Source of the DNA: an uncultured archaeon
GTDB taxonomy: Archaea > Asgardarchaeota > Lokiarchaeia > Sigyniarchaeales > SOKP01
Reading direction: 5' to 3'
NCBI GenBank assembly: GCA_964486045.1
Contig: CAZALK010000004.1
Coordinates: 235,772-299,771, forward strand
Length of the DNA: 64,000 bases
Shown: piece after piece, positions 1 to 64,000 of the stretch
How the letters are laid out: the number at the start of each line of letters is the position of its first letter
How positions within the stretch are numbered: position 1 is the stretch's first letter
The notes under the pieces: generated by a model
The model's database searches: none
What the model saw: only the letters and a program-made list of their open reading frames with translations
What the model was told of the DNA's origin: nothing
Translations under genes and position numbers: made by a program

Positions 1-1249
1 TATTCAGTGATTCCTGGGCATTCTCGATTAAATGCATCTCGGCGGCACGATCAACCATTTCGTTTAACAATGGTTGGCTGAAAAGAGTAGTTGAATACAT
101 ACTTCCGATAACTGTGCCAAATGACAATACGAAAAAGATTAACCTTAAAGGCACACTCAGTTCAATAAAAAAAATTAACTCAAAGAATGATGCAAATCCC
201 ATAATAATCAGGTTCAATTTATAGGTTTTGAGAAGTTTACCTTGTCTCTTCATTATTATTTTCCAAATAACAAACCATACAAATTTTGTAGAAATACTAA
301 TTATGATATATAAAATATAGAAACTACTGATTTGTATTGGAAGTAAATTCCGTCCTAATACAAAGGCTATGAAGGGGATAATCGTAAAAGCAAGTGCAAA
401 CTGACTCATTTGAGTAATTACTCCAGCAGCCATAAACTTCATATATTCTTTATCTTTGACCGGAATAAACAAACCTTTAAAAGTATCTTTTATTTTTCTT
501 TTCTCAAAATCTAAGCCTTTTAAATGAAAACTCTCGTCGATTGAGAAAAAAGCAATTAGAATACAGATCAATGCTAAAATACCCAAAAAAATTGAAATTG
601 TAGGCAAAGTATTCATTATGAATTTACCACTACTAGTCCAATACCCTGTGTCTGTCGAATCGTCAACGAGACTCTGTATAATGATTGGGAATGATGTTCC
701 GATAATTGAACTTATGATCGTTAAGTTTGCAGATAAAGTTGCGACTTTTTTTCTATTTTTCAATGTTTGAGAAATTTCAGGAAGAATTGAACTGAAAACA
801 ATAAGCAATAAACTCCCAAAAATAGCTCTTATTATGTTCAAAGCCCAATACCATATAGCTGTAGGCCAATATATAACTGTACTTAACATAGCTAGATTTT
901 CAGGTGGGATCCAAGGGGGTAAAAAGGTTAAAATTGTGGTTATTAGCCAAATTGGTAACGCAATAAGAATATATGGTCTTCTTTTACCTATTCTTTTCGG
1001 TTTTGTATTATCCAATATTACACCAAAAATTATACTCGAGAATGCCATTGTTACCATACTTAAAGTAGAACCAATTGAGACTAAAATTGAATCCAACCGA
1101 ATAGTGTATACATAAAACGTATATGAATATGATCCTGTAAACATAAACATTAACATAATTCCAAAAAATCCCATAGAATATCCATACAATCTTGTTCCAT
1201 GGAGCTCTCTTATTGAAGATGAGGTAAGACTTTTATCAGGATGTTCCAT
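1..1249 (-). CDS. MFS transporter, GPH (melibiose/glycoside-pentoside-hexuronide) family; runs off the window's left edge
   Basis: Not in the ORF track. I translated it from ATG at 1249: MEHPDKSL...YGYSMGFFG...FGVILDNTKPKRIGKRRPYILIALP. The D..T....GKRRPY loop is typical of the GPH family; many hydrophobic helices. Confidence 0.85.
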   Translation of the reverse strand, partial: MEHPDKSLTSSSIRELHGTRLYGYSMGFFGIMLMFMFTGSYSYTFYVYTIRLDSILVSIGSTLSMVTMAFSSIIFGVILDNTKPKRIGKRRPYILIALPIWLITTILTFLPPWIPPENLAMLSTVIYWPTAIWYWALNIIRAIFGSLLLIVFSSILPEISQTLKNRKKVATLSANLTIISSIIGTSFPIIIQSLVDDSTDTGYWTSSGKFIMNTLPTISIFLGILALICILIAFFSIDESFHLKGLDFEKRKIKDTFKGLFIPVKDKEYMKFMAAGVITQMSQFALAFTIIPFIAFVLGRNLLPIQISSFYILYIIISISTKFVWFVIWKIIMKRQGKLLKTYKLNLIIMGFASFFELIFFIELSVPLRLIFFVLSFGTVIGSMYSTTLFSQPLLNEMVDRAAEMHLIENAQESLN

Positions 1250-1392
1250 TTGGTATCGCGACTCAATTTTGAAATTTTCCTACAAATATTAGGAACATAA
1301 TTATTTACTGAAATTAAAAGTTTAGATTGGGTTGAAAAGGTGTGATAAAAGAATTGAATAATTTTTTTAACCTTTCAAAATTTTGATCATGT

Positions 1393-2607
1393 ATGACTTT
1401 AGCATTAGAGAATGTTACGATTTTAGATTTATCACGTATGCTGCCAGGACCATATTGTACTATGATCTTATCCGATCTTGGAGCAGAAGTCATTCGTGTT
1501 GAGAACCCAAGCGATCCTATGAGTAATCTACCCCCTTTTTTCCGGAAGGGCGACTATTATGAGAGCGCTTTTAATGCTGTTCTCATGAGAAATAAAAAAT
1601 CAATAACATTAAATTTGAAAACCGATGAAGCCAGGAATATATTCTATGAACTAGTTAAAAAAGCTGACGTTGTCATGGATACTTTTCGACCAAAGGTTAT
1701 GGCAAAGTTAAAAATTGATTATAAAACATTATCAGCAATTAATCCTTCAATAATCTGTTGTTCTATGACTGGTTATGGACAATATGGTCCTTACGAGCAA
1801 AAGGCAGGTCATGATATAAATTACATAGGAATAAGTGGAATTTTAGATGCTACTCGAGTAAGAGCTGTATATGGGAAGGAAGACCAAGAGAGACCGCCTT
1901 TAGTTCCGGGCCTTTCCCCGGCAGATATTGGAGGAGCATTAGTCGCAGCTATAGGTATACTCAGTGCTCTTTTTGAGAGAGACCAAAACCCAGAAAGAAG
2001 AGGTCAATTCGTGGATATCTCGATGACAGATTCTACCTTTTTTTTCCAGCCTCTTGCTGCTGCAAGTAAATTTGTGAGAGATTTAAGCGGAAAAAAAGGA
2101 TGGGGCTCAGGTGGGGGCAGTGGTTCTCCATTTTATGGTGTTTATAGAACAAAAGATCACAAATATATAGCAGTTGGAGCAATTGAGCCGAAGTTTTGGC
2201 ACGCTCTCTGTGAAGGATTAGAAAGAGAGGATTTGAAAGGAAAGCAATATGTTCGGGGAGAAGAAAATGAAAAAATTATTGCTGAAGTGCAAAGTGAATT
2301 CTTAAAGAAGACTCAGGCAGAATGGCTCAAACATTTTGAAAATTTCGATACTTGCGTCTCAGCTGTTAAAAATTTTTGGGAAGCATGTGAGGATCCACAA
2401 ATTTTAGCTCGAGAAATGATTGTAAAAATGGATCACCCTATTTTAGGAAAGGTTCAAAATCTTGGTTCACCGATTAAATTGTCTAGGACACCAGCTATAA
2501 TTAGAAGTTTTGCTCCAAAACAAGGTCAAAATACAGAAGAAATTTTGAAATCTCTTAATTATTCTGAGGAAGACTTTCAAAATTTTAAAAGAAATAAAAT
2601 TGTATAA
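1393..2607 (+). CDS. CoA-transferase family III (CaiB/BaiF, AMACR-like)
   Basis: ILDLSRMLPGPYCTMILSDLGAEVIRVE, RNKKSITLNLK, GYGQYGPY and AGHDINY motifs. Confidence 0.93.
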   Translation: MTLALENVTILDLSRMLPGPYCTMILSDLGAEVIRVENPSDPMSNLPPFFRKGDYYESAFNAVLMRNKKSITLNLKTDEARNIFYELVKKADVVMDTFRPKVMAKLKIDYKTLSAINPSIICCSMTGYGQYGPYEQKAGHDINYIGISGILDATRVRAVYGKEDQERPPLVPGLSPADIGGALVAAIGILSALFERDQNPERRGQFVDISMTDSTFFFQPLAAASKFVRDLSGKKGWGSGGGSGSPFYGVYRTKDHKYIAVGAIEPKFWHALCEGLEREDLKGKQYVRGEENEKIIAEVQSEFLKKTQAEWLKHFENFDTCVSAVKNFWEACEDPQILAREMIVKMDHPILGKVQNLGSPIKLSRTPAIIRSFAPKQGQNTEEILKSLNYSEEDFQNFKRNKIV

Positions 2608-2644
2608 ATTTATTTTTTAAAATAATTTTAGGTTATATAAACCT

Positions 2645-3514
2645 TCATTCATTTTTTTCTTCAAGTATAGAGAATGGATTCTCTCCTTGTTCATCAAGCA
2701 ATGTATTATGATTAGCTTCCATTTCACGGGATTGCCCATCAACATTTAGAAACATATTCATCCTAGCCTTCGAAGAGGGTAACGCAACAGCTTGCCCAAA
2801 TAGGTATTGTTCTTCCAAGAGAGCATCTACAATTGGTAGTTCTACTCCTGCTAGTACAGATTTTTTTGCAATGGCTATTGATTCCGCAGGAAATGACGCT
2901 ATCCTATAAGCTAAATTTTCAACATAGAGGGTTAATTTATCTGGTGGAAGGGCACGGTTAATTAATCCATAAAGCTCGGCCAACTCAGCAGGAAAATCAT
3001 GACCTCCAAGAACAATCTCCATTGCACGCCTTCGTCCAACAGTGCGAGGAATTCTAATTGTCCCTCCCCCTCCTGGTATAATTCCGACACCAATTTCTGG
3101 TTGAGCAAATACTGCTTTCCCGAGCTCACCAAATATCATATCGAAACTCTGAATGAATTCAAATCCTCCTCCACGTACTATTCCTTCAACTTTAGCAATT
3201 GAAACCTTCGACATCGTACGATATGTTTCATTTATCATATGGACTGTGCCCTCGAGGTTTTCTTTTTTTGGTGCAGCTTCATCAGGCATTACAACTAAAC
3301 CAGAGACATCAAAGTGTGCAATAAAGAAATCAGGATCAGCGCTATCAAAAACCAAAACTCGTACGTTATCATCATTTTGAACAGTTTGAGCAAGACCCGC
3401 AAATTCCATTATCATTTGCATATTCAAAAGATTCATCGGGGGGTTTTCAATTGTCACAAATGCAACGCCTCTATCTACTTTCACTTTTAACATTTTAAGA
3501 TTGTCGTAACTCAT
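2645..3514 (-). CDS. enoyl-CoA hydratase/isomerase (crotonase) family
   Basis: NPPMN, FFIAHFD, GGGFEF, QPEIGVGIIPGGGG. Confidence 0.9.
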   Translation of the reverse strand: MSYDNLKMLKVKVDRGVAFVTIENPPMNLLNMQMIMEFAGLAQTVQNDDNVRVLVFDSADPDFFIAHFDVSGLVVMPDEAAPKKENLEGTVHMINETYRTMSKVSIAKVEGIVRGGGFEFIQSFDMIFGELGKAVFAQPEIGVGIIPGGGGTIRIPRTVGRRRAMEIVLGGHDFPAELAELYGLINRALPPDKLTLYVENLAYRIASFPAESIAIAKKSVLAGVELPIVDALLEEQYLFGQAVALPSSKARMNMFLNVDGQSREMEANHNTLLDEQGENPFSILEEKNE

Positions 3515-3674
3515 CTTTTTTCATCCTTTCCATTTATACATATTATAAATTCTTTGATTATTGATTTAGGAATTTATCCTATGAACTTAGTTTAAGCAGA
3601 AATATATTTATAAGTTTTGAATTGAGAAAAAATGAAACTAAATCAAAAAAATAGGGTAAGTAAAAAAAAAAGGA

Positions 3675-4526
3675 TTAAAGATTGTCCCCTAATATTTTTT
3701 GCATTTCTTCTAATCTCCTTTTGGGACCTAATTCACTCTCACGTGTTTGCAACCCGGAATCAAGAACCTGGTTCATCCTTACTTTAGATTCCCCTGATCC
3801 TGCTGCTATACCAAAAAGATGACCCTCCTCAAGTAAACCTTCTTTACGGGGCATTTCCTCAGCAACAACAACAGATCTTTTAACAAGAGCTATAGTTTCA
3901 GCCGAAATATAAGCTATGCTATTAGCTAAAATCTCAACAAACTGTCCAATCTTATCTGCTGGTAATGCTCTATTAATCCAACCATATCGCTCTGCCATCT
4001 TAGCAGAGTAAGGCATTAATCCTAACATGGCTTCTAATGATCGAGATCTTCCCATTAAGCGTGTTAGCCAATGTGTCCCCCCGCCTCCGGCAATAATTCC
4101 TACTGCTGCTTCAGTTTGGGAGAAAACAGCCTTTCCAATCGCTCCAAAACGCATATCAAGAGAAAGACAGAATTCATTTCCTCCTCCACCCACTATTCCT
4201 TCGATCTTTGCAATCGTTACTTTAGGTAATGTCCGAAATTCCATAAAATACTTTTTCCAGCCTTGTAATTCTTTGGCTGCAGGTGCAGCTTCTTCTGGGA
4301 AATCAGTTAAAGCAGTGACATCAAAATGTGAAATAAAGATTTCCGGATCAGCACTTTGAAAAACAATAACTTTTACATCATCATCTGCTTTGACTTGATT
4401 GAAAAAACGTTCCATATCCTCTAAAAAAGCCATGTTAATTAAATTTACAGGGGGATTATCAATTGTCACCCATGCTATACTATTTTTTACTTCAATCTTC
4501 CATACTTTATAATCTTTATACTCCAT
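3675..4526 (-). CDS. enoyl-CoA hydratase/isomerase family
   Basis: NPPVN, FISHFD, GGGNEF, QTEAAVGIIAGGGG. Confidence 0.9.
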   Translation of the reverse strand: MEYKDYKVWKIEVKNSIAWVTIDNPPVNLINMAFLEDMERFFNQVKADDDVKVIVFQSADPEIFISHFDVTALTDFPEEAAPAAKELQGWKKYFMEFRTLPKVTIAKIEGIVGGGGNEFCLSLDMRFGAIGKAVFSQTEAAVGIIAGGGGTHWLTRLMGRSRSLEAMLGLMPYSAKMAERYGWINRALPADKIGQFVEILANSIAYISAETIALVKRSVVVAEEMPRKEGLLEEGHLFGIAAGSGESKVRMNQVLDSGLQTRESELGPKRRLEEMQKILGDNL

Positions 4527-4651
4527 ATTTTTAACCTTAATTTTACTAATTTTATTAATATTTTTGACAAAGTATCAAATAAGAAGTTTTTTCTTATGAC
4601 CCTTAAAAAGATAAAAAAATCTTAGTGTGGTAGAAAATAATCAATATCTGT

Positions 4652-5536
4652 TTACCAATGAATAATTTTAAGGTTATCTCTGGGTTGTGTCATATATAAC
4701 CACCATTTTTCTAACCATGGAGAGTAGTTTCCCTTATCTTGAGCTGATTCAACCAATATTCTTCGTATAATTCGTAATTCTTGACTAATTGGATGATCCG
4801 CTTCAGAACCTTTAAACCGAAGATTATCTTTTGCAATAAGATCGAGGATTTTCTCAACACTTGAAGTAAGTTTTTTCCCTGTAGGGGTTTGAGATGCAGC
4901 ATAATAAAGCCATTTATCATAAGGATATGGTTCACCATCAAGAACCATAGCTGCCCTCAAAGCATGAGCTATTGCTTTAGGTAATGATAATAAAACACCA
5001 ACTGGATCCTGTCTCTCCATCGGATTATCGCATGCACGATGCTCACTTCGCATTTCTACATAATGAAAAAAGAAAAATAAATCACTTACTTCTTTTCTCA
5101 TTAGCTGACACGCTAACTTAATTAGCTCATTTCCTATACCAGACTTATCTATCACAATTTCTGCATTTCTTAATTGAAAGACAATATCCATATCGCTCTG
5201 GTCATAATAATTTTTAAGCTGATGGAAACGTTCTGAGAAATCTTCAGTTGATTCTGCATTTAAATGACCTGGTTTATTATTAATCTCAAGATCAAAAAAC
5301 AATGAATCAGAAACTCTCTTAAGATCAACCAGTTCTTCTTCGGGAATTAGGAACCAGAGATCGATATCCGAAAAAGGATCATCAAATCCTAGTGTAATCG
5401 ACCCATGAAGTATTACAGAAGCATTCTCTTGAAAGTTCTTAAGTATTGGGTGTTGTTCAAGAAATCCAGGAATATATTTCTTTATTTTTCTCACCCAATC
5501 ATCCTTCCTTTCGATATTTGGGGTAAATATTGTCAT
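4652..5536 (-). CDS. Pol-beta-superfamily nucleotidyltransferase with C-terminal helical (DUF4037-like) domain
   Basis: HGSITLGFDDPFSDIDL (GS...DxD) and PYPYDKWL. Confidence 0.7.
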   Translation of the reverse strand: MTIFTPNIERKDDWVRKIKKYIPGFLEQHPILKNFQENASVILHGSITLGFDDPFSDIDLWFLIPEEELVDLKRVSDSLFFDLEINNKPGHLNAESTEDFSERFHQLKNYYDQSDMDIVFQLRNAEIVIDKSGIGNELIKLACQLMRKEVSDLFFFFHYVEMRSEHRACDNPMERQDPVGVLLSLPKAIAHALRAAMVLDGEPYPYDKWLYYAASQTPTGKKLTSSVEKILDLIAKDNLRFKGSEADHPISQELRIIRRILVESAQDKGNYSPWLEKWWLYMTQPRDNLKIIHW

Positions 5537-5645
5537 GCTTTTTATTATGTTACAAACTTTTTTATCTTAATTAATTAGGAAAACATCTTAAAGTTTGTAA
5601 ATGTGGAAAAAAAAAGAATATTTTTTGGCTCTTGTTTTAAGAGTA

Positions 5646-6494
5646 TTACTTTTCTTCAAGTTTTTTAGTATACTCATCTACTACTTTAAAGATATCAAGT
5701 TCACCCTCACGTGTCTGACCACCCATTTGAACAAACAACCCCATTCTTTCTTTCGCAGCCGCTGATACGCACGTAAGATTGAATAAATGAGTTTCTTCTA
5801 TCAATCCTTCTACAACAGGCTTTTCTAGAGCTAGTAAGACGGCTTTTTTTGCTATAGCGATTGTTTCTGCCGGATATGATGCAATCCGATACGCAAGTTC
5901 TTCTACAAATGGTGTTAATTCTTCCGGTGGAAGAGCACGATTAATATACCCATATTTTTCAGCAATATCTGCAGGAAAATCCATGCCACCTACTACAACT
6001 TCCATAGCTCGAGACCTTCCTATTAGCCGTGGGAGTCTTTGAGTGCCACCACCTCCAGGAATAATACCCAATGGTACCTCAATTTGACCTAAAATTGCTT
6101 TTCCTAGAGCCCCAAACCGCATATCTAAAGCTAAACAAAATTCACTCCCTCCCCCTCGAACTCGACCTTCAATTTTTGCTATTGATATCTTTGGCATAGT
6201 CCGATATGCCTCTTGCAATTGATGACCCCCATGTAATTCAGTCGGCTTTGGTGGTGCCTCGTCTGGATATTTAAGCAAGAGATTTACATCATAATGAGCA
6301 ATAAAATAATCAGGATCGGCACTATCAAAAATTATTACTTTAACATTATCATCTTTAGCGACTTGATATGCTAACTTACCAAACTCTCCATAGAGTTCAT
6401 TTGTTAATATATTCATAGGTGGATTATTAATAGTTGCGAATAATACGCCACGATCTACACGAATTTCCAAAAGTTCGAACCCATCATAAGACAT
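5646..6494 (-). CDS. enoyl-CoA hydratase/isomerase family
   Basis: NPPMN, YFIAHYD, GGGSEF, QIEVPLGIIPGGGGTQRL. Confidence 0.9.
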   Translation of the reverse strand: MSYDGFELLEIRVDRGVLFATINNPPMNILTNELYGEFGKLAYQVAKDDNVKVIIFDSADPDYFIAHYDVNLLLKYPDEAPPKPTELHGGHQLQEAYRTMPKISIAKIEGRVRGGGSEFCLALDMRFGALGKAILGQIEVPLGIIPGGGGTQRLPRLIGRSRAMEVVVGGMDFPADIAEKYGYINRALPPEELTPFVEELAYRIASYPAETIAIAKKAVLLALEKPVVEGLIEETHLFNLTCVSAAAKERMGLFVQMGGQTREGELDIFKVVDEYTKKLEEK

Positions 6495-6654
6495 TTCATA
6501 TTTTCCTCCTAATTAGTCATAAATTTAACAATAAATATTGTGTTACTACCTAGCTTAATATAAAATAATATATAGATTTTGAAAAATAAAACACAATGAT
6601 GAAGAATAGGAAATTAGTGTTAGTAAATTAAATTAAATAGGAGCTGTTGAATGA

Positions 6655-8436
6655 TTAAAATTTCAATTTTCCAGCTTTTACTTGTTCATACAAATCAGGA
6701 CTGAAGGGGATATAAGATTTTTTGGATGCATCCCAACAATAAATTCGGTCTTTTACCTTTTCAATGTCATATCCTTCTCGCTTTAGGTCAACTTTTGTAA
6801 TTTTATATGAACCGGTCAAAGCGAGAACTTCCCGAATTCGGAGAAAGACTGGAACAGAATATTTAGGTAAAGCCTCGCTGATAAATTTTGAAACGGTGCT
6901 TATATCGATCTCCGAAGCGGATTCAACCATTAATGATGCCATACCTGCTTTCCCTTCGGTTTTTGGAATAGATACTCCATAAACTGCACTTGATAGAACC
7001 ATTTCATTAATATCGAGGATATTTTCGACTTCTAGGGTTGAAACATTCTCTCCCTTCCACCTAAAAGTATCACCAAATCTGTCAGCAAAACTAACCCAGT
7101 GGTCATCATGTAAATTCAAAAAATCAAAAGTTTTAAAATAAGCATCTCCCTGCTCAAAAACATTTTGGATTAATCTTTGTTTGGTTTTTTCATTATCCCG
7201 GTACTTCGTATAATTTTCAACATCTTCGATTTTTAGAAGAGACATTCCTGTATCTCCTGATATACATCTTATCATAAAACCATCCTCATTTTTTAATAAT
7301 TCTCCTGTTTCGGCATTTACTTTCGCAATCGCAGAATTTGGATTAGTATTCCGTCCGATCATACCAGGAACTTCATCAAAATTAACTAACGGACCAAAAC
7401 CTTCTGTTGATGAATAATATTCATAAATATGCTCAATATTGAATCGGGATTTAAATTCTAACCAAATATCTTTTCTAAGACCTAGACCTATTAATTTTTT
7501 GAGGGTATGATTCTTATCTTGATCAGAGAGAGGTCGATTTAGAAGATAGCGAGGAATTTCACCAATATAAAACGCTACTGAAACATTATATTTCCGGATA
7601 TCGTTCCAATAATTTGAAACTGAGAATCTTTTCGCTAAAACAAATGTTGAACCCGCGTATGCTGCATTTCCCCATGCTGTACACTGGCCAAGAGAATGAT
7701 ACAAAGGTGTAACTGAATAGATAACATCATCAGAATCTAGATGCGCAAGACAAGATCCATAATATAATCCATTAAATGGAAAAGCCCAATTAGGAATTAT
7801 TACAGCTTTTGGTAAACCTGTCGTTCCAGAGGTATAAATGTATTCAGCAGTATCTGCTAATTTTGAATCGTGAGTAGTAGGAGGATTTTCTTTAGAGGAA
7901 AGTTTCAAATCTTCGCTTAAATCCATATATTTATGGGTTTTCTTTTCGGAATTATTTACAACAAAAATATTTTCTTTTTCAATTGATAATTCATCTACGA
8001 TTTCGTCAAAAAACTCTAAAAATTTTACATCTCCGATTATAACCCATTTTGGACTAACTATTTCTATAGCATGAATAAGTGCTTGCTTTCTCTGATTAAG
8101 GTTAATCAATGCACTTACCCCTTGGATTTTGTTGATACCCACTGTGATAAAAATATAATCAGGTGAATTTTCATGAATCAAAGCAATTATGTCTCCCGGT
8201 TCCAGACCTATACTACGGAAGTAATTAGAAACAGCATTACTTTCGTCATTAATTTGACCCCAAGTAAAAGATTCATCCTCAAAATATAAACCGACTTTGT
8301 CAGTTTTTTCCTTAGCCCAATGTTCAATCAAAGTTCCAAGACTTTGTTGGTTAGGATTTTCTCCTAATTTTGGAAGTTCTGCTAAGTATTTTTCTCTAGC
8401 TATTGATTCTTTTTCAGTTAAAATTGGTGGCTCCAT
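6655..8436 (-). CDS. long-chain acyl-CoA synthetase (FATP/FACVL-like)
   Basis: YIYTSGTTGLPKA AMP-binding motif; FADRFGDTFRWKGENVST FATP signature. Confidence 0.92.
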   Translation of the reverse strand: MEPPILTEKESIAREKYLAELPKLGENPNQQSLGTLIEHWAKEKTDKVGLYFEDESFTWGQINDESNAVSNYFRSIGLEPGDIIALIHENSPDYIFITVGINKIQGVSALINLNQRKQALIHAIEIVSPKWVIIGDVKFLEFFDEIVDELSIEKENIFVVNNSEKKTHKYMDLSEDLKLSSKENPPTTHDSKLADTAEYIYTSGTTGLPKAVIIPNWAFPFNGLYYGSCLAHLDSDDVIYSVTPLYHSLGQCTAWGNAAYAGSTFVLAKRFSVSNYWNDIRKYNVSVAFYIGEIPRYLLNRPLSDQDKNHTLKKLIGLGLRKDIWLEFKSRFNIEHIYEYYSSTEGFGPLVNFDEVPGMIGRNTNPNSAIAKVNAETGELLKNEDGFMIRCISGDTGMSLLKIEDVENYTKYRDNEKTKQRLIQNVFEQGDAYFKTFDFLNLHDDHWVSFADRFGDTFRWKGENVSTLEVENILDINEMVLSSAVYGVSIPKTEGKAGMASLMVESASEIDISTVSKFISEALPKYSVPVFLRIREVLALTGSYKITKVDLKREGYDIEKVKDRIYCWDASKKSYIPFSPDLYEQVKAGKLKF

Positions 8437-8509
8437 AGTGATTCAATAATAATTTCTGAATAATTCTTAGATATAAATTAATAATAAAAAATCAAAAAAA
8501 AATAAAAAC

Positions 8510-9736
8510 TTAGAGATCTCTTGAAAAGACATGCATTACGTTGGTAAAACCCAAGCCTGGTTGTCCTAAAGTATGTTGAAGTCCCAGATCGAGATGTTTA
8601 TCAGGAACTTGACGTTTTGCGCATTCTTTATTCTTTGTCATTTGCCAATGTATTTCTACAATCTGTCGTACTCCTGTTGCTCCAAGTGGATGACCAACTG
8701 ACAATAAACCACCACTGGGATTAATAGGAAGGTCTCCATCTATCTCAACAACTCCATCATTTATCATATCAGCACCTTCACCTTTTTTGCAGAAGCCAAA
8801 ATCTTCATAATGGACAAATTCTGAGACAGAAAAACAATCGTGACATTCAACAAAACCTCGGTCATAAAAATCTTTAGCCTCAACTTTAGCCATTTTGTAG
8901 ACTTTCTGTGCAGTTAAATAATCTGTAAGAAAACCTGGCGGGTAAGCACTTCCCGTCTTTTCGAACCAAGCTCTTTCATTTGCTCCTCCATAATTACTCC
9001 CCATAGCACTCCCTTTAACCCAAATAGGAGTGTCTATATGATGCTCTTTGACGTAATCTTCACTCATAAGAACCACCGCCGCGGCTCCATCTGTTCGTGG
9101 GCAACACTGAGATCTGGTTAATGGATCATTTATCATAACATCATCTAAAACCTCATCTAACGTCATGGGATTTTGATATTCTGCTTTGGGATTTTTTGAG
9201 CCATTTCTTCTACTTTTAACTGTTATATTGGCAAAATCTTCCACTTTTGTTCCGTACATCTTCATGTGTACTCGACCCATCAAGGCAAAACCGGCTGCCA
9301 TACCACCACCGCCACCCCCACCACCTGCCATAAAAGAACCATGAGCGAAAGCTTTTGCTTCAATCTGAAACCTGGTTCCACCTCCAACCATACCCATGGA
9401 TACATCTTTCATTTTTTCGATTCCCATTGCCAATGAACAGTCACTCAAACCAGAAGCTACATCCATATAAGCTAATCTGAATGCATTTGAACCGGAGCTA
9501 CAAGCGTTAACTGCTCTAGTAATTGGAATCCCAATCATCCCACTTTCATTTATGATTTCATGACCGACTCCTACGCCACCACAACTGCCATAATAAGCAC
9601 TCTGGACCAGTTTACGATCAATCCCTGCATTTTCAATGGCATCCAATACTGCAGGTCTACCAATTTCTTGATATAAAAGTGCATCGAGTCTTCCAAAAGG
9701 AGACATTCCCGCACCCACTACTGCTACATTTCTCAT
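8510..9736 (-). CDS. thiolase-superfamily protein, SCP2/Ltp2 type
   Basis: NACSSG, ECHDCF, NPSGGLL..GHPLGATG. Start moved to ATG 9736 (MRNVAVVGAG). Confidence 0.9.
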   Translation of the reverse strand: MRNVAVVGAGMSPFGRLDALLYQEIGRPAVLDAIENAGIDRKLVQSAYYGSCGGVGVGHEIINESGMIGIPITRAVNACSSGSNAFRLAYMDVASGLSDCSLAMGIEKMKDVSMGMVGGGTRFQIEAKAFAHGSFMAGGGGGGGGMAAGFALMGRVHMKMYGTKVEDFANITVKSRRNGSKNPKAEYQNPMTLDEVLDDVMINDPLTRSQCCPRTDGAAAVVLMSEDYVKEHHIDTPIWVKGSAMGSNYGGANERAWFEKTGSAYPPGFLTDYLTAQKVYKMAKVEAKDFYDRGFVECHDCFSVSEFVHYEDFGFCKKGEGADMINDGVVEIDGDLPINPSGGLLSVGHPLGATGVRQIVEIHWQMTKNKECAKRQVPDKHLDLGLQHTLGQPGLGFTNVMHVFSRDL

Positions 9737-9740
9737 TTTT

Positions 9741-10127
9741 TTAATCCTCCGCGAGTTTAAATAAGTTATACTTCTCAATAGGTAATAACTCTACTTTTTG
9801 CCCAATTTCAAGACTATCAATACTTTTTACATCAAATGATCCACTTACACCAATAGAATCTTCCCCATTATCAGAAAAAAGTCTGACAGCACCAAAAAAT
9901 GTTTGTTTATCATCTGCTTTCCTTTTATAAGATGACGAAAAGGTTGTAATAACCCCCTTAGGTCCAAATACAACCTCTGTAAAATCGGTACCTTGACATT
10001 TATTACAGTAAGTCCTTGGTGGATTTCTAACATTTCCACAATTGTTACATCGTCTAACTCTTATTTTATTTCCTAATCTTGTTGGAACTTTTACACGTGT
10101 TATTAGACTTTCTTGAATACTTTTCAT
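9741..10127 (-). CDS. DUF35 zinc-ribbon/OB-fold thiolase partner
   Basis: CNNC...PPRTYCNKC zinc ribbon plus OB-fold (EIGQKVE); directly upstream of the thiolase. Confidence 0.85.
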   Translation of the reverse strand: MKSIQESLITRVKVPTRLGNKIRVRRCNNCGNVRNPPRTYCNKCQGTDFTEVVFGPKGVITTFSSSYKRKADDKQTFFGAVRLFSDNGEDSIGVSGSFDVKSIDSLEIGQKVELLPIEKYNLFKLAED

Positions 10128-10248
10128 AATAGTTTCCCTTAAATTAATTCTAGTTTAGTATATGACTTTTTTATTCATAAAATTTTCTATAGTGTTTCAG
10201 TTGAAAAAAACTATAGAACTTATAAAACTTACAATTTTCTTTTATATA

Positions 10249-10440
10249 CTATTTATTTTGATATTTTGGCTTTCTTCCTTGCGAAATATCCATAAGCCAC
10301 TCAGCAAAATCCTCCGTTGAGGAAACTACACCATATCCATAGGCATCTAATTCAAGAGCAATATCCATTGGAAGAGATGCTCCAAAGGTGACCATTTGTT
10401 TTGCGATTCCAACACCTATGGGGGCACAATTATTTAGCAA
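10249..10440 (-). pseudogene. C-terminal remnant of an enoyl-CoA hydratase
   Basis: APIGVGIAKQMV...STEDFAEW...GRKPKYQNK matches the crotonase C-terminus; no N-terminal part upstream. Confidence 0.7.
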
Positions 10441-10516
10441 AAACGAAGAAATAAAGAAAATACTAAACTAAAAATGGATGTAATAATTTAAGACCAATTA
10501 TTAGATGAATGAATAA

Positions 10517-11569
10517 TTGGTCTTATTTTTGCATAAATTAAACTCTGAAACACGTGAAATTGATGGCGTATTTCGATTTCAAATCGATTTTCCTACCTCA
10601 TATGGGTTAAAATTTGTGTGCATTTATTTAATTAAAATTGAAGACAAAAATGTGTTAATTGATGCCGGATTAAATTTCCCAGATTGGGAGAAAATTTTTT
10701 TTTCAGAACTTCAAAAATTGAATTTATCTATCGGAGATATCGATTACTTAATAGTCACACATGGACATCCCGATCATTTAGGTGTTATGAATACTTTAAA
10801 AACCAAGAATCCAGACGTTCAAATTTTAATGCATGAACTTACTCAGGAAAGTATTGCATGGATGAAAAACACTGATAATCTAGATGAAAAAAGTAAGAGA
10901 GCAGAAGAAATGTCGAAACAAATGATGATGTACGGTGTTAGCGAAAAACAAGGTAAAAGGATTATGCAGTTTCTTACTGCAATGCGAAGCTTCACAGAAT
11001 TCCAAGAACCTGATAGAATTTTACTCGACAATGAAGAAATCTCTATAGGTAGCAACATATTAAAAATAATTTGGACCCCTGGTCATTCATTAGGTCATAT
11101 TTGCATTTTTAATGAAAATACTTCTCATTTATTTGCAGGAGATCATATTCTTTCTAGAATAACTCCGCATATCGGGAGTTTTATGGTCCCTGTGGATATC
11201 TCAGCAAATTATCAAAACTATGATTTCAATAATATTTTGAAATATTATTTAAAATCTTTGGATCGGATAGATGAGCTAGATCCTAAAATTATTTTTCCTG
11301 CTCATCAAGATGTTATATATAATTCCCATGAACGTATATTAGAAATGAAAGCTCATCATCAAAGTAGGTTAATTGAAATTTCTCGGTTAATTGAAAATAA
11401 CCCATTAACTCCTTATGAAATCTCTCAAATTCATTTTGGAGATGAATTAGACGAGATAAATACCTTTTTAGGTCTTGGTGAAATTCTAAGCCATCTCATT
11501 TATCTGGAAAATCAAGATAAAGTAAAAAGAATTGAGAAAAATAATAGAATCTATTTTTTAAAAATCTGA
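10517..11569 (+). CDS. MBL-fold metallo-hydrolase with C-terminal winged helix
   Basis: THGHPDH, TPGHSLGH, AGDH and PAH metal ligands. Confidence 0.88.
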   Translation: MVLFLHKLNSETREIDGVFRFQIDFPTSYGLKFVCIYLIKIEDKNVLIDAGLNFPDWEKIFFSELQKLNLSIGDIDYLIVTHGHPDHLGVMNTLKTKNPDVQILMHELTQESIAWMKNTDNLDEKSKRAEEMSKQMMMYGVSEKQGKRIMQFLTAMRSFTEFQEPDRILLDNEEISIGSNILKIIWTPGHSLGHICIFNENTSHLFAGDHILSRITPHIGSFMVPVDISANYQNYDFNNILKYYLKSLDRIDELDPKIIFPAHQDVIYNSHERILEMKAHHQSRLIEISRLIENNPLTPYEISQIHFGDELDEINTFLGLGEILSHLIYLENQDKVKRIEKNNRIYFLKI

Positions 11570-11572
11570 TAG

Positions 11573-12418
11573 TTATTCTTCAAATGATTGCAAAATGGCA
11601 TCGAATCGTTTTTTTACTTGCTCTTTCCAAAATGAATCATTATGAGTGAAAATATATAATTTCTCCTTTTTAATCGCTTGGAATACAATATCTGCTACTT
11701 GATCAGGTAGAAGCATAGGAGATCCTTCCATTAACCTTTGTATTTCCTCTGCCCTTTCCTCACTCCTCCCTTCAGGGGATAATAACTCTTTTCTCCGTTT
11801 TTCAGATATACGGCTAAGAGCAGATAAAAATATATTGGTCTTAACAAATCCGGGACATAGAACTGAAACTTTAATATTTGGTCCATTTTCCTCCAATTCA
11901 AAGGCTAGTCTTTCTGTAAGGTGCATTAAAGCATGTTTACAAACTCCATATGTAGCACCTCCAACTCCGTTAGAAATTACTCCTTCAATTGATGAAGTAT
12001 TTACAATATGACATTCATTACCTTGTTTGAGCATGATGGGAATGAACGTACGTATGCCATGAATTACTCCCCACAAATTCACCCCTAAAACCTGTTCCCA
12101 TTCTTTTAGATCATATTCCCATACCAAATTCGGTACTGCAATTCCAGCATTGTTGAACAGTAAATTTACTTCTCCAAAGGTTTCTATTGTTTGTTTCGCT
12201 AAATCTTCAACTGCATTAGCTTTTGAAACGTCTACTACAACTGAAAGAACTTGCGTTCTTTCCCGTTTGAATTTTCTTTCTAACCTTTTTAAACGTCTCT
12301 CATCTATATCTGATATAACTACCTTCATTCCTTCTATAGCACATTTTTCGGCTAACCCTTGTCCTATGCCACTAGCCGCTCCAGTGATTACTGCTACCTT
12401 ATCCTTAAATTCTTTCAT
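11573..12418 (-). CDS. short-chain dehydrogenase/reductase
   Basis: TGAASGIG, NNAG, YGVCK. Start set at ATG 12418. Confidence 0.9.
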   Translation of the reverse strand: MKEFKDKVAVITGAASGIGQGLAEKCAIEGMKVVISDIDERRLKRLERKFKRERTQVLSVVVDVSKANAVEDLAKQTIETFGEVNLLFNNAGIAVPNLVWEYDLKEWEQVLGVNLWGVIHGIRTFIPIMLKQGNECHIVNTSSIEGVISNGVGGATYGVCKHALMHLTERLAFELEENGPNIKVSVLCPGFVKTNIFLSALSRISEKRRKELLSPEGRSEERAEEIQRLMEGSPMLLPDQVADIVFQAIKKEKLYIFTHNDSFWKEQVKKRFDAILQSFEE

Positions 12419-12561
12419 ATTAAGTATATCATCTATATTCAATAAAAAGCTTATTCCATGCATCTCAAAACTAATCAATCCTTATTAAGAGTGAAAGATA
12501 ATTAGTTATTTAATAAAATATCAATTTTCTGTAAAAACAAATTTAACGATCACGATTAATT

Positions 12562-13581
12562 ATGAAAGCGGCAGTTTTTTATGGACCACGAGATATCAAA
12601 ACAGAAGAAGTGGTGGATTACAAGATTCTAGATAACGAAATCCTTATAAAAGTTAAAGCTTGTGGAATTTGTGGTTCAGATTTGCATATGTATAAATTGA
12701 ATCTTTTTTCTATGATACTTGTAAAACCTTCAAAGAATGGGGGAATCCCCGGTCATGAATTTAGTGGTGAGATTGTAAAAGTAGGAAGTAAAGTCAAGGG
12801 ATTTATGGAAGGAGATAGAGTTGTCGCACTTACTAATGGGGGTATGGCTGAATACGTATCTGTTCCCATTATGGATGGCCTTAATATTATAAAATTACCC
12901 TCTGGTGTTAGTTACGAGGAGGCAGCAACACTCGAACCCTTAGCAAATTCTTATCATGCAATGATGAGGGGTAAACCTTTTAAAGGTGCGAATATTGTTA
13001 TTTTTGGTGTAGGTGCAATAGGATTAGGTATAATCCAATGCTTGAGAGCGCTTAGTATAGACGTAAATAAGATAATTGCAATAGATTTATCAGATCATCG
13101 TTTAGATGTTGCTAAAAAGTTTGGTGCTGATGAAATTATTAATTCCAAAGGGATAGATCCCATTCCAAAAGTTACAAAAATTGTGGGTAGTGTTCCCCTT
13201 TTTGGATCCCCCTTATTAAAGATGCCTAAAGTCGACATTGTGTATGACTGTGTAGGTTACATGAAAGAATATAAAGGACCTATAGTTCTCCAGCAATCTA
13301 TAAACATGGTTCGTGATAAAACAGGTACTATCGTGGTCCACGGGATATTCGAGGATAGTGTCTCTTTAGATCTAGTTTTTATGGTTGGTAAAGAAGTGAC
13401 AATTAAGGGATCATTTGCGTTTTCTCGAGAAGAGCTCGAAAAAAGTTTAGAATTAATGCAGAACAAACAAATTGATAGAACTCAAATTATTTCTCATGAA
13501 TTTTCTATAGATGAAGCAAATAAAGCTTTTGAAACTCAATGTAACACAGAGGAATCATTAAAGGTTCTAATAAAACCTTAA
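12562..13581 (+). CDS. zinc-dependent medium-chain alcohol/polyol dehydrogenase
   Basis: CGICGSDLH, GHEFSG, GVGAIG; lacks the structural-Zn Cys lobe. Confidence 0.88.
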   Translation: MKAAVFYGPRDIKTEEVVDYKILDNEILIKVKACGICGSDLHMYKLNLFSMILVKPSKNGGIPGHEFSGEIVKVGSKVKGFMEGDRVVALTNGGMAEYVSVPIMDGLNIIKLPSGVSYEEAATLEPLANSYHAMMRGKPFKGANIVIFGVGAIGLGIIQCLRALSIDVNKIIAIDLSDHRLDVAKKFGADEIINSKGIDPIPKVTKIVGSVPLFGSPLLKMPKVDIVYDCVGYMKEYKGPIVLQQSINMVRDKTGTIVVHGIFEDSVSLDLVFMVGKEVTIKGSFAFSREELEKSLELMQNKQIDRTQIISHEFSIDEANKAFETQCNTEESLKVLIKP

Positions 13582-13698
13582 TTTTTTTTAGAAAATATTA
13601 TACTTAAAAATTAAGCATTTTTTGGTTCATTTATCTTATTTATTTTTCTTGTTTCCTTTAATTGTTTTTTAATAAATTTAAAGTAAATAAATTTAGAG

Positions 13699-13905
13699 CT
13701 ATGAATCAAATGCTTTAAGAATTCCATCAAATCGTTCTTTAACTCGGCTTTTCATAAATATATCTTTATGAGTAAGAATGTAGAATCTTTCTGCTTTTAT
13801 TTCTTTCATTATAATCTCAGCAGCTTTTTCTGGAGAGATAGTAAGTGATTGTTTTAAAGCTTCTTCAACATCAAAATCTAATTTTGAGTAAATTACTTTT
13901 TCTAA
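13699..13905 (-). pseudogene. frameshifted C-terminal remnant of an SDR
   Basis: Manual translation LEKVIYSKLDFDVEEALKQSLTISPEKAAEIIMK/IKAERFYILTHKDIFMKSRVKERFDGILKAFDS* aligns with the C-terminus of SDR 11573-12418. Confidence 0.75.
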
Positions 13906-13908
13906 TTA

Positions 13909-14814
13909 TTACATGTAATCTTCGATATTTATTCCATGTTTATGAAAGTGCTCCCTAAAGGTGTTACCTCGATTTTTTATCCCTTCTGTTAAGAAATTCT
14001 CATATTGTTGTGGATCCTTCCCTTTCAAAGCCAAGATTTCGAGATAAAAAGGATTATCAAAAACATATAATTGATTCTTTTCAATTCCCTCAAGATATTT
14101 TTCTACAGCATCGTCAGGTGAAATGGCACCTTCGGCAACAGTACCCATCAGGGATTGATAAGCTTCATCTAATTTTTCTTTGCCAAAATCTTTTAAAAGC
14201 TTTGGAGGATATTGTATCTTATCAGTATCAATATTAAGTATGTTAGTTTTTATCCATGCTGGTACAATAACAGATACGTTTATACCAAGATTATTAAGAC
14301 GTGCAAAAAAAGTTTCTGATAGTCCTACTACACCAAATTTAGCCGCGATATATGGAAGTGGTTCTGCCATACCTAAAATACCGGCTCCTGAGGCTACATT
14401 TGCTATATGTCCAGATCGTCTTTTAACCATGCGCGGTAAAAATGCCTTCATAGAATGGATTATACTCCATAAATCCGTATCGATTACTTTCTTCCAGACC
14501 TTTAAATCGATATTGAGCATATCCCCATCCATAGCAATTCCCGCATTGTTTATTAGAAGATCTACATCTTGAAATTTGTTATAAAATTCATCAGCAGATC
14601 TTTCAAAATCTTCATATATCGATACGTCACACTTACTCGTAAACACCTTAACATCCTCATTTTCAGCTTCTTTCTTAACTTTTTCTAGCCCCTCAATGTT
14701 AATATCCGTGAGAAAGAGATTCATTCCCCGTTTCGCTAAAGCAAGAGCAAACGAACGTCCGATACCACTGGCTGCTCCAGTTATAAAGCCATTTTTATCT
14801 TTAAAATCCTTCAT
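13909..14814 (-). CDS. short-chain dehydrogenase/reductase
   Basis: TGAASGIG, NNAG, YIAAK. Confidence 0.9.
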   Translation of the reverse strand: MKDFKDKNGFITGAASGIGRSFALALAKRGMNLFLTDINIEGLEKVKKEAENEDVKVFTSKCDVSIYEDFERSADEFYNKFQDVDLLINNAGIAMDGDMLNIDLKVWKKVIDTDLWSIIHSMKAFLPRMVKRRSGHIANVASGAGILGMAEPLPYIAAKFGVVGLSETFFARLNNLGINVSVIVPAWIKTNILNIDTDKIQYPPKLLKDFGKEKLDEAYQSLMGTVAEGAISPDDAVEKYLEGIEKNQLYVFDNPFYLEILALKGKDPQQYENFLTEGIKNRGNTFREHFHKHGINIEDYM

Positions 14815-15008
14815 AGTTTTTCATTCCTATTTTGACATTAATTTATGAAAAATGAAGTTAGGCATAAAAAGTTTTAAAATGTCTACATCAAGCGATTAGT
14901 TGAAAAGTTTTTAATTGATAGAATGAAATTTGAAGTGTGTCTAATAGTCTTCTATATTGATAATCTGTTTAAAAAATTAAAATCTTAAAATAAAAAAAAA
15001 AAAGAATT

Positions 15009-15461
15009 TTAAGGAAGTACTACTTCCTTTTCACCCATATAATAAAAAATCGCTGTTAACAGACTCCCAATGATCCCTCCATAAAATCCTGCATCAAACC
15101 ACCACCACCATTCCTCATCTGTCGCAATTGCAGCAAAAATTATCCCACCTATGATTGAAAGAATAAAAGCGCCAACGGCAGAGTATAATCCATACTTAAC
15201 ATATTTTTTATCAGGGATTTTTTCCGGAAATTTAAGCACCAGAATAGAAATAATCATGCTGTAGAGAAGCAAAAATGCCGTTATGATTATTGGTACACCT
15301 GACACCCCAGAGAATGCTCCTACTCCCCCCCACATATAAACACCAAGATAATAATTAGAACCGTTGAAACCACCAAAATCAGTAGCAAGAAGTAGTATTG
15401 CTCCCACTGCACTTGTTATTAAAGCACCTACAAAAAAAGTTACAGACCTATTTTCTGACAT
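15009..15461 (-). CDS. hypothetical membrane protein (about 4 TM helices)
   Basis: Four hydrophobic segments; WWWWFDAGFYGG. Confidence 0.7.
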   Translation of the reverse strand: MSENRSVTFFVGALITSAVGAILLLATDFGGFNGSNYYLGVYMWGGVGAFSGVSGVPIIITAFLLLYSMIISILVLKFPEKIPDKKYVKYGLYSAVGAFILSIIGGIIFAAIATDEEWWWWFDAGFYGGIIGSLLTAIFYYMGEKEVVLP

Positions 15462-15562
15462 TTTGATCAATTTTTAATTTTGATTCTTTTTTAATATTTG
15501 ATAATAAAGTTGAGTTATTAAATTATTTAAAGATTTATTTTATGTTATTAAAATGGGCAAAA

Positions 15563-16486
15563 CTAAAAATTACCCGCTTCTACAGCATCTTTAGAAACGA
15601 TTTGTATTGTAGATTCAATGATTTTATACTTATTAGACAAAAATTCGTTGATCTTTGAAATCAAATCTTCTTGATTTGAAGTAACCATTTCATTCTTTAA
15701 TTTTATATGCGATGAATATACAGTCATATTTGGTATAATTGTCCAAAGATGGGAATCAAAAAAGTCAAGAATTTCAGGAAAATTAGTCTTTAAATCTTCG
15801 GTGATTGTTTCAATATCCATTCCCTTTGGTGCCATTTCAAGCAATATTCGAGTAGAATCTCTTAATATCCTCCACGACCAATAAATAATTACAGCAGATA
15901 TGCCTAAGCTCACAATAGGGTCAAGAATAACGATTCCTGTAAAAATTATAATTATAGCTACAATAACAATGCCTATTGAAGAAGCAGCATCTGCAATCAT
16001 ATGGTAAAAAACACTTTTAACATTTAGGCTGGTTTTATGAGTACTCTGAAGAATTAGAACGCTTGTTATGTTTACAGCTAATCCAATAAAAGCTACAATA
16101 AGCATATAAAAGCCAAATATTTCTTGAGGATTTAAAAATCGAAGGATTGCTTCAAAGATGATTATCCCTACAATCGGAATAAGAAATAAACCGTTTATAA
16201 AAGCGGCTAATACTTCTGCTCGATATAATCCAAAAGTTTTACGATGACTTGCGGGTTTTTTAGAGATCCAATTAGCTAACAAACTAATGCTAATAGCGAA
16301 AACATGTGTAAACATATGACCGGAATCGCTAAATAATGCTATACTATTGGTGATAAAACCCCCTATAATTTCTACTATCATGACAACAGCAGTAATTATA
16401 AGAGATAAAAGTAATCTTCTTCTTTCTACAGAGCGAAATTGAAACAAATGACCAGTATAAGCACTTTTGGCATCGGTATCTTCCAT
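15563..16486 (-). CDS. cation diffusion facilitator (CzcD/ZitB-like) transporter
   Basis: SIALFSDSGHMFTH, TFGLYRAEVLAA, HMIAD. Start set at ATG 16486. Confidence 0.9.
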   Translation of the reverse strand: MEDTDAKSAYTGHLFQFRSVERRRLLLSLIITAVVMIVEIIGGFITNSIALFSDSGHMFTHVFAISISLLANWISKKPASHRKTFGLYRAEVLAAFINGLFLIPIVGIIIFEAILRFLNPQEIFGFYMLIVAFIGLAVNITSVLILQSTHKTSLNVKSVFYHMIADAASSIGIVIVAIIIIFTGIVILDPIVSLGISAVIIYWSWRILRDSTRILLEMAPKGMDIETITEDLKTNFPEILDFFDSHLWTIIPNMTVYSSHIKLKNEMVTSNQEDLISKINEFLSNKYKIIESTIQIVSKDAVEAGNF

Positions 16487-16491
16487 ATCAA

Positions 16492-17622
16492 TCAAGTTTT
16501 TTTCTTTTTTTCTCGATTTTTTTTGGTAACACAATAAACTGGACCTTTTCTCATGACTACTAAGCAAGAACTACAACTTTTGCATTTTGCTGGTGAAATA
16601 TCACCACTTTTCCAACGATTAGGTAGATCAGGTTCGTATATTAAAGGACGACACATCGAAATAAAATCTGCATATTGGTCATCTAGTATTTTTTCTGCAG
16701 CGAGGGGATTTTTAATGCCTCCAACCAGAATTAATTTTGTATTATTTATAAGAGGTTTTATCAATTTAGCTGTAGGTAAAAAATAGTTTTCACCCTCCGA
16801 TGATTTAATCGTTTTGCTAGGATAGGGATTTCTATGGGTTAATTGACTTTCATAAATTCCTCCACTAGGTTCAATAGCATCAAAACCAGTATCGGCAAGA
16901 ATCTTGGCTATTTTTGAACTCGTACCTAATGTAAGCCCTCCAGGTACCAAATCGTCAGTTTGGAGTTTGACTGTTATAGGGAATTCTTTTCCAAGCTCAT
17001 CTCTGGTTTGATGGAAGATTTCTACAAGTATTTTAGCCATATTTTCAATACTTCCCCCAAATTCATCTGTTCGTCTATTTGTATAAGGTGATAGGAAATT
17101 ACTTAGCAGGTAGCCATGAGCAGCGTGGAGTTGGACCATATCATACTCGCATTCGTAGGCTCTAACAGAAGTTTCTTTATATTTTTTAATAAGTTCGTAA
17201 ATTTCTTTAATACTTAGTTCTTTTGGTGTTGAACCCGTCGTCTTTTCTGGAATCGGAGAAGGTGCAACGGAAGGGAATTTTGGATGCTCACCTTGCCGCC
17301 CCATATGAGCAATCTGCATAGCTAGTTTGACATCTGGTTGATCATGAACTAAATTCACTAATTTTTTGTGACCTGGAATATAGGAATCATTATCTAATCG
17401 AAGTTGATATGGGCTTCCTGTCGCACTCGGATCAATTCCGGTAAATCCAGTTATAATTAAACCTGTTCCACCGCGTGCTAAATCATTGTAAAAATCTAGT
17501 ATTTTTTGACCAACATATCCATATTTTTCAGCTCTATGCTCAAAAGTAGCAGACCTGACAATTCTATTACTAATCAAAACGTTCCCAATTCTTTGTGGAC
17601 TGAATAGCGTTTTTAATTTCAT
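16492..17622 (-). CDS. NADH:flavin oxidoreductase (old yellow enzyme family)
   Basis: NRIVRSAT, QLHAAHGYLL, NRRTDEFGGS, C-terminal CxxCxxC. Confidence 0.92.
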   Translation of the reverse strand: MKLKTLFSPQRIGNVLISNRIVRSATFEHRAEKYGYVGQKILDFYNDLARGGTGLIITGFTGIDPSATGSPYQLRLDNDSYIPGHKKLVNLVHDQPDVKLAMQIAHMGRQGEHPKFPSVAPSPIPEKTTGSTPKELSIKEIYELIKKYKETSVRAYECEYDMVQLHAAHGYLLSNFLSPYTNRRTDEFGGSIENMAKILVEIFHQTRDELGKEFPITVKLQTDDLVPGGLTLGTSSKIAKILADTGFDAIEPSGGIYESQLTHRNPYPSKTIKSSEGENYFLPTAKLIKPLINNTKLILVGGIKNPLAAEKILDDQYADFISMCRPLIYEPDLPNRWKSGDISPAKCKSCSSCLVVMRKGPVYCVTKKNREKKKKT

Positions 17623-17643
17623 TTTTATCTTGATCTTTATCAT

Positions 17644-18765
17644 TCAGTAATTATCAGGGATTTTGCGAAAGTTTTTTATATATTTTTTTTCCAAATTCTT
17701 CTTTGTTACACAATATGTTCCGGTATTCATTGTAGTAAAGCAGGAATTACAACTGATGCATTTCGCTGGCGATAAGTCACCACTTTTCCAACGATTGGGA
17801 AGATCTGGTTCATGAATTAATGGTCTAGAAAGTGAAATAAAATCTACTTCCCCTCTTTCTAAGATTTTTTCAACAGATATCGGATTTCGAATCCCACCCA
17901 CCAATATTAAGGCACAATCATTCATTAACGGTTTCATTTTTTTTACAGTAGGAAGAAAATAATTTTCATGTTCCTCTTTTTTAACTATTTTACTTGAAGG
18001 TGTACCACTTGGCTCAATTCCGTCGAATCCAATGTCAGAAAGAATTTTTGAGATTTCGATTCCTACTTCCTTAGTAATCCTATTTGGGAGTAAATCTAAT
18101 GATTGAAATTTTATTAATATCGGAAATTGTTTTCCGAGTTGATCTCTGATTCCGTTATGAATATCTCTCAAAACTTTAGTTCTCTCTTGAATATTTCCTC
18201 CAAACTCATCAGTCCGCTTGTTTGTAAAAGGAGAAAGAAAATTATTTAAAAAATAGCCATGAGCAGCATGGAGTTGGACCATGTCATATCCACATTCGTA
18301 TGCCTTAAGGCCTGATTCTACAAATTTCTCAATATAATCCTTAACTTCGTCAGTTGTCAAACCCCGTGGTATTATTCCTGTTGCTTCATTAGGGATTGGT
18401 GAAGGTGCAACTGTAGGGTATTTTGGATGAATTCCTTGACGCCCAGAGTGCTGAATTTGCAAAGCAATTTTGGTATCATCATGATCATGTACCAATTTAA
18501 CTAGTTTCTTGTTCCCTGGAAGATGAGATTTATCATACATAACCATTTGATACGGACCACCTGCACCACCTGGATCTACCGCTGCAGCTCCCGTTATGAT
18601 TAAACCTGTACCACCCTCTGCCAATTCTTCGTACATTTTAAGAAGACGCTCCCCAACATAACCATCTTTCTCGGCTACATGCATAAATGTTGCAGAACGT
18701 ACAATACGGTTTTTAATCTGGACATTTCCAATTTTTTCCGGGCTGAAAAGGATTTTAAGTTCCAT
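17644..18765 (-). CDS. NADH:flavin oxidoreductase (old yellow enzyme family), tandem paralog
   Basis: NRIVRSAT, QLHAAHGYFL, NKRTDEFGG, CISCNSC. Confidence 0.92.
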   Translation of the reverse strand: MELKILFSPEKIGNVQIKNRIVRSATFMHVAEKDGYVGERLLKMYEELAEGGTGLIITGAAAVDPGGAGGPYQMVMYDKSHLPGNKKLVKLVHDHDDTKIALQIQHSGRQGIHPKYPTVAPSPIPNEATGIIPRGLTTDEVKDYIEKFVESGLKAYECGYDMVQLHAAHGYFLNNFLSPFTNKRTDEFGGNIQERTKVLRDIHNGIRDQLGKQFPILIKFQSLDLLPNRITKEVGIEISKILSDIGFDGIEPSGTPSSKIVKKEEHENYFLPTVKKMKPLMNDCALILVGGIRNPISVEKILERGEVDFISLSRPLIHEPDLPNRWKSGDLSPAKCISCNSCFTTMNTGTYCVTKKNLEKKYIKNFRKIPDNY

Positions 18766-18966
18766 TTATGTCTCAATTTTAGCTAATTTTTGTTATGTCA
18801 ATTTATATTTAATATTAACAGTTCTGATCTTTTCGGGGCTAAATAAAGTTTTTACATTCACATAAATCGCTTTTATTATGATGTTGAAATAAAATATGAA
18901 TTTAATAATTATTATTTTGTGATTTTATAAAAGAAGAAATTACGTAAAACAAGGTTAAATGTTAAA

Positions 18967-19374
18967 CTAATTCTCAGCTTTAAACTTTTCAAGGATTTGT
19001 TTTAAGGAATTGTAATTAATTGCTCCAGGTTGTCTTTTCAATACTTGACCGCCTTTAAGAAATATAGTTGTTGGAATAGCTGTAATACCAAATTGTTGAG
19101 CTATTAACGGATTTTCATCAGTGTCAATTTTAACGAAAATAAAATCTTTATAATATTCTTGTTGTATTTTTTTAAAGATTGGTGCAAAAATCTTACAAGG
19201 ACCACACCAGACTGCCCAAAAATCAATCACTATTATTTTTTCATTAAAATCATACGACAATCTCTTCAAATCTTCTTCATTTTTTATTGAAACAATTTCT
19301 TTGGGGATTGATTGGAGTTTCAATAGCATTTCCGCTTTTTTCTGACGTATTTTTTCTAGTTCATCATCGGACAT
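18967..19374 (-). CDS. trxA: thioredoxin
   Basis: DFWAVWCGPCK and the cis-Pro AIPT motif. Start set at ATG 19374 (MSDDELEKIRQKK). Confidence 0.9.
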   Translation of the reverse strand: MSDDELEKIRQKKAEMLLKLQSIPKEIVSIKNEEDLKRLSYDFNEKIIVIDFWAVWCGPCKIFAPIFKKIQQEYYKDFIFVKIDTDENPLIAQQFGITAIPTTIFLKGGQVLKRQPGAINYNSLKQILEKFKAEN

Positions 19375-19680
19375 TCTGATCCCAATATTCGGTTTTTTAA
19401 TCTTCTTGAAACTTTTATATAAAACAAGTGAATGTATTAATTTAAACACCATGATTATTAGTGATATTTCATAATATAAGAACGGCTTTGGTAAATAATT
19501 TGAAAAAAAAAAATCCGGATTTTTAATAAATGGATGAAAAAGGGTTTTAAACAGTTTATTCACAGAAAGATGATATTTAATCTAAAAATTTTAATAATTA
19601 GATCCATGTTTTCTTTAAAAATCCTTTTAAGATTAAAATCCTTTAAATTTACTTATAGGAGTAGTTAAGTATTAATTTTC

Positions 19681-20439
19681 ATGAAAATTCATTCTCTCTT
19701 TATCCTAAAAAAAACTGGGATTTGTATCTATAATCGAAATTTTACCACCGATTTTGAAAATATTGAGGTTAATTTGATTACACCCTTTTTTTCCGCTATT
19801 TTTTCTTTTTCTGAGAATGTAATTTCAAAAAAAACACCTGAAATCCTTGAAATGAGCGAATTAAGATTTGTGTTTAAAATTCATGAAGGCTTTATTTTCA
19901 CTATCTTATCTGATTCAAGTGCAAGTCTTATTTTCGTTAATTCTCGGTTATCAAGGATAATAGACGAGTTTCTTGACTTATTCCCCGATCTAAGCCAGGT
20001 TAAAGATTATCAACAAATAGAGGAACCGAAATTTGATGAACTGGTTGATTCGATAATTACGGGAGAAGAAGAGATATATTTAAGTAAAGTTTTTTTCCAG
20101 AAAATAATTGATGTTTTTAAAGCTTTAATGTATGAGAACGAAATCGTTGGGGCAGCTCTTCTCTCAATTAAGGGAAACGTTATTTATACTTCACTTCCTA
20201 ATGAGATACTTGTAAATTCACTTAAAGAATTAGAAATCAGATATAGAGTTGGGGCATTGACACTACCAGAAATGTATAGTCGATTAGAAAATGGCCAAAA
20301 AGTAGTTTCCAAAATAATTGATATTCCCTGGAAATTAGATCCACTTTTAGTTGTTATTTTATATGAAAGCACCGTGCCGTTGGGAATGGCAGAAGTAAAT
20401 CTAGATAAAATAGCTAACAAAATCATTCATATAATATAA
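19681..20439 (+). CDS. longin-like N-terminal domain plus roadblock/profilin-like C-terminal domain protein
   Basis: MKIHSLFILKKTGICIYNRNF...LITPFFSAIFSFS longin-type start; VGAALLSIKGNVIYTSL roadblock-like strand pattern. Confidence 0.6.
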   Translation: MKIHSLFILKKTGICIYNRNFTTDFENIEVNLITPFFSAIFSFSENVISKKTPEILEMSELRFVFKIHEGFIFTILSDSSASLIFVNSRLSRIIDEFLDLFPDLSQVKDYQQIEEPKFDELVDSIITGEEEIYLSKVFFQKIIDVFKALMYENEIVGAALLSIKGNVIYTSLPNEILVNSLKELEIRYRVGALTLPEMYSRLENGQKVVSKIIDIPWKLDPLLVVILYESTVPLGMAEVNLDKIANKIIHII

Positions 20440-20491
20440 CAACAATCGAATCTTCTCATAATAAATAAAAAAAAAGGGGAGATTGTTATAT

Positions 20492-20761
20492 TTATAAATT
20501 TTTCATGCTGAAAGTAAATTTTCGTGGGTTTAAGCTGTAATAACTAAATGATTCTTTATATCTTTTGTCTGAACGTCGTCGTTCCCTTTTCGAATCACGA
20601 TTTTTTTTGCTTCTTATTTTTTTTATCCTTTTAGGGGGTGTATCTACATCAGACTCGAAAACATGAATGAATTTAATGAGCGATTTCTTTTTAGTATTAG
20701 CCTCGATTTCTAATTCTTTTTCTAAAACCAAATCATCTACAATTTTTTCTTTTGACTCCAT
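20492..20761 (-). CDS. small charged hypothetical protein
   Basis: ATG-started 89-aa ORF filling an intergenic gap; acidic N-half, basic C-half. Confidence 0.45.
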   Translation of the reverse strand: MESKEKIVDDLVLEKELEIEANTKKKSLIKFIHVFESDVDTPPKRIKKIRSKKNRDSKRERRRSDKRYKESFSYYSLNPRKFTFSMKNL

Positions 20762-21037
20762 AAAAGATCAACAATGAGATTTAAGTAAATAAAAAAGTGA
20801 AAATTTTTTTCTCTTATAGATCACACATAAATTGCTCAATATTTAAATTAATTTTTAAAAAAGAAATTGCGTCCTAGAATAACATAAAAGGGTTTGTTGT
20901 AAAAAATAGATGGAATTTTATGAAGTTAAAAAAGATATAAAATTTTCTCAATGCCGTAAAAATTCCAATTCTAAAAATTAAAAACCTAAATTTAATTATT
21001 TAAAGTAATTTTATACAAGAATTCCTACTGGTTAAAT

Positions 21038-22306
21038 ATGTATGATGTTGTAATCATTGGTGCTGGAGTGTCGGGTTCAATTTTTGCTTCAAAAATTTCA
21101 AAACACGCTAATACTCTACTTATAGAATCTCAAGATTATCAAAAAGAGATACCTATAAGAACAAATATCTTTCCGGAACATAATAAACCGTTTGTTAAAG
21201 AAGAGCTTGATTGGGATAACAAAGAAATCTTCCCAAGTCTCCACACTACCTCAAATTATATGAGTGATGAGTTTAATGGCGTAATCAACTCTAATGAATT
21301 TGGTCTTCCTTTAGGAAATGTAAGTTACACGGAAAACATGATACAATATTTAATTCATAAGTTTGAACAACAGGGAGGAACCTTTAATTCTAATGAAAAG
21401 ATTTCAAAAATTAATAAACATCCTGATTATTTAGAATTATTGAATGCTAAAGGAGAATCATACACTACAAAACTATTAGTATTAGCAACTGGCTCACGAG
21501 GGTTTGAATTACAAAAGTCTCTCGGTTTTGGGATTCCTGATTCTTTTACGGGGGTGTATCTTCATCTTTTTGGAAGTGAAGATAAAATTAATGAAAATTT
21601 AAAATGGAATTATAGTTTTCATATTAATCCTAAGATCAGTAGAAATGGTCCCTTTTTCCTTAATAAAGGAATCGAAAGAATCTCTGCAGGATATTTAGGA
21701 GAAAAAAATCAATCGAAGGAAGAGGTAGTGCCAAAACTAGAGAGAATATTAAAAAATTATAAACCGATACAACCTATCGTAAACGGTTTATCCTATAATT
21801 TATCAGATGCCGTAGTAGGGAAAATATCTAAACATCCAATAAAAAAGTACTCGAATGATCGAGTTCTCATTTTAGGGGAAGCAGCTGGACTAGTCTCTGC
21901 GTTCTTTTATGAAGGATTATTACCAGGCGTTGCTTGTGCGCATATCGCATCTGATACTCTAAAACCTTTGTTCGAAGGTGGTAGCAACTTTACTCGAGGA
22001 GAGTTGCAAAAATATGATAAAGAAGTTAACCGTGTTCTAATGACGTACTTTAAGAATGGAAATGCCATGGAACACTTGATTTACAATGATAGCTCCTCTG
22101 TAAAGTCTTTATGGCGTTTATACACGAAATTGCTAAACGAAAACAAGACTTGTAGAAAATTTATACATGAGGCGTACGTAAACCAGGATCTTTCAAAACA
22201 TATAGTGGCAAACGATAGATATGTAGGAGAGAAACTTTTCGGGATGCTCCCTACCCTCTCAAAACTTACGCTTAGTCCAAAATTCTTTAAAGCCATGCTG
22301 ATGTAA
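21038..22306 (+). CDS. FAD-dependent oxidoreductase, geranylgeranyl-reductase-like
   Basis: YDVVIIGAGVSGS, VLATG, LGEAAGLVSAFFYEG. Confidence 0.75.
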   Translation: MYDVVIIGAGVSGSIFASKISKHANTLLIESQDYQKEIPIRTNIFPEHNKPFVKEELDWDNKEIFPSLHTTSNYMSDEFNGVINSNEFGLPLGNVSYTENMIQYLIHKFEQQGGTFNSNEKISKINKHPDYLELLNAKGESYTTKLLVLATGSRGFELQKSLGFGIPDSFTGVYLHLFGSEDKINENLKWNYSFHINPKISRNGPFFLNKGIERISAGYLGEKNQSKEEVVPKLERILKNYKPIQPIVNGLSYNLSDAVVGKISKHPIKKYSNDRVLILGEAAGLVSAFFYEGLLPGVACAHIASDTLKPLFEGGSNFTRGELQKYDKEVNRVLMTYFKNGNAMEHLIYNDSSSVKSLWRLYTKLLNENKTCRKFIHEAYVNQDLSKHIVANDRYVGEKLFGMLPTLSKLTLSPKFFKAMLM

Positions 22307-22407
22307 TCCCCTAATAACATGTAAATCAGACAAAATGAAACTATAGAAGAAAACTTTTACGATTCTTTGAAAAAGAAGAAGACTGAATAAAATTACTCAA
22401 AAAATTT

Positions 22408-22608
22408 TTACTCGTAGGCGAGTATTGGGCAGTTTACCTTCCCAATTGCCTTAAACTCTTTTAGTTGTTTATCAATTTTAACACTAACTTTTGTTTCACA
22501 ATTGGTGCAATTCCAATCATAACGATTTCTATCTTCTGAAAATATAACTCCATTGTCAAAGTTATGTTTAACACCGCACGGAAAATCACTCACCTTTTTT
22601 ACCATCAC
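22408..22608 (-). CDS. small Cys-containing hypothetical protein (possible zinc ribbon)
   Basis: CGVKH...CTNC. Confidence 0.45.
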   Translation of the reverse strand: MMVKKVSDFPCGVKHNFDNGVIFSEDRNRYDWNCTNCETKVSVKIDKQLKEFKAIGKVNCPILAYE

Positions 22609-22952
22609 CTAGAATTTTACTTTTTTTAGATTTTTCGTTGAAACCTAAATTTTTTTCAATAAATGTTTTTTTTTGACTATTATCAAACTTATTGATGTAT
22701 CAAATAATGTATCAATTTCACTTATTTAAAGTTACCCCCATGTATTTCCCACTCATTAAAATATTAGTAAATTGTTAGATCCGACAAAATAAAGTAGATT
22801 AGATAGAATAATGAACGAATCTATTATCATGTCATGTTTTTATAAATAATTTTCATAATGAATTTAAATTTTGTGGGGAATTTTGAAAAAAATGTTTAAA
22901 ATTAGGAGAGTGATGAAAAAAATTGGATTTTTTCTAAAAATCTTTTCCTTTA

Positions 22953-25301
22953 TTATCTATTTATAAAAGATAATGAAAGTATTTCTTGAAGTTTGTTGAT
23001 TAGACTTTTCAATTCTTTAATGAGATGGTTAATCCCCATGGCCAGGTTTGGATCGAGTTTAATCGCTTTCTCAAGATGTTCAATAGCTCTATGATAATCT
23101 TTCTTTTCGAAGTAAGCATACCCCATGAAGAACCATGCTTTAGCAAAACTAGGTTCCAATTCAGTTGCTTTAACATAGCTTTCAATTGCTTTATCAAATT
23201 CATTAATTTGTTCATAAATATTACCTATATTAAACCATCCAATAAAATAGTCAGGATCAATCTCAATAGTTTTGTTTAAGAAACTTAGCGCGTTTTCAAA
23301 CTCATTTTTAGCCATATAAGCTAATCCGATCAAATTCCATGATTCAATATGAGATTTATTGTAATTCAATGCTTTTTGAAAGCTCTCGATTGCAGCATCG
23401 TATTTTTTTTTGTAGTTATAAGCTTGTCCAATGTAATAATGAGCATCTACAAACTTTTCATCTAACTCAACCGCTTTTCTGCCATCATCTATTGCATTAT
23501 CGTATTGTTTATTTTCTATTTCAACCTTTATTTTATTTATCAATTCTTTTTTGTAACTTTCTTTAACTAAATCCTTGTTTTTTACATCAGGGACCTCCAT
23601 CATATCATTAACTTTTAGTGCCCTTTCATAAAAATTAAAAGCTTCTTCGAATGCTTTCTTTTCCGCGAGTTGATTTCCTTGTTCGATCAAGAATTTAATT
23701 TCCTCAGAATGAACATCGTCAATCATATTTTTGATTTTGTTCATTTCTTCAACTTGACGTTCTGGATCCTCAATAGATTGAGCGTATTCTAATCTTTTTT
23801 GGAGTTTTCCTATTTCTTTCTCTTTAGTCTCCTGTTGTTCATCTAATTTCCCTTTCCCAACTAACTGTTTTACTTCAGCGTCATAAATAAGACTTTTTAT
23901 CAAGTTAACCTCTTCTTCCATTTCTTTAGTGAGATACATTTTATTAGTCATATTCAGGGCTTCCTTGAAGACTTCTAAGGCTTTCTCATATTCATTTTGA
24001 CCAATTAGATCTTTTCCCCTATTAATAACTTCTTTATTTTTGGTAGAATAAACTTTATTTATTATACTTTTTAAATCTTGTAATACTGCATTATCTTCTT
24101 CTGGATATGCCATTTGTTTTGCAATACTTAAAGCGACGTATATTTCATTAATAGCTTCTTCATATTTTTGCTTTCCGATTAATTGAATTGATTTATCTTT
24201 GATAACATTAATTCCGGGTAAACAAGCTTGGTTAATTGAGTCATTGATTTTTTTAATCTCTAAGTCTTTTCTCTCTGAATTAACCATGGTTTCCGTGATA
24301 ATTATCGCTTTGTTAAAAATCGCAATAGCTTCATTTATCATTGTAATTGATTCTTTAAAATTATCTGTTTGAGTTACTGCGATTCCTTCTTCTAAAATTG
24401 GCCTAATTCGTTCAATATGTATTGGATTTATCGCTTCTGCGATAAGGCTGATCTCAAGTTTTTTTAATTCAGAATCATACATTTTTTCCGCAATGATTAA
24501 TGCATTCTCTAACTCGGATATAGCTTCATCTTTTAACCCATCTTTAATTAAATCTTTTCCTTTCTCAACCATTAACTTAATTTGCTTAGAATAAATTTCA
24601 TTTGAAAGATTAATAATGTTAACAATTTCAGTTTTCATCGCATTAGCAGAGAAAGATTTTTCAATATGACTCTTTGCTTTTTCAAAAACTTTAATTGCTT
24701 GGTCAAATTGACCTTTCTGCTTCAACTCAGTTCCCTGGTGTAATATTAGCCTGAATTGGGATTCATTCGTTTTATCAATTTCATTCTTAATCTTGGAAGT
24801 ATATTCTCTCTTACCCTCGAGATGTCGAAATTTTTCCACGAGAATCAACCCATCTTCAAATACCTTAATTGCATCATTTAAGTTGTTTTCTTCCTCTCTT
24901 TTTTTTATTCCTTTTAGTATAATCTGTTCTATTTCAACTTCCTTAATCAGTTCATTTATTTCTGCGATTTCAGCATCTCTGAGTTCTTTATCACTAATTT
25001 TTTCATTAGCAATCCTAATTCCTTTCTTAAAATTAGTTTTAGCCTTTTCATACTCTTTTAATGAAATTAACCGAGTTGATTCTTGAATAAGGTGGCTTAT
25101 CTCAACTGAATGTGTTTGATTAATAGCATTTTTTATATTTTCAATCTCAACTTTCTTTTCACTAGGCTCATCGACTTTTATATTAATAAAATTGAGAGCT
25201 TGTTCGAATTTTTCTATCGATTTTTGAAATTTATTTTTATCTTTTAAAGTATTGGCTTCTTCAATTATTGTAATTAATTTCTTTAAGATTGATGGTTTCA
25301 T
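22953..25301 (-). CDS. tetratricopeptide-repeat protein
   Basis: Canonical C-terminal TPRs (AHYYIG, SWNLIG, GWFNIG, AWFFMG); longer helical repeats N-terminally. Confidence 0.88.
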   Translation of the reverse strand: MKPSILKKLITIIEEANTLKDKNKFQKSIEKFEQALNFINIKVDEPSEKKVEIENIKNAINQTHSVEISHLIQESTRLISLKEYEKAKTNFKKGIRIANEKISDKELRDAEIAEINELIKEVEIEQIILKGIKKREEENNLNDAIKVFEDGLILVEKFRHLEGKREYTSKIKNEIDKTNESQFRLILHQGTELKQKGQFDQAIKVFEKAKSHIEKSFSANAMKTEIVNIINLSNEIYSKQIKLMVEKGKDLIKDGLKDEAISELENALIIAEKMYDSELKKLEISLIAEAINPIHIERIRPILEEGIAVTQTDNFKESITMINEAIAIFNKAIIITETMVNSERKDLEIKKINDSINQACLPGINVIKDKSIQLIGKQKYEEAINEIYVALSIAKQMAYPEEDNAVLQDLKSIINKVYSTKNKEVINRGKDLIGQNEYEKALEVFKEALNMTNKMYLTKEMEEEVNLIKSLIYDAEVKQLVGKGKLDEQQETKEKEIGKLQKRLEYAQSIEDPERQVEEMNKIKNMIDDVHSEEIKFLIEQGNQLAEKKAFEEAFNFYERALKVNDMMEVPDVKNKDLVKESYKKELINKIKVEIENKQYDNAIDDGRKAVELDEKFVDAHYYIGQAYNYKKKYDAAIESFQKALNYNKSHIESWNLIGLAYMAKNEFENALSFLNKTIEIDPDYFIGWFNIGNIYEQINEFDKAIESYVKATELEPSFAKAWFFMGYAYFEKKDYHRAIEHLEKAIKLDPNLAMGINHLIKELKSLINKLQEILSLSFINR

Positions 25302-25417
25302 TTTCGTATCTCTTATGATTTAATCCTATGGAATATAATAGCAATAATTATATAAACCTTATATCTTTCGGAATGTAAGTATAAATATCTGACTCTGTAA
25401 GATTGAAATTAATAAAA

Positions 25418-27013
25418 ATGGCTAGTAAGATACCGGCAAGAAAAATATTCTACAACGGAATTATTATCACACTGGAAGAAAAACACCCGAGTGTTGAAGC
25501 TGTGGGAATTGAAGGAGAAAAGATTTTAGCTATAGGGATGTTAGAAAAAGTTAAAGAAGAGCTTGGTGTTGAAAACGAGCTGATAGATTTGGGGGGAAAC
25601 ACCCTCCTCCCTGGCTTTATAGATTCACATATGCATCCAATTGGATCTATGTTCATGTTAATGAACCTTGATCTTTCTACCATAGCAAGCTTAGAAAAAC
25701 TTCAAGAAGTATTGAAAAATTCTGCTGAAAAAAGAGGAAAGGGAGATTTAATATTTGGATTCAGGTTAAAAGAAGAACTCTTTGAAATTCCAAAATTACC
25801 CACTCGGTGGGACCTAGATATTGCTTGTCCCGGGAATCCTGTTTTTATTTTACGGTATGATGGTCATATTGGAATTGCAAATACTAAAACCCTAGAATTA
25901 GCTGGAGTTAACTCCCAAACAAAAGTTCCTACGGGTGGTGAAATTAGGAAGGATGAAAATGGAGAATTAACCGGTGTTATCAGCGAAAATGCATTAACTG
26001 TACTCTATTCTAAAGTTTCTAAATATTTATTTCCCAAACCTGAAGCTCTTCAGGAAATAGCGAAAAAATATTTTAATTCACTAGCTAGTAAAGGAATCAC
26101 TTCAATTCATGGGATCACCTCTCTTCAACGTGATTTCCCCGTTTATTCATTAGTTAAAGAAGAAGTACTTCAAAGCTGGTATTCACTAATTTCTATCGTA
26201 GATCCGACAAAACTTAAAGACCTAAAAAAGCAATCCTTAGACACTAATAAGGAAGATAGCAAATTTAAAACTAGGTGTTGGAAAGGTTATTTTGATGGTA
26301 CTTTGGGTGCGAAAACAGCGTTAATGCATGAACCCTTTTCTGATGCTCCTGATAAGAAGGGATTTTCCGTAGTCGATGAAGAAACCATGTTTAAAAGAAT
26401 GAAAATAGCACATGATGATGGTTTTCAAATCAGTATTCATGCAATTGGAGATAAAGGGAATCGAAAATGCGTTGATTTATATAAGAAATTACTAACACAA
26501 TCCCCGAAAGAAAATCATCGCCATCGAATTGAACATGCCTCATTATTAACTGAGGATGTTATTAAAGATATTAAAAAATATAATATAATTGTTGCGTGCC
26601 AACCTCCCTTTATTAATTCAGAATATACTTGGTTGGAGAAGCGTTTGGGTAAAAAACGATGTAATTATATCTATCCATTCAAATCCATCATTGATTCGGG
26701 GATTATAATGGCATCAGGATCGGATAGCCCTATAGAAGATCCTGACATAATTATGGGGCTCCATGCTTTAGTTACACGGAACGGTTTTGTTCCGGAACAA
26801 TGTATCACGATGGAAGAGGCATTAAAAACTTATACTATTAACGGTGCTTACGCCGCATTCGAAGAAAATGTTAAAGGGAGTATTAAGGTTGGTAAATTAG
26901 CAGATTTTGTTGTATTGGATAAAAATCCCCTTGAGGTAGATAAAGACCATATTAGAGAAATTCAGGTAATTGAAACGATAATTAGAGGAAAGAGTGTTTT
27001 TAAAAAAGATTGA
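25418..27013 (+). CDS. amidohydrolase family 3 (YtcJ-like)
   Basis: LPGFIDSHMH, HAIGD, RHRIEHA, GSDSP, GSIKVGKLADFVVLD. Confidence 0.9.
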   Translation: MASKIPARKIFYNGIIITLEEKHPSVEAVGIEGEKILAIGMLEKVKEELGVENELIDLGGNTLLPGFIDSHMHPIGSMFMLMNLDLSTIASLEKLQEVLKNSAEKRGKGDLIFGFRLKEELFEIPKLPTRWDLDIACPGNPVFILRYDGHIGIANTKTLELAGVNSQTKVPTGGEIRKDENGELTGVISENALTVLYSKVSKYLFPKPEALQEIAKKYFNSLASKGITSIHGITSLQRDFPVYSLVKEEVLQSWYSLISIVDPTKLKDLKKQSLDTNKEDSKFKTRCWKGYFDGTLGAKTALMHEPFSDAPDKKGFSVVDEETMFKRMKIAHDDGFQISIHAIGDKGNRKCVDLYKKLLTQSPKENHRHRIEHASLLTEDVIKDIKKYNIIVACQPPFINSEYTWLEKRLGKKRCNYIYPFKSIIDSGIIMASGSDSPIEDPDIIMGLHALVTRNGFVPEQCITMEEALKTYTINGAYAAFEENVKGSIKVGKLADFVVLDKNPLEVDKDHIREIQVIETIIRGKSVFKKD

Positions 27014-27056
27014 ATAATCTCAAAAGCAAATATATTTATATCTAAAATAATCCTCT

Positions 27057-28568
27057 TTATTTTATTTCTGGAATTAGGATTACAAAATTGCTCCCTTTCT
27101 CAAAGTCATTTTTGACTCTATCTTCGACCCATATTTTTCCTTTATAGGAGTCAATAATTTTTTTCACTAGTGACAATCCTAAACCCATACCACGGTCACT
27201 TGTTTCTTCACTATATCTTCTCTGAAAAACTTTCTCTTTTCTGGAATCCTCTATTCCAAATCCATTATCCATAATTTCTATTTTAATATAATTGATGTTT
27301 TCTATTTTCTCTTTGGAAATCTTTACGAGGATTTCAAGAGCTAGTTTATCATTAAATTTAATTGAATTAACTAAGATATTTTCAAATATATCTTCTAGGA
27401 GTTCATTAGCATGCACATAAAGTTTTTTACCAATAGAATCAACTTGAATTTTTATATTTTTTTCCTGGTAAGCATTTTTTACATAAGTAATTGACTTCTC
27501 TAAAATGGTGCAAATTTCGACATTTTTAATTAACATTTCCGTTTCATCAAGCTTTGAGAGTTTGCGGATATTAGAAACCAATGTTGCTCCTCTCTTAATT
27601 TGATTTTTTATAATGCTATAGTACTCACTTAATTTTTTTAGCTTTTCTGTTCTTCCAATTTCCATTTCACTGAGTTGTATTCCAGATAATATGTTTTGTA
27701 AAATGTTATTTATGTCATGGGTGAATAAATCTTTGTAAAATTCTGCCCGATTATAAGCCTCACGATATTCCTTCTCAGACTTTTTTAAAGCTTCTTCAAC
27801 CTTCTTCTGTTCAGTGATGTTTGTAAAAATAACTGCAAAATGATCTTTTTTAGGAGAATACGCTATGGCATTGTACCATTGATCAAGAGGTTCTGCATAG
27901 TTTTGAAATGTCAGTGGGATTCCTGTAAGGGCCACTTTACCATACTTACCGATCCAGTCTGCAGGATCATTCTCTACTCCTGGAAGTATCTCTTTCACGG
28001 TTTTTCCGATGATGTCATGTACTTTTAAACCTGTCAGGGCTTCAAAAGCGGCATTTGCTTCTAAAAATTGATAATCAATTGGATTATTATTTTCATCCAC
28101 AATTATTTTGTGATAAGCAAATCCCCCAATCATATTTTCAAAGAGTGAACGATAGGCTTTTTCTGATTCCTTTACTTTTTGTTCTGCTCTTACACGCTCG
28201 GTGACGTCGTTAAAAATCATTCCAAGGCCTTCAATTAATTTAAAAGCGTGTATTGATAAATGTATGTTCCCAAATTTAGGAAGTTGTTCAGCATCATCAG
28301 CATAGAATGGTTTTCCTGTTTTTATGACATTTAAATAAGCATTATATCTCCCAGTTTTTTCAAGACCAGGGGTTATCTCAAGTATGTGTTTACCAATTAC
28401 GGCCTCTCTGCGCATGTTAATAATCCGTAACGCAGAATCGTTGATCTCACGCAATTTTAAGCTTGAATCGTAAACAAGGAAACCTTCAGTTGCGGCTTCC
28501 ATGAAGTCTTTTAACTTTTTTTCACTTTCTTTTAATTTTTCCTTGGTTGACTTTTCACGTTCAGTCAT
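27057..28568 (-). CDS. soluble PAS-domain sensor histidine kinase
   Basis: Two PAS/PAC units, FTHDINN H-box, NILVNSIKF N-box, DNGFG and GMGLGL. Confidence 0.92.
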   Translation of the reverse strand: MTEREKSTKEKLKESEKKLKDFMEAATEGFLVYDSSLKLREINDSALRIINMRREAVIGKHILEITPGLEKTGRYNAYLNVIKTGKPFYADDAEQLPKFGNIHLSIHAFKLIEGLGMIFNDVTERVRAEQKVKESEKAYRSLFENMIGGFAYHKIIVDENNNPIDYQFLEANAAFEALTGLKVHDIIGKTVKEILPGVENDPADWIGKYGKVALTGIPLTFQNYAEPLDQWYNAIAYSPKKDHFAVIFTNITEQKKVEEALKKSEKEYREAYNRAEFYKDLFTHDINNILQNILSGIQLSEMEIGRTEKLKKLSEYYSIIKNQIKRGATLVSNIRKLSKLDETEMLIKNVEICTILEKSITYVKNAYQEKNIKIQVDSIGKKLYVHANELLEDIFENILVNSIKFNDKLALEILVKISKEKIENINYIKIEIMDNGFGIEDSRKEKVFQRRYSEETSDRGMGLGLSLVKKIIDSYKGKIWVEDRVKNDFEKGSNFVILIPEIK

Positions 28569-28660
28569 AGGTTCTATTAGAAGTAATTCCTATTTCATTC
28601 CCCCAACTCAACACAAAATAAAACAATTAAACAACAGAGAACAGATCATATAATTAACAC

Positions 28661-29593
28661 TTAATCATTTCTCTGGATAATAAAATCTTCTCTGGAGTAA
28701 TCTATACCTTCAGCTTTTATTTCAAGCAGTCTTGCTGCCTGTTTTTGAATCAAAATACTATTTTCTTGTTTATTTGCAACAAAGGGGAAAATTTTATTTC
28801 CTATAATAATCTCAATTTCTTCTGGCTTTAAACTGTCATCTGAATCTTGTTTATTAGCAACTATCAAGAGTTCTGCATGTGGAATTATCTTATCCGTTAT
28901 TTCTACCATCAATTTACTCTCCTCCGCATTTTTTTGGGTTGAATCAAGGACTAAAATTACGGCATCCGATCCTAATATAAAAGATTGCCATACTTGTTGG
29001 CTTATATCTTCTTGATCAGGAATATCCCATAATAAAATCGGCATTCCAAATAGATCTGCCTTATACTTCTTTAACTGAGTAGTTTCTTTATACTTTTTTG
29101 GCATTTTCCCACTTTTAATCATCTCAGTTATATGAGATTTTCCAACAAAGTCATAACCGATTACGCTAATCTTTGCAGGTCTTAGCATTAGCAGATCATC
29201 GATCAATGGGGAACATTTGGAATCGAGAAGTTTTTTATTTTCTTCTGAGATTTTTCCTGCTGTAGATACGCCTGTTTTTTCTAAAAACGTTCTTAAAATT
29301 TTTAGAATCTTATGCATTTTAGGAAATATTTGCTCTGGAAGTGAGGAATCATCATACGTTAGTGATATAAACAAGGGAATTGGATTTTTCATTTTATAAC
29401 AAATAATTTTCAATGTTATGATATCTATTACGAGATCTTCTTCATAAAAACCCCTTGAAGTTAATTCCTCATCAATATTCTTGAGCATTTGCGGTAAAAC
29501 TTCGGGATTTCTAAATGAAACAGCAAAATCTTTATGTAAATATATCTCTTCGCCTTTTAAAATAGTAATATTTTTTAACAATCTTTTATCCAC
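28661..29593 (-). CDS. Arf/Ras-like small GTPase with N-terminal extension
   Basis: GYDFVGKS (G1), WDIPDQ (degenerate G3), ANKQD (G4). Confidence 0.75.
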   Translation of the reverse strand: MDKRLLKNITILKGEEIYLHKDFAVSFRNPEVLPQMLKNIDEELTSRGFYEEDLVIDIITLKIICYKMKNPIPLFISLTYDDSSLPEQIFPKMHKILKILRTFLEKTGVSTAGKISEENKKLLDSKCSPLIDDLLMLRPAKISVIGYDFVGKSHITEMIKSGKMPKKYKETTQLKKYKADLFGMPILLWDIPDQEDISQQVWQSFILGSDAVILVLDSTQKNAEESKLMVEITDKIIPHAELLIVANKQDSDDSLKPEEIEIIIGNKIFPFVANKQENSILIQKQAARLLEIKAEGIDYSREDFIIQRND

Positions 29594-29748
29594 TCCTAAT
29601 TTTCACTATTAATCTAAAAATATTTATTAAAATGTAATAATATAGTAAAAAGCGTTATTTTAAAGTTAAGTTAAAACAAAAGTTATAATCACGAGTGCGA
29701 ATCGAAAAAAATTATTAGATATAAACCATTATCTTTCACTACTCATCA

Positions 29749-30312
29749 ATGAAAGAATTTAAAATTAGTGATCTCTTTACAGTTAAATTGGAAGATAACA
29801 AAACTATAATATACATCTCCAATAAAAAAGTTATTCAATGTAAATACCTATTACTAAATGATAATGATGTTGGCAGTAAAACTGAAAATGATAGTTTGGC
29901 TAAATTATCAATAGATACTCAATCTAAAAATTTGAATCATTCTTTAGAATTGATTGATGAAAATGATATCCCTCCTGAAGTTGAGTTTTGGGCACATTCA
30001 TCAAATTTACAAGCATGGTACGAGCATGAATACGACACGCAATTACTTCATAGTAATTTAGCATTCCCACTATTGAAGAAATTAGCTCAAGCAGGTGACC
30101 TCATGGCTAAGCGAGCATTTAAAAAAGAAATTAAAAAGAGATTTCGCGAAGGGGACTTAAATGTCATGACTTTCTTGGTTATAGAAGGTTATTTGGATGA
30201 GTTAAGTATAGAAGAATCAGAGAATTTGTATGAAGAATTAGATTTCGAGGTATATAAAAGACTTCTAGAGCGTTTAAGGGAAACGGAAAAAAGAGAAGTT
30301 TTCATTGATTAA
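29749..30312 (+). CDS. hypothetical protein (domain recalled from Lokiarchaeal LRR-protein N-termini)
   Basis: EFKISDLFTVKLE...PEVEFWAHSSNLQAWYEHEYDTQLLHSNLAFPLLKKLAQAGD; family link is from recall only. Confidence 0.6.
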   Translation: MKEFKISDLFTVKLEDNKTIIYISNKKVIQCKYLLLNDNDVGSKTENDSLAKLSIDTQSKNLNHSLELIDENDIPPEVEFWAHSSNLQAWYEHEYDTQLLHSNLAFPLLKKLAQAGDLMAKRAFKKEIKKRFREGDLNVMTFLVIEGYLDELSIEESENLYEELDFEVYKRLLERLRETEKREVFID

Positions 30313-30366
30313 AAACTTCATTCTAAATAACCCATCCCCAAATTTTCCAGTTCTAAATGTTAAAAA

Positions 30367-31416
30367 TTAATATCCTTCCTTTAAATCTACGATATTAAGA
30401 AAATCAGTCCTATCTTCTGCCATACGTTTGATATTCTCAATTACTTCATCCCAAGGGAAGTTTACCATGGGTGAAGCGGCTCGGTGGGGGGAGAGGACCA
30501 CATTACTTAAATTTTGGAAGGGGCATGAAAAGGGGTATTTTTTTCCATCACTATCTTCCTTTGGAGAATAATTCCATAAAACATCTATTGCCGCTCCTGC
30601 TATTATATTATCATATAACGCTGTATAAAGAGATTCTTCATCAATAATCGCACCACGTCCAACATTTACAAGTAAGCCATCATGCCCAAGAAACTTCAAC
30701 TCTTCCAGTCTAATCATTCCTTCCGTTTGGGAGGTTAAAGGAGCTGCAATAATAAGAGTGTCTATTTCCTTCAAAAATTCGTGGAGCTCTGGAAAGAGGA
30801 ATTTTTTGATAGTTGTTGGAGGTGTTTCTGTTTGTTTATCCCAATTTTTTCTTAATGCCGAAAACTCTACTTTAAAACCTGAAAGAAAACGGTGAACCCA
30901 TGAATTAATTGCTCCATACCCTAACAGTCCTATTTTTCTCGATTTTAGTGGAATTGTAGCAGCATCGCTATCATTTTTTCGCCATTGACCATTACTCAAC
31001 CAGTTGTGATGAGGGATTATCTTATTGAGAAGAGTTAGTAACATTGCTACTGCGTGTTGCGCACAGGGATATGCATGACCATGTCCGTTTACTAGGACAA
31101 CTTTTCTGGTTTTATTTACTTCACGAAATATGGAAATTATTCTTTGAACTCCTGTTCCGGGATTTATATATAATTTTACTTTCTTAGCATTCTGAAAAAG
31201 ATCATTGGGAGGGCGCCAACCTACAATTACATCAGCTCGCGGTAGTAGCTGTTTCAATTCTTGACTGGTTCTTGAATAGTCTTTTGCGAAAAGGAAGTTT
31301 ACTTGCGGAATATCACTAAACTGTTCTACTAATGTTTTTCTGGCAATTTGAGGGAGATCCCAAATAAAAAGTACGTTTATATCTTTGACAAATTTCCTTT
31401 GACTAACTTTAAACAC
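30367..31416 (-). CDS. D-isomer-specific 2-hydroxyacid dehydrogenase
   Basis: GLLGYGAI, PLTSQT, VNVGRG, GAAIDV, SPHRA. Confidence 0.88.
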   Translation of the reverse strand: MFKVSQRKFVKDINVLFIWDLPQIARKTLVEQFSDIPQVNFLFAKDYSRTSQELKQLLPRADVIVGWRPPNDLFQNAKKVKLYINPGTGVQRIISIFREVNKTRKVVLVNGHGHAYPCAQHAVAMLLTLLNKIIPHHNWLSNGQWRKNDSDAATIPLKSRKIGLLGYGAINSWVHRFLSGFKVEFSALRKNWDKQTETPPTTIKKFLFPELHEFLKEIDTLIIAAPLTSQTEGMIRLEELKFLGHDGLLVNVGRGAIIDEESLYTALYDNIIAGAAIDVLWNYSPKEDSDGKKYPFSCPFQNLSNVVLSPHRAASPMVNFPWDEVIENIKRMAEDRTDFLNIVDLKEGY

Positions 31417-31642
31417 CTTAATTTAATTATAAAAAGAATATTCTAGTGTGTTAAGTAAATCATTACTGGATTTATTTTTTTCTTACCAAATATTTAGAGA
31501 TTATTTTTTATCTTTTTCCAGATTAATACTTATTTTATTATATTTGAGGAATCCCTTTTAAAATAACTATATTCTCGTAATTGAAATATTAATAAAGGAA
31601 AAACAGGTTAAAAAGAAATTTTTTAATCTATTTAATGAAAAA

Positions 31643-32818
31643 TCAATCTGTGAAGTAGAGATGTTCATCGTGTCCTGTTGTTTTTAGCAGATCTTGTCCA
31701 AGCTTCTGAATCGCGTTCTTAGTTGGGGTTTGCAGTATTTTCCTCGATATATTAATAACTTTAGCTAATTTAGTGTCAGCAAACTCCCTGACGATATTAT
31801 CGTAACGAGAGAAGTCTAACCCAGCTGTATAAACTCCTGTAGTACCATGACTCGCTTGAGAAGAGACTTGCCAATGTTCTACCTTGAGTTCAATCTTAGA
31901 TAGTAAAGCCGAACAGAAAAACCATTCTAAATATAAATTCTGTCTTTTTGATTTTCTTTTAGTTGTTTGGAGCATCTTTAATGCTTTATTTAATCTATCA
32001 GGGTGTATCTGTCCAAATACCCTTTCATAATGATCCTTCATATTTTCTTTCACATGGGATCGAATCATTTGCATAATTACTTCAACTTTTTTTGCTCTTT
32101 CTCCAGTTACTTCATGTTGAATTGATTGAATATGCTGATCAATTGCATTCTGGGTTGCTTGACTGTTTTCTATAGTAGTAGAAGGTTGATTTGAGCTTCC
32201 ACCTGATTGATTTCTTGATGGGGGTCTACCCATTTGTTGTACTTCTTCCGGTATACTTATAATTTCTTTGGGGGGTAAGGTAAATAATGCTTCTAATTTT
32301 GAGGGATCTTCTTTAACTTCTTTGAATTTTTCTTGAATATCTTGATGAGAATATCCTATCTGGTTAAGATAAAATGCAGCGCTTGAGAGTTGATTTTCTA
32401 GTGCTGCAGAAGTGCCACCTGGTGCTCCAAACTCTTTTTCTATTTGTTCATCTGCAATATTACTAATTTTAGCCTCTTTAATGTCATTTAACTTTAAAGA
32501 TCCCAGCTTAGTCAGAATATACTGAATCTGATTAGAAGCTAAGTAGCTTAAATTACCAGTAGGACCAATCATATACGATATTTTTTCCATTTTTTTGAGA
32601 ACTTCAGCAAGATCTTCTTGTTTCTTCCCTTTTGATATGATTAAGAAATGTTCTAAGAAATTTTGGTCAAAACCCGCAATAATTTTTAGATATTTTTCGT
32701 CGTACTTATTAAGATGCTCGTGCAATTTCCTTCCTTCAAGGTCTGAGGGTAAAGTGATTTGATATACCAGAATATTGTCGGCAATCATATACACATAGTC
32801 TGAACTTTGCATAAGCAT
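31643..32818 (-). CDS. hypothetical protein with central Q/S/N/P-rich linker
   Basis: 391-aa ORF with no recognised motif. Confidence 0.7.
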   Translation of the reverse strand: MLMQSSDYVYMIADNILVYQITLPSDLEGRKLHEHLNKYDEKYLKIIAGFDQNFLEHFLIISKGKKQEDLAEVLKKMEKISYMIGPTGNLSYLASNQIQYILTKLGSLKLNDIKEAKISNIADEQIEKEFGAPGGTSAALENQLSSAAFYLNQIGYSHQDIQEKFKEVKEDPSKLEALFTLPPKEIISIPEEVQQMGRPPSRNQSGGSSNQPSTTIENSQATQNAIDQHIQSIQHEVTGERAKKVEVIMQMIRSHVKENMKDHYERVFGQIHPDRLNKALKMLQTTKRKSKRQNLYLEWFFCSALLSKIELKVEHWQVSSQASHGTTGVYTAGLDFSRYDNIVREFADTKLAKVINISRKILQTPTKNAIQKLGQDLLKTTGHDEHLYFTD

Positions 32819-32892
32819 CTATCCCTTTTAGTAATTTTGCTATAAAGAAAAAAATATTCTTAATAATTAAATAAATTACGTTCTTAAATATT

Positions 32893-33387
32893 TTACATTA
32901 TAGTTTTTTGATATTTTCTAGCTATTTTTCGTGCTAAATCCATCTGTTCTTTTGTTTCTAAACAACATGATCTTAATTTACGAATCCATTTTACTGGATC
33001 TATTCCATTAGGTATATAACCATTATAAGCTGCCCAGGTTACAATCATTAAACCTGACCTTCCACAACCAGCTACACAATGAACTACTACTGGTTCATTA
33101 TTTGTACTACTCTCACTAGTTATTTTAAAAAATCTTCTTATTTGTGCTTCTGTGGGTGTACCAAAGTCTGCAATATTGACATGGAGATACTTGAATTCCT
33201 TTGGTATATCTTCCTTGTTATCAAATTCAGAACAATTTATTATTACTTTAATTCCTTCTTTTCGATAGGTTTCGATTACTGACGGATCTGGCCACCAAGA
33301 AGCTGCCATTTTTCCTTTAATTATCCAAGTAAAAGGTTCTGTTCGTTCGGGCATTCCATTCTTTGGCCAATACCATGGACGAACCAT
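32893..33387 (-). CDS. dual-specificity/tyrosine protein phosphatase
   Basis: VVHCVAGCGRSG (HCx5R), IADFGTP acid loop. Confidence 0.9.
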   Translation of the reverse strand: MVRPWYWPKNGMPERTEPFTWIIKGKMAASWWPDPSVIETYRKEGIKVIINCSEFDNKEDIPKEFKYLHVNIADFGTPTEAQIRRFFKITSESSTNNEPVVVHCVAGCGRSGLMIVTWAAYNGYIPNGIDPVKWIRKLRSCCLETKEQMDLARKIARKYQKTIM

Positions 33388-33464
33388 ATTATTTCAGCAA
33401 ATCATTAATCTTTATAATTTGTCAATTCCAATACTATTTAAAGTATATTGTAAAATGTAAAGTT

Positions 33465-33935
33465 ATGGTTGATAGGGAAAAACTTACTGCTTTTGATACA
33501 AGACGATATCCAATACGTCCTCACGTCGGTGTTGGCATTCTTCTGGTTAGAAATAAACATTTACTTTTAATTAAAAGAAAATATAACCCCGACGCGGGGT
33601 ATTGGTCAATCCCCGGGGGGCATCTAGATATAGGAGAAGAAGTTGAAAAAGCTGCTAAAAGAGAGGGATTTGAGGAAACTGGTTTTAAAGTAAAAGTTAC
33701 TAAATTAGCAGGCATTATCGATAAGATTATGTATGATGATGATGGGAAAATCGAATACCATTATGTTCTTCTCAATTTTTTTGTAGAACAAATAGAAGGA
33801 GATAGTAATCAAGCACCTATTGCAGATGATGATGCTTTGGATGCTAAATTTGTCCCTTTTAATGAATTAAAGGAATATGAATTAACAACATCACTAATTA
33901 AATTACTAAAACAATTGAAAATTGGATTTGAATAG
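33465..33935 (+). CDS. Nudix hydrolase (ADP-ribose pyrophosphatase-like)
   Basis: GGHLDIGEEVEKAAKREGFEETG Nudix box. Start set at ATG 33465. Confidence 0.9.
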   Translation: MVDREKLTAFDTRRYPIRPHVGVGILLVRNKHLLLIKRKYNPDAGYWSIPGGHLDIGEEVEKAAKREGFEETGFKVKVTKLAGIIDKIMYDDDGKIEYHYVLLNFFVEQIEGDSNQAPIADDDALDAKFVPFNELKEYELTTSLIKLLKQLKIGFE

Positions 33936-34075
33936 TTTAATTATTAAAAAAAAAGTTACAATTTTGTAGTAATCTATTTAGTAATTCGGATTAAAAAAAT
34001 ACTAGTGCAATAATTAAGTATTTTACAAATATTGTTTTATTTTCTAAATAATAATCAAACTTGGGAGATTTCATT

Positions 34076-35485
34076 ATGATTGATTTCGAAAAATTATTCA
34101 ACCCCAGAAGTATTGGGATCATTGGTGTTAATGAAAAACGTGCTGGTAGATATTGGTTAAGTTGTCTTCAAAATTTTGGTTTCGAAAATCCTATATACCT
34201 CTTTAATCCCCGCTTAAAAGGAAAATTTATAGCAGATATTCCTGTCTATGGTTCGGTTCTAGAAATACCTGATGATAAGCCCATTGATTATGTAATTATC
34301 GCTGTTCCGGCAAGGTTTTGTCCCGCTGTTCTAGAAGAATGTGGAAAGAAAGGAGTTTCATTTGCAACCATATTTGCATCTGGATTTTCTGAGGTAGGGA
34401 ATCGCCATTTAGAAGTAGAGGTTCTTGAAGTTGTAAAAAAGTATAATATAAGAGTAATAGGTCCAAATTGTATGGGAATTTTTGTTCCAAAAAACAACAT
34501 CTCTTTTACTCCTGGTCTTCTTTCTAAAGAATCGGGCAATTTTGGTGGAATTTTTCAGTCTGGAGGGTTAGCTATTTATATTTCAGCAAAGGGGCAGTCG
34601 ATCTATGGAACAAATCCAAGTAAGATTCTTTCAATTGGAAATCAGATCGATTTGAATTTTGTTGATTTTTTGCAATATTTTCTAGAAGATGATGAAACGA
34701 AAATCATTGCACTTTATGTAGAAAACATAAAAAGTCAGGCAATAGGCAGAAAATTTTTGAATATAGTTAAAAAATTGACACTTAAGGGGAAACCGGTGAT
34801 CCTTTGGAAAGTTGGAAGTGGTGAAGCTACAAAAGAGACAATTATGTCTCATACTGGGGGTTTAGCGGGATCTTTAAAAATCTGGGAGGCTATGACCAAA
34901 CAAACTGGGGCTTTAATGGTTAAAGATTCAAATGAACTAATTAACTTAGCTATGCTTTTTCAGAACATCAGCAACATGTCTATGAATAGAAATATGGGGA
35001 TTACTACAGGAGGGGGTGGTGCTTCAATTGAAACTACTGATACTTTTGAAAGGAATAATTTAAATATTCCCAAATTTGCGCCAGAAACTGCTGACAAATT
35101 TCGAGAATTTGTTCCTGATGTAAATACTATCTTTCGAAACCCACTTGATCTAGGAGGAAGCATGGGAAATCCGGAGATTTTTTATAAATCACTTTTGACA
35201 TTAGACTCGGATCCAAATATTTCTGCTGTAATTTTCATTAAAGTGTATGACTTTAATCATATCTTTCTCCAAACAATTAAACGGGCTTATAAAGAGATGA
35301 AAAAACCTCTTATATGTATAGCTTATAAAATTGTCGACGATACGAGTGATTATGCAAATAAAATACTTTTTAAACGGGAATTATTCAAACTAAAGATTCC
35401 CGTATTCGAGTCTGTTGCTTTGGCCGCTAAATCTTTAGATAAAATGTGCACTTTCAGAGAATTTCAAGATACGCATAACTTATAA
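34076..35485 (+). CDS. ADP-forming acyl-CoA synthetase, alpha-subunit-like
   Basis: LFNPRSIGIIG, IGPNCMG, QSGG, SHTGGLAG (phospho-His), NPLDL. Confidence 0.85.
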   Translation: MIDFEKLFNPRSIGIIGVNEKRAGRYWLSCLQNFGFENPIYLFNPRLKGKFIADIPVYGSVLEIPDDKPIDYVIIAVPARFCPAVLEECGKKGVSFATIFASGFSEVGNRHLEVEVLEVVKKYNIRVIGPNCMGIFVPKNNISFTPGLLSKESGNFGGIFQSGGLAIYISAKGQSIYGTNPSKILSIGNQIDLNFVDFLQYFLEDDETKIIALYVENIKSQAIGRKFLNIVKKLTLKGKPVILWKVGSGEATKETIMSHTGGLAGSLKIWEAMTKQTGALMVKDSNELINLAMLFQNISNMSMNRNMGITTGGGGASIETTDTFERNNLNIPKFAPETADKFREFVPDVNTIFRNPLDLGGSMGNPEIFYKSLLTLDSDPNISAVIFIKVYDFNHIFLQTIKRAYKEMKKPLICIAYKIVDDTSDYANKILFKRELFKLKIPVFESVALAAKSLDKMCTFREFQDTHNL

Positions 35486-35657
35486 CAGAATAATTCTAAT
35501 TTTTTTTTAATATTTTCCCTTTTTTCATATTTAATTTTTGTTTAATAATTCATTTTTAGTTTAGAAGACAAAAGAATATAATTTTGTTATAATTATTGTG
35601 TAATAGAGATAATTTTACCCTATTAAGAATGAATTAATGAATTAGAGGTATAACAGC

Positions 35658-36977
35658 TTGTCTACATTAATGAGAATTGCTAGGAATGGGAATTATACTA
35701 AAGAAATGGAGATTGTTTCTCAAATTGAGAAAGTCGATGTAGAATTCATACGACGGGGTGTTGAGAAGGGAAGAATAATCATTGCTAAATCAAATCGACG
35801 AGAATTGGATACCCCATTAGGGATTGGTAAGGGTTTATTAGTTAAAATTAATGCTAATGTTGGTTCTTCAAAGACTCATTTTGATATCAATGAAGAAGTA
35901 GAAAAAGCTAAGATCGCTGTAAAATTTGGGGCAGATACAGTTATGGATTTAAGCACTGGTGTTACCGAAGCTGACATAATTTCCATTAGGAAAAGAATAA
36001 TTGATGAGGTTAAAGTCCCTTTAGGAACAGTTCCCATCTATCAAACTGCTCTAAGAGCTCTTGAGAATAAAGGAGCAATCATCCACATGGATGAGGATGA
36101 CATGTTTAATGTTGTCGAAGAACAAGCAAAGGAAGGAGTCGATTTTTTCACTATTCATGTTGGGGTAACCCGAGAAATTGTTAATTTTCTAATAAAACAC
36201 CCCAGGTTGATGGGAGTAGTTTCTAGAGGTGGAACATTCTTAGCATCATGGATCTTAGAAAATAATATGGAAAACCCTTTCAATAGAAGATATGATTATC
36301 TACTAGAGATGGCTCAAGAATACGATTTCACACTTTCTCTCGGGGATGGAATGAGACCAGGCAGTATATTTGACTCAACTGATTTCGCACAGGTCCAAGA
36401 GCTATTAGAAATTTCTAAATTAGTAAAACGAGCATGGGCTGCTGATGTCCAAGTTATGGTTGAAGGCCCAGGTCACATCCCTGCGAATGAAATTGAAAGA
36501 AATGTCAAAATGCAGAAATCATTATGTGATGAAGCGCCATTTTATGTATTAGGTCCGCTTGTGACTGATATTGCCCCCGGATATGATGATATAGTGGGGG
36601 CTATTGGAGGTGTAATCGCGGGATTAGCTGGTGCTGATTATCTATGCTATGTTACCCCCGCTGAACATTTAGGGTTGCCCACCATAGATGATGTAAAGAG
36701 AGGTGTTATCTCATCCAAAATTGCTGCTCATGCTGTTAATATCGCGCGATATGGGAAACGAGCTTCAGACTGGGATTATAGGATGGATATCGCAAGAAAG
36801 GAACTTGACTGGGAAGGCATGATTGAACAAGCAATTGATCCAGAACTAGCTAGAGAGATACATTACCGAAATGGTTGTGCTGAAGAAGATGGAGATGTAT
36901 GTAGCATGTGTGGAGAATTCTGTGCGATAAAACTATTAAAAGATACTCTAGAAAGTAAAAGAAATTCTGCTTTATAA
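35658..36977 (+). CDS. thiC: phosphomethylpyrimidine synthase
   Basis: KINANVG, DTVMDLSTG, SLGDGMRPG, EGPGH, CYVTPAEH, CSMCGEFC. Confidence 0.96.
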   Translation: MSTLMRIARNGNYTKEMEIVSQIEKVDVEFIRRGVEKGRIIIAKSNRRELDTPLGIGKGLLVKINANVGSSKTHFDINEEVEKAKIAVKFGADTVMDLSTGVTEADIISIRKRIIDEVKVPLGTVPIYQTALRALENKGAIIHMDEDDMFNVVEEQAKEGVDFFTIHVGVTREIVNFLIKHPRLMGVVSRGGTFLASWILENNMENPFNRRYDYLLEMAQEYDFTLSLGDGMRPGSIFDSTDFAQVQELLEISKLVKRAWAADVQVMVEGPGHIPANEIERNVKMQKSLCDEAPFYVLGPLVTDIAPGYDDIVGAIGGVIAGLAGADYLCYVTPAEHLGLPTIDDVKRGVISSKIAAHAVNIARYGKRASDWDYRMDIARKELDWEGMIEQAIDPELAREIHYRNGCAEEDGDVCSMCGEFCAIKLLKDTLESKRNSAL

Positions 36978-37144
36978 GTTGAATATCCGATACTATACTC
37001 ATTTTTATCAACTACTAATTTTTTCGCTTATTAGGTAGGCTTTCTTTCCCAGATTTTTATTGACCAGAAAATGGTGAATTCCTTTTATTTCAATAAAACT
37101 TTAAGAAATTTTTTATAAAATTAAGGTATAATTTACTAAGGGAA

Positions 37145-37972
37145 ATGAAAAAAGTACTCACTATTGCGGGATCTGATTCTGGTGGTGGTGCGGGAATTCA
37201 AGCAGATTTGAAAACTTTTTCTGCCCGTGGAGTTTATGGAATGAGCGCAATTACAGCACTTACGGCACAAAATACTATGGGTGTTCAGAGAGTTTATGAA
37301 ATGGATCCTAGTTTTGTTGGGGAACAAATTGATTCGGTCATGTCGGATATAGGTGCAGATACGTGGAAAACAGGGATGTTAGCAAATACAGAGATAATTC
37401 GAATTGTGGCGAATAGAGCTCGTAAATACAATATAAAATTATTAGTAACAGATCCTGTAATGATTGCAAAAAATGGGGATCATTTATTAAAACCTGCAGC
37501 TAATGACGCATTGATCTCAGAGCTCGTTCCGCTGGCATATGTTATAACACCAAACCACCATGAAGCTCAAACATTAACAAAAATAAATATTGAAAATTTG
37601 ACAGATGCTCGAGAAGCGGCTCAAGAGATTCATAATCAAGGAGCCCAAAATGTTGTGATTAAAGGTGGCCATTTACCAGATATTCAATATGCTATTGATA
37701 TACTATATGATGGAAATAATTTCACAGAATTTCATGCCCCCCGTATTAACACCAAAAACACACATGGTACGGGGTGTACTTTTGCATCTGCAATAGCAGC
37801 AGAATTAGCAAAAGGAAACGATGTAAAATCAGCAGTTCACATAGCCAAAGCTTATTTAACTGCAGCAATTCAAAAGGCAGATAGCTTGAGAATTGGTAAA
37901 GGACATGGACCTACAAATCATTCTCAGGGAAATATTGTAGAAGTAGATCTTAGTTTAGTAAAAGTAAAATAA
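37145..37972 (+). CDS. thiD: hydroxymethylpyrimidine/phosphomethylpyrimidine kinase
   Basis: IAGSDSGGGAGIQADLKT, TAQNT, HGTGCT, GHGP. Confidence 0.96.
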   Translation: MKKVLTIAGSDSGGGAGIQADLKTFSARGVYGMSAITALTAQNTMGVQRVYEMDPSFVGEQIDSVMSDIGADTWKTGMLANTEIIRIVANRARKYNIKLLVTDPVMIAKNGDHLLKPAANDALISELVPLAYVITPNHHEAQTLTKINIENLTDAREAAQEIHNQGAQNVVIKGGHLPDIQYAIDILYDGNNFTEFHAPRINTKNTHGTGCTFASAIAAELAKGNDVKSAVHIAKAYLTAAIQKADSLRIGKGHGPTNHSQGNIVEVDLSLVKVK

Positions 37973-37990
37973 GCAATTTATTTAAAATAA

Positions 37991-38572
37991 CTACTCTGTT
38001 TTAGCTCTATCAAAAGCCCATTTTGCCTTATCGTGCAATCCAAGCTTTTCATAGGCTTTTCCCAAATATAAAAAACCATCAGGAAAATCAAATCTAAGTT
38101 TTACTAGTTTGAATAAAAAATTTATTGTGAGGTCAAATCGTCCTTTCAAAAAATTCGTTTTTCCCAGAATAAATAGTACCTTTAAGTTTTTTGCTTCAGA
38201 TGAGCCTTCTTCATATAATTCCAAAAGTTTTTCTATAGCCTCCTCATATTGTTTTTCTTCAATTAATTGCTCAATTTCTTCAATAACTTTTAGGAAAATA
38301 GTTTCATTTGTTAATTCTTCCATTTTTCTCAAATCTTCTTTCTTTTTTTCAACCTCTATAGCATCCAGTTTCTCTTGCGTTTTTTTTTCAAGGTGTTCTT
38401 TAAACTGATTGATAACATTCTGTGAATAGGGTTCAGTGCATAATGGACAATTTTGTGAATGTAATAACCATTCAGCTAAACAATTTTTATGGATGGGATG
38501 TTCATTTGTGCACGTGAAAAGAGAATTTGGTGTTTTTCCTATTTCTAAATGACAAACGATACAAGAAGGCAT
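37991..38572 (-). CDS. RING-H2 finger plus TPR protein (putative E3 ubiquitin ligase)
   Basis: CIVC...CTNEHPIHKNCLAEW...CPLC (C3H2C3), a coiled-coil linker, then TPR repeats. Confidence 0.8.
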   Translation of the reverse strand: MPSCIVCHLEIGKTPNSLFTCTNEHPIHKNCLAEWLLHSQNCPLCTEPYSQNVINQFKEHLEKKTQEKLDAIEVEKKKEDLRKMEELTNETIFLKVIEEIEQLIEEKQYEEAIEKLLELYEEGSSEAKNLKVLFILGKTNFLKGRFDLTINFLFKLVKLRFDFPDGFLYLGKAYEKLGLHDKAKWAFDRAKTE

Positions 38573-38754
38573 TATAGTTTTATTACTAATTCCTAGGATA
38601 ATTATATTTTACAATCTATAGGTTTTTTTAATAATAAAATTATAGGCTAAAAACTTAAAAGTATTGGTTTTAGTAAAATCGATTTAAAAAATAATAAATA
38701 AAACTTCTGTTATTGTTATTTTAACTAAATAATAAATAAAGGGTAAAACTAGAC

Positions 38755-40341
38755 TTGTCGATTAATCGAACTGCACTCTTCACGGAGCTTTTTGATCAAT
38801 TTTTACAATCAAACTCCGATGTTGAGGGGGTGATCGTGAGTGATCAGCTAGGTTTCGTCATCGCTGGTCAAAAAAGAAGCGATGTGGACATGGAAATTGT
38901 TTCAGTTTTGACGTCTATCATAAATCCAATTGTAGAAAGAATACGTGATGAGTTTGCTTTCAAAAAATTTGGTACAGCTAGCTTTGATACAGAATTCTAT
39001 AGACTCTTATTTATCTCTTTAGATGAAAGTAGAACCTTGAGCATCGTTTTAAATAATTTAGCTTCGGTAGATAAAGCTTCTCCTTATGCATACCTTCTTG
39101 CAGAAAAATCGGTACAAATTTTAAATGCTGAAGAAGGTGATAATATACAGCTAAATATTCCTAATTTTGAATATGAAACAGATGAAACCTCTTACTCCGA
39201 AAGAGTAAAAAATCAAATATATCAAATGCGATTAGATCAAGGAGGAACTTATAGATTCAAGTTTGTTGTAATAGGGGATCATGAAGTCGGAAAAACGAGT
39301 CTAGTTAGGCGATTTGTAGAAAATAAATTTTTACATGACTATCGTGCTACTATAGGATTAAATATCTTAAGTCATTCATATGAATTCTATGGAAATAATA
39401 TTATATATAGTTTATGGGATGTTGGAGCTCAACAGTATTTTAAGAGATTTCGACAAACATACTATCTAGGTGCACAAGCAGCGTTTATAGTTTTTGATCT
39501 TACGAACCGACAAACTTTTGATGATGTAATACAATGGTACCAAGAATTAGAAAGTTTTATTGGTGGTCGAGAAATCCCAATTATTCTTATCGGAAATAAA
39601 ATGGATTTAAAAGACCAGAAAGTTATTAAATATGAAGAAGGAGTGAAATTAACAAATGATTTATCTCAAAAGGCTAATCTTAAGATCTCATATATTGAAA
39701 CGAGTGCTTTATCAGGTGAAAACGTTGAAGACGCCTTTACATTAATTGCATATCATTACATATCTAAAAGTAAAGAAGAAGAGGAAGAAAGAGTTAAAAG
39801 CGATTTGTTAGATGAACTCAACTCGATCTTGAAGGAGAAAAAAGTAATTGGAGAAGACTTTGAATCTTTATTAACCCTAACCATCATTTCTGAAAATGAA
39901 TTTTGGAGCCCGGGGTTACAAATTCTGTCAGAAATAAATGGGTTAGATGAGTGTAAGAAGCTGAAAGATCAAAGAGATGAGAAATTGTATAAATTCTCTA
40001 ACGGAGTGACCATTAAAAATTATCTTTACCACAATTTTGAAGTTTCTGACGCCGATGGGATTTTTTGCATATTTGACGCTCGGTATAAGGATCATGTTGA
40101 TCCTGCATGGAGAGATGTTGTCGTGAAAATCATAAACGAAATGGAAGAAAATAAGGTAGTTTTAATTGGTATTCGAGTTTCAGATAAAAGTGATTGGTCT
40201 CTAATAATGGAAGAATTTGATGTAAATGAGTTATTAGAACAAAAGATGATATCATTGCTGTTTTTCAAGTTAGGTATTGAATATCGATTGGAAATTTACG
40301 ATCAACTTAAAGTAATGTTAAATACAATAAAATATTTATAA
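38755..40341 (+). CDS. roadblock domain plus Rab-like GTPase plus degenerate C-terminal alpha/beta domain
   Basis: VEGVIVSDQLGFVIAG (roadblock); GDHEVGKT, ATIG, WDVGAQ, YYLGA, GNKMD, ETSA. Confidence 0.85.
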   Translation: MSINRTALFTELFDQFLQSNSDVEGVIVSDQLGFVIAGQKRSDVDMEIVSVLTSIINPIVERIRDEFAFKKFGTASFDTEFYRLLFISLDESRTLSIVLNNLASVDKASPYAYLLAEKSVQILNAEEGDNIQLNIPNFEYETDETSYSERVKNQIYQMRLDQGGTYRFKFVVIGDHEVGKTSLVRRFVENKFLHDYRATIGLNILSHSYEFYGNNIIYSLWDVGAQQYFKRFRQTYYLGAQAAFIVFDLTNRQTFDDVIQWYQELESFIGGREIPIILIGNKMDLKDQKVIKYEEGVKLTNDLSQKANLKISYIETSALSGENVEDAFTLIAYHYISKSKEEEEERVKSDLLDELNSILKEKKVIGEDFESLLTLTIISENEFWSPGLQILSEINGLDECKKLKDQRDEKLYKFSNGVTIKNYLYHNFEVSDADGIFCIFDARYKDHVDPAWRDVVVKIINEMEENKVVLIGIRVSDKSDWSLIMEEFDVNELLEQKMISLLFFKLGIEYRLEIYDQLKVMLNTIKYL

Positions 40342-40492
40342 GGAAATTCTCTCATTTTATTGTATTTTTATGATAGTTGTAATATGTTATGTTCTAACTT
40401 AAGTAATCACATTTCATAATCTCCTAAGAATAACAAAAAATAATAACAAGTAAAACTATAATATAGATATAAATAAATGGGTTAGACGATCC

Positions 40493-42052
40493 TTGGTAAT
40501 AAGTAAAAATAAGATCTTTTTCGAATTGTTTAACAATTTCTTAGAAATAAATGAGGAAGTAGAAGCCGTTATTGTTTCAGATAGCGAAGGTCTTATTATC
40601 GCAGGGGAGAAGAGGAAAGATGTAGATATTGAACTTATTTCAGTTTTAACCTCAATAATTAACCCTGTTTTAGAACGTATGCGAAATGAATTTTCTTTCA
40701 AGAAATTTGGGAATACAAGTTTTGATACAGAAGATCATCGTCTTTTGTTTATCTCTGTTGATGAGGAGCACATCCTAAGCCTAGTTTTAGACAATATGGC
40801 TTCTCTTGAGAAACTCTCACCATATGGTCTATTTCTCGCTGAAAAAACAGCACAAATTTTGACCGCTGAGGAAGATGACCATATCCAATTGACTGTACCG
40901 AATTTTGAATTCGAAGCTGAAAATGTTCAAAGGTTGAAAAATCAACTATATCAGATGGATCTGACAACCCATGGAGAATATCGCTTTAAATTTGTTATTT
41001 TGGGGGATCACGAAGTTGGTAAGACTTCGATCATTCGAAGATTTGTCGAAAACAAGTATACGGAAGATTATCGGGCAACTATAGGACTAAATGTTTTGAC
41101 ACACACCTTTGAATTTTTTGGGAATGAAATTGGGGTGACCTTATTTGACTTAGGTGCCCAAAAATTTTTCCGTCGTTTTCGAAAAGTGTATTACTCAGGC
41201 GCTCAAGCAGCTTTTATCGTTTTTGATTTATCAAACCGTGAATCTTTTAGTAATGCGTTGAATTGGCATCAAGAATTAAAGGAATTTACATCCGATCAAG
41301 AAATTCCTATAGTATTAGTTGGTAATAAATCAGACTTAAACGAAGAACGACAAGTTTTTTATCAAGAAGGGGTGAAACAAGCAAATGAATTGTCTGAGAA
41401 AGAAATTATTAAGTTATCTTATATTGAGACAAGTGCCTTGACAGGAGAGAATATTGAGGATGCATTCAATTTGATATCATATCATTACGTAATGAGAAGT
41501 AAAGAAATCGAAGATGAGAGACGTGGTGACCTATTATTTGAAAAAATAACCTCTATTATTAAGAAAAAGATTGTATTAACAATATCTTTTATTTCAGAAA
41601 ATACAATGTGGAGTCCAGGTCTTCAAATTATCGCCAATATAAAGAAATTAGGAGAACAAACACTAGTTAGAGATTATGACGATGAGCAAGTCTACCAATA
41701 TCTCAATGGGTTAATCACCAAACAGCATATTTTTTCTGCGGCTGATGATATCTCAAGTTCTGATGGCGTATTTTGTATATTTGATTTAAGAGATAAAGAA
41801 CATGTCGATCCTAAATGGAAAGAAATTATTATTAAAATTATTGAAAATTCTAAAGATAAGGGAGTAGTATTAATTGGGATTAGAGCTGTGGAAAGTAGTA
41901 GTTGGTCTCAGATAATAGAAGAATTAAATGTCGATGAACGATTAGAAAATAAAGTAATTGATCTCTTCTTCTTTAGAATTGGAACAGATTTCCGCTTAGA
42001 TATTTTCGATCAGCTAAAGTCGATGCTTTCAGTTATTGATGATAAGTATTAA
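40493..42052 (+). CDS. roadblock domain plus Rab-like GTPase, tandem paralog
   Basis: VEAVIVSDSEGLIIAG; GDHEVGKT, ATIG, FDLGAQ, YYSGA, GNKSD, ETSA. Confidence 0.85.
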   Translation: MVISKNKIFFELFNNFLEINEEVEAVIVSDSEGLIIAGEKRKDVDIELISVLTSIINPVLERMRNEFSFKKFGNTSFDTEDHRLLFISVDEEHILSLVLDNMASLEKLSPYGLFLAEKTAQILTAEEDDHIQLTVPNFEFEAENVQRLKNQLYQMDLTTHGEYRFKFVILGDHEVGKTSIIRRFVENKYTEDYRATIGLNVLTHTFEFFGNEIGVTLFDLGAQKFFRRFRKVYYSGAQAAFIVFDLSNRESFSNALNWHQELKEFTSDQEIPIVLVGNKSDLNEERQVFYQEGVKQANELSEKEIIKLSYIETSALTGENIEDAFNLISYHYVMRSKEIEDERRGDLLFEKITSIIKKKIVLTISFISENTMWSPGLQIIANIKKLGEQTLVRDYDDEQVYQYLNGLITKQHIFSAADDISSSDGVFCIFDLRDKEHVDPKWKEIIIKIIENSKDKGVVLIGIRAVESSSWSQIIEELNVDERLENKVIDLFFFRIGTDFRLDIFDQLKSMLSVIDDKY

Positions 42053-42062
42053 ACATTGGTTA

Positions 42063-43130
42063 TTATCTTTTTAATCCTGATTTTAATTTATCTGCTATTA
42101 AATCTCCCATCTCTTTTGTATTTAGGTTTTTTATTTGAGGATTTTGAAGATCAATTGTCCGACCTTCTTCTAGGGCTTGTTCAACAGAGATTTCTATTTC
42201 GTTGGCAATGTCAGGAGAATGAAATGATTCTTGCAACATTAATTTAACACTAAGTATAGTTCCAATTGGGTTTGCTATTCCCTTTCCTGAGATATCTGGG
42301 GCAGAACCGTGAATAGGTTCATACATGGATATTTTCCCGGGATGAATATTCCCACTCGAAGCCATTCCTAAGCTCCCTATAAGAAAAGCACCCTCATCAC
42401 TTATTATGTCACCAAACATGTTACCAGTTACAACAGTTTGGAATTTATCTGGTGCACGAATTAACCATTGGCAGTATGCATCGATGTAGAAATCCTCCTT
42501 TTGAAGATCGGAATACTGGGCCCCAATTTCGTGAAAAATCTTGCGCCATAGTTGACTTGGTTTTAATATGTTAGCTTTATCTACAGAAGTAACTTTAGTG
42601 TGTCCCATTTTTGTAGCAAATTCATATGCATACCGGATGATTCGTTCACACCCTTTTCGGGTGTAAATCATAAGATTTTCAGCTCGATCGTCTGAGATAT
42701 CTCCTATATTTGCATATAATCCTTCAGTGTTTTCTCGAACAAAAGTGATATCAATTCCACTCCCAATAAACTCATCTTTAAGAGGACATCTATCTCTAAG
42801 TGGTTCATAAAGTTTAATAGGTCTTAAATTAATATACAAATCTAATTCTTGTCTTAGTCTAAGAATAGCAGATTCAGCAACACCCGGTGCTAAGTCTGGG
42901 AGCCCTACTGCCCCAAATAAAAGCGCATCAGCACCTTTTATTATATCAAAAGATTTCTCAGGAAGGTTTTCACCATACTTTTTATATATTTCTCCTCCTG
43001 CTGGTGCATCTCTAAATTCAAAAGAAAATTCAGTGAATTCGGCTACAATCTTTAAAATTTTAAGTCCCTCATTAACAACTTCAGGACCTACACCGTCTCC
43101 TCTAGTTATTGCTATAATCTTCTCTTCCAT
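42063..43130 (-). CDS. leuB: 3-isopropylmalate dehydrogenase
   Basis: GDGVGPEV, NLRP, RENTEGLY, DKANIL, NMFGDIISD, EPIHGSAPDI. Confidence 0.85.
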   Translation of the reverse strand: MEEKIIAITRGDGVGPEVVNEGLKILKIVAEFTEFSFEFRDAPAGGEIYKKYGENLPEKSFDIIKGADALLFGAVGLPDLAPGVAESAILRLRQELDLYINLRPIKLYEPLRDRCPLKDEFIGSGIDITFVRENTEGLYANIGDISDDRAENLMIYTRKGCERIIRYAYEFATKMGHTKVTSVDKANILKPSQLWRKIFHEIGAQYSDLQKEDFYIDAYCQWLIRAPDKFQTVVTGNMFGDIISDEGAFLIGSLGMASSGNIHPGKISMYEPIHGSAPDISGKGIANPIGTILSVKLMLQESFHSPDIANEIEISVEQALEEGRTIDLQNPQIKNLNTKEMGDLIADKLKSGLKR

Positions 43131-43351
43131 ATTAGATCATCAATATCTAAAATCGATTAATAATCTTCTGGATTTGGTAAAATAATAAATTTTCTGAGAT
43201 TTATGATTCTTAAACATTTTCTGATAAATTTTATGCTAAATTGATTAAAACTATTTCATAAATGTAAAAAATCAATCATATGGTTAATTTAATTCGCTTA
43301 ATTGTGAAAAGCAAAATATATTAGGTGATTATTAATTTTTTCATATGGATA

Positions 43352-43819
43352 ATGATTAAAAAACAATTTAAATTACTCATTGGAAGTATCATTTATATCT
43401 CTACTTTAGGATTTTTGATTCCATTTTTAATAAGTAAATTTGATTTGTTTGGGGAGATTTACGATTTTTTTGGAAGATTAGCCAGTGCGGGGTTTTTCTT
43501 CTTTTTATTTCTTATGTCAACTTTTTTCTTCTTCCCTTTTATTTATGCGACTATGGTAAAAGAAAAATTGAGTTTTAACATCGAACGTAGTAAAAAAAAA
43601 CAGAAAAATCCCCGTTTTTATGCTTCAATACTAATTGTTATTGGATTTCCTATAATGATTTGGTTGATTCTTGGAAATTTAGGATATTACTCCATTACTG
43701 AAGTAAGCGGTGGATTAGGAAATTTTATACATAATGGGTTTTTAGTGAGTTTTATTGTTCTTCAATATTTCTGCATACTTCCTGCGATAATTTTAGGTTT
43801 GAAAAAGAACAGATTTTAA
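43352..43819 (+). CDS. hypothetical membrane protein (about 4 TM helices)
   Basis: Four hydrophobic segments. Confidence 0.65.
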   Translation: MIKKQFKLLIGSIIYISTLGFLIPFLISKFDLFGEIYDFFGRLASAGFFFFLFLMSTFFFFPFIYATMVKEKLSFNIERSKKKQKNPRFYASILIVIGFPIMIWLILGNLGYYSITEVSGGLGNFIHNGFLVSFIVLQYFCILPAIILGLKKNRF

Positions 43820-43960
43820 ATTTGGTGATCTGGAACTTAAACATTCTAAATTGAAAATATAATTTTTTATTCTGCTTTTCATATTAAAAGGTATCATTTA
43901 ATTCATTTTGATTTATTAGAATCAAATAATCATAATTAGAATTATTAGAAGGAGCTTGAA

Positions 43961-44530
43961 ATGGAATTAATAATAAAATCTTTAGCAGCAAATCTCCTAG
44001 ATGACTTTATTGAGTATTTTGAGAATGTGGGATTTACTGATAATCCTGAATGGGATGAATGTTATTGTTATTACCACCATTGTCCAGGAGGAATCAAAGA
44101 ATTTAACAAACAGACAAAAGAGGAACATAAAACATCAACGATTGAATTAATTCGGTCTGGTAAATTAAATGGATTTCTCGCATATTCAAATGGGAAACCA
44201 GTAGGGTGGTGTAAGGCTGATTTAAAAGAAAATTTTGTAAATTTGCCTTTCAAAGACGATGAAACATCATTAATTAATGTCAAACTAGCATCTGTAGCTT
44301 GTTTTTTGATCGCTCCTACGCAACGGAGGCAAGGAATTGCGCGAAAACTCCTTCAACATACATGCTCAAGCTTTAGTAATCAAGGATATAAGATGGTAGA
44401 AGGATATCCAAGGAAGGGAATGCATTCTGATGCTCATAGCTATAATGGGCCATTATCATTGTATAAGTCGGAAGGATTCATGATCTTTAAAGAGTTGGAG
44501 AATATTTTTATCACTCGCAAAATTCTATAA
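43961..44530 (+). CDS. GNAT-family acetyltransferase
   Basis: CYC, GKPVGWC, CFLIAPTQRRQGIARKLL, VEGYP, LYKSEGF. Confidence 0.88.
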   Translation: MELIIKSLAANLLDDFIEYFENVGFTDNPEWDECYCYYHHCPGGIKEFNKQTKEEHKTSTIELIRSGKLNGFLAYSNGKPVGWCKADLKENFVNLPFKDDETSLINVKLASVACFLIAPTQRRQGIARKLLQHTCSSFSNQGYKMVEGYPRKGMHSDAHSYNGPLSLYKSEGFMIFKELENIFITRKIL

Positions 44531-44960
44531 TGGAATCAACATTTCTAATAAATTGTTGGTAATTAATCTATTCAACATAAAAATTCAAAACTCCATTACA
44601 AAAAAACTATTCAAGATTCTCATTTTCGAGGAATGTGCTAAAATTCTTTATAAAGTTACTTAGATCTTCCATAATTTTAATATTTAAAAATAATCTTAGA
44701 TCTAATAGCTCGGAAGTATCTCTACCAATTTTCTTCTAGGACATCAGTATTTTGAGGTTATTAACCCAAACATATTGTATCGAAGATCTACCGTAATCCT
44801 TATATATCTAAAATAAGTAATATAACTTAAAGAAGTTTTTTGTAAAAATTAAAGAACTTTTTAAATAAAATTTACATAGTGACAAAATAAAATAGTTGGT
44901 AATTACCCTTAAAAGTAGAGGAAATTATCCAAAATATGATAAAAGTGGAGGAATAAAATT

Positions 44961-45173
44961 ATGGCAAAAAAAGTTTTTGCTTGGAGTCCAGTTAGAAAGT
45001 TAATGAAAGACAATGGCGCTGAAATGGTTGCCCGAGATGCTGTAGATGCCTTAATTGATTATTTAGAAAAATTAGCTAGAGGCATGACAAATAAAGCTCT
45101 TGAGATGACCCGACACGCCGGTCGTAAGAAATTAACTCTCAATGACATGGACCTAGCAATGGATTTAATATAG
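44961..45173 (+). CDS. archaeal histone (HMf-type histone fold)
   Basis: PVRKLMKDNGAEMVARDA...HAGRKKLTLND; GGAGG Shine-Dalgarno-like motif upstream. Confidence 0.92.
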   Translation: MAKKVFAWSPVRKLMKDNGAEMVARDAVDALIDYLEKLARGMTNKALEMTRHAGRKKLTLNDMDLAMDLI

Positions 45174-45206
45174 AAAGTGTTTAATTAAACGATAATTTAA
45201 ACTTAA

Positions 45207-45227
45207 TTTTTTTTCTTTTTTTTCTTT
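45207..45227 (+). terminator. oligo-T tract after the histone gene (archaeal-type terminator)
   Basis: Two T8 runs separated by one C, about 35 nt after the stop codon. Confidence 0.45.
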
Positions 45228-45319
45228 ATTCCCTAAAAATACCTCTTTACAAGTTGATAATAGCCGTCTATTCTGATCTTATTCAAATAATCAATAAAAA
45301 CAATTATTAAAGAAAAATA

Positions 45320-45452
45320 ATCCGAGAGTAGGTTCGGTCATTCCCGGAATATGCATCATCGCTTCAATAAACATGTAGGATAAATCGTTGGAGCCATCAG
45401 TCCCATCAGGTTTCAACCCCCCAACATCATGATGGTGCCTTGGCATATGCAT
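45320..45452 (-). pseudogene. internal fragment of a glycyl-radical enzyme (PFL2/HypD/CutC-like)
   Basis: Manual translation ...HDVGGLKPDGTDGSNDLSYMFIEAMMHIPGMTEPTLG resembles the GRE segment hGG..PDG.D..N.LSY..LEA......P.L. Confidence 0.65.
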
Positions 45453-45536
45453 TTTCTCATTGAAAATAATATAGATTTAGTAATGAAAGTATAGGTAAAA
45501 CCTAAAATATTTATAAATTTATTACTTTTTTTTTAA

Positions 45537-46127
45537 CTAATCTAAAAAATAATTATTATTTAAGGAAATAACAAACTGATCTACATCTTCTTGTATATCA
45601 CCGCAAATTTTAAGCAAATGGGAATTCGTTAAGGTGATTTTCTCTACTCTAAAACCGTACTCTCTAGCTAAGATTTCACACGCATTCAAATCATCAATTT
45701 TAGTGGTGTTATACTCTGCACATTTAGAACCAAGAGAAATCTTGCGAAAACAATGGGCTCCTGCTTCTTTATCTTTCGCATCAAAAGTTCTATATCGACA
45801 TAAACCATATTTTTTTTCTGGTCTCGCTAAAAAAATAACATCTTTCATCTCAGTCGTACAATAGACAATCTCCCCAATTTTCACTTTTTCCAAGAACTTT
45901 TTGGACCGTACTTGTATTTTATCTGCAAGATAATCATGATATAAAAGCTTATCTTTAAGCCCAGGACAAATCTTTAGCGCTTCAATTTTAAAAGATTTAC
46001 TAAGTTCTACAAAGGAATTAAAAAACCTACAATAAATAATATTCTTGCGTAATATCTTAAACTGGCAACCCTTAAAAGCACTCAAGCAAATGTAAGAATC
46101 TTGGATATTCGAATAATTGCTTTCCAT
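45537..46127 (-). CDS. Cys-rich hypothetical protein; candidate immunity protein of the giant toxin-like gene
   Basis: 196 aa, co-oriented, starts 40 bp after the giant ORF stop; no recognisable motif. Confidence 0.6.
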   Translation of the reverse strand: MESNYSNIQDSYICLSAFKGCQFKILRKNIIYCRFFNSFVELSKSFKIEALKICPGLKDKLLYHDYLADKIQVRSKKFLEKVKIGEIVYCTTEMKDVIFLARPEKKYGLCRYRTFDAKDKEAGAHCFRKISLGSKCAEYNTTKIDDLNACEILAREYGFRVEKITLTNSHLLKICGDIQEDVDQFVISLNNNYFLD

Positions 46128-46167
46128 ATATAATAAATAAGAAAATAAAAATATATAATTTTAACTA

Positions 46168-49100
46168 TCAGAATGAGCTTAAAATGTTCCGATAATTTTT
46201 AATTTTCTTCTGAGGAGCATCTGTACCAGTTAATCTTTTATACTCATCTGATATATATGCTTGCATATCACTATATTTGACGGTATAAGGAACAACAATC
46301 AGATCAACCCCATTCTTTTTGCAGAGTTCTACCTTTAATTTATCATTTTGTTGAATTCTCTGTAGTCTTTTTAATGCAACATCCCTACTTAATTTATAAA
46401 CCTTTATATGGAACTCTAAATCATAATGTTGAGGACCGTTATACTCAATTGCTAACCTCAACTTTTCGTTGTAACCATCTAATTCAAGTAATCCACCAAC
46501 CCCCTGTAACCATTTCACTGATCCCTTAGGATATTTTCTAAATCTTGCATTAAAAATATACTTCATATAAGCACGCGAAAGCATTTCTGGCTCCGTGTCT
46601 TTAGAATGTCTATTTATGAAATTCCTTATGATTCGGGATGCTTTTTGTTGGATACTAACTAAATCATCATGACTGATTGCATAATGTGTGATTTTTTCAA
46701 ATTCAGTGGTCGTTAAATCTTCTATATTCTGAATCATTCTTGTTAAAGTTTCAAGAGCAGGATTAGTATAAACTCGCTGTCCAAAAAAGCTTTCAAATAG
46801 ATTATATCTATGACCATAAAGTAATAAAGATAGAGCAATTCGTGATTTTAATGAACCTTGCGGAAATAAGGCTATCAATCTGCCAACTAACTTTCCACGA
46901 GGTGTATGGGAAATCTCTAAGGGAACTAAATCATTAGCAGAAACTGTAGCAAAAAAGATGTCAAATGATTTAATAAATGAATCGTATACATTATGGGCTT
47001 GTAAATCTTCAGAATGCTTAGATTTCAATTCACCAAATAACTTAGCATATATTGATGGTGTAATCCCACGGGAAGCGTCACTTCTCATTAAAGATAAAGT
47101 CGCTGAAAAAGCTACTTTAAATTTCTTCTCAAAAATTCTAACTGATTGCTTATCTATGATCTTGGCTTTATAAAAAATCAAAGCTAAACTTCGTGATAGT
47201 GTTAAAAGAGGTAAATAGCTAGGATTCTCTATAGTCTGGTAAACCGGTGTTTCATAATATTCTGTAAAGACATCCAAAATATCTAAAATATCGTCAAAGT
47301 GATTTTTTTCCTCTATTACTGATTTTTGGTACAATTTCAACTTAGCAATTGATAATAAATCAAAGAGAAATTTCTCTGTTACTTTTTCAAGATTTCCCTT
47401 TCCAATTTGGTATCTTGTAGCAGTAAAATAATTCTCATTGACTTCGAAAAAATTTGCAAGTTGAGTGTCAAAAAAATCAATACCAAACACTTCAGATAAT
47501 TTATCCTTTAACCGAGAGGTGAACCTGTTATAAGCATTTAGACTTACTTTCCGGCCGTTATAACGTATCAATTTATTCATAAATGCCTCTGTAGCGGTAA
47601 ACATTCGACTCAGCGCTTTAATCAATTTAGGATTAGGTAGGACTGCCGCACCGCTAACTTGTCCAACCGGGAGGATTTGTTCGTTTGGATCGTTAAATAG
47701 ATAAAACTTTCCATCAATAACAACTCCATCCTCGAGATTGTTAGGGACAGGACTTAATTTTCCATCGTCTGTTATGTCCTGCATCACATCAGAAATACCT
47801 ACCATATCAAGATCAGAAATAATTTTTGCAGATTCACTTGATGATGATTGAACCACTATATTATGAATAATGGTTTTATGTATCTTGAAGCTCTTGGAGA
47901 ACGTCTTAATCGCTGAAAATCCGGCAACAAGTGTGCCACTGAAGAACATCGGTCCGCCAATGCCGACAAGTGCAGCCCCGAGTACAAGGGAGGCTCCGGT
48001 CTTTATTATAGAGCTCCATTGGGGTTTTATTTTGATGTGAGATTCTCTTTCGCTAATTGTCTCTAGAGCAGCTTTTTCTGCTGAAATCTCATTAGTTATG
48101 TGGCGTTCGGACACTAAATTTTGAGTGTTCGTTTGGGTGTCTCCGAATAGGAATTGGGACATCGGACCTGTGATAGACTCACGTCCTCCTTCTACGAGGC
48201 TATTAATAAACACCTGCATGAAAATATCCAGACCTAAGCCTGCAACAAGCTCAGATACGACAATTTCGAGAAGGGGGTCTGTAAAAATTTCTTGCAGTGA
48301 TTCAAAAATCGGGGATGTAATGAATTTTACTAATGTCGTACTAGCTGCCATGCCGGCGATCATAGTTCCAATGGTAGGTCTAATAGCCCACTTAGAAACA
48401 TCATCTAAAAGGCTTTGTGTAAACGTTGGAATCATGGCGGCGCTTGCTCCTTTAGTTAAATATTTTGCAAGTTTACCTATACCGAAAGTAGCACCCACAG
48501 TAAGAATTGTACTTATTGTAGTTACGAAAACGGTATAACACATCTGTGACAAAGTCTCTTGTGTAATTTGAGCGTTTCTGTATTGATAGGTATATTCGAG
48601 TATGTTCTGTTCGATAGCTTGCATGGTGGCAACGCGATTTTCATCTGAATTGGTAGGATCAAGCGCTTGATATTTAGAAACTTTTATCTCGAATACATAA
48701 AACACTTCATAGTCGGGATCACCGATGTATGCACTTGCCTTAGCTTGAGCATTCGATATTAAGTAAGAATAGACACTGTCGCCAAGAGTTAAGACTCCTG
48801 TTGTTTTGCTAAATGAGAATGTGTGGTTCAGATATGAGCCAACAAATCTATTATTATGAATGTCATTACCGTTCGAGTCTATACCTAAGTATTCATATTG
48901 ATATACATCTATTTGTTGAATATCGGCATATATCATATGAATTTTATCTTCAGGGATAAGTTCAATATCTTGTGAACTTTCAGTATCAAATATTTTATAA
49001 ATAGTAAATTGGTCATTTTCAACTGTGGAGTAGCTACTAGAATCTACAAATATTGGATATTCGTGATAAAATTCGGGTATAGGGAATCCGGTATTTGCAC

Positions 49101-52100
49101 CTGCAAATTGGAAGGTTGGAACAAAAACTCCGTCGTTACGTTGCAAGTATGGGTAAAGTTTGTTGTATTCCCCGTTAGTCTCCTTGTTAATTGCGTTTTC
49201 TAAACCCATGATAGCATTTGGACTCTGAGTAGAAGTGAATGAATGTGGCGATAGCCGAGGATCATCGATATCCGAATACCCTGAATAATCACGCGTCTGT
49301 ATGGCGTAATCAAGCGAAATAGGAAAATTGGAACCCCAATTTGTCTTCTTCCACCCTTGTGGGGCGAGAATAAGGGCTCCCTTGAAGTCATGGTTGTCGT
49401 ATTCTAAAAATACATCACTGTACACACCGGCAGAACTCCCTATGATCATATCAGGGATTGATCCCCCCCATACCCTATCAGCCTCATTTTTGCTCGAGAG
49501 GGTAATAGCACCGTCATAATCTTCATTATAAAGCGTTTGAGAAGCTACTAGTTGGGTGTTATCATGAGCTTGTTTCATAGCATTGAGAGCGCTGAGAATT
49601 GCATACATGAGTATGAAACCCGCGGTGCCAGTATGTGTTACGATCCCAAACAGAGTTGAAATAAGTGCAGCCCCAACTTGCCATAAAATGTCTTGAACCA
49701 TTCTACCTTGTATAGATTGAACAAACTGACTTGAGGTTATGGCTGAGACCTCTCTCATTAGTGTACTAGTCTCTGTATTATACATTATTTTCCAAACATC
49801 ATATAATGAATCAGAGAATACATCGTCTAAGAAATATCCATCGTAAGAATTATAATCCCGCAAAAATACCCTATTTTGAGGCCCAAGGTTTGAAAAATCC
49901 CATAATCCGCTAGATGTGGAACTTATAAGATGTTTTTCACTAAAGATTTTCTTGTTTGGCTCAAAATGAGAATTGTAATCGTAATCAAAACCTATTGCAA
50001 GTACTTTCTCGTCTCTGTTAACGACGAAAATAGTGTCGAAAACTCCGTCTTGAGCGCTGGAATAAAACCAATATTCACCGCCAACGTCTACTTTTCTAGG
50101 ATTTGTTTTCGGATTGCTGTCAATAATTACTTTTCCATCATCAGGAATAATTTGGATTACTTCTAAGGTAGAAGATACCTTATCTGACCTTGAGAGAGAA
50201 TCTGGAATTGATACTGTCTTTTGAACGGTCAAGATGTTTTCAAAAACTAGTGAGTCGGTAATGGTGGTTTTACTATCAAACAGAGCAGGAACATTGTCGG
50301 TAGTATGAGTGAAGCCCAAAAGCTCTTCTAATGCAGGGGCTTGAAGTGTGAGGTCATTTGATGGATCTTCATCCCCGTTATCGTTAGTAATTACCTTTAA
50401 ATAAGTATTAGGATCGTATTTTGCAGATAGCTCATTAGCGAAAGTATCTTCATAAATCCGAACTGAGCTTACTTCGCCATATTCATAATCTCTAAAGGTA
50501 AATAAGTGGGATTTAGCAGAAGTCTCAACGAAAGAGTCACGCAACTCTGTAATGGTCCCCTCGGGGAACATTTTGGTGCTAAAAACATCATCTAAGAAAA
50601 ATCCCATGATTTCTGTAGTATATGTAGTCGTCTCTGAAAATGTACTCGATGCTTCAAATGTGATGTCTTTATCAATAAGCCCATCTAAATCGAGGTCTTT
50701 TTGAATAATTACTGTTGTCTTTGTAGTGGTGCTAGTCGTGGTGGTATTTGTTATTAATGTTCTTCGACCAAAAAGGGTTCCGACCATATAAGGAATACCA
50801 TTTTTATTTTCTACATAAAATTTATCTCCAAAAATTGTATTATCACCTGCAATCTCATAATACTTAGTACTTCTTACATCGCTGGTCTTTTGCGTCTCTA
50901 CGTTAGTTGTCTTTGTCTTGATTAAGGTGGTATGGAACACAATCTCCCCTGCGGAGTTAACTTCTCCATATTTATAAACATCGTAAATGCCGTCGATGTC
51001 AACATCCTGACTTTGTATGACTAACTCGTGTTCTCCATCAAGGCTAAAATCATAAAGCTCTAGGGCAGTTCGTTTATCATCCTTTCTTGAGAAATTTGCG
51101 AAGTCAGTAAGCTGAATATCGTTATTAAACTCATATTCTGAAGTTAAGGTATTATAAATAACAAAATTAACATTTCTCACATATTCAAGGTATTCAAAAA
51201 GCGAATCATCAGAGCCAACCGCATAATCTTCCATAAGTAGGAAGTAATCAATATCATTGTATTCGTAATCAACATAGATGCTGTCATTCTTGGTCCAAGC
51301 AGGTGGTCCTGATTTATCTTTCCCATTTTGAAGTAGCCTGAATTGAGTGTAATCAGAATAAGCACCTTCAGTAAAGTTAAGATATACAATAACCTTCTCA
51401 AAATTTCTCAAACTAATGCTATTTGGCGCTTGAATTTGAATCGATTCTCCGTCAGGGAAATTAGAATCTGCTGGATCAAAATCGACCTCAGATTCGTTGA
51501 AAAAGAGTCCTTTTATCATCATGATTTCTAGGTTTTGGGCATCGGAATAATCTTGTGATAAGTCAAATGTATCTGTATCTCCTTCCGAATTATAAGGGAA
51601 AATATTCTCAATTGCGATGTGTCGTGCTTCAAATTCGTTTAGGGATTGATCATATGCGACAGATTGATATTCTTCCAAAATCTCATCGTACCATTCAAAA
51701 GTGATATCCATTGTGCTGATATTTACGTTTGGGGTCTCAATGGTGTGCCATTCGTTCCATGCATTTTGGTCTGCCCATGAAAGGTAGAGGTATCTGAAAG
51801 TGTCAATATGAGGATTATAATATTCAAATAAGTCTTGAAGATCCGAATCTTGGTCACGGTAGGCATAATAATATTCTTCGTTGTATTGAGGATTCCAAGT
51901 AATATCATAAACCCCTGAAGTCGTTTCTTGACCACTTAAGTGTTCATCAAAATAATACCAATTACCATCACTATCAAATGCATCGAAATAATAAGTCTCG
52001 TTTATTGCAGGATCGTCTTGATATAACGGGAGAAACTCGCTTGCGTCTAGGATTATAGATTCACTATAAATATTCGCATAATCCCCCACATAAAACTTTT

Positions 52101-55100
52101 CTAAATGGTTATTTTCAAAAATATCGAAAATATCTGAATCGTATAGGGTTGTGTTTTCTTCAAATTCGAATAGAAAAACGGAATCGATTATTAATTCATA
52201 GCGTGGGTCGTTGGATGTAATAAGAATGTCTGTTATATAAGAGTGTTCAACGTTATTAGTATCCAATGTCTTGAAATCAGAGTAAATATCGTCTAGAGAC
52301 ACATTGAAAGTTGTCTGTCTGTATTCATTGTAGAGTTCACTTTCAAAGGGAGTTAAGTCTAAGGAGGTTTCCCATGCCACTAATTTATCCCTATTCTCAT
52401 AGAGATCGCCAGTAGTATAAGGTAATCCGTCATTATTTATTCCTAATAGTGAAATCTCGGCTATTGGAACATCATTGAGTTCTGTTTTATAATTTGTAAT
52501 GAAAGGACTCTTCTGAAGCACCATATCTTCTACTGTAATACCGATTGATTCCTCTAGAGAGGCGTTATATTTCAAAAACAGTAAATCTCCATTCTTCATT
52601 TTCATTGTATCACTTCCTAATATATATGAGCCTGGGAGGGAAGCATTGTTATATTCCACTATGTAGGATTGGCCATTATAGTTCTCTTCTTGTTCTCTCA
52701 CCCCTGGGCTAACTGCATAAAGGAATTCATACTGGTCATTTAGGACATAGACTTGTTCATTGAGAGAAAATATTTCTTTATCTAGGTCAACGGTTAAATA
52801 TCCATCCTCAACCTTATTAGCCTCCCATTCTATTGATTGATAAGATGGGAGTCCCTCTTCATAAAAGAAACCTAAATAATCATCGGATTGATAGAATGTA
52901 GGACTAAAGGTGATATGGGCATTATTGGCAACTGTGAAATACTGAAAATCAGGAGAATTTGGCAACCTAATATAAACTGCTCCTGAATTATCGGCGAACA
53001 TAACCGAGGTTACGTTAGTATAACCAATGTAAGTATTGTTATTATAGTAGAATGATACATTTAGATACTCCAACACATCTGGATTCAAAAGACCCATCTT
53101 TATGATAAGTGTGTCATAATCTTTCCAACCATTGCTTGCGTCGTCTAATTCCTCAGTAAGGTAATAAGTTAGGTTATTAGTGCTATTTATTATTCCATAT
53201 ACTTGTTTTACTATTCCTGAAGTAATTGGGTCGTAGGCACTGGCTCCATAAATTAAGTTATTTGACTCCAAGTTCGCAATTAGATTATTCGTTGGATCTT
53301 GGGCGACCGTCCAGCTCTCCAGGGTGATTACTTTATTACTTAGATCGGTTTGAATATGATGGAACGGTTGGTACTTATTGTGTGTCTCAGGCATGATCAT
53401 TACATAGATACTATCTCCTTCAACAAGCGTATCTTCTTCGGTAAAGGCGTCGAAATTAGTAATGGTAACTGAGTTATCCCATAAATCATAGTTTACATAA
53501 TCATCCTCAATTATTTCTTTTTGACTTGAGGAATTTATGAAATATGCAACTATTACAAAACCGTCACTGTCTCCGAGAGGATCGTTTTGGCCTAATTGAA
53601 TTTTAGCTGATTGACCGCTAGCTTCTTGTTGGCTTAACTCTGTGGAGAATGTTAGAAATGATTTTTCTTGGAGTCGATAATTAAGTGCTAGTTGATATTG
53701 ATAATTCGCTGATAGATTATAGTATAAAGGCGCTACGATGCTGGAACCGCTGAATGGGTAATAATTATTATAGAACTTCATCTCATAAGGCTGGATTTCG
53801 ATAAAGAAGTGTTTGGTGTCCAGTAAGCCGCCCTTTGTTTTGAATGAGTACTCGATAGTAAAATTCTCCCCAATGGTTAAATATTGTTTAATGCTATCCG
53901 TGAACGTTATATTGTTTCCTTGAATTGAGGATATATTTCCTAACGGTTGGATAATATTTCCAAGTGAATCTCTAATAGTGAACGTATAAGAACTACCATA
54001 AAGAATATCATCGTATTTAGTGTAATAACTTGAACTTTCTTTCATGTAATTATAGGTGACCAAAACTTCGGTGTCATTGAGAATATTAAGATATTCAAAA
54101 TATTCCTTCACCATTGTAAAAGTATAGATGGGTTCAGTGGGATAATTATCATCGTGTGACCAAGAGATCATGTATTTTTCATTTACATAACGCTCACCTG
54201 CTTCGGTTTGGATGGTAATACCAAATGGGTTTATTCTATCCCATTGTTCGTCTTGTATAATATCGTCAAATTCTCCGCCGTTAGTTAAATTCAGAGAGAC
54301 TTCATAAAATCTATCATCAAATCCGGTAAAAATAAATTCGGTAAAGTTATATTCATTTGGATAGAATTGAAATTCTTCAGTGGTAGAGGACATAAAAGCA
54401 CTCATAGGGGCATACTCGCTCAAATGATAAAATGAAGCACTAAAGGTGGTGGCTGAAGTTAAATCGGGATGATACTCAAATTGATCCCAGAAAAGATATG
54501 AGCTATCAGGGAATTTCCAATGAAGGGTAGGACTGTAGGTATTTGCAGGTTCATCTATGCTATAATCAAATTCAATAAATTCGTAGTTAATATGTAAATC
54601 AAGCTGGATGGTATTACTGGTGAGTAATAGAATGATATCTTCTTTAGTCTCATAGAAGTGAATTTGGTTTTCTCCCTGTTCAGTAATGACCAAATCGTAG
54701 TGCGTTCCTTCAGTAAGGAGAACGGTAGACGGTGTGTAAGTATCAGCATTGTCGGGGTTATATACAATATAATCATCTTGCTTTAAAGCAAATCCTTGCC
54801 ATGATTCAACCCAAACCCAAGGAGTACTTATCCTATCAATAGTATTTATATCAACATGGTCAATTCTCGTAGTCGCGTTTGGAATTTCTATAGCGAATTG
54901 AACTTCGCTTGGCAACCCTGAACTAATAATGTTATTCGAGTCAGTAAGATCAACTCGATGATGTAGATATAAATCCCCGTCTACATACATATATTGACTG
55001 GTGAGGGGTTGAGTTGATAATTCGAAATTTTGGGTATTGTAAATGTTGTCATTAAATTGACTAACATCTACGGTATAATCGCTGTACTGCCAATTCATAT

Positions 55101-58100
55101 TAAACTCTTTAGCATCAACAAACACTTCTCCGTAAGGTTCTGTACCTTTTCCAGCATACAGATTAACTTCCCCTTCGATATATTCAGGAAGTTCAAGGTC
55201 GTAAGCATTAATGTGAAGACCTAATGATTCCGTAAGCCTGTAATCTTGAGATTGTTCTGACTTAAAGGAATATGAATTGTTGTTAATAACTTCAAACGTA
55301 AGTTCATCATAATTATTTTCGTCCTTGTATAACTTAACCAATTCCCCATAGTCATTAAAACCTTCTACTGCTATTGTTACCCAAGCGTCATCAACCACAT
55401 CGTACGCTTCATTTAGTCTATCAGTGAAAATTTGAGCGTAATGTGCCGTATTTATCGTCTGGGCTACATTTATCTCATTCCTTTTATTCTTCATCGGCTT
55501 ATCGATGACCTGAAGTATCCTATCATCAGCGGTTAGTTCAAATTTATCAAAAATAACATACTGAGTAATATTCGTATTATTTCCATAGGTAAGAAAATCA
55601 ATTTCGATGTCATAGGTGGTATAACCTTTAACCGCATACATAGGCTGGAGGTTAATCTCGAAATCAAACCTATTTTCTCCGGTAGAAGGATCAATTGATA
55701 CATAATCGAAATAAGATTCTCCATCTTCAGTGGTAAAAGTAAATGTTGCAAGTATTGGTTTAAGTTTTGACACATTTCCATAAAGTACAGCATCGTCTAA
55801 GAAAAATGAACCATTGAGAACGCTGTCATAGAGCAAAGCGAGATAATTGAATGAGATAGTAGTTTTATTATCTTTTAATATAGGTATTAGTATCTTTGGA
55901 ATACCTGGATCGAGGGGATCTTGGGGATCGTCTGGAATGGTGAGTAGATTAATATCGGTGCTAGAACTGTGATTGTATAATTTATGTGAATCACGGAATC
56001 TTGAAAGTTTTCTGACAGCATCTGTCATATTCATATCAGTTCGTTGATATCCTCTATCAAGCTTATAGGAAGCAATACCATATTTAATGAATACGTCTTT
56101 TGGGCCAGTTAAATCAACATCGATTCTAATTTGTTTATTATTATTTATAATGCTAAGTTCATATAAATCCTCAATTTTTTGTCCTGTGTTATCGGTAATA
56201 TTGTAGATTTTTACATCTTCTAGGGTTATATCACTATCTATAAAACCAACGTCTAGATTAGCCATCCCGGAAATGTCTAATGTATAAGATTCATTAAATA
56301 TTGAATTATATACACCTAAATAATTTACATGATCTAGTTGGAGTGGAGTTGTATCAGTATTAAACAGTATTTCAGAGAATTCGAATCCATTGGTCTCTGA
56401 GAAAGTCCATGTCTTAACCTTATTTTCCTCAAGTTTAACCGTGTATGAAATTACTAAATCGGAGTAGTTATCTAAAGTGGTTCCACTGTTAATTACTATA
56501 CTATAATCTCCAATAACCGTATAATTATTACCGGCGCCCTCTATCAGAATTACTTCATCATATTCATATATTCCTCTCACTTCTACAATATCAATAATAT
56601 CGGTGTATCCATTAAGGTTTAATAAAATATCATCAGAATCAATTCCATAAGTATCAATATCATCCGTGTATTCAAAATATCGTTCTACACCATAGTTTTC
56701 GGCAAGATTTCCTATCCAGAACTCTCCTATATCTGAATCAGAATAAGAATCAAGTATCACTGAATCAGTTCTAATACTGGAATTTGTAAGAGTAAGGTTT
56801 AGAATAAATAATTTTTGCTCTCTATTATCGGCAATCATTCCTGTCTGATTGTAGGTGGCGTCCGCAGATATGTTCAAAATAACTTCTTTACCCATCAACA
56901 TATCACCATCCTGCCCTAGAGGATATTCAAAGTAATAAAGACCGTCATAGACGAGTGAACTAATGAAAAGATCCTCATCTCCAAGTTCAATCCATGAAAA
57001 TTCGCTCCAATCAGTAGTATCTCCGATATCCCTTGCCTTCGCTGAAACTTTGAAGTTGATATAATCAGATATACCCTCATCGCTATGTAGGGTTGCAAGA
57101 TACCCAGTGAGTCGTGGATAGATGTCTTCATAAAACGCATAATCACTTCCGAAATAAGTACCGCCCCATCCTGAATCAAACCAGTTGAGAAGGTCTAAAG
57201 TCATGGTAGGTTCTCCAAATTTCATCCAATTCTCAGGTCTCACTTCGAGACTTATAAACCTGTATACATCTTTAGTATATTCCCTTGGAATAGTGAAAAT
57301 GTTGACTTGGTATACTCCCGGAATCAGTTGGTCTAAATAATGGTCACTGATATTGAAGGTTGCTACTCCGTCACTATCAACATACGCAGAAAATTGAACA
57401 AGTCCCTCTTCAAATACACTTTCACCTGAATAATCAGTGATCATTGCTATGATTGGCATTCCATCTATTAAATAGATATTCTGGCTATCTTCAGGAATCA
57501 AGTTATTAGTCTCGAAGCTGGTCTCTAATTTGGCAATAGTCATCAATTCAGCATCAGGTACAACATCAGCCTCTGCAATCTCTACACTAAATGAAAAAGT
57601 ATCGTTTAGTTCCGAGCCCATTTGGTATACTAAGAGATTTGGAACTCCAAGCATAAGATCTTCGGGATGGATTGTAATTAAACCCTCTCCGTACCCTCCT
57701 GAATAGAATGTAGTGTCTTTATAATCATATCCGTCTAATTCGGATACTCTACCAAGGTCAAATACATTATTGTCTTGCGACATATAAAGTTGTGAAGCAT
57801 CATCAAAAGCCATATGACCTATATCATACACAGGGGCATGGAATACGCGAATATATAGCCGATAATCATCAAGCGAGTCAAAGGTTACACTTCCACTACT
57901 GAAAAGTGATTCATCGAAAATGCGGTGATGGTCTTCTATTAGATCTTCATCCAAGCTGACATTGAAAGAAACAATTCCTGTATTATCAGTTATTTGATAA
58001 TCCCAGAATAGGCTTGAGTACTCAGCGACTTGTCCTGTCTCTGAGTCTAGGTACTCCCATGACTCTGGTCTGGTGAACATTCGCGATACCGAATAAGTGG

Positions 58101-61100
58101 GGTCCAATACACCAGGACCACGCACTACTTCTTGCCCTTGTTCAGTAAACCAAGCTGTTCCTAATGCTTCGGAATCGATATAGTTTCCATCTTCATCCTC
58201 CCAATCTAGAATTTTATAATTAAGCCCTGCCTTTGGTTTGAATCCGATTTCCATCCAGACTAACTGATCTGCAAGAAAATCACCTCTCTCATCGGTTAAC
58301 TCAAATTGGAACTCATAATTATCGGTAATCGTTCTATGGAAATCAAAATAGGTATATGGTTTATCAACTTGTAAGGTCTCATAAGGACTTGTGGTTGTGG
58401 TATATACCCTATTTTGAATAGTAGCCCATTGATCGAATGTACGCGAAAATTCGGTTGGAATATAGGAAATCTTACTCTGTTTTCCATTGACAGTTAAAGT
58501 AAAGACTTCATTAACAGAAAAGCTGGTATTATATACACTATTAAATCCAGAATAATCAACCCCGATATACTGATCATTATAGGCTGCCAAGGTGGGAGGA
58601 AGGTAGATAAGCCTCATGATAGTTTCAACGTTTAATGGAAACTGTAATCCATTTTCACCCATATAAAAACTATAGTCAAAATTACCATCCTCTCTTAACG
58701 GAACTCTTGCAAGTGGTTTCCATAATCCATCAGTATCATCAAGAAATTCAAGGATCATATTTTTTACAGGATTGATTTCCTCGGTGAGATAGCCATAATA
58801 GGCTAGAAAGTATGCATCATCAATTTCGTAATTAGGAGTAACTGAGCTATAAAAAGTGTAGAATGTTATGTAATTGTTATTGACTCCTGTAATATCATAG
58901 TCGATACCGTAAATCATGGGAGTAACGGAAATTGCATTATCTACCATAACTTTAATCGTTGAGTTTACTAAGAAGGTACTCATTGCATAGTGGGTTAGTT
59001 TCAGCTTTGGGATATAACCATATTCAACCTTTAGATTAATTGGACCAGACTCTGTATAGGTGATATTAAGAGCGTCAACACCACTCTCGTTTACGATGCT
59101 ATAGGTGTAATAGCTGTCGTTCAAGAGCTCAAACTCATCAACGCTTATTTCCTTCCACACGTTTTTAAGGGATATGATTCCTGAGCCGATGGAAGAATTA
59201 ACCACTTGGATCGTTTGGTCTTGAGCAACTGAAGTGTATAAGGAACTATTCTCAAATATAGGATTTACATCAAGAATCTCTTTATCGAATTGTCTGGAAT
59301 TTTCCCATTCAAAGGTCTCATAGCTAAACATCCTAAAGTCAACGGGAATAATTACATCCTCGATATCTTCAAAAGTGACAGGGGTGATTATTCTTCCTTG
59401 GATGACTTTATAGGTAAGTAATAGATTAGTATCATATGGAATTAATTGGCTGTTGTCGGAAGTCCAATTGATAATTAACATGAATTTATTAGGATGATCG
59501 GTACGATAGTAGGCATAATAGCTGATCCAGCTGTCTTCGATTACATTGGTTGCATAATTAAAACTACTGCCGTTTACCACTTCGAATAAGGGAGTGATTT
59601 CATTGTAATTTTCTCTATCGATAAATTCTAGCTTAAAGTTATTTTTATCAATAAATTCTGTTTCCCCGATGAGACCATTAAGATCAATTTCATATTCAGT
59701 AAGTGTAAATTCACCAATTGGATCGGTTGCGATGTAAGGAATAATTTCACGCTCTCGGTAATAGGTAGAATTATCTAAAATATAGCCCATTAAATTCAAT
59801 TCTTCTTCAAAATCCACATCAAACTTTGTATTAAGAGTAAAAGTATAATCAGGATTGAAAACAACTTCTCTTTCGTTTTTTAAGGCTATTTGTGATAAAA
59901 TCTGGGGGATCAGTTCAATCTCGACAGAATTAGTCGAATTTACAATCTCTTCAGCAACTGTTGGATAAAGTGTAAAGATAAGATCATAACTGCCCAACTC
60001 CTCTGTGACACTAAATCTAGAATGGAATTTATCAACCGAATTATCCCATTCTAAAAATGAGACACCTAAGATAGTACCAGTCAAATTATCGGTCATTACA
60101 AGGAAGGGAGTTGCCATTTCATATAATGGAAATGGTGTAATTGCGCTATTTATCCTGAAGTAAATATCGATAATATCCGTAAAGAATAGATCATTTGGCT
60201 GGTTCAAAGCTAAGGTTTGAAGGTTGCTAAACGCTTCCATTTCTGTAATTTGGGAATCAAAAGTATCTAATTCGATACTCATGCTTTCATCTACAATAAA
60301 ATTGTATTGATAATCATTAAAGTAAACTGTTAAGGCTGAATCATTAGCTAAAATATCATAAAAGCTCATTTGTGAAATACCGAATATCTGATATGGGAAG
60401 TTAATAATGGTAAATCCGGTATTAGGATCATACATTGAAACACTTCCCGGCCATACTGGAGCGTCGGATACTACAAAACTAACGGAATGAATCTTGGTTA
60501 TATCAAACAAGGTCTCTAGATTTGACGCTGTAAGGCTGGCAAAATCGATATAAATTGGTATCTCGAGGAGTTCAGACAGTCCAGGAATAACACGTTTATA
60601 CTGTGATGCGTCTTTGAAGTATTTATCGAAATCGAGTGAATCCATACTATATACAAATCGGTTATCATCAAAATCAATAAAGAGGATTTGGAGCCTTTCG
60701 ATTGTACCGTGAGTTGAATAAATATTTGGAACTAAAATCTTTAGGAATAATCCGTCTTTCTGAGTGTCTTTAATGACTTTTGCATAATCCGAACCATAAT
60801 AATTGAAAAACACTAGGTCATCCTCGATATTATATTGGCTAAAGTTTACATTCCACGAGACCGAGCCGTTGATAGACACAGTAAAATCAATTTCGTCAAA
60901 GTTGTGTTTAATATCATACTTTCCGGTCTCACCATTATAGAGGTAGCTAAATACTTCTGAATAATTGATATAATCAAGAAGCCTAAATCCTTCACGCTCA
61001 GAAATATCCATAACTGAGGTCCGTTCTTCTTGTAAGAAGTAAGAAAGGACTAGCGGATCTTTTTGGGAAGCGTGTTTTGCAAATGCATAATAATTTGTTC

Positions 61101-61821
61101 CCGTTGCATCCCAGTTTAATTGAAAGTCAAGAGGATAATTAGATACCAACGTATTTTCAAAAATATTTTCGGAATATAAAATTAAATCGTCAAGACTATC
61201 AAACCTAACTTCATATCTTTGTGAGGTTTCGTTCCATAAGGTAATTTCCAAATAATAATTTCCAGATTTGACTTTAATCGAATGATTCTGTAATTCACTA
61301 TTGTCAGCACCGATTAGCGTGAAATTCACGATAGTTCCAATTCCTTGATAAATTTCATTGACATTAATTAGATTATTATCAAATTGGATAGTAACTTCAT
61401 TTGATACTAGAATTCGTGGTATTGTCGCATCATAGTTGTATGAATCACCAAGATAACTGGAGTTAGTAATAGTATTACCTGCAGCATCAGTTATTCTGAA
61501 TTCAATAGTATAATAATACTTAGTATGGTCTTCGAAATTGTTTACAGGTACTCCTAAATCAAATAATGTGGTCTCAATTCCACTTATTGGACTAAATCCA
61601 GAAGTGTATAGAGAAGTATTACTCATATCGAATACATTTATCTGATACTCAACGGAAATTTCGTCTATATAATAATAGTTAGTATGATTAATAATGCCTT
61701 GCAGATTATCAGTTGTTAAAATGTTAAACAGTGTCCATGGAGCAGCAAAATTGTTTAATGAATAATCGGTAGCTCCATCTCCTATTGATGTAACTGAAGT
61801 AGGATCTTCAAAATCAAGCAA
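46168..61821 (-). CDS. giant (>5,200 aa) surface/secreted-type protein with C-terminal PD-(D/E)xK nuclease; polymorphic-toxin-like; probably 5'-truncated
   Basis: 15.6-kb open frame. Ig-like motifs ([17 protein letters not shown]), many NxS/T sequons, DxDxDG motifs, a hydrophobic helix block, and C-terminal [22 protein letters not shown]...[21 protein letters not shown]. Confidence 0.85.
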   Translation of the reverse strand: [5217 protein letters not shown]

Positions 61822-61850
61822 AACTGTGTAAGTAAGGTTTAAATAATAAA

Positions 61851-62120
61851 AAGATATTACATACAGCAGATTCAGCTACGTTTTCAAATGAATTAAAATC
61901 TCTTAAAGATGAAATTGATCTGTGCTTTGTTGCCTGTTTTGAGAGCAATTTTAATGATTATCTAAAATTTTTAAAAAAAATTACTCTAAAATTGGTAATT
62001 CCATATCATTTTACTACAGAAAAAGAAGGTGGAGCTAAAAAATTAACAGGATTTCTTCTTGATAATGATATTAATTCAACTTTTCTTTCAATTGGAAAAG
62101 AATTTGAATTTTCCTTTTAG
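61851..62120 (+). pseudogene. 5'-truncated MBL-fold hydrolase (C-terminal half)
   Basis: Manual translation KILHTADSATFSNELKSLKDEIDLCFV...LKLVIPYHF...EFEFSF*; in-frame TAA at 61833 and no start codon. Confidence 0.7.
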
Positions 62121-62579
62121 GAGATATTAGGATTATAAAAAAACTATTTAATAATTTCTTACCGAAATTGAAGTTTAAGTTTAAATTCCCTTTTGGAGTT
62201 AAATTTATACTTTATGAGGAGATTGTGCAGATTCTTAAGAAGATTTTTATGTCGAGTGATCTACTAGAAGAAGATAGTAGATTTTAAAAAATTATATTTC
62301 TTCATTAGCCTTTTCTTCCTGTCTTGGCTTTTTACCTTTTTTATAACTTTTCATAAATTTTTTATAATTGATTGGTTATAAACCTAATTTTTGTAATTAT
62401 TTTTCAATTTCTAAATTTTGTTTAAACTTGAGTTATAAGACTGTATTTTAATATTTTTAACCGAATAATAGAGAAAGACAAATAAAAGCAACCAAGTTAA
62501 TCATAGTATTTAAATTATCAATTAGTTTCTATTAGCGTATAAAATAAACCATTTATTAAAAAATTATTGAAATATAACA

Positions 62580-62711
62580 ATGATACAATTATATCATCAG
62601 AAATGTAAGTGTATCATTACTATATCTTTTTAATATGATATAGATATAGCATTGGGTAATCAGTTAACTGTGATATAAATATATCAGTCAATTATGATAT
62701 TTTTATAGCAT
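62580..62711. repeat. array of four imperfect palindromes TGATA-N6-TA(T/G)CA
   Basis: Copies start at 62581 (TGATAcaattaTATCA), 62636 (TGATAtagataTAGCA), 62671 (TGATAtaaataTATCA) and 62695 (TGATAtttttaTAGCA). Confidence 0.75.
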
Positions 62712-62766
62712 TTATATACTATTTTCTTAATATAAATATTAAAGTTAAAAAAAAAGAATTGTTAGA

Positions 62767-62955
62767 ATGTCCGTTCCAGAGAAAATTATTGAAGTATTAA
62801 AGAAACAAAACCGATTAACCATGGAAATTGAAGAGTCGAGTTCTTGGGGAGCTCAGCCTCTAAAGTCTTGGGGAAATAGGTTTATTATTATTTTTAATTC
62901 AATTCTTATAAATCGAGGCTTCTACAAAAATCCTAAAAAGAATAAAAAATTTTAG
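62767..62955 (+). pseudogene. short ORF, possibly a truncated winged-helix protein start
   Basis: MSVPEKIIEVLKKQNRLT resembles wHTH helix 1; the rest looks non-coding or chimeric. Confidence 0.3.
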
Positions 62956-63283
62956 AAATTCTCCCATACTCTTGGGTAGCTCTATCTTTAAACCACTCAA
63001 TAAATTCAGGAAATTTATTTTCATCAATAATATCTTCAATATTATATATATGAAGATATCCTTACCTCGAAAAGTAAACACCTAATTTTTTTATTTCGCT
63101 ATCTCCTGGCATACTATCAATCCCATCAATTCTATATAGAGTGTAATAACCAATCAATTGATCATAATACTCTCGTTTCATTTGAAATATTTTAGTAGTT
63201 TTTATATCTATTAACATCTCATCTATAACTAAATCAGCATCTGCACCTCCAACCATAATAGAAGCATTACCGAAAGTAGGATC
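62933..63283 (-). pseudogene. 5'-truncated PD-(D/E)xK nuclease-family gene with internal stop
   Basis: DPTFGNASIMVGGADADLVIDEMLIDIKTTK...DQLIGY...LGVYFSR*GYLHIYNIEDIIDENKFPEFIEWFK; the frame continues past TAA at 63062-63064. Confidence 0.75.
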
Positions 63284-63600
63284 TTATCTATTTTTAATAA
63301 ATTAGCACAATTATCATCCAGATACAAAATTTTAAATAGGAAATTTACTGAATATGAGCTTAATGAGCCCATAAGAATCATGAAAAGAGATAAAAAACAG
63401 GAAAAAGAAAGAGAAGATCAGACTGTAAAAAAAAATAATAAAATGTATTTTTCTTTTGGGCTAATAATTGACACCTAACTTTTTTTTACTTTGTAAATTA
63501 TTTTTATGAGAATATTAAATTTCTATAGGATAGTCAAAAACATAAAGATTCTTGATTTTTGAGCACCCATCCAATTTAAAAAGGAGGAGAAAAAGGTAGA

Positions 63601-63768
63601 ATGCAAATGAGTAATGTTGAAGAAACTAGAAAAAACTTCATAGAACATGCTTTAAATGAGATACGCAGTACACCACATTACGGTAATTTTTACCTTCATA
63701 CCTATTATGTCATCGCGAAATTGGGGCTACAGCATAAGGCTAAAGTTGAAGGACTTTTCGAAAGCTGA
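63601..63768 (+). pseudogene. N-terminal fragment of an unknown gene
   Basis: AGGAGGAG upstream; MQMSNVEETRKNFIEHALNEIRSTPHYGNFYLHTYYVIAKLGLQHKAKVEGLFES*. Confidence 0.45.
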
Positions 63769-63934
63769 AGGTTTAAGAGAAAAAATTATTTTAATGTGTG
63801 GTGGGCCAAGAATAAGCAATACACTCGCTAAAGAAACAGGATTTGATGCGGGATTTGGATCAGGTACTTTTGCAGGGGTAGTTTCTACATTTGCTATTAA
63901 AGAGTTAGTTAAAAGAAGAAAACTAAAAGAATAG
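63761..63934 (+). pseudogene. C-terminal fragment of a B12-binding aminomutase subunit (lysine 5,6-aminomutase KamE / ornithine aminomutase-like)
   Basis: KAEGLREKIILMCGGPRISNTLAKETGFDAGFGSGT matches the cobalamin-binding Rossmann C-terminus; the DxH motif is absent. Confidence 0.7.
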
Positions 63935-64000
63935 TATAATGATTACAATCTAGTATTGAGAAACAACATATATCTCCCTTTAAATAATTCGGTGTTAACA

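Follow-up and report, generated by a model that had tools for sequence, protein, structure and literature searches.

The window analysed here is a 64,000-nucleotide stretch of one contig from an archaeal genome (G000; contigs carry C-numbers and loci of the gene family described below L-numbers). Its reverse strand holds the C-terminal 5,217 codons of a giant putative toxin gene (46168..61821), opening on a TTG codon, and a gene for a 196-aa predicted immunity protein (45537..46127) that starts 40 bp past the stop of the giant ORF in the same orientation. Both genes, reported in an earlier note made from the letters alone, are real at these coordinates. On the forward strand, an archaeal histone gene (44961..45173) is convergent with the pair and marks the locus's conserved chromosomal site. 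A syntenic locus of Lokiarchaeum GC14_75 carries a tip (Lokiarch_38620) 69% identical to that of the window ORF and a partner 68% identical to the 196-aa protein, and the two loci share the order tip, partner, histone, acetyltransferase, isopropylmalate dehydrogenase and two Roc GTPases. This synteny and the named homologous loci, nearly all of them from Promethearchaeota, agree with the earlier, tentative assignment to an Asgard host and place it in the Lokiarchaea. In the window, the Roc/Ras-type GTPase-domain genes stand in tandem at 38755-42052 (528 and 519 aa); they lie beside the locus in Lokiarchaeum assemblies too. A sigma-70 promoter scan was uninformative, the host being an archaeon.

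The ORF is not the complete protein it had been taken for. When it is aligned with a paralogue on C7 that spans at least 9,498 aa, its first residue falls at residue 4144 of the latter. This paralogue and another on C8 are 80% and 72% identical to the window ORF over residues 1-4663/4685 and reach at least 4,144 aa farther upstream, and intact relatives measure 9,000-20,600 aa. The N-terminus of the window ORF has neither a signal peptide nor a membrane helix. DNA homology ends at 61840, where the sequence switches via ~3 bp of microhomology to a 1,121-bp segment (61840..62960) with 100% identity to C6:534-1654, where it makes up the 3' half of an intact gene. The contig ends at 64000, ~2.2 kb from this truncating junction. 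The longer paralogues and the 5' junction rule out the TTG as a natural start. Judged from these comparisons, the window gene is the decapitated rear half of a Lokiarchaeia surface protein of 10,000-20,000 aa.

The junction itself would be either an assembly mis-join or a recent rearrangement. The region from 61840 to 64000 is a mosaic of the C6 duplicate and fragments of a multi-copy gene, with its last 67 bp 94% like the start of C6. Natural deletions do occur within the family, as on C17, where an N-terminus of the family type is joined to part of the middle stalk, and shortened copies occupy the window's own site in other samples. Whether it is a mis-join is close to an even question, and if it is, the window copy may be whole in the cell; as assembled, this copy lacks an anchor and would be limited to the role of an orphan module. 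The C17 sequence (C17:875-2287) is an internally deleted relic of an N-terminus also found on C36. There, C36:1-4713 holds an N-terminus of the family type that has membrane helices and is open at its 3' end; it may be the front that the C7, C8 or window gene lacks.

The first 3,580 residues of the window ORF (51082..61821) form an acidic, presumably extracellular stalk with a net charge of -11 per 100 aa. It carries 65 N-X-S/T sequons against 41 expected, a number reached in none of 500 shuffles. The acidic, sequon-rich character noted earlier for a stalk of ~3,600 aa thus holds, whereas its Ig-like motifs are dropped as a demonstrated feature, since the stalk matched no profile in Pfam or NCBIfam and nothing in ESM Atlas. 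Self-comparison of the ORF found no internal repeats. DxDxDG motifs are present, though not as a cluster of many: there are two strict loops only, at residues 3606 and 3709.

The stalk is followed by a conserved module that we term the delivery module (aa 3581-4663; 47833..51081). It holds 2 sequons against 9.7 expected, and just 2 occur anywhere past residue 3600. The Gly/Ala-rich hydrophobic helices described earlier were recovered as four moderately hydrophobic segments, at ~4044-4062, 4430-4451, 4516-4544 and 4603-4638, with Kyte-Doolittle peaks of 1.5-1.84; aa 4430-4638 (47908..48534) are the putative membrane-inserting part. An AF2 model, built from 52 sequences over 1,101 aa, reached a mean pLDDT of 75.6 and a pTM of 0.75 and is confident for residues 3580-4560. 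It predicts very long beta-strands and hairpins, a hydrophobic hairpin and a helical bundle with a 67-residue helix. Searched as one piece of 1,101 aa, it gave a best Foldseek E of 0.009 and no clear match to known translocation or pore folds, and its best VIA match (Z 9.1, rmsd 3.1, 112 aligned) was a generic beta-sheet. Rows for perforin/MACPF pores, Rhs and fusogens in these fold searches were weak, below significance and unused. At this length, the lack of a clear fold match in the modelled structure would be no proof of a new fold. The module is nonetheless a candidate new membrane-translocation module. Its lack of resemblance to known translocation domains in these searches counts against the toxin reading and leaves hydrophobicity as the sole pointer to membrane insertion.

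Past the junction motif GQVSGAA (aa 4720-4726; 47644..47664), a candidate release site, lies a swappable payload (aa 4727-5217; 46171..47643) comprising a helical region and a nuclease, with zero sequons. In line with the earlier description, the last 490 residues are basic and end in a PD-(D/E)xK nuclease domain (aa 5061-5217; 46171..46641) of DUF559/Vsr-like, homing-endonuclease type. The motif in these terminal 157 residues comprises E5079, D5115, E5126 and Q5131/H5132. Among the PHROGs, the domain finds phage endonucleases of the homing and intron types (phrog_559, E 8e-13), and its ESM Atlas neighbours include DUF559-containing clusters. Searches of PDB sequences with alignments of the nuclease and the helical region returned nothing significant. 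A single-sequence AF2 model of the last 410 aa reached a pLDDT of 39, and the fold search from it was discarded as meaningless. Relatives of the nuclease stand free in G000 (C1:493691, C1:700561), and a distant trunk, P0008, bears the payload too (43% over the tip). A toxin-type enzyme fold is thus found at the C-terminus of the window copy, as are GIY-YIG and LAGLIDADG in sister copies.

A profile of the delivery module detected the family in 52 of 117 genomes (~45%) of the window's Lokiarchaeal family and in only 3 of the 214 genomes searched from the phylum's other families; a global library yielded hits in 356 clusters (50% identity). Three members scattered beyond the main family (G220:C57, 11,809 aa; G190:C252; G316:C179) may reflect transfer or mis-binning. 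Open frames are commonly 11,000-14,800 aa and once 20,619 aa. This longest frame (G024:C13:86445-148301) has internal repeated domains and, by eye, a peptidase-like tip. Intact genes encode, in order, a cytoplasmic N-terminus, membrane helices, an acidic stalk of 7,000-16,000 aa, the module of ~1,100 aa and a payload of 400-1,850 aa. Upstream of 10 of the 19 full-length loci lies a conserved gene for a secreted, C-terminally anchored protein of ~580 aa, often with a small winged-helix-like gene alongside; a chaperone, a receptor or an anchor partner are possible roles. Examples are L140:7211-9013 and G000:C3:224270-226045 and 231373-233133, with a weak Loki-CTERM-like tail.

A genome can hold up to 10 copies of the gene; G000 carries ~10 copies or relics of the family. 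Five close copies have a common trunk and then, after aa ~4660, unrelated tips: PD-(D/E)xK in the window, HNH-like on C7, C23 and C13 and GIY-YIG-like on C8, those of C8, C13 and C23 being assigned by motif. Across the family, 59 complete tips fell into 29 payload clusters. GIY-YIG, LAGLIDADG and ubiquitin domains scored above the Pfam cut-off, HNH was backed by PHROG, one tip has an S24 peptidase domain and others look RNase-like or peptidase-like by eye. Orphan tips and orphan or clustered partner genes occur at G000:C13:8743-10749, C3:222600-224065, L134, L136 and the array on G014:C35.

The 196-aa protein had no family match in Pfam, NCBIfam or ESM Atlas. Family-wide, a gene lies within 320 bp at 54 of 59 loci and is co-oriented in 42 of these. 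Pairs of loci with the same payload had a common downstream family in 33 of 77 cases, compared with 9.7 in shuffles (maximum 28 in 5,000). As the kin are not independent this yields no true p, and we place more trust in the contrast between trunks. Where these are 87-94% identical (L020/L021/L022), tips and partners differ; where they are only 25-28% identical (window/L022/L097), tip class and partner family are shared. By these sequence comparisons, the partner gene goes with the payload rather than with the trunk. The expectation that homologues would vary in C-terminus and downstream gene on a common trunk was thus confirmed, with 29 payload clusters and partners co-varying with tips. A partner is also kept beside a 72-aa toxin remnant at L136 and beside a fragmented toxin at L134, and at least six copies of another partner family cluster on G014:C35. 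As a point against the toxin reading, the nearest neighbour is convergent at 12 of the 54 loci, and several neighbours come from an LRR family that is generic and expanded; some loci therefore lack a clear cognate partner.

Structure prediction supports binding of the window nuclease by the 196-aa protein. The predicted complex of aa 5061-5217 with this protein scored 0.65, compared with 0.00 for the best of three controls. Of 80 solved complexes 58 attained that mark, as did 2 of 110 mismatched pairs; these figures apply here only roughly. Contacts agreed between runs to at least 64%, and the partner's pLDDT was at least 69. The predicted interface covers Q5130-D5160, directly past the predicted catalytic E5126. 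Co-variation, synteny and this model together mark the 196-aa protein as the predicted cognate of the nuclease. Two further neighbour families were observed. A small zinc-finger family (RNNLR...CxxC...WYCxxC), a candidate orphan immunity family on sequence grounds, follows one HNH-like payload class; the cluster at L028 (G014:C35:17201-20521) has at least six copies, and ~10 are scattered over G000 (e.g. C3:222600-223019, C13:8105-8704). The other, an expanded Lokiarchaeal LRR family marked by EFWGHCSN, supplies the closest neighbour in 15 of 54 cases, in one orientation or the other (e.g. L041, L049, L091, L118, L120), and may be a generic immunity family. It was rejected as proven immunity, as it is often convergent and has ~25 copies in G000.

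The payloads are almost free of N-X-S/T sequons. The 59 payloads contained 7 against 352.8 expected (2%), and with one payload per cluster there were 0 against 177.5. Control motifs were at expectation (S/T-x-N 1.00, N-x-x-S/T 1.00), and the non-glycosylatable N-P-S/T was enriched 2.2-fold. The ratio was 0.90 in partner genes and 0.94 in cytoplasmic ORFs (lowest draw 0.71), and free-standing homologous nucleases were near expectation. G000 encodes AglB/STT3, and the cultured relative Promethearchaeum glycosylates N-X-S/T (PMC11284389). We infer that the purged payload meets the oligosaccharyltransferase and hence lies outside the cell, and that selection acts strongly against its glycosylation. 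A glycan-free payload would be expected for delivery into another cell if a membrane has to be threaded on the way. Normal sequon content was seen in one payload alone, that of L126 (G151:C11; 4 against 3.9), a short ORF standing by itself whose product may have ceased to be exported.

The export route is visible in full-length members, in which a basic cytoplasmic stretch precedes several strong membrane helices (KD 2.0-2.9); these helices are absent from the truncated window copy. The sequon pattern speaks for export as well. The surface-displayed scaffold proposed earlier agrees with these N-terminal helices and with the sequon pattern, although the real scaffold is 2-4 times longer than proposed and N-terminally anchored.

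A route for payload release is suggested by the junction. In 6 of 59 loci, three of them in G000, the payload opens with a homologue of a ubiquitin-like protein (Ubl). Their apparent source, a free host Ubl gene ending in QAGG, lies at G000:C10:126155-126442. Five payload Ubls matched the host Ubl by phmmer (E 2e-18 to 2e-6) and the sixth through iteration, with an empty reversed control; at L093 a Pfam ubiquitin domain leads directly into GIY-YIG. JAB peptidases cut after Ubl tails (PMC3482391), and G000 encodes four JAB domains (C5:175445, C10:184228, C2:173095, C12:54786). One JAB gene is ~3.4 kb from the C10 giant gene, and a second Ubl-like ORF (C5:172904-173236) lies near another. From their sequences, the Ubl-bearing members are probably cut by a JAB/JAMM deubiquitinase. 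In the window copy a profile search ruled out a Ubl domain and left the tail-like GQVSGAA alone. This motif is common to the junctions of the window copy, L020, L091 and L130, and sisters have a whole Ubl domain there; that it too would be cut by such an enzyme is conceivable, though we doubt it. A second junction type has an extra hydrophobic hairpin and then a TIGM[VT]-like motif right before the payload, which suggests another processing route; it was seen at L021, L024, L094, L096, L097, L098 and L110.

CdiA/CdiI systems combine a long surface filament, a tip-delivered payload, a conserved junction, a cognate immunity gene and orphan modules, and their hallmarks are CdiB/two-partner secretion (TPS), filamentous haemagglutinin repeats and the VENN/PT domain. 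The Loki family resembles them in its long surface protein, the junction before a variable tip, its partner gene and its orphan modules, and differs in its monoderm archaeal host. Pfam and NCBIfam searches gave zero matches for haemagglutinin repeats, TPS and VENN/PT, and no conserved upstream transporter gene was found. RHS/YD repeats and the PxxxxDPxG core were likewise absent from these searches and from self-comparison, and RHS, haemagglutinin, Hint, LXG/WXG, PAAR and MuF profiles of both databases had no match in the family. With haemagglutinin, YD and Hint profiles all unmatched, the scaffold is unlike CdiA and Rhs, as first stated. Bacterial polymorphic toxins in general consist of a trunk and a variable C-terminal toxin beside an adjacent immunity gene; such systems are scarce in archaea, where most immunity superfamilies are absent (Zhang et al. 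2012, PMC3482391). The Loki family shares with them REase, HNH and URI/GIY-YIG payload folds, standalone cassettes and clustered immunity genes (PMC3482391). It is set apart by an N-terminal multi-helix anchor, a length of 9-20 thousand aa, a presumably glycosylated stalk with a sequon-free tip and, in some members, a copy of a host Ubl.

Among archaeal proteins, VARTIG of Thermococcales (PMC8416519) is likewise a large surface protein with a hypervariable C-terminus and variable downstream genes; unlike the Loki family, it varies an Ig domain and not an enzyme (PMC8416519). The available text of Wu et al. 2022 (PMC8813620) describes the aloposons Otus and Ephialtes, tRNA-integrated Heimdallarchaeum elements with tandem genes of 3,000-6,000 aa, and numerous unrelated giant genes across Asgard. 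That text proposes no toxin role, and the Loki family, nearly restricted to a single Lokiarchaeal family, differs from aloposons in distribution. The upstream context of 19 Loki loci also departs from the aloposon arrangement (four upstream genes, MinD/ParA ATPase). From the distribution, homology to the aloposon giants looks unlikely. The window payload has the same nuclease domain as EDxHD/Vsr-like (DUF559) phage homing endonucleases; unlike these, the Loki nuclease is fused as cargo to the end of an exported protein, has been cleared of sequons and has its own predicted binding partner. Our literature search turned up no account of this system or of any Asgard contact weapon; Makarova et al. 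2019, who reportedly predicted archaeal polymorphic toxin systems, stood outside the comparison.

Taken together, the shared trunk, swapped tips, co-varying partners and orphan cassettes support the reading first proposed. As far as sequence can tell, every feature of the polymorphic toxin class that can be read from it is present, and the system is neither CdiA nor Rhs. We consider it very probable that this is a polymorphic toxin-immunity system whose scaffold is specific to Lokiarchaea and which acts between cells. The protein would be exported via Sec and anchored by its N-terminus, with AglB glycosylating the stalk and the tip staying glycan-free. On contact, the Gly/Ala helices of the delivery module would enter the neighbour's membrane and thread the payload in, which would be cut free and cleave DNA. 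Kin with the partner protein would bind and neutralise the payload. The most likely targets are related Lokiarchaeia. The full scenario, which has about an equal chance of being right or wrong, is that Lokiarchaeia fight kin with anchored, glycosylated stalks of 10,000-20,000 residues. These would use a translocation module not described before to inject a nuclease free of glycans, and some payloads, being fused to the host's Ubl, would be armed by the deubiquitinase of the victim.

Large, homing-endonuclease-like payloads are unusual among non-specific killing nucleases, which counts against a toxin. They fit instead a gene drive, in which the stalk would inject a site-specific endonuclease into a contacted cell. 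There it would cut a target and so promote the copying of a mobile element or of the locus itself, while the partner guards the donor. Payload nucleases do belong to classic homing-endonuclease families, often with helical/HTH arrays; the two free-standing nuclease relatives on C1, the ParB-like or integrase-like genes seen by eye near some full-length genes and the giant genes on Asgard mobile elements, known from the available text on aloposons (PMC8813620), point the same way. Such a drive is nevertheless improbable, as many payloads are non-homing (the S24 peptidase and the RNase-like and peptidase-like tips), the loci occupy many unrelated chromosomal sites, for example within a ribosomal protein cluster, and no conserved DNA-transfer genes lie alongside.

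A membrane-spanning receptor would account equally well for a cognate inhibitor and for Ubl cleavage by a deubiquitinase of the same cell. Its late hydrophobic helices would be ordinary membrane anchors, and its nuclease tail would sit in the producer's cytoplasm, restrained by the partner and released for suicide or defence. We think this most improbable, since a cytoplasmic tail needs no purge of N-X-S/T: payloads are at 2% of expectation, compared with 70-95% for cytoplasmic proteins and free nucleases. The late helices are also weaker than the N-terminal anchors (KD 1.5-2.1 vs 2.0-2.9). The non-depleted L126 could be such a domesticated case. An artefact joining trunk, nuclease and small gene by mis-assembly, to which the junction at a mosaic contig end and stalk stretches 94-100% identical to the C7 paralogue lend some colour, is hardly credible. 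Independently assembled genomes (among them GCA_000986845.1 and GCA_004196255.1) show delivery module, nuclease, partner and flanks in an unchanged order, which refutes an artefact for the 3' half. The assembly chimera that the earlier note had named as a refutation does not apply to the link of trunk, nuclease and small gene, which recurs independently; the 5' end of the ORF is a junction and may be a mis-join.

An inter-cell polymorphic toxin system thus remains our reading of the family, which is costly, at 30-60 kb per gene and with proteins of 14,000-20,600 aa included. It is a source of toxin-partner pairs, of new nuclease and immunity domains and possibly of Asgard ubiquitin use in conflict. 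The near-complete loss of sequons from payloads also gives an easy way to recognise, from sequence, exported cargo that must enter another cell in archaea that glycosylate. A weapon with a Ubl-fused payload, if true, would exploit two eukaryote-like Asgard systems, and how Asgard archaea, the prokaryotes most closely related to eukaryotes, behave toward neighbour cells bears on eukaryogenesis.

Follow-up and report, generated by a model that had tools for sequence, protein, structure and literature searches.

A Vsr-like nuclease in an exchangeable C-terminal cassette of giant Lokiarchaeal membrane proteins: a probable polymorphic effector-partner system

Background

A giant protein of an uncultured Lokiarchaeal genome ends in a predicted nuclease that forms the last part of an exchangeable cassette. 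The C-termini of this protein family are polymorphic, each variant is linked to a downstream gene of its own, and a natural chimera joins the body of one type to the cassette and partner of another. In our estimate, the family probably (at about 0.6) represents a polymorphic effector-partner system of a toxin-immunity-like kind, engaged in conflict or recognition. The window, as the term is used here, is the whole stretch of 64,000 nucleotides that was analysed.

Asgard archaea are the lineage closest to eukaryotes. They have no S-layer, display conspicuous surface proteins and rely on intimate cell-cell contacts, and such contacts figure in models of eukaryogenesis. To our knowledge, antagonism and self/non-self recognition in this group are essentially unexplored. 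The locus described here provides a concrete candidate, combining surface proteins of more than 9,000 residues with a recombination junction, swappable tails that bear nucleases and matched partner genes. Should the cassettes be toxins, the family would be the first case in which giant proteins of Asgard archaea are linked to a polymorphic toxin-like system, and its membrane junction followed by a cytoplasm-facing cassette would set it apart from the bacterial systems. Should they act in cis, they would represent a novel, membrane-tethered kind of nuclease effector. The analysis also delineates a very large, uncurated family of Vsr-like nucleases (4,775 representative clusters) in giant viruses, phages and Lokiarchaeia.

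Results

The window ORF is a truncated member of a giant protein family

Stop codons are frequent throughout the plus strand of 46168-46600, and the feature is therefore placed on the minus strand. The C-terminal residues quoted in an earlier, sequence-only reading are genuine, being the last part of the following minus-strand ORF.

46168..61821, minus strand: giant ORF of 5,217 aa, TTG start, a single open frame ending in SSF and the stop codon
61822..61878, minus strand: 5' truncation point, with homology from 61842 and an in-frame stop at 61876-61878

This ORF, truncated at its 5' end, belongs to a Lokiarchaeal family of giant membrane/surface proteins. Two paralogues, C7 and C8, have open frames of at least 9,498 and at least 9,447 aa. 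Their homology to the window begins at 61842, which corresponds to their residue ~4144, and the earliest codon at which the window ORF could start follows 21 nt downstream; the window copy is without the N-terminal ~4,100+ residues present in the paralogues, and AT-rich DNA with no homology to them lies upstream of the truncation point. In the large paralogues the genes are cut by contig starts, which leaves their own N-termini unassembled. An intact N-terminus bearing a signal peptide was sought in three shorter relatives (G210, G171, G207) and not found, as all of these start mid-body.

Within the truncated window copy no signal peptide was seen, and its 5,217 residues contain no secretion-system domain, processing protease or established pre-toxin motif (VENN, PxxxxDPxGL, LXG etc.), nor was a dedicated export or delivery module (Sec/TPS, T6SS-PAAR, T7SS-LXG etc.) detected there. 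Pfam searches with the whole protein (three slices) and with the 250-aa tail returned nothing at E <= 0.1, and NCBIfam gave no relevant match. Membership of the CdiA/Rhs families was rejected, with no TPS, FHA repeats, VENN, YD repeats or PxxxxDPxGL at Pfam E <= 0.1. A search for the C-terminal module among giant-length proteins recovered the window protein itself as the sole match.

The window copy is orphan-like, as are C13 and C23, which are also truncated. It could be a silent gene, that is, a decapitated and unexpressed reservoir kept open through gene conversion with full-length paralogues, its tail inert unless recombined onto an expressed copy, as in orphan Rhs/CdiA-CT modules or pilS cassettes. 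The abrupt onset of homology, the in-frame stop just upstream, the absent signal peptide and the two other truncated copies are all consistent with such a reservoir, as is the mosaic of dS values along the body (0.3-1.9), which suggests gene-conversion tracts. We nevertheless consider a silent copy improbable: the 15.6-kb frame is free of interruption in a genome of 33% GC, the dN/dS of the body (0.09-0.14) is the same as in comparisons between the large copies, and the locus is kept in synteny in Lokiarchaeum GC14_75, cassette (69% identity) and partner (68%) included. With a contig end nearby, the truncation could moreover have arisen as an artefact of assembly. The assembly is a metagenome-assembled genome with 7.8% contamination, so that the 'paralogues' could partly derive from co-binned strains.

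Whether or not the copy is silent concerns the status of this one gene, and silence would fit either functional model considered below.

The tail is a Vsr-like nuclease domain of an uncurated family

46171..46620, minus strand: Vsr-like PD-(D/E)xK nuclease domain, residues 5068-5217 (AF2 model and fold searches)
46333..46587, minus strand: span of the putative catalytic codons, from conservation in the family alignment
46585-46587, minus strand: putative catalytic codon, E5079
46477-46479, minus strand: putative catalytic codon, D5115 (D of ELD)
46444-46446, minus strand: putative catalytic codon, E5126 (E of IEY)
46426-46428, minus strand: putative catalytic codon, H5132
46342-46344, minus strand: putative catalytic codon, D5160
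46333-46335, minus strand: putative catalytic codon, K5163

The AF2 model of the tail (pLDDT 93.6, pTM 0.87) has an alpha-beta-beta-beta-alpha-beta core (H10-23, E49-51, E56-61, H79-102, E106-111, H116-131), which is the Vsr-like PD-(D/E)xK fold. In an exhaustive VIA search the solved structure that it matches best is that of Vsr (1cw0_A; Z 9.8; 120 residues aligned at an rmsd of 3.9 A), followed by RAP domains, the homing endonuclease I-Bth0305I (Z 8.1) and the DUF559 protein NGO0050 (Z 7.7); the other top matches are all Vsr-like or PD-(D/E)xK. Foldseek against the PDB likewise places Vsr first, with a probability of 0.97 but a marginal E of 0.08. The structural comparison thus bears out the fold that had been proposed from motifs, and the D of ELD and the E of IEY singled out in that proposal are among six residues (E5079, D5115, E5126, H5132, D5160, K5163) that are each kept in 143-152 of 153 family domains, are invariant in alignment A1 and are all intact in the window copy. 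Conserved acidic and His residues, the putative metal site, lie on helix 1 and strands 2-3. The tail is best explained as a Vsr/DUF559-like nuclease domain that looks catalytically intact and would presumably act as a DNase.

Its sequence family is another matter. Neither the tail by itself nor profile A1 retrieved anything meaningful from the PDB sequences (RadA at E 1.7). Pfam DUF559 (PF04480) does not match the tail even at E <= 10, nor does it match anywhere in the genome, despite four copies of the nuclease domain there, while control genomes do give matches; of a neighbouring Atlas cluster, only 11% carries DUF559. The tail was therefore rejected as a member of DUF559 and belongs to an unnamed sister family. 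DUF2726 (PF10881) scores 13.9 bits against it (E 0.046), below the cut-off of 24.7 bits, and matches 3 of 35 relatives (best E 1.8e-5); it looks like a distant sister family of the tail, and not its own family. The closer relatives are giant-virus 'restriction endonuclease'/zinc-ribbon proteins in BFVD (E to 5e-11, TM 0.7-0.78, 30-40% identity) and, in PHROGs, phrog_559 and families labelled homing/HNH endonuclease (E 6e-13). When the last 200 aa were used in an exhaustive phmmer search, 4,775 representative clusters matched at E <= 1e-3, 584 of them at E <= 1e-10, well beyond what chance would yield, and we found neither a curated Pfam or NCBIfam model nor a tested function for this family. 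Its members occur mostly in viral proteins and in cytoplasmic zinc-finger (treble-clef) proteins of Lokiarchaeia, a distribution that speaks against a domain dedicated to toxins; in the genome, the three other copies stand next to the zinc-finger domain that is its usual neighbour.

The nuclease ends a variable cassette behind a conserved junction

47827..48054, minus strand: conserved junction, residues ~4590-4665, Gly/Ala-rich hydrophobic GASLVLGAALVGIGGPMFFSGTLVAGFSAI with Lys-rich flanks
46621..47751, minus strand: basic helical region of the cassette, residues ~4691-5067, cassette-specific

The nuclease is the end of a variable cassette of ~530 aa that starts after the conserved Gly/Ala junction, at about residue 4665-4690. 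In the alignment this sharp, conserved junction is the last element common to all copies before the cassettes diverge, and at the DNA level homology to the paralogues stops at 47855-47917. The body is 56-93% identical to C7, C8 and C23, with which nothing past residue ~4690 is held in common. The junction motif is present in five copies in genome G000 and in one other genome among the 121 sampled; the four further copies in the assembly bear cassettes unrelated to that of the window, and the metagenomic relatives P0155-P0158 diverge at the same point. The family thus has a conserved body, unrelated C-termini and a defined junction, the arrangement by which polymorphic toxins are recognized. 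A natural recombinant was also found: the metagenomic P0154 carries a body of the window type (81-97% identity), switches at giant residue ~4685 and continues with the cassette (93-99%) and partner (94%) of C8.

Two of the five cassettes in the genome end in nuclease folds, one Vsr-like and the other HNH, the latter motif closing the C7 cassette and being followed by a gene for an LRR protein. No enzymatic domain was identifiable in the remaining three, which weakly match EAD1, ubiquitin-like and HTH domains of intracellular type. The helical region preceding the Vsr-like domain has relatives only in Lokiarch_38620, P0003, P0004 and a distant G210 protein. A profile of the cassette had one borderline match in the PDB, to the C-terminal part of SidD (E 0.0011), which was treated as unreliable.

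The nearest annotated relatives, phage homing and intron-encoded endonucleases together with giant-virus nucleases, and the frequency with which the domain stands beside treble-clef zinc fingers in other Lokiarchaeal proteins raise the question of whether the tail is a homing-like or repair-type enzyme fused to a membrane protein, either as a selfish insertion or for a non-toxic purpose such as DNA tethering or processing at the membrane, in neither case with a role in conflict. We regard this as very improbable, for the domain always sits in frame at the end of the conserved ~530-aa cassette and co-evolves with the helical region, and such a role leaves the alternative cassettes, the specific partners and the chimera unexplained. 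Insertion of a homing endonuclease was rejected as the main reading, the alternative cassettes being left without explanation.

Each cassette has its own downstream gene

45537..46127, minus strand: gene for a 196-aa, Cys-rich soluble partner, 40 nt downstream of the giant ORF

The genes following the cassettes are specific to each of them, encode products of 196, 445, 162 and 199 aa and are mutually unrelated; as the P0154 chimera illustrates, the partner co-transfers with its cassette. The 196-aa protein is a candidate cognate immunity or regulatory protein and may inhibit the nuclease. In addition to the syntenic Lokiarchaeum locus, a homologue (39% identity) lies beside P0003. Among 14 loci, the partner directly follows a nuclease module in four and is near nuclease remnants in two more (L018, L021), and partner and nuclease cassette are co-conserved in L012, L008 and L024; the partner also occurs alone, and 8 of the 14 homologues are not adjacent to a nuclease. 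The AF2 model (pLDDT 87) gave generic SH3/Tudor-like, ferredoxin-like and low-TM, domain-order MscS-like matches and no recognisable immunity fold; a search of the ESM Atlas with the protein returned no usable match. With a pI of 8.7 the partner is basic, whereas many nuclease inhibitors are acidic. A literature search on DUF2695 produced no functional result.

The cassette probably faces the cytoplasm of the producer

47908..49689, minus strand: block of hydrophobic segments with an acidic loop of ~350 aa, residues 4045-4638 (hydropathy and loop charges)

The ectodomain is huge, acidic (pI 4.05), rich in sequons and free of Cys, and the hydrophobic segments divide it from a C-terminal region that is basic (pI 8.9 for the helical region) and devoid of N-x-S/T sequons. 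Given the charge pattern under the positive-inside rule, the missing sequons and the distribution of Cys, the cassette most likely faces the producer's cytoplasm. A distant relative of 14,473 aa is anchored by at least 12 N-terminal TM helices and has the shared hydrophobic module near its C-terminus, a layout that makes a giant outside loop with both ends inside plausible. There are also stand-alone proteins consisting of TM segments and a cassette with no ectodomain (P0004/L009, G210).

These features modify the idea, put forward from the sequence, of a DNase warhead at the tip of an otherwise extracellular-looking protein. That description does not hold for the C-terminal region, and the accompanying argument, that a DNase makes sense here only if it is delivered into another compartment or cell, does not stand in that form, since the protein is not wholly extracellular. 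What survives, with strong support, is the polymorphic toxin-like architecture; delivery itself sits uneasily with a cytoplasm-facing cassette and with the lack of any visible export signal or route, and we know of no archaeal route by which such a cassette would be moved out.

The same topology would suit a cis-acting effector, in which a transmembrane sensor or adhesin, triggered by virus attachment, contact with a foreign cell or envelope damage, tethers a nuclease that cuts incoming or own DNA in a defensive or abortive response, the partner serving as its regulator or inhibitor. The cytoplasmic placement of the cassette, to which its charge pattern, its lack of sequons and a soluble, Cys-rich partner all lead, the 14,473-aa relative, the proteins without an ectodomain and the intracellular, adaptor-type matches of other cassettes all point this way, and defence systems often join variable effector modules to a conserved sensor. 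Yet PADLOC found no defence-family match, no signalling domain lies between ectodomain and nuclease, and effector-specific downstream genes that co-transfer, along with orphan truncated copies, are unusual for defence systems. On balance we think a cis-acting role rather unlikely.

Discussion

The toxin-immunity-like reading is supported by the unrelated cassettes, their specific downstream genes, the chimera, the HNH cassette with its LRR gene and the orphan-like copies. Under this reading, the giant protein would comprise an acidic ectodomain, a hydrophobic block ending in the Gly/Ala junction and a cassette, of which the nuclease would be the terminal payload, a DNA-degrading effector. Recombination at the junction would bring cassette and partner together onto the conserved body, and the 196-aa protein would neutralise its cognate nuclease in the producer's cytoplasm. 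That the effector is, in addition, delivered between cells is a tentative extension, to which we give somewhat less than even odds. A more specific version, in which the giant proteins mediate kin discrimination dependent on contact or membrane fusion, is unlikely in our judgement: the ectodomain, displayed on protrusions, would mediate recognition between cells, the junction would anchor or translocate the cassette, the cassette would pass through membrane exchange or cell bridges, and only cells with the cognate partner would survive. If correct, it would constitute an Asgard counterpart of CDI or of outer-membrane-exchange toxins.

The tail shares its core fold and order of elements with Vsr, DUF559 (NGO0050) and the 'EDxHD' homing endonuclease I-Bth0305I; common to the tail and Vsr-like enzymes are D...E..G..H on strands 2-3, then a helix with D..K. 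It differs from these enzymes in having no significant match to the Pfam models of Vsr or DUF559 and in ending a membrane protein, as opposed to being a stand-alone repair or homing enzyme. Its true sequence family is that of the giant-virus and phage 'restriction endonuclease'/zinc-ribbon (DUF4379 treble-clef) nucleases, which have the same invariant residues and include iridovirus proteins labelled 'Uvr/REP helicase'. Unlike these, the window copy has no zinc finger and is preceded by a helical region and membrane segments.

At the level of the whole system, the closest likeness is to the bacterial polymorphic toxins, among them CdiA-CT/CdiI, Rhs-CT/RhsI and MafB (Zhang et al. 2012, as cited in PMC6393860). 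Both have a large conserved body and a sharp junction, followed by unrelated C-terminal cassettes, nucleases included; in both, the downstream genes are particular to the cassette, truncated orphan modules occur, and cassette and partner recombine together. The Lokiarchaeal proteins, however, have no TPS/FHA, YD/Rhs, PAAR, LXG or VENN-type elements, their junction is a hydrophobic membrane segment and not a soluble pre-toxin motif, their cassette appears to face the cytoplasm, and their host is a single-membrane Asgard archaeon. In Myxococcus, the SitA/SitI system comprises polymorphic, membrane-anchored, nuclease-type lipoprotein toxins and cognate immunity proteins, transferred through TraA-mediated outer-membrane exchange. 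Passage through membrane contact or fusion would be the point of resemblance, by analogy and without homology.

Among archaea, a hypervariable Ig-domain gene module of Thermococcales pairs large surface proteins with variable downstream genes, and a role in conflict or in telling self from nonself has been proposed for it (PMC8416519); giant uncharacterised Asgard proteins, with giant genes in Lokiarchaeota, have been noted (PMC8813620, PMC11573180). A membrane junction with a swappable nuclease cassette is not described in the available excerpts of these three papers. An exchangeable toxin-immunity-like cassette, similar to those of the bacterial polymorphic systems, is so far undescribed in Asgard archaea.

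A Vsr-like nuclease domain at the end of a giant protein

The residues that the sequence-only reading had quoted are found verbatim at the 3' end of an uninterrupted minus-strand ORF; stops occur throughout the plus strand of 46168-46600, so that the feature can be read on the minus strand only. The relevant features are as follows.

46168..61821, minus strand: giant ORF, 5,217 aa, TTG start
46168-46600, minus strand: its 3' end, encoding the nuclease tail (last ~150 aa)
46621-47751, minus strand: helical region preceding the nuclease
45537..46127, minus strand: 196-aa partner gene, 40 nt downstream of the giant ORF

Genes nearby encode two Ras-family GTPases, both with a long extension at the N-terminus, as well as a RING+TPR protein, ThiC/ThiD and isopropylmalate dehydrogenase; with a GC content of ~33%, this set indicates an Asgard archaeon. 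Among named relatives, the closest is Lokiarch_38620 (Candidatus Lokiarchaeum GC14_75); its locus shows complete synteny with the window. Conserved there too are two tandem, co-linear ~520-aa proteins (38755-42052, plus strand), each with a Ras/Roc-type GTPase domain (residues ~165-330) flanked by long extensions towards both termini. In the AT-rich stretch (26% GC) that separates the giant gene from the contig end lies a 64-aa ORF (63062-63256, minus strand) whose sequence, ...DADLVIDEMLIDIKTTK..., resembles the PD-(D/E)xK D...(D/E)xK motif and may be a piece of another nuclease gene.

The tail domain is all but invisible to curated sequence libraries. The whole 5,217-aa protein matched nothing in Pfam, and the tail alone gave only a sub-threshold DUF2726 match (E 0.046). 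An exhaustive phmmer search nevertheless placed the domain in a family of 4,775 representative clusters (E<=1e-3). Aligned with 34 short members, D48, E59, G62, H65, D93, K96 and C100 (tail numbering) are invariant, and the signature E5079...D5115...E5126..G..H5132...D5160..K5163, intact in the window copy, is present in 143-152 of 153 domains.

The AlphaFold2 model built with the family alignment (pLDDT 93.6, pTM 0.87) has the order alpha-beta-beta-beta-alpha-beta-alpha. In an exhaustive comparison with 48,161 PDB representatives, Vsr endonuclease came first (Z 9.8, 120 residues aligned), followed by RAP-domain proteins (Z ~8), the Vsr-like homing endonuclease I-Bth0305I (Z 8.1) and the DUF559 protein NGO0050 (Z 7.7), with Can2, Hjc, TnsA, VRR-NUC and restriction enzymes lower down. 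Foldseek also put Vsr at rank 1, though weakly. A viral structure library returned giant-virus 'restriction endonuclease', zinc-ribbon and treble-clef proteins (E 5e-11, TM 0.72-0.78, identity 30-40%) as well as phage homing-endonuclease, DUF559, DUF2726 and VSR entries, and in PHROGs the tail falls in endonuclease-annotated families (phrog_559, E 6e-13). The Vsr/DUF559-like PD-(D/E)xK fold first proposed is therefore correct. The DUF559 link stands for the fold branch and fails for the Pfam family: the DUF559 model, which does match control genomes, hit none of the four copies of the domain in the genome assembly (G000). The tail domain is an uncurated sister family inside the Vsr-like branch.

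A conserved body with exchangeable cassettes

The assembly (5.18 Mb, 45 contigs, 99% complete, 7.8% contamination) holds four more copies of the body, the part of the protein that precedes its variable C-terminal cassette.

Further copies of the body in the assembly
C7:1-28494, plus strand: open frame of at least 9,498 aa, cut by the contig start
C8:1-28341, plus strand: open frame of at least 9,447 aa, cut by the contig start
C23: frame of 2,010 aa
L047:3744-5417, minus strand (contig C13): 669-aa ORF, starting just before the last hydrophobic segment

The C7 and C8 frames represent full-size paralogues of the giant gene in the window; they run off their contig starts, and the true proteins are therefore longer, with N-termini unassembled. 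Two further giant frames touching contig ends (C9:3-10277, plus strand; C10:187932-198077, minus strand; ~3,400 aa) are distant relatives of the body region (23% identity), and giant repeated genes seem to be among the main reasons why the assembly of this MAG is broken up.

The window copy is 5'-truncated relative to its paralogues: its residue 1 corresponds to residue ~4144 of C7/C8, and DNA homology to them sets in abruptly at 61842 and ends at 47855-47917. This truncation, 2.2 kb from the contig end, may be an artefact of the assembly; in other genomes, too, shorter relatives begin mid-body. With dN/dS of 0.14 against C7 and 0.09 against C8, the same level as C7 against C8 (0.115), and dS of 0.6-1.4, mosaic along the gene, the copy is either functional or held open by gene conversion.

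Body identity among copies is 56-93%, and past residue ~4690 no sequence is shared. The last common element is ...KPQWSSIIKTGASL.LGAAL.GIGGPMFFGA.L..GFSA.QSISK.FK.QK.IIHNIV...; metagenomic relatives P0155-P0158 carry this junction motif and break at the identical point. The cassettes that follow (~500-660 aa) belong to seven or more unrelated types; that of the window recurs in Lokiarch_38620 (69% identity), P0003 and P0004. In P0154, from an ENA metagenome, the body is 81-97% identical to the window copy and only 40-83% to that of C8, whereas from residue 1501 on its identity to the C8 cassette is 93-99%, and its 162-aa downstream gene is 94% identical to the C8 counterpart. Cassette and partner have therefore recombined together onto another body, with the switch precisely at the junction. 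The C13 ORF consists of nothing but the junction motif and its own cassette, with a ubiquitin-like match below the cut-off (E 1.3e-4), and is followed by a DUF2695 protein (L047:3106-3702, minus strand); it looks like an orphan module.

The nuclease domain by itself occurs in 26 of 71 genomes of the family in many architectures. In G000, three other copies adjoin treble-clef zinc fingers in proteins lacking TM segments. The full cassette was detected only in G000, GC14_75, two metagenomic stand-alone TM+cassette proteins and, distantly, genome G210; the exact junction motif, among 121 genomes sampled, only in G000 (5 copies) and one other.

Putative payloads and partner genes

The C7 cassette ends (L044:1501-1992) in ...IIHHIDFNKENNQLSNYLWIRSENHKTN... 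with an HNH signature (IIHHIDFNKENNQLSNYLW...H), found independently by Pfam HNH_3 (weakly) and phrog_15471 (E 2.3e-4); it also has a weak match to the effector-associated domain EAD1 (E 0.003). The next gene (L044:2098-3432) encodes a 445-aa LRR protein (LRR_4, E 2.7e-29), and the two may form a nuclease-inhibitor pair.

Downstream genes of 196, 445, 162 and 199 aa differ with each cassette and are mutually unrelated; C23 has none on the same strand. The 196-aa partner (10 Cys, pI 8.7), in which neither a TM segment nor a Pfam family was found, is 68% identical to its counterpart in the syntenic GC14_75 locus and 39% to that beside P0003. Members of its family were found in 17 of the 301 Asgard genomes sampled, nearly all within one family. 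Four of 14 homologues directly follow a nuclease module, two lie beside short nuclease remnants and eight stand alone. The ORFs directly upstream of the two (L018:2168-2452, L021:2162-2428; 89-95 aa), in two other genomes, match the nuclease C-terminal half only and look like degraded nucleases beside a retained partner. The partner model (pLDDT 87) combines a long helix, an SH3/Tudor-like barrel and a ferredoxin-like domain, with generic fold matches only.

Topology of the carrier

Hydrophobic segments and cysteines are absent from residues 1-4040, a strongly acidic region (pI 4.05) with 66 N-x-S/T sequons where its composition predicts 46 +/- 6.5.

Segments between the acidic region and the cassette
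4045-4082: hydrophobic segment in two short halves
4083-4427: loop, acidic like the ectodomain
4428-4449: clean hydrophobic segment, 22 residues, then a +3 loop
between 4428-4449 and 4609-4638: two amphipathic hydrophobic segments
4609-4638: Gly/Ala segment, 30 residues, Lys-rich flanks on both sides

The final ~530 aa are basic (pI 8.9-9.6), with 0 sequons against 3.8 expected. By the positive-inside rule, the simplest topology would place the ectodomain outside and the cassette inside the producer. A distant 14,473-aa relative from another Lokiarchaeal genome (G317:C21:2578-45997; L048, L049) has at least 12 strongly hydrophobic (TM) helices N-terminally and distantly shares the hydrophobic module (24% identity) ~2,000 aa ahead of its C-terminus. 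In the helical region, positions 277-375 of the A3 alignment profile gave a borderline match to Legionella SidD (6rp4, C-terminal part; E 0.0011), the sole hint for this region and probably spurious.

No signal peptide was seen in the window copy, and for the giant protein neither an export signal nor a delivery module was found, nor anything to indicate passage between cells. The cassette also looks cytoplasm-facing. The earlier argument, by which delivery alone would make sense of a DNase at this place, is invalid as stated. Its conclusion may be right after all, although delivery to another cell appears somewhat less likely than not, even within the effector-partner reading favoured below. 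The main rival to that reading, a cis-acting effector tethered to the membrane, appears fairly unlikely.

Comparison with known systems

Lokiarchaeum ossiferum lacks an S-layer and bears complex surface proteins (PMC9834061), and two papers mention giant Asgard genes as uncharacterised (PMC8813620, PMC11573180). The literature searched gave no account of this giant-protein/cassette family; predictions of polymorphic toxins with PD-DExK domains exist for other archaeal lineages (PMC6393860). We favour, at a probability of about 0.6, a polymorphic effector-partner (toxin-immunity-like) system with a predicted Vsr-like DNase as payload. This family shows most of the defining traits of polymorphic toxin systems. 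Its body is conserved, the junction is sharp, and the C-terminal cassettes are unrelated to one another, with two different nuclease folds among them. The downstream genes are specific to their cassette and transfer together with it, and some copies are truncated and orphan-like.
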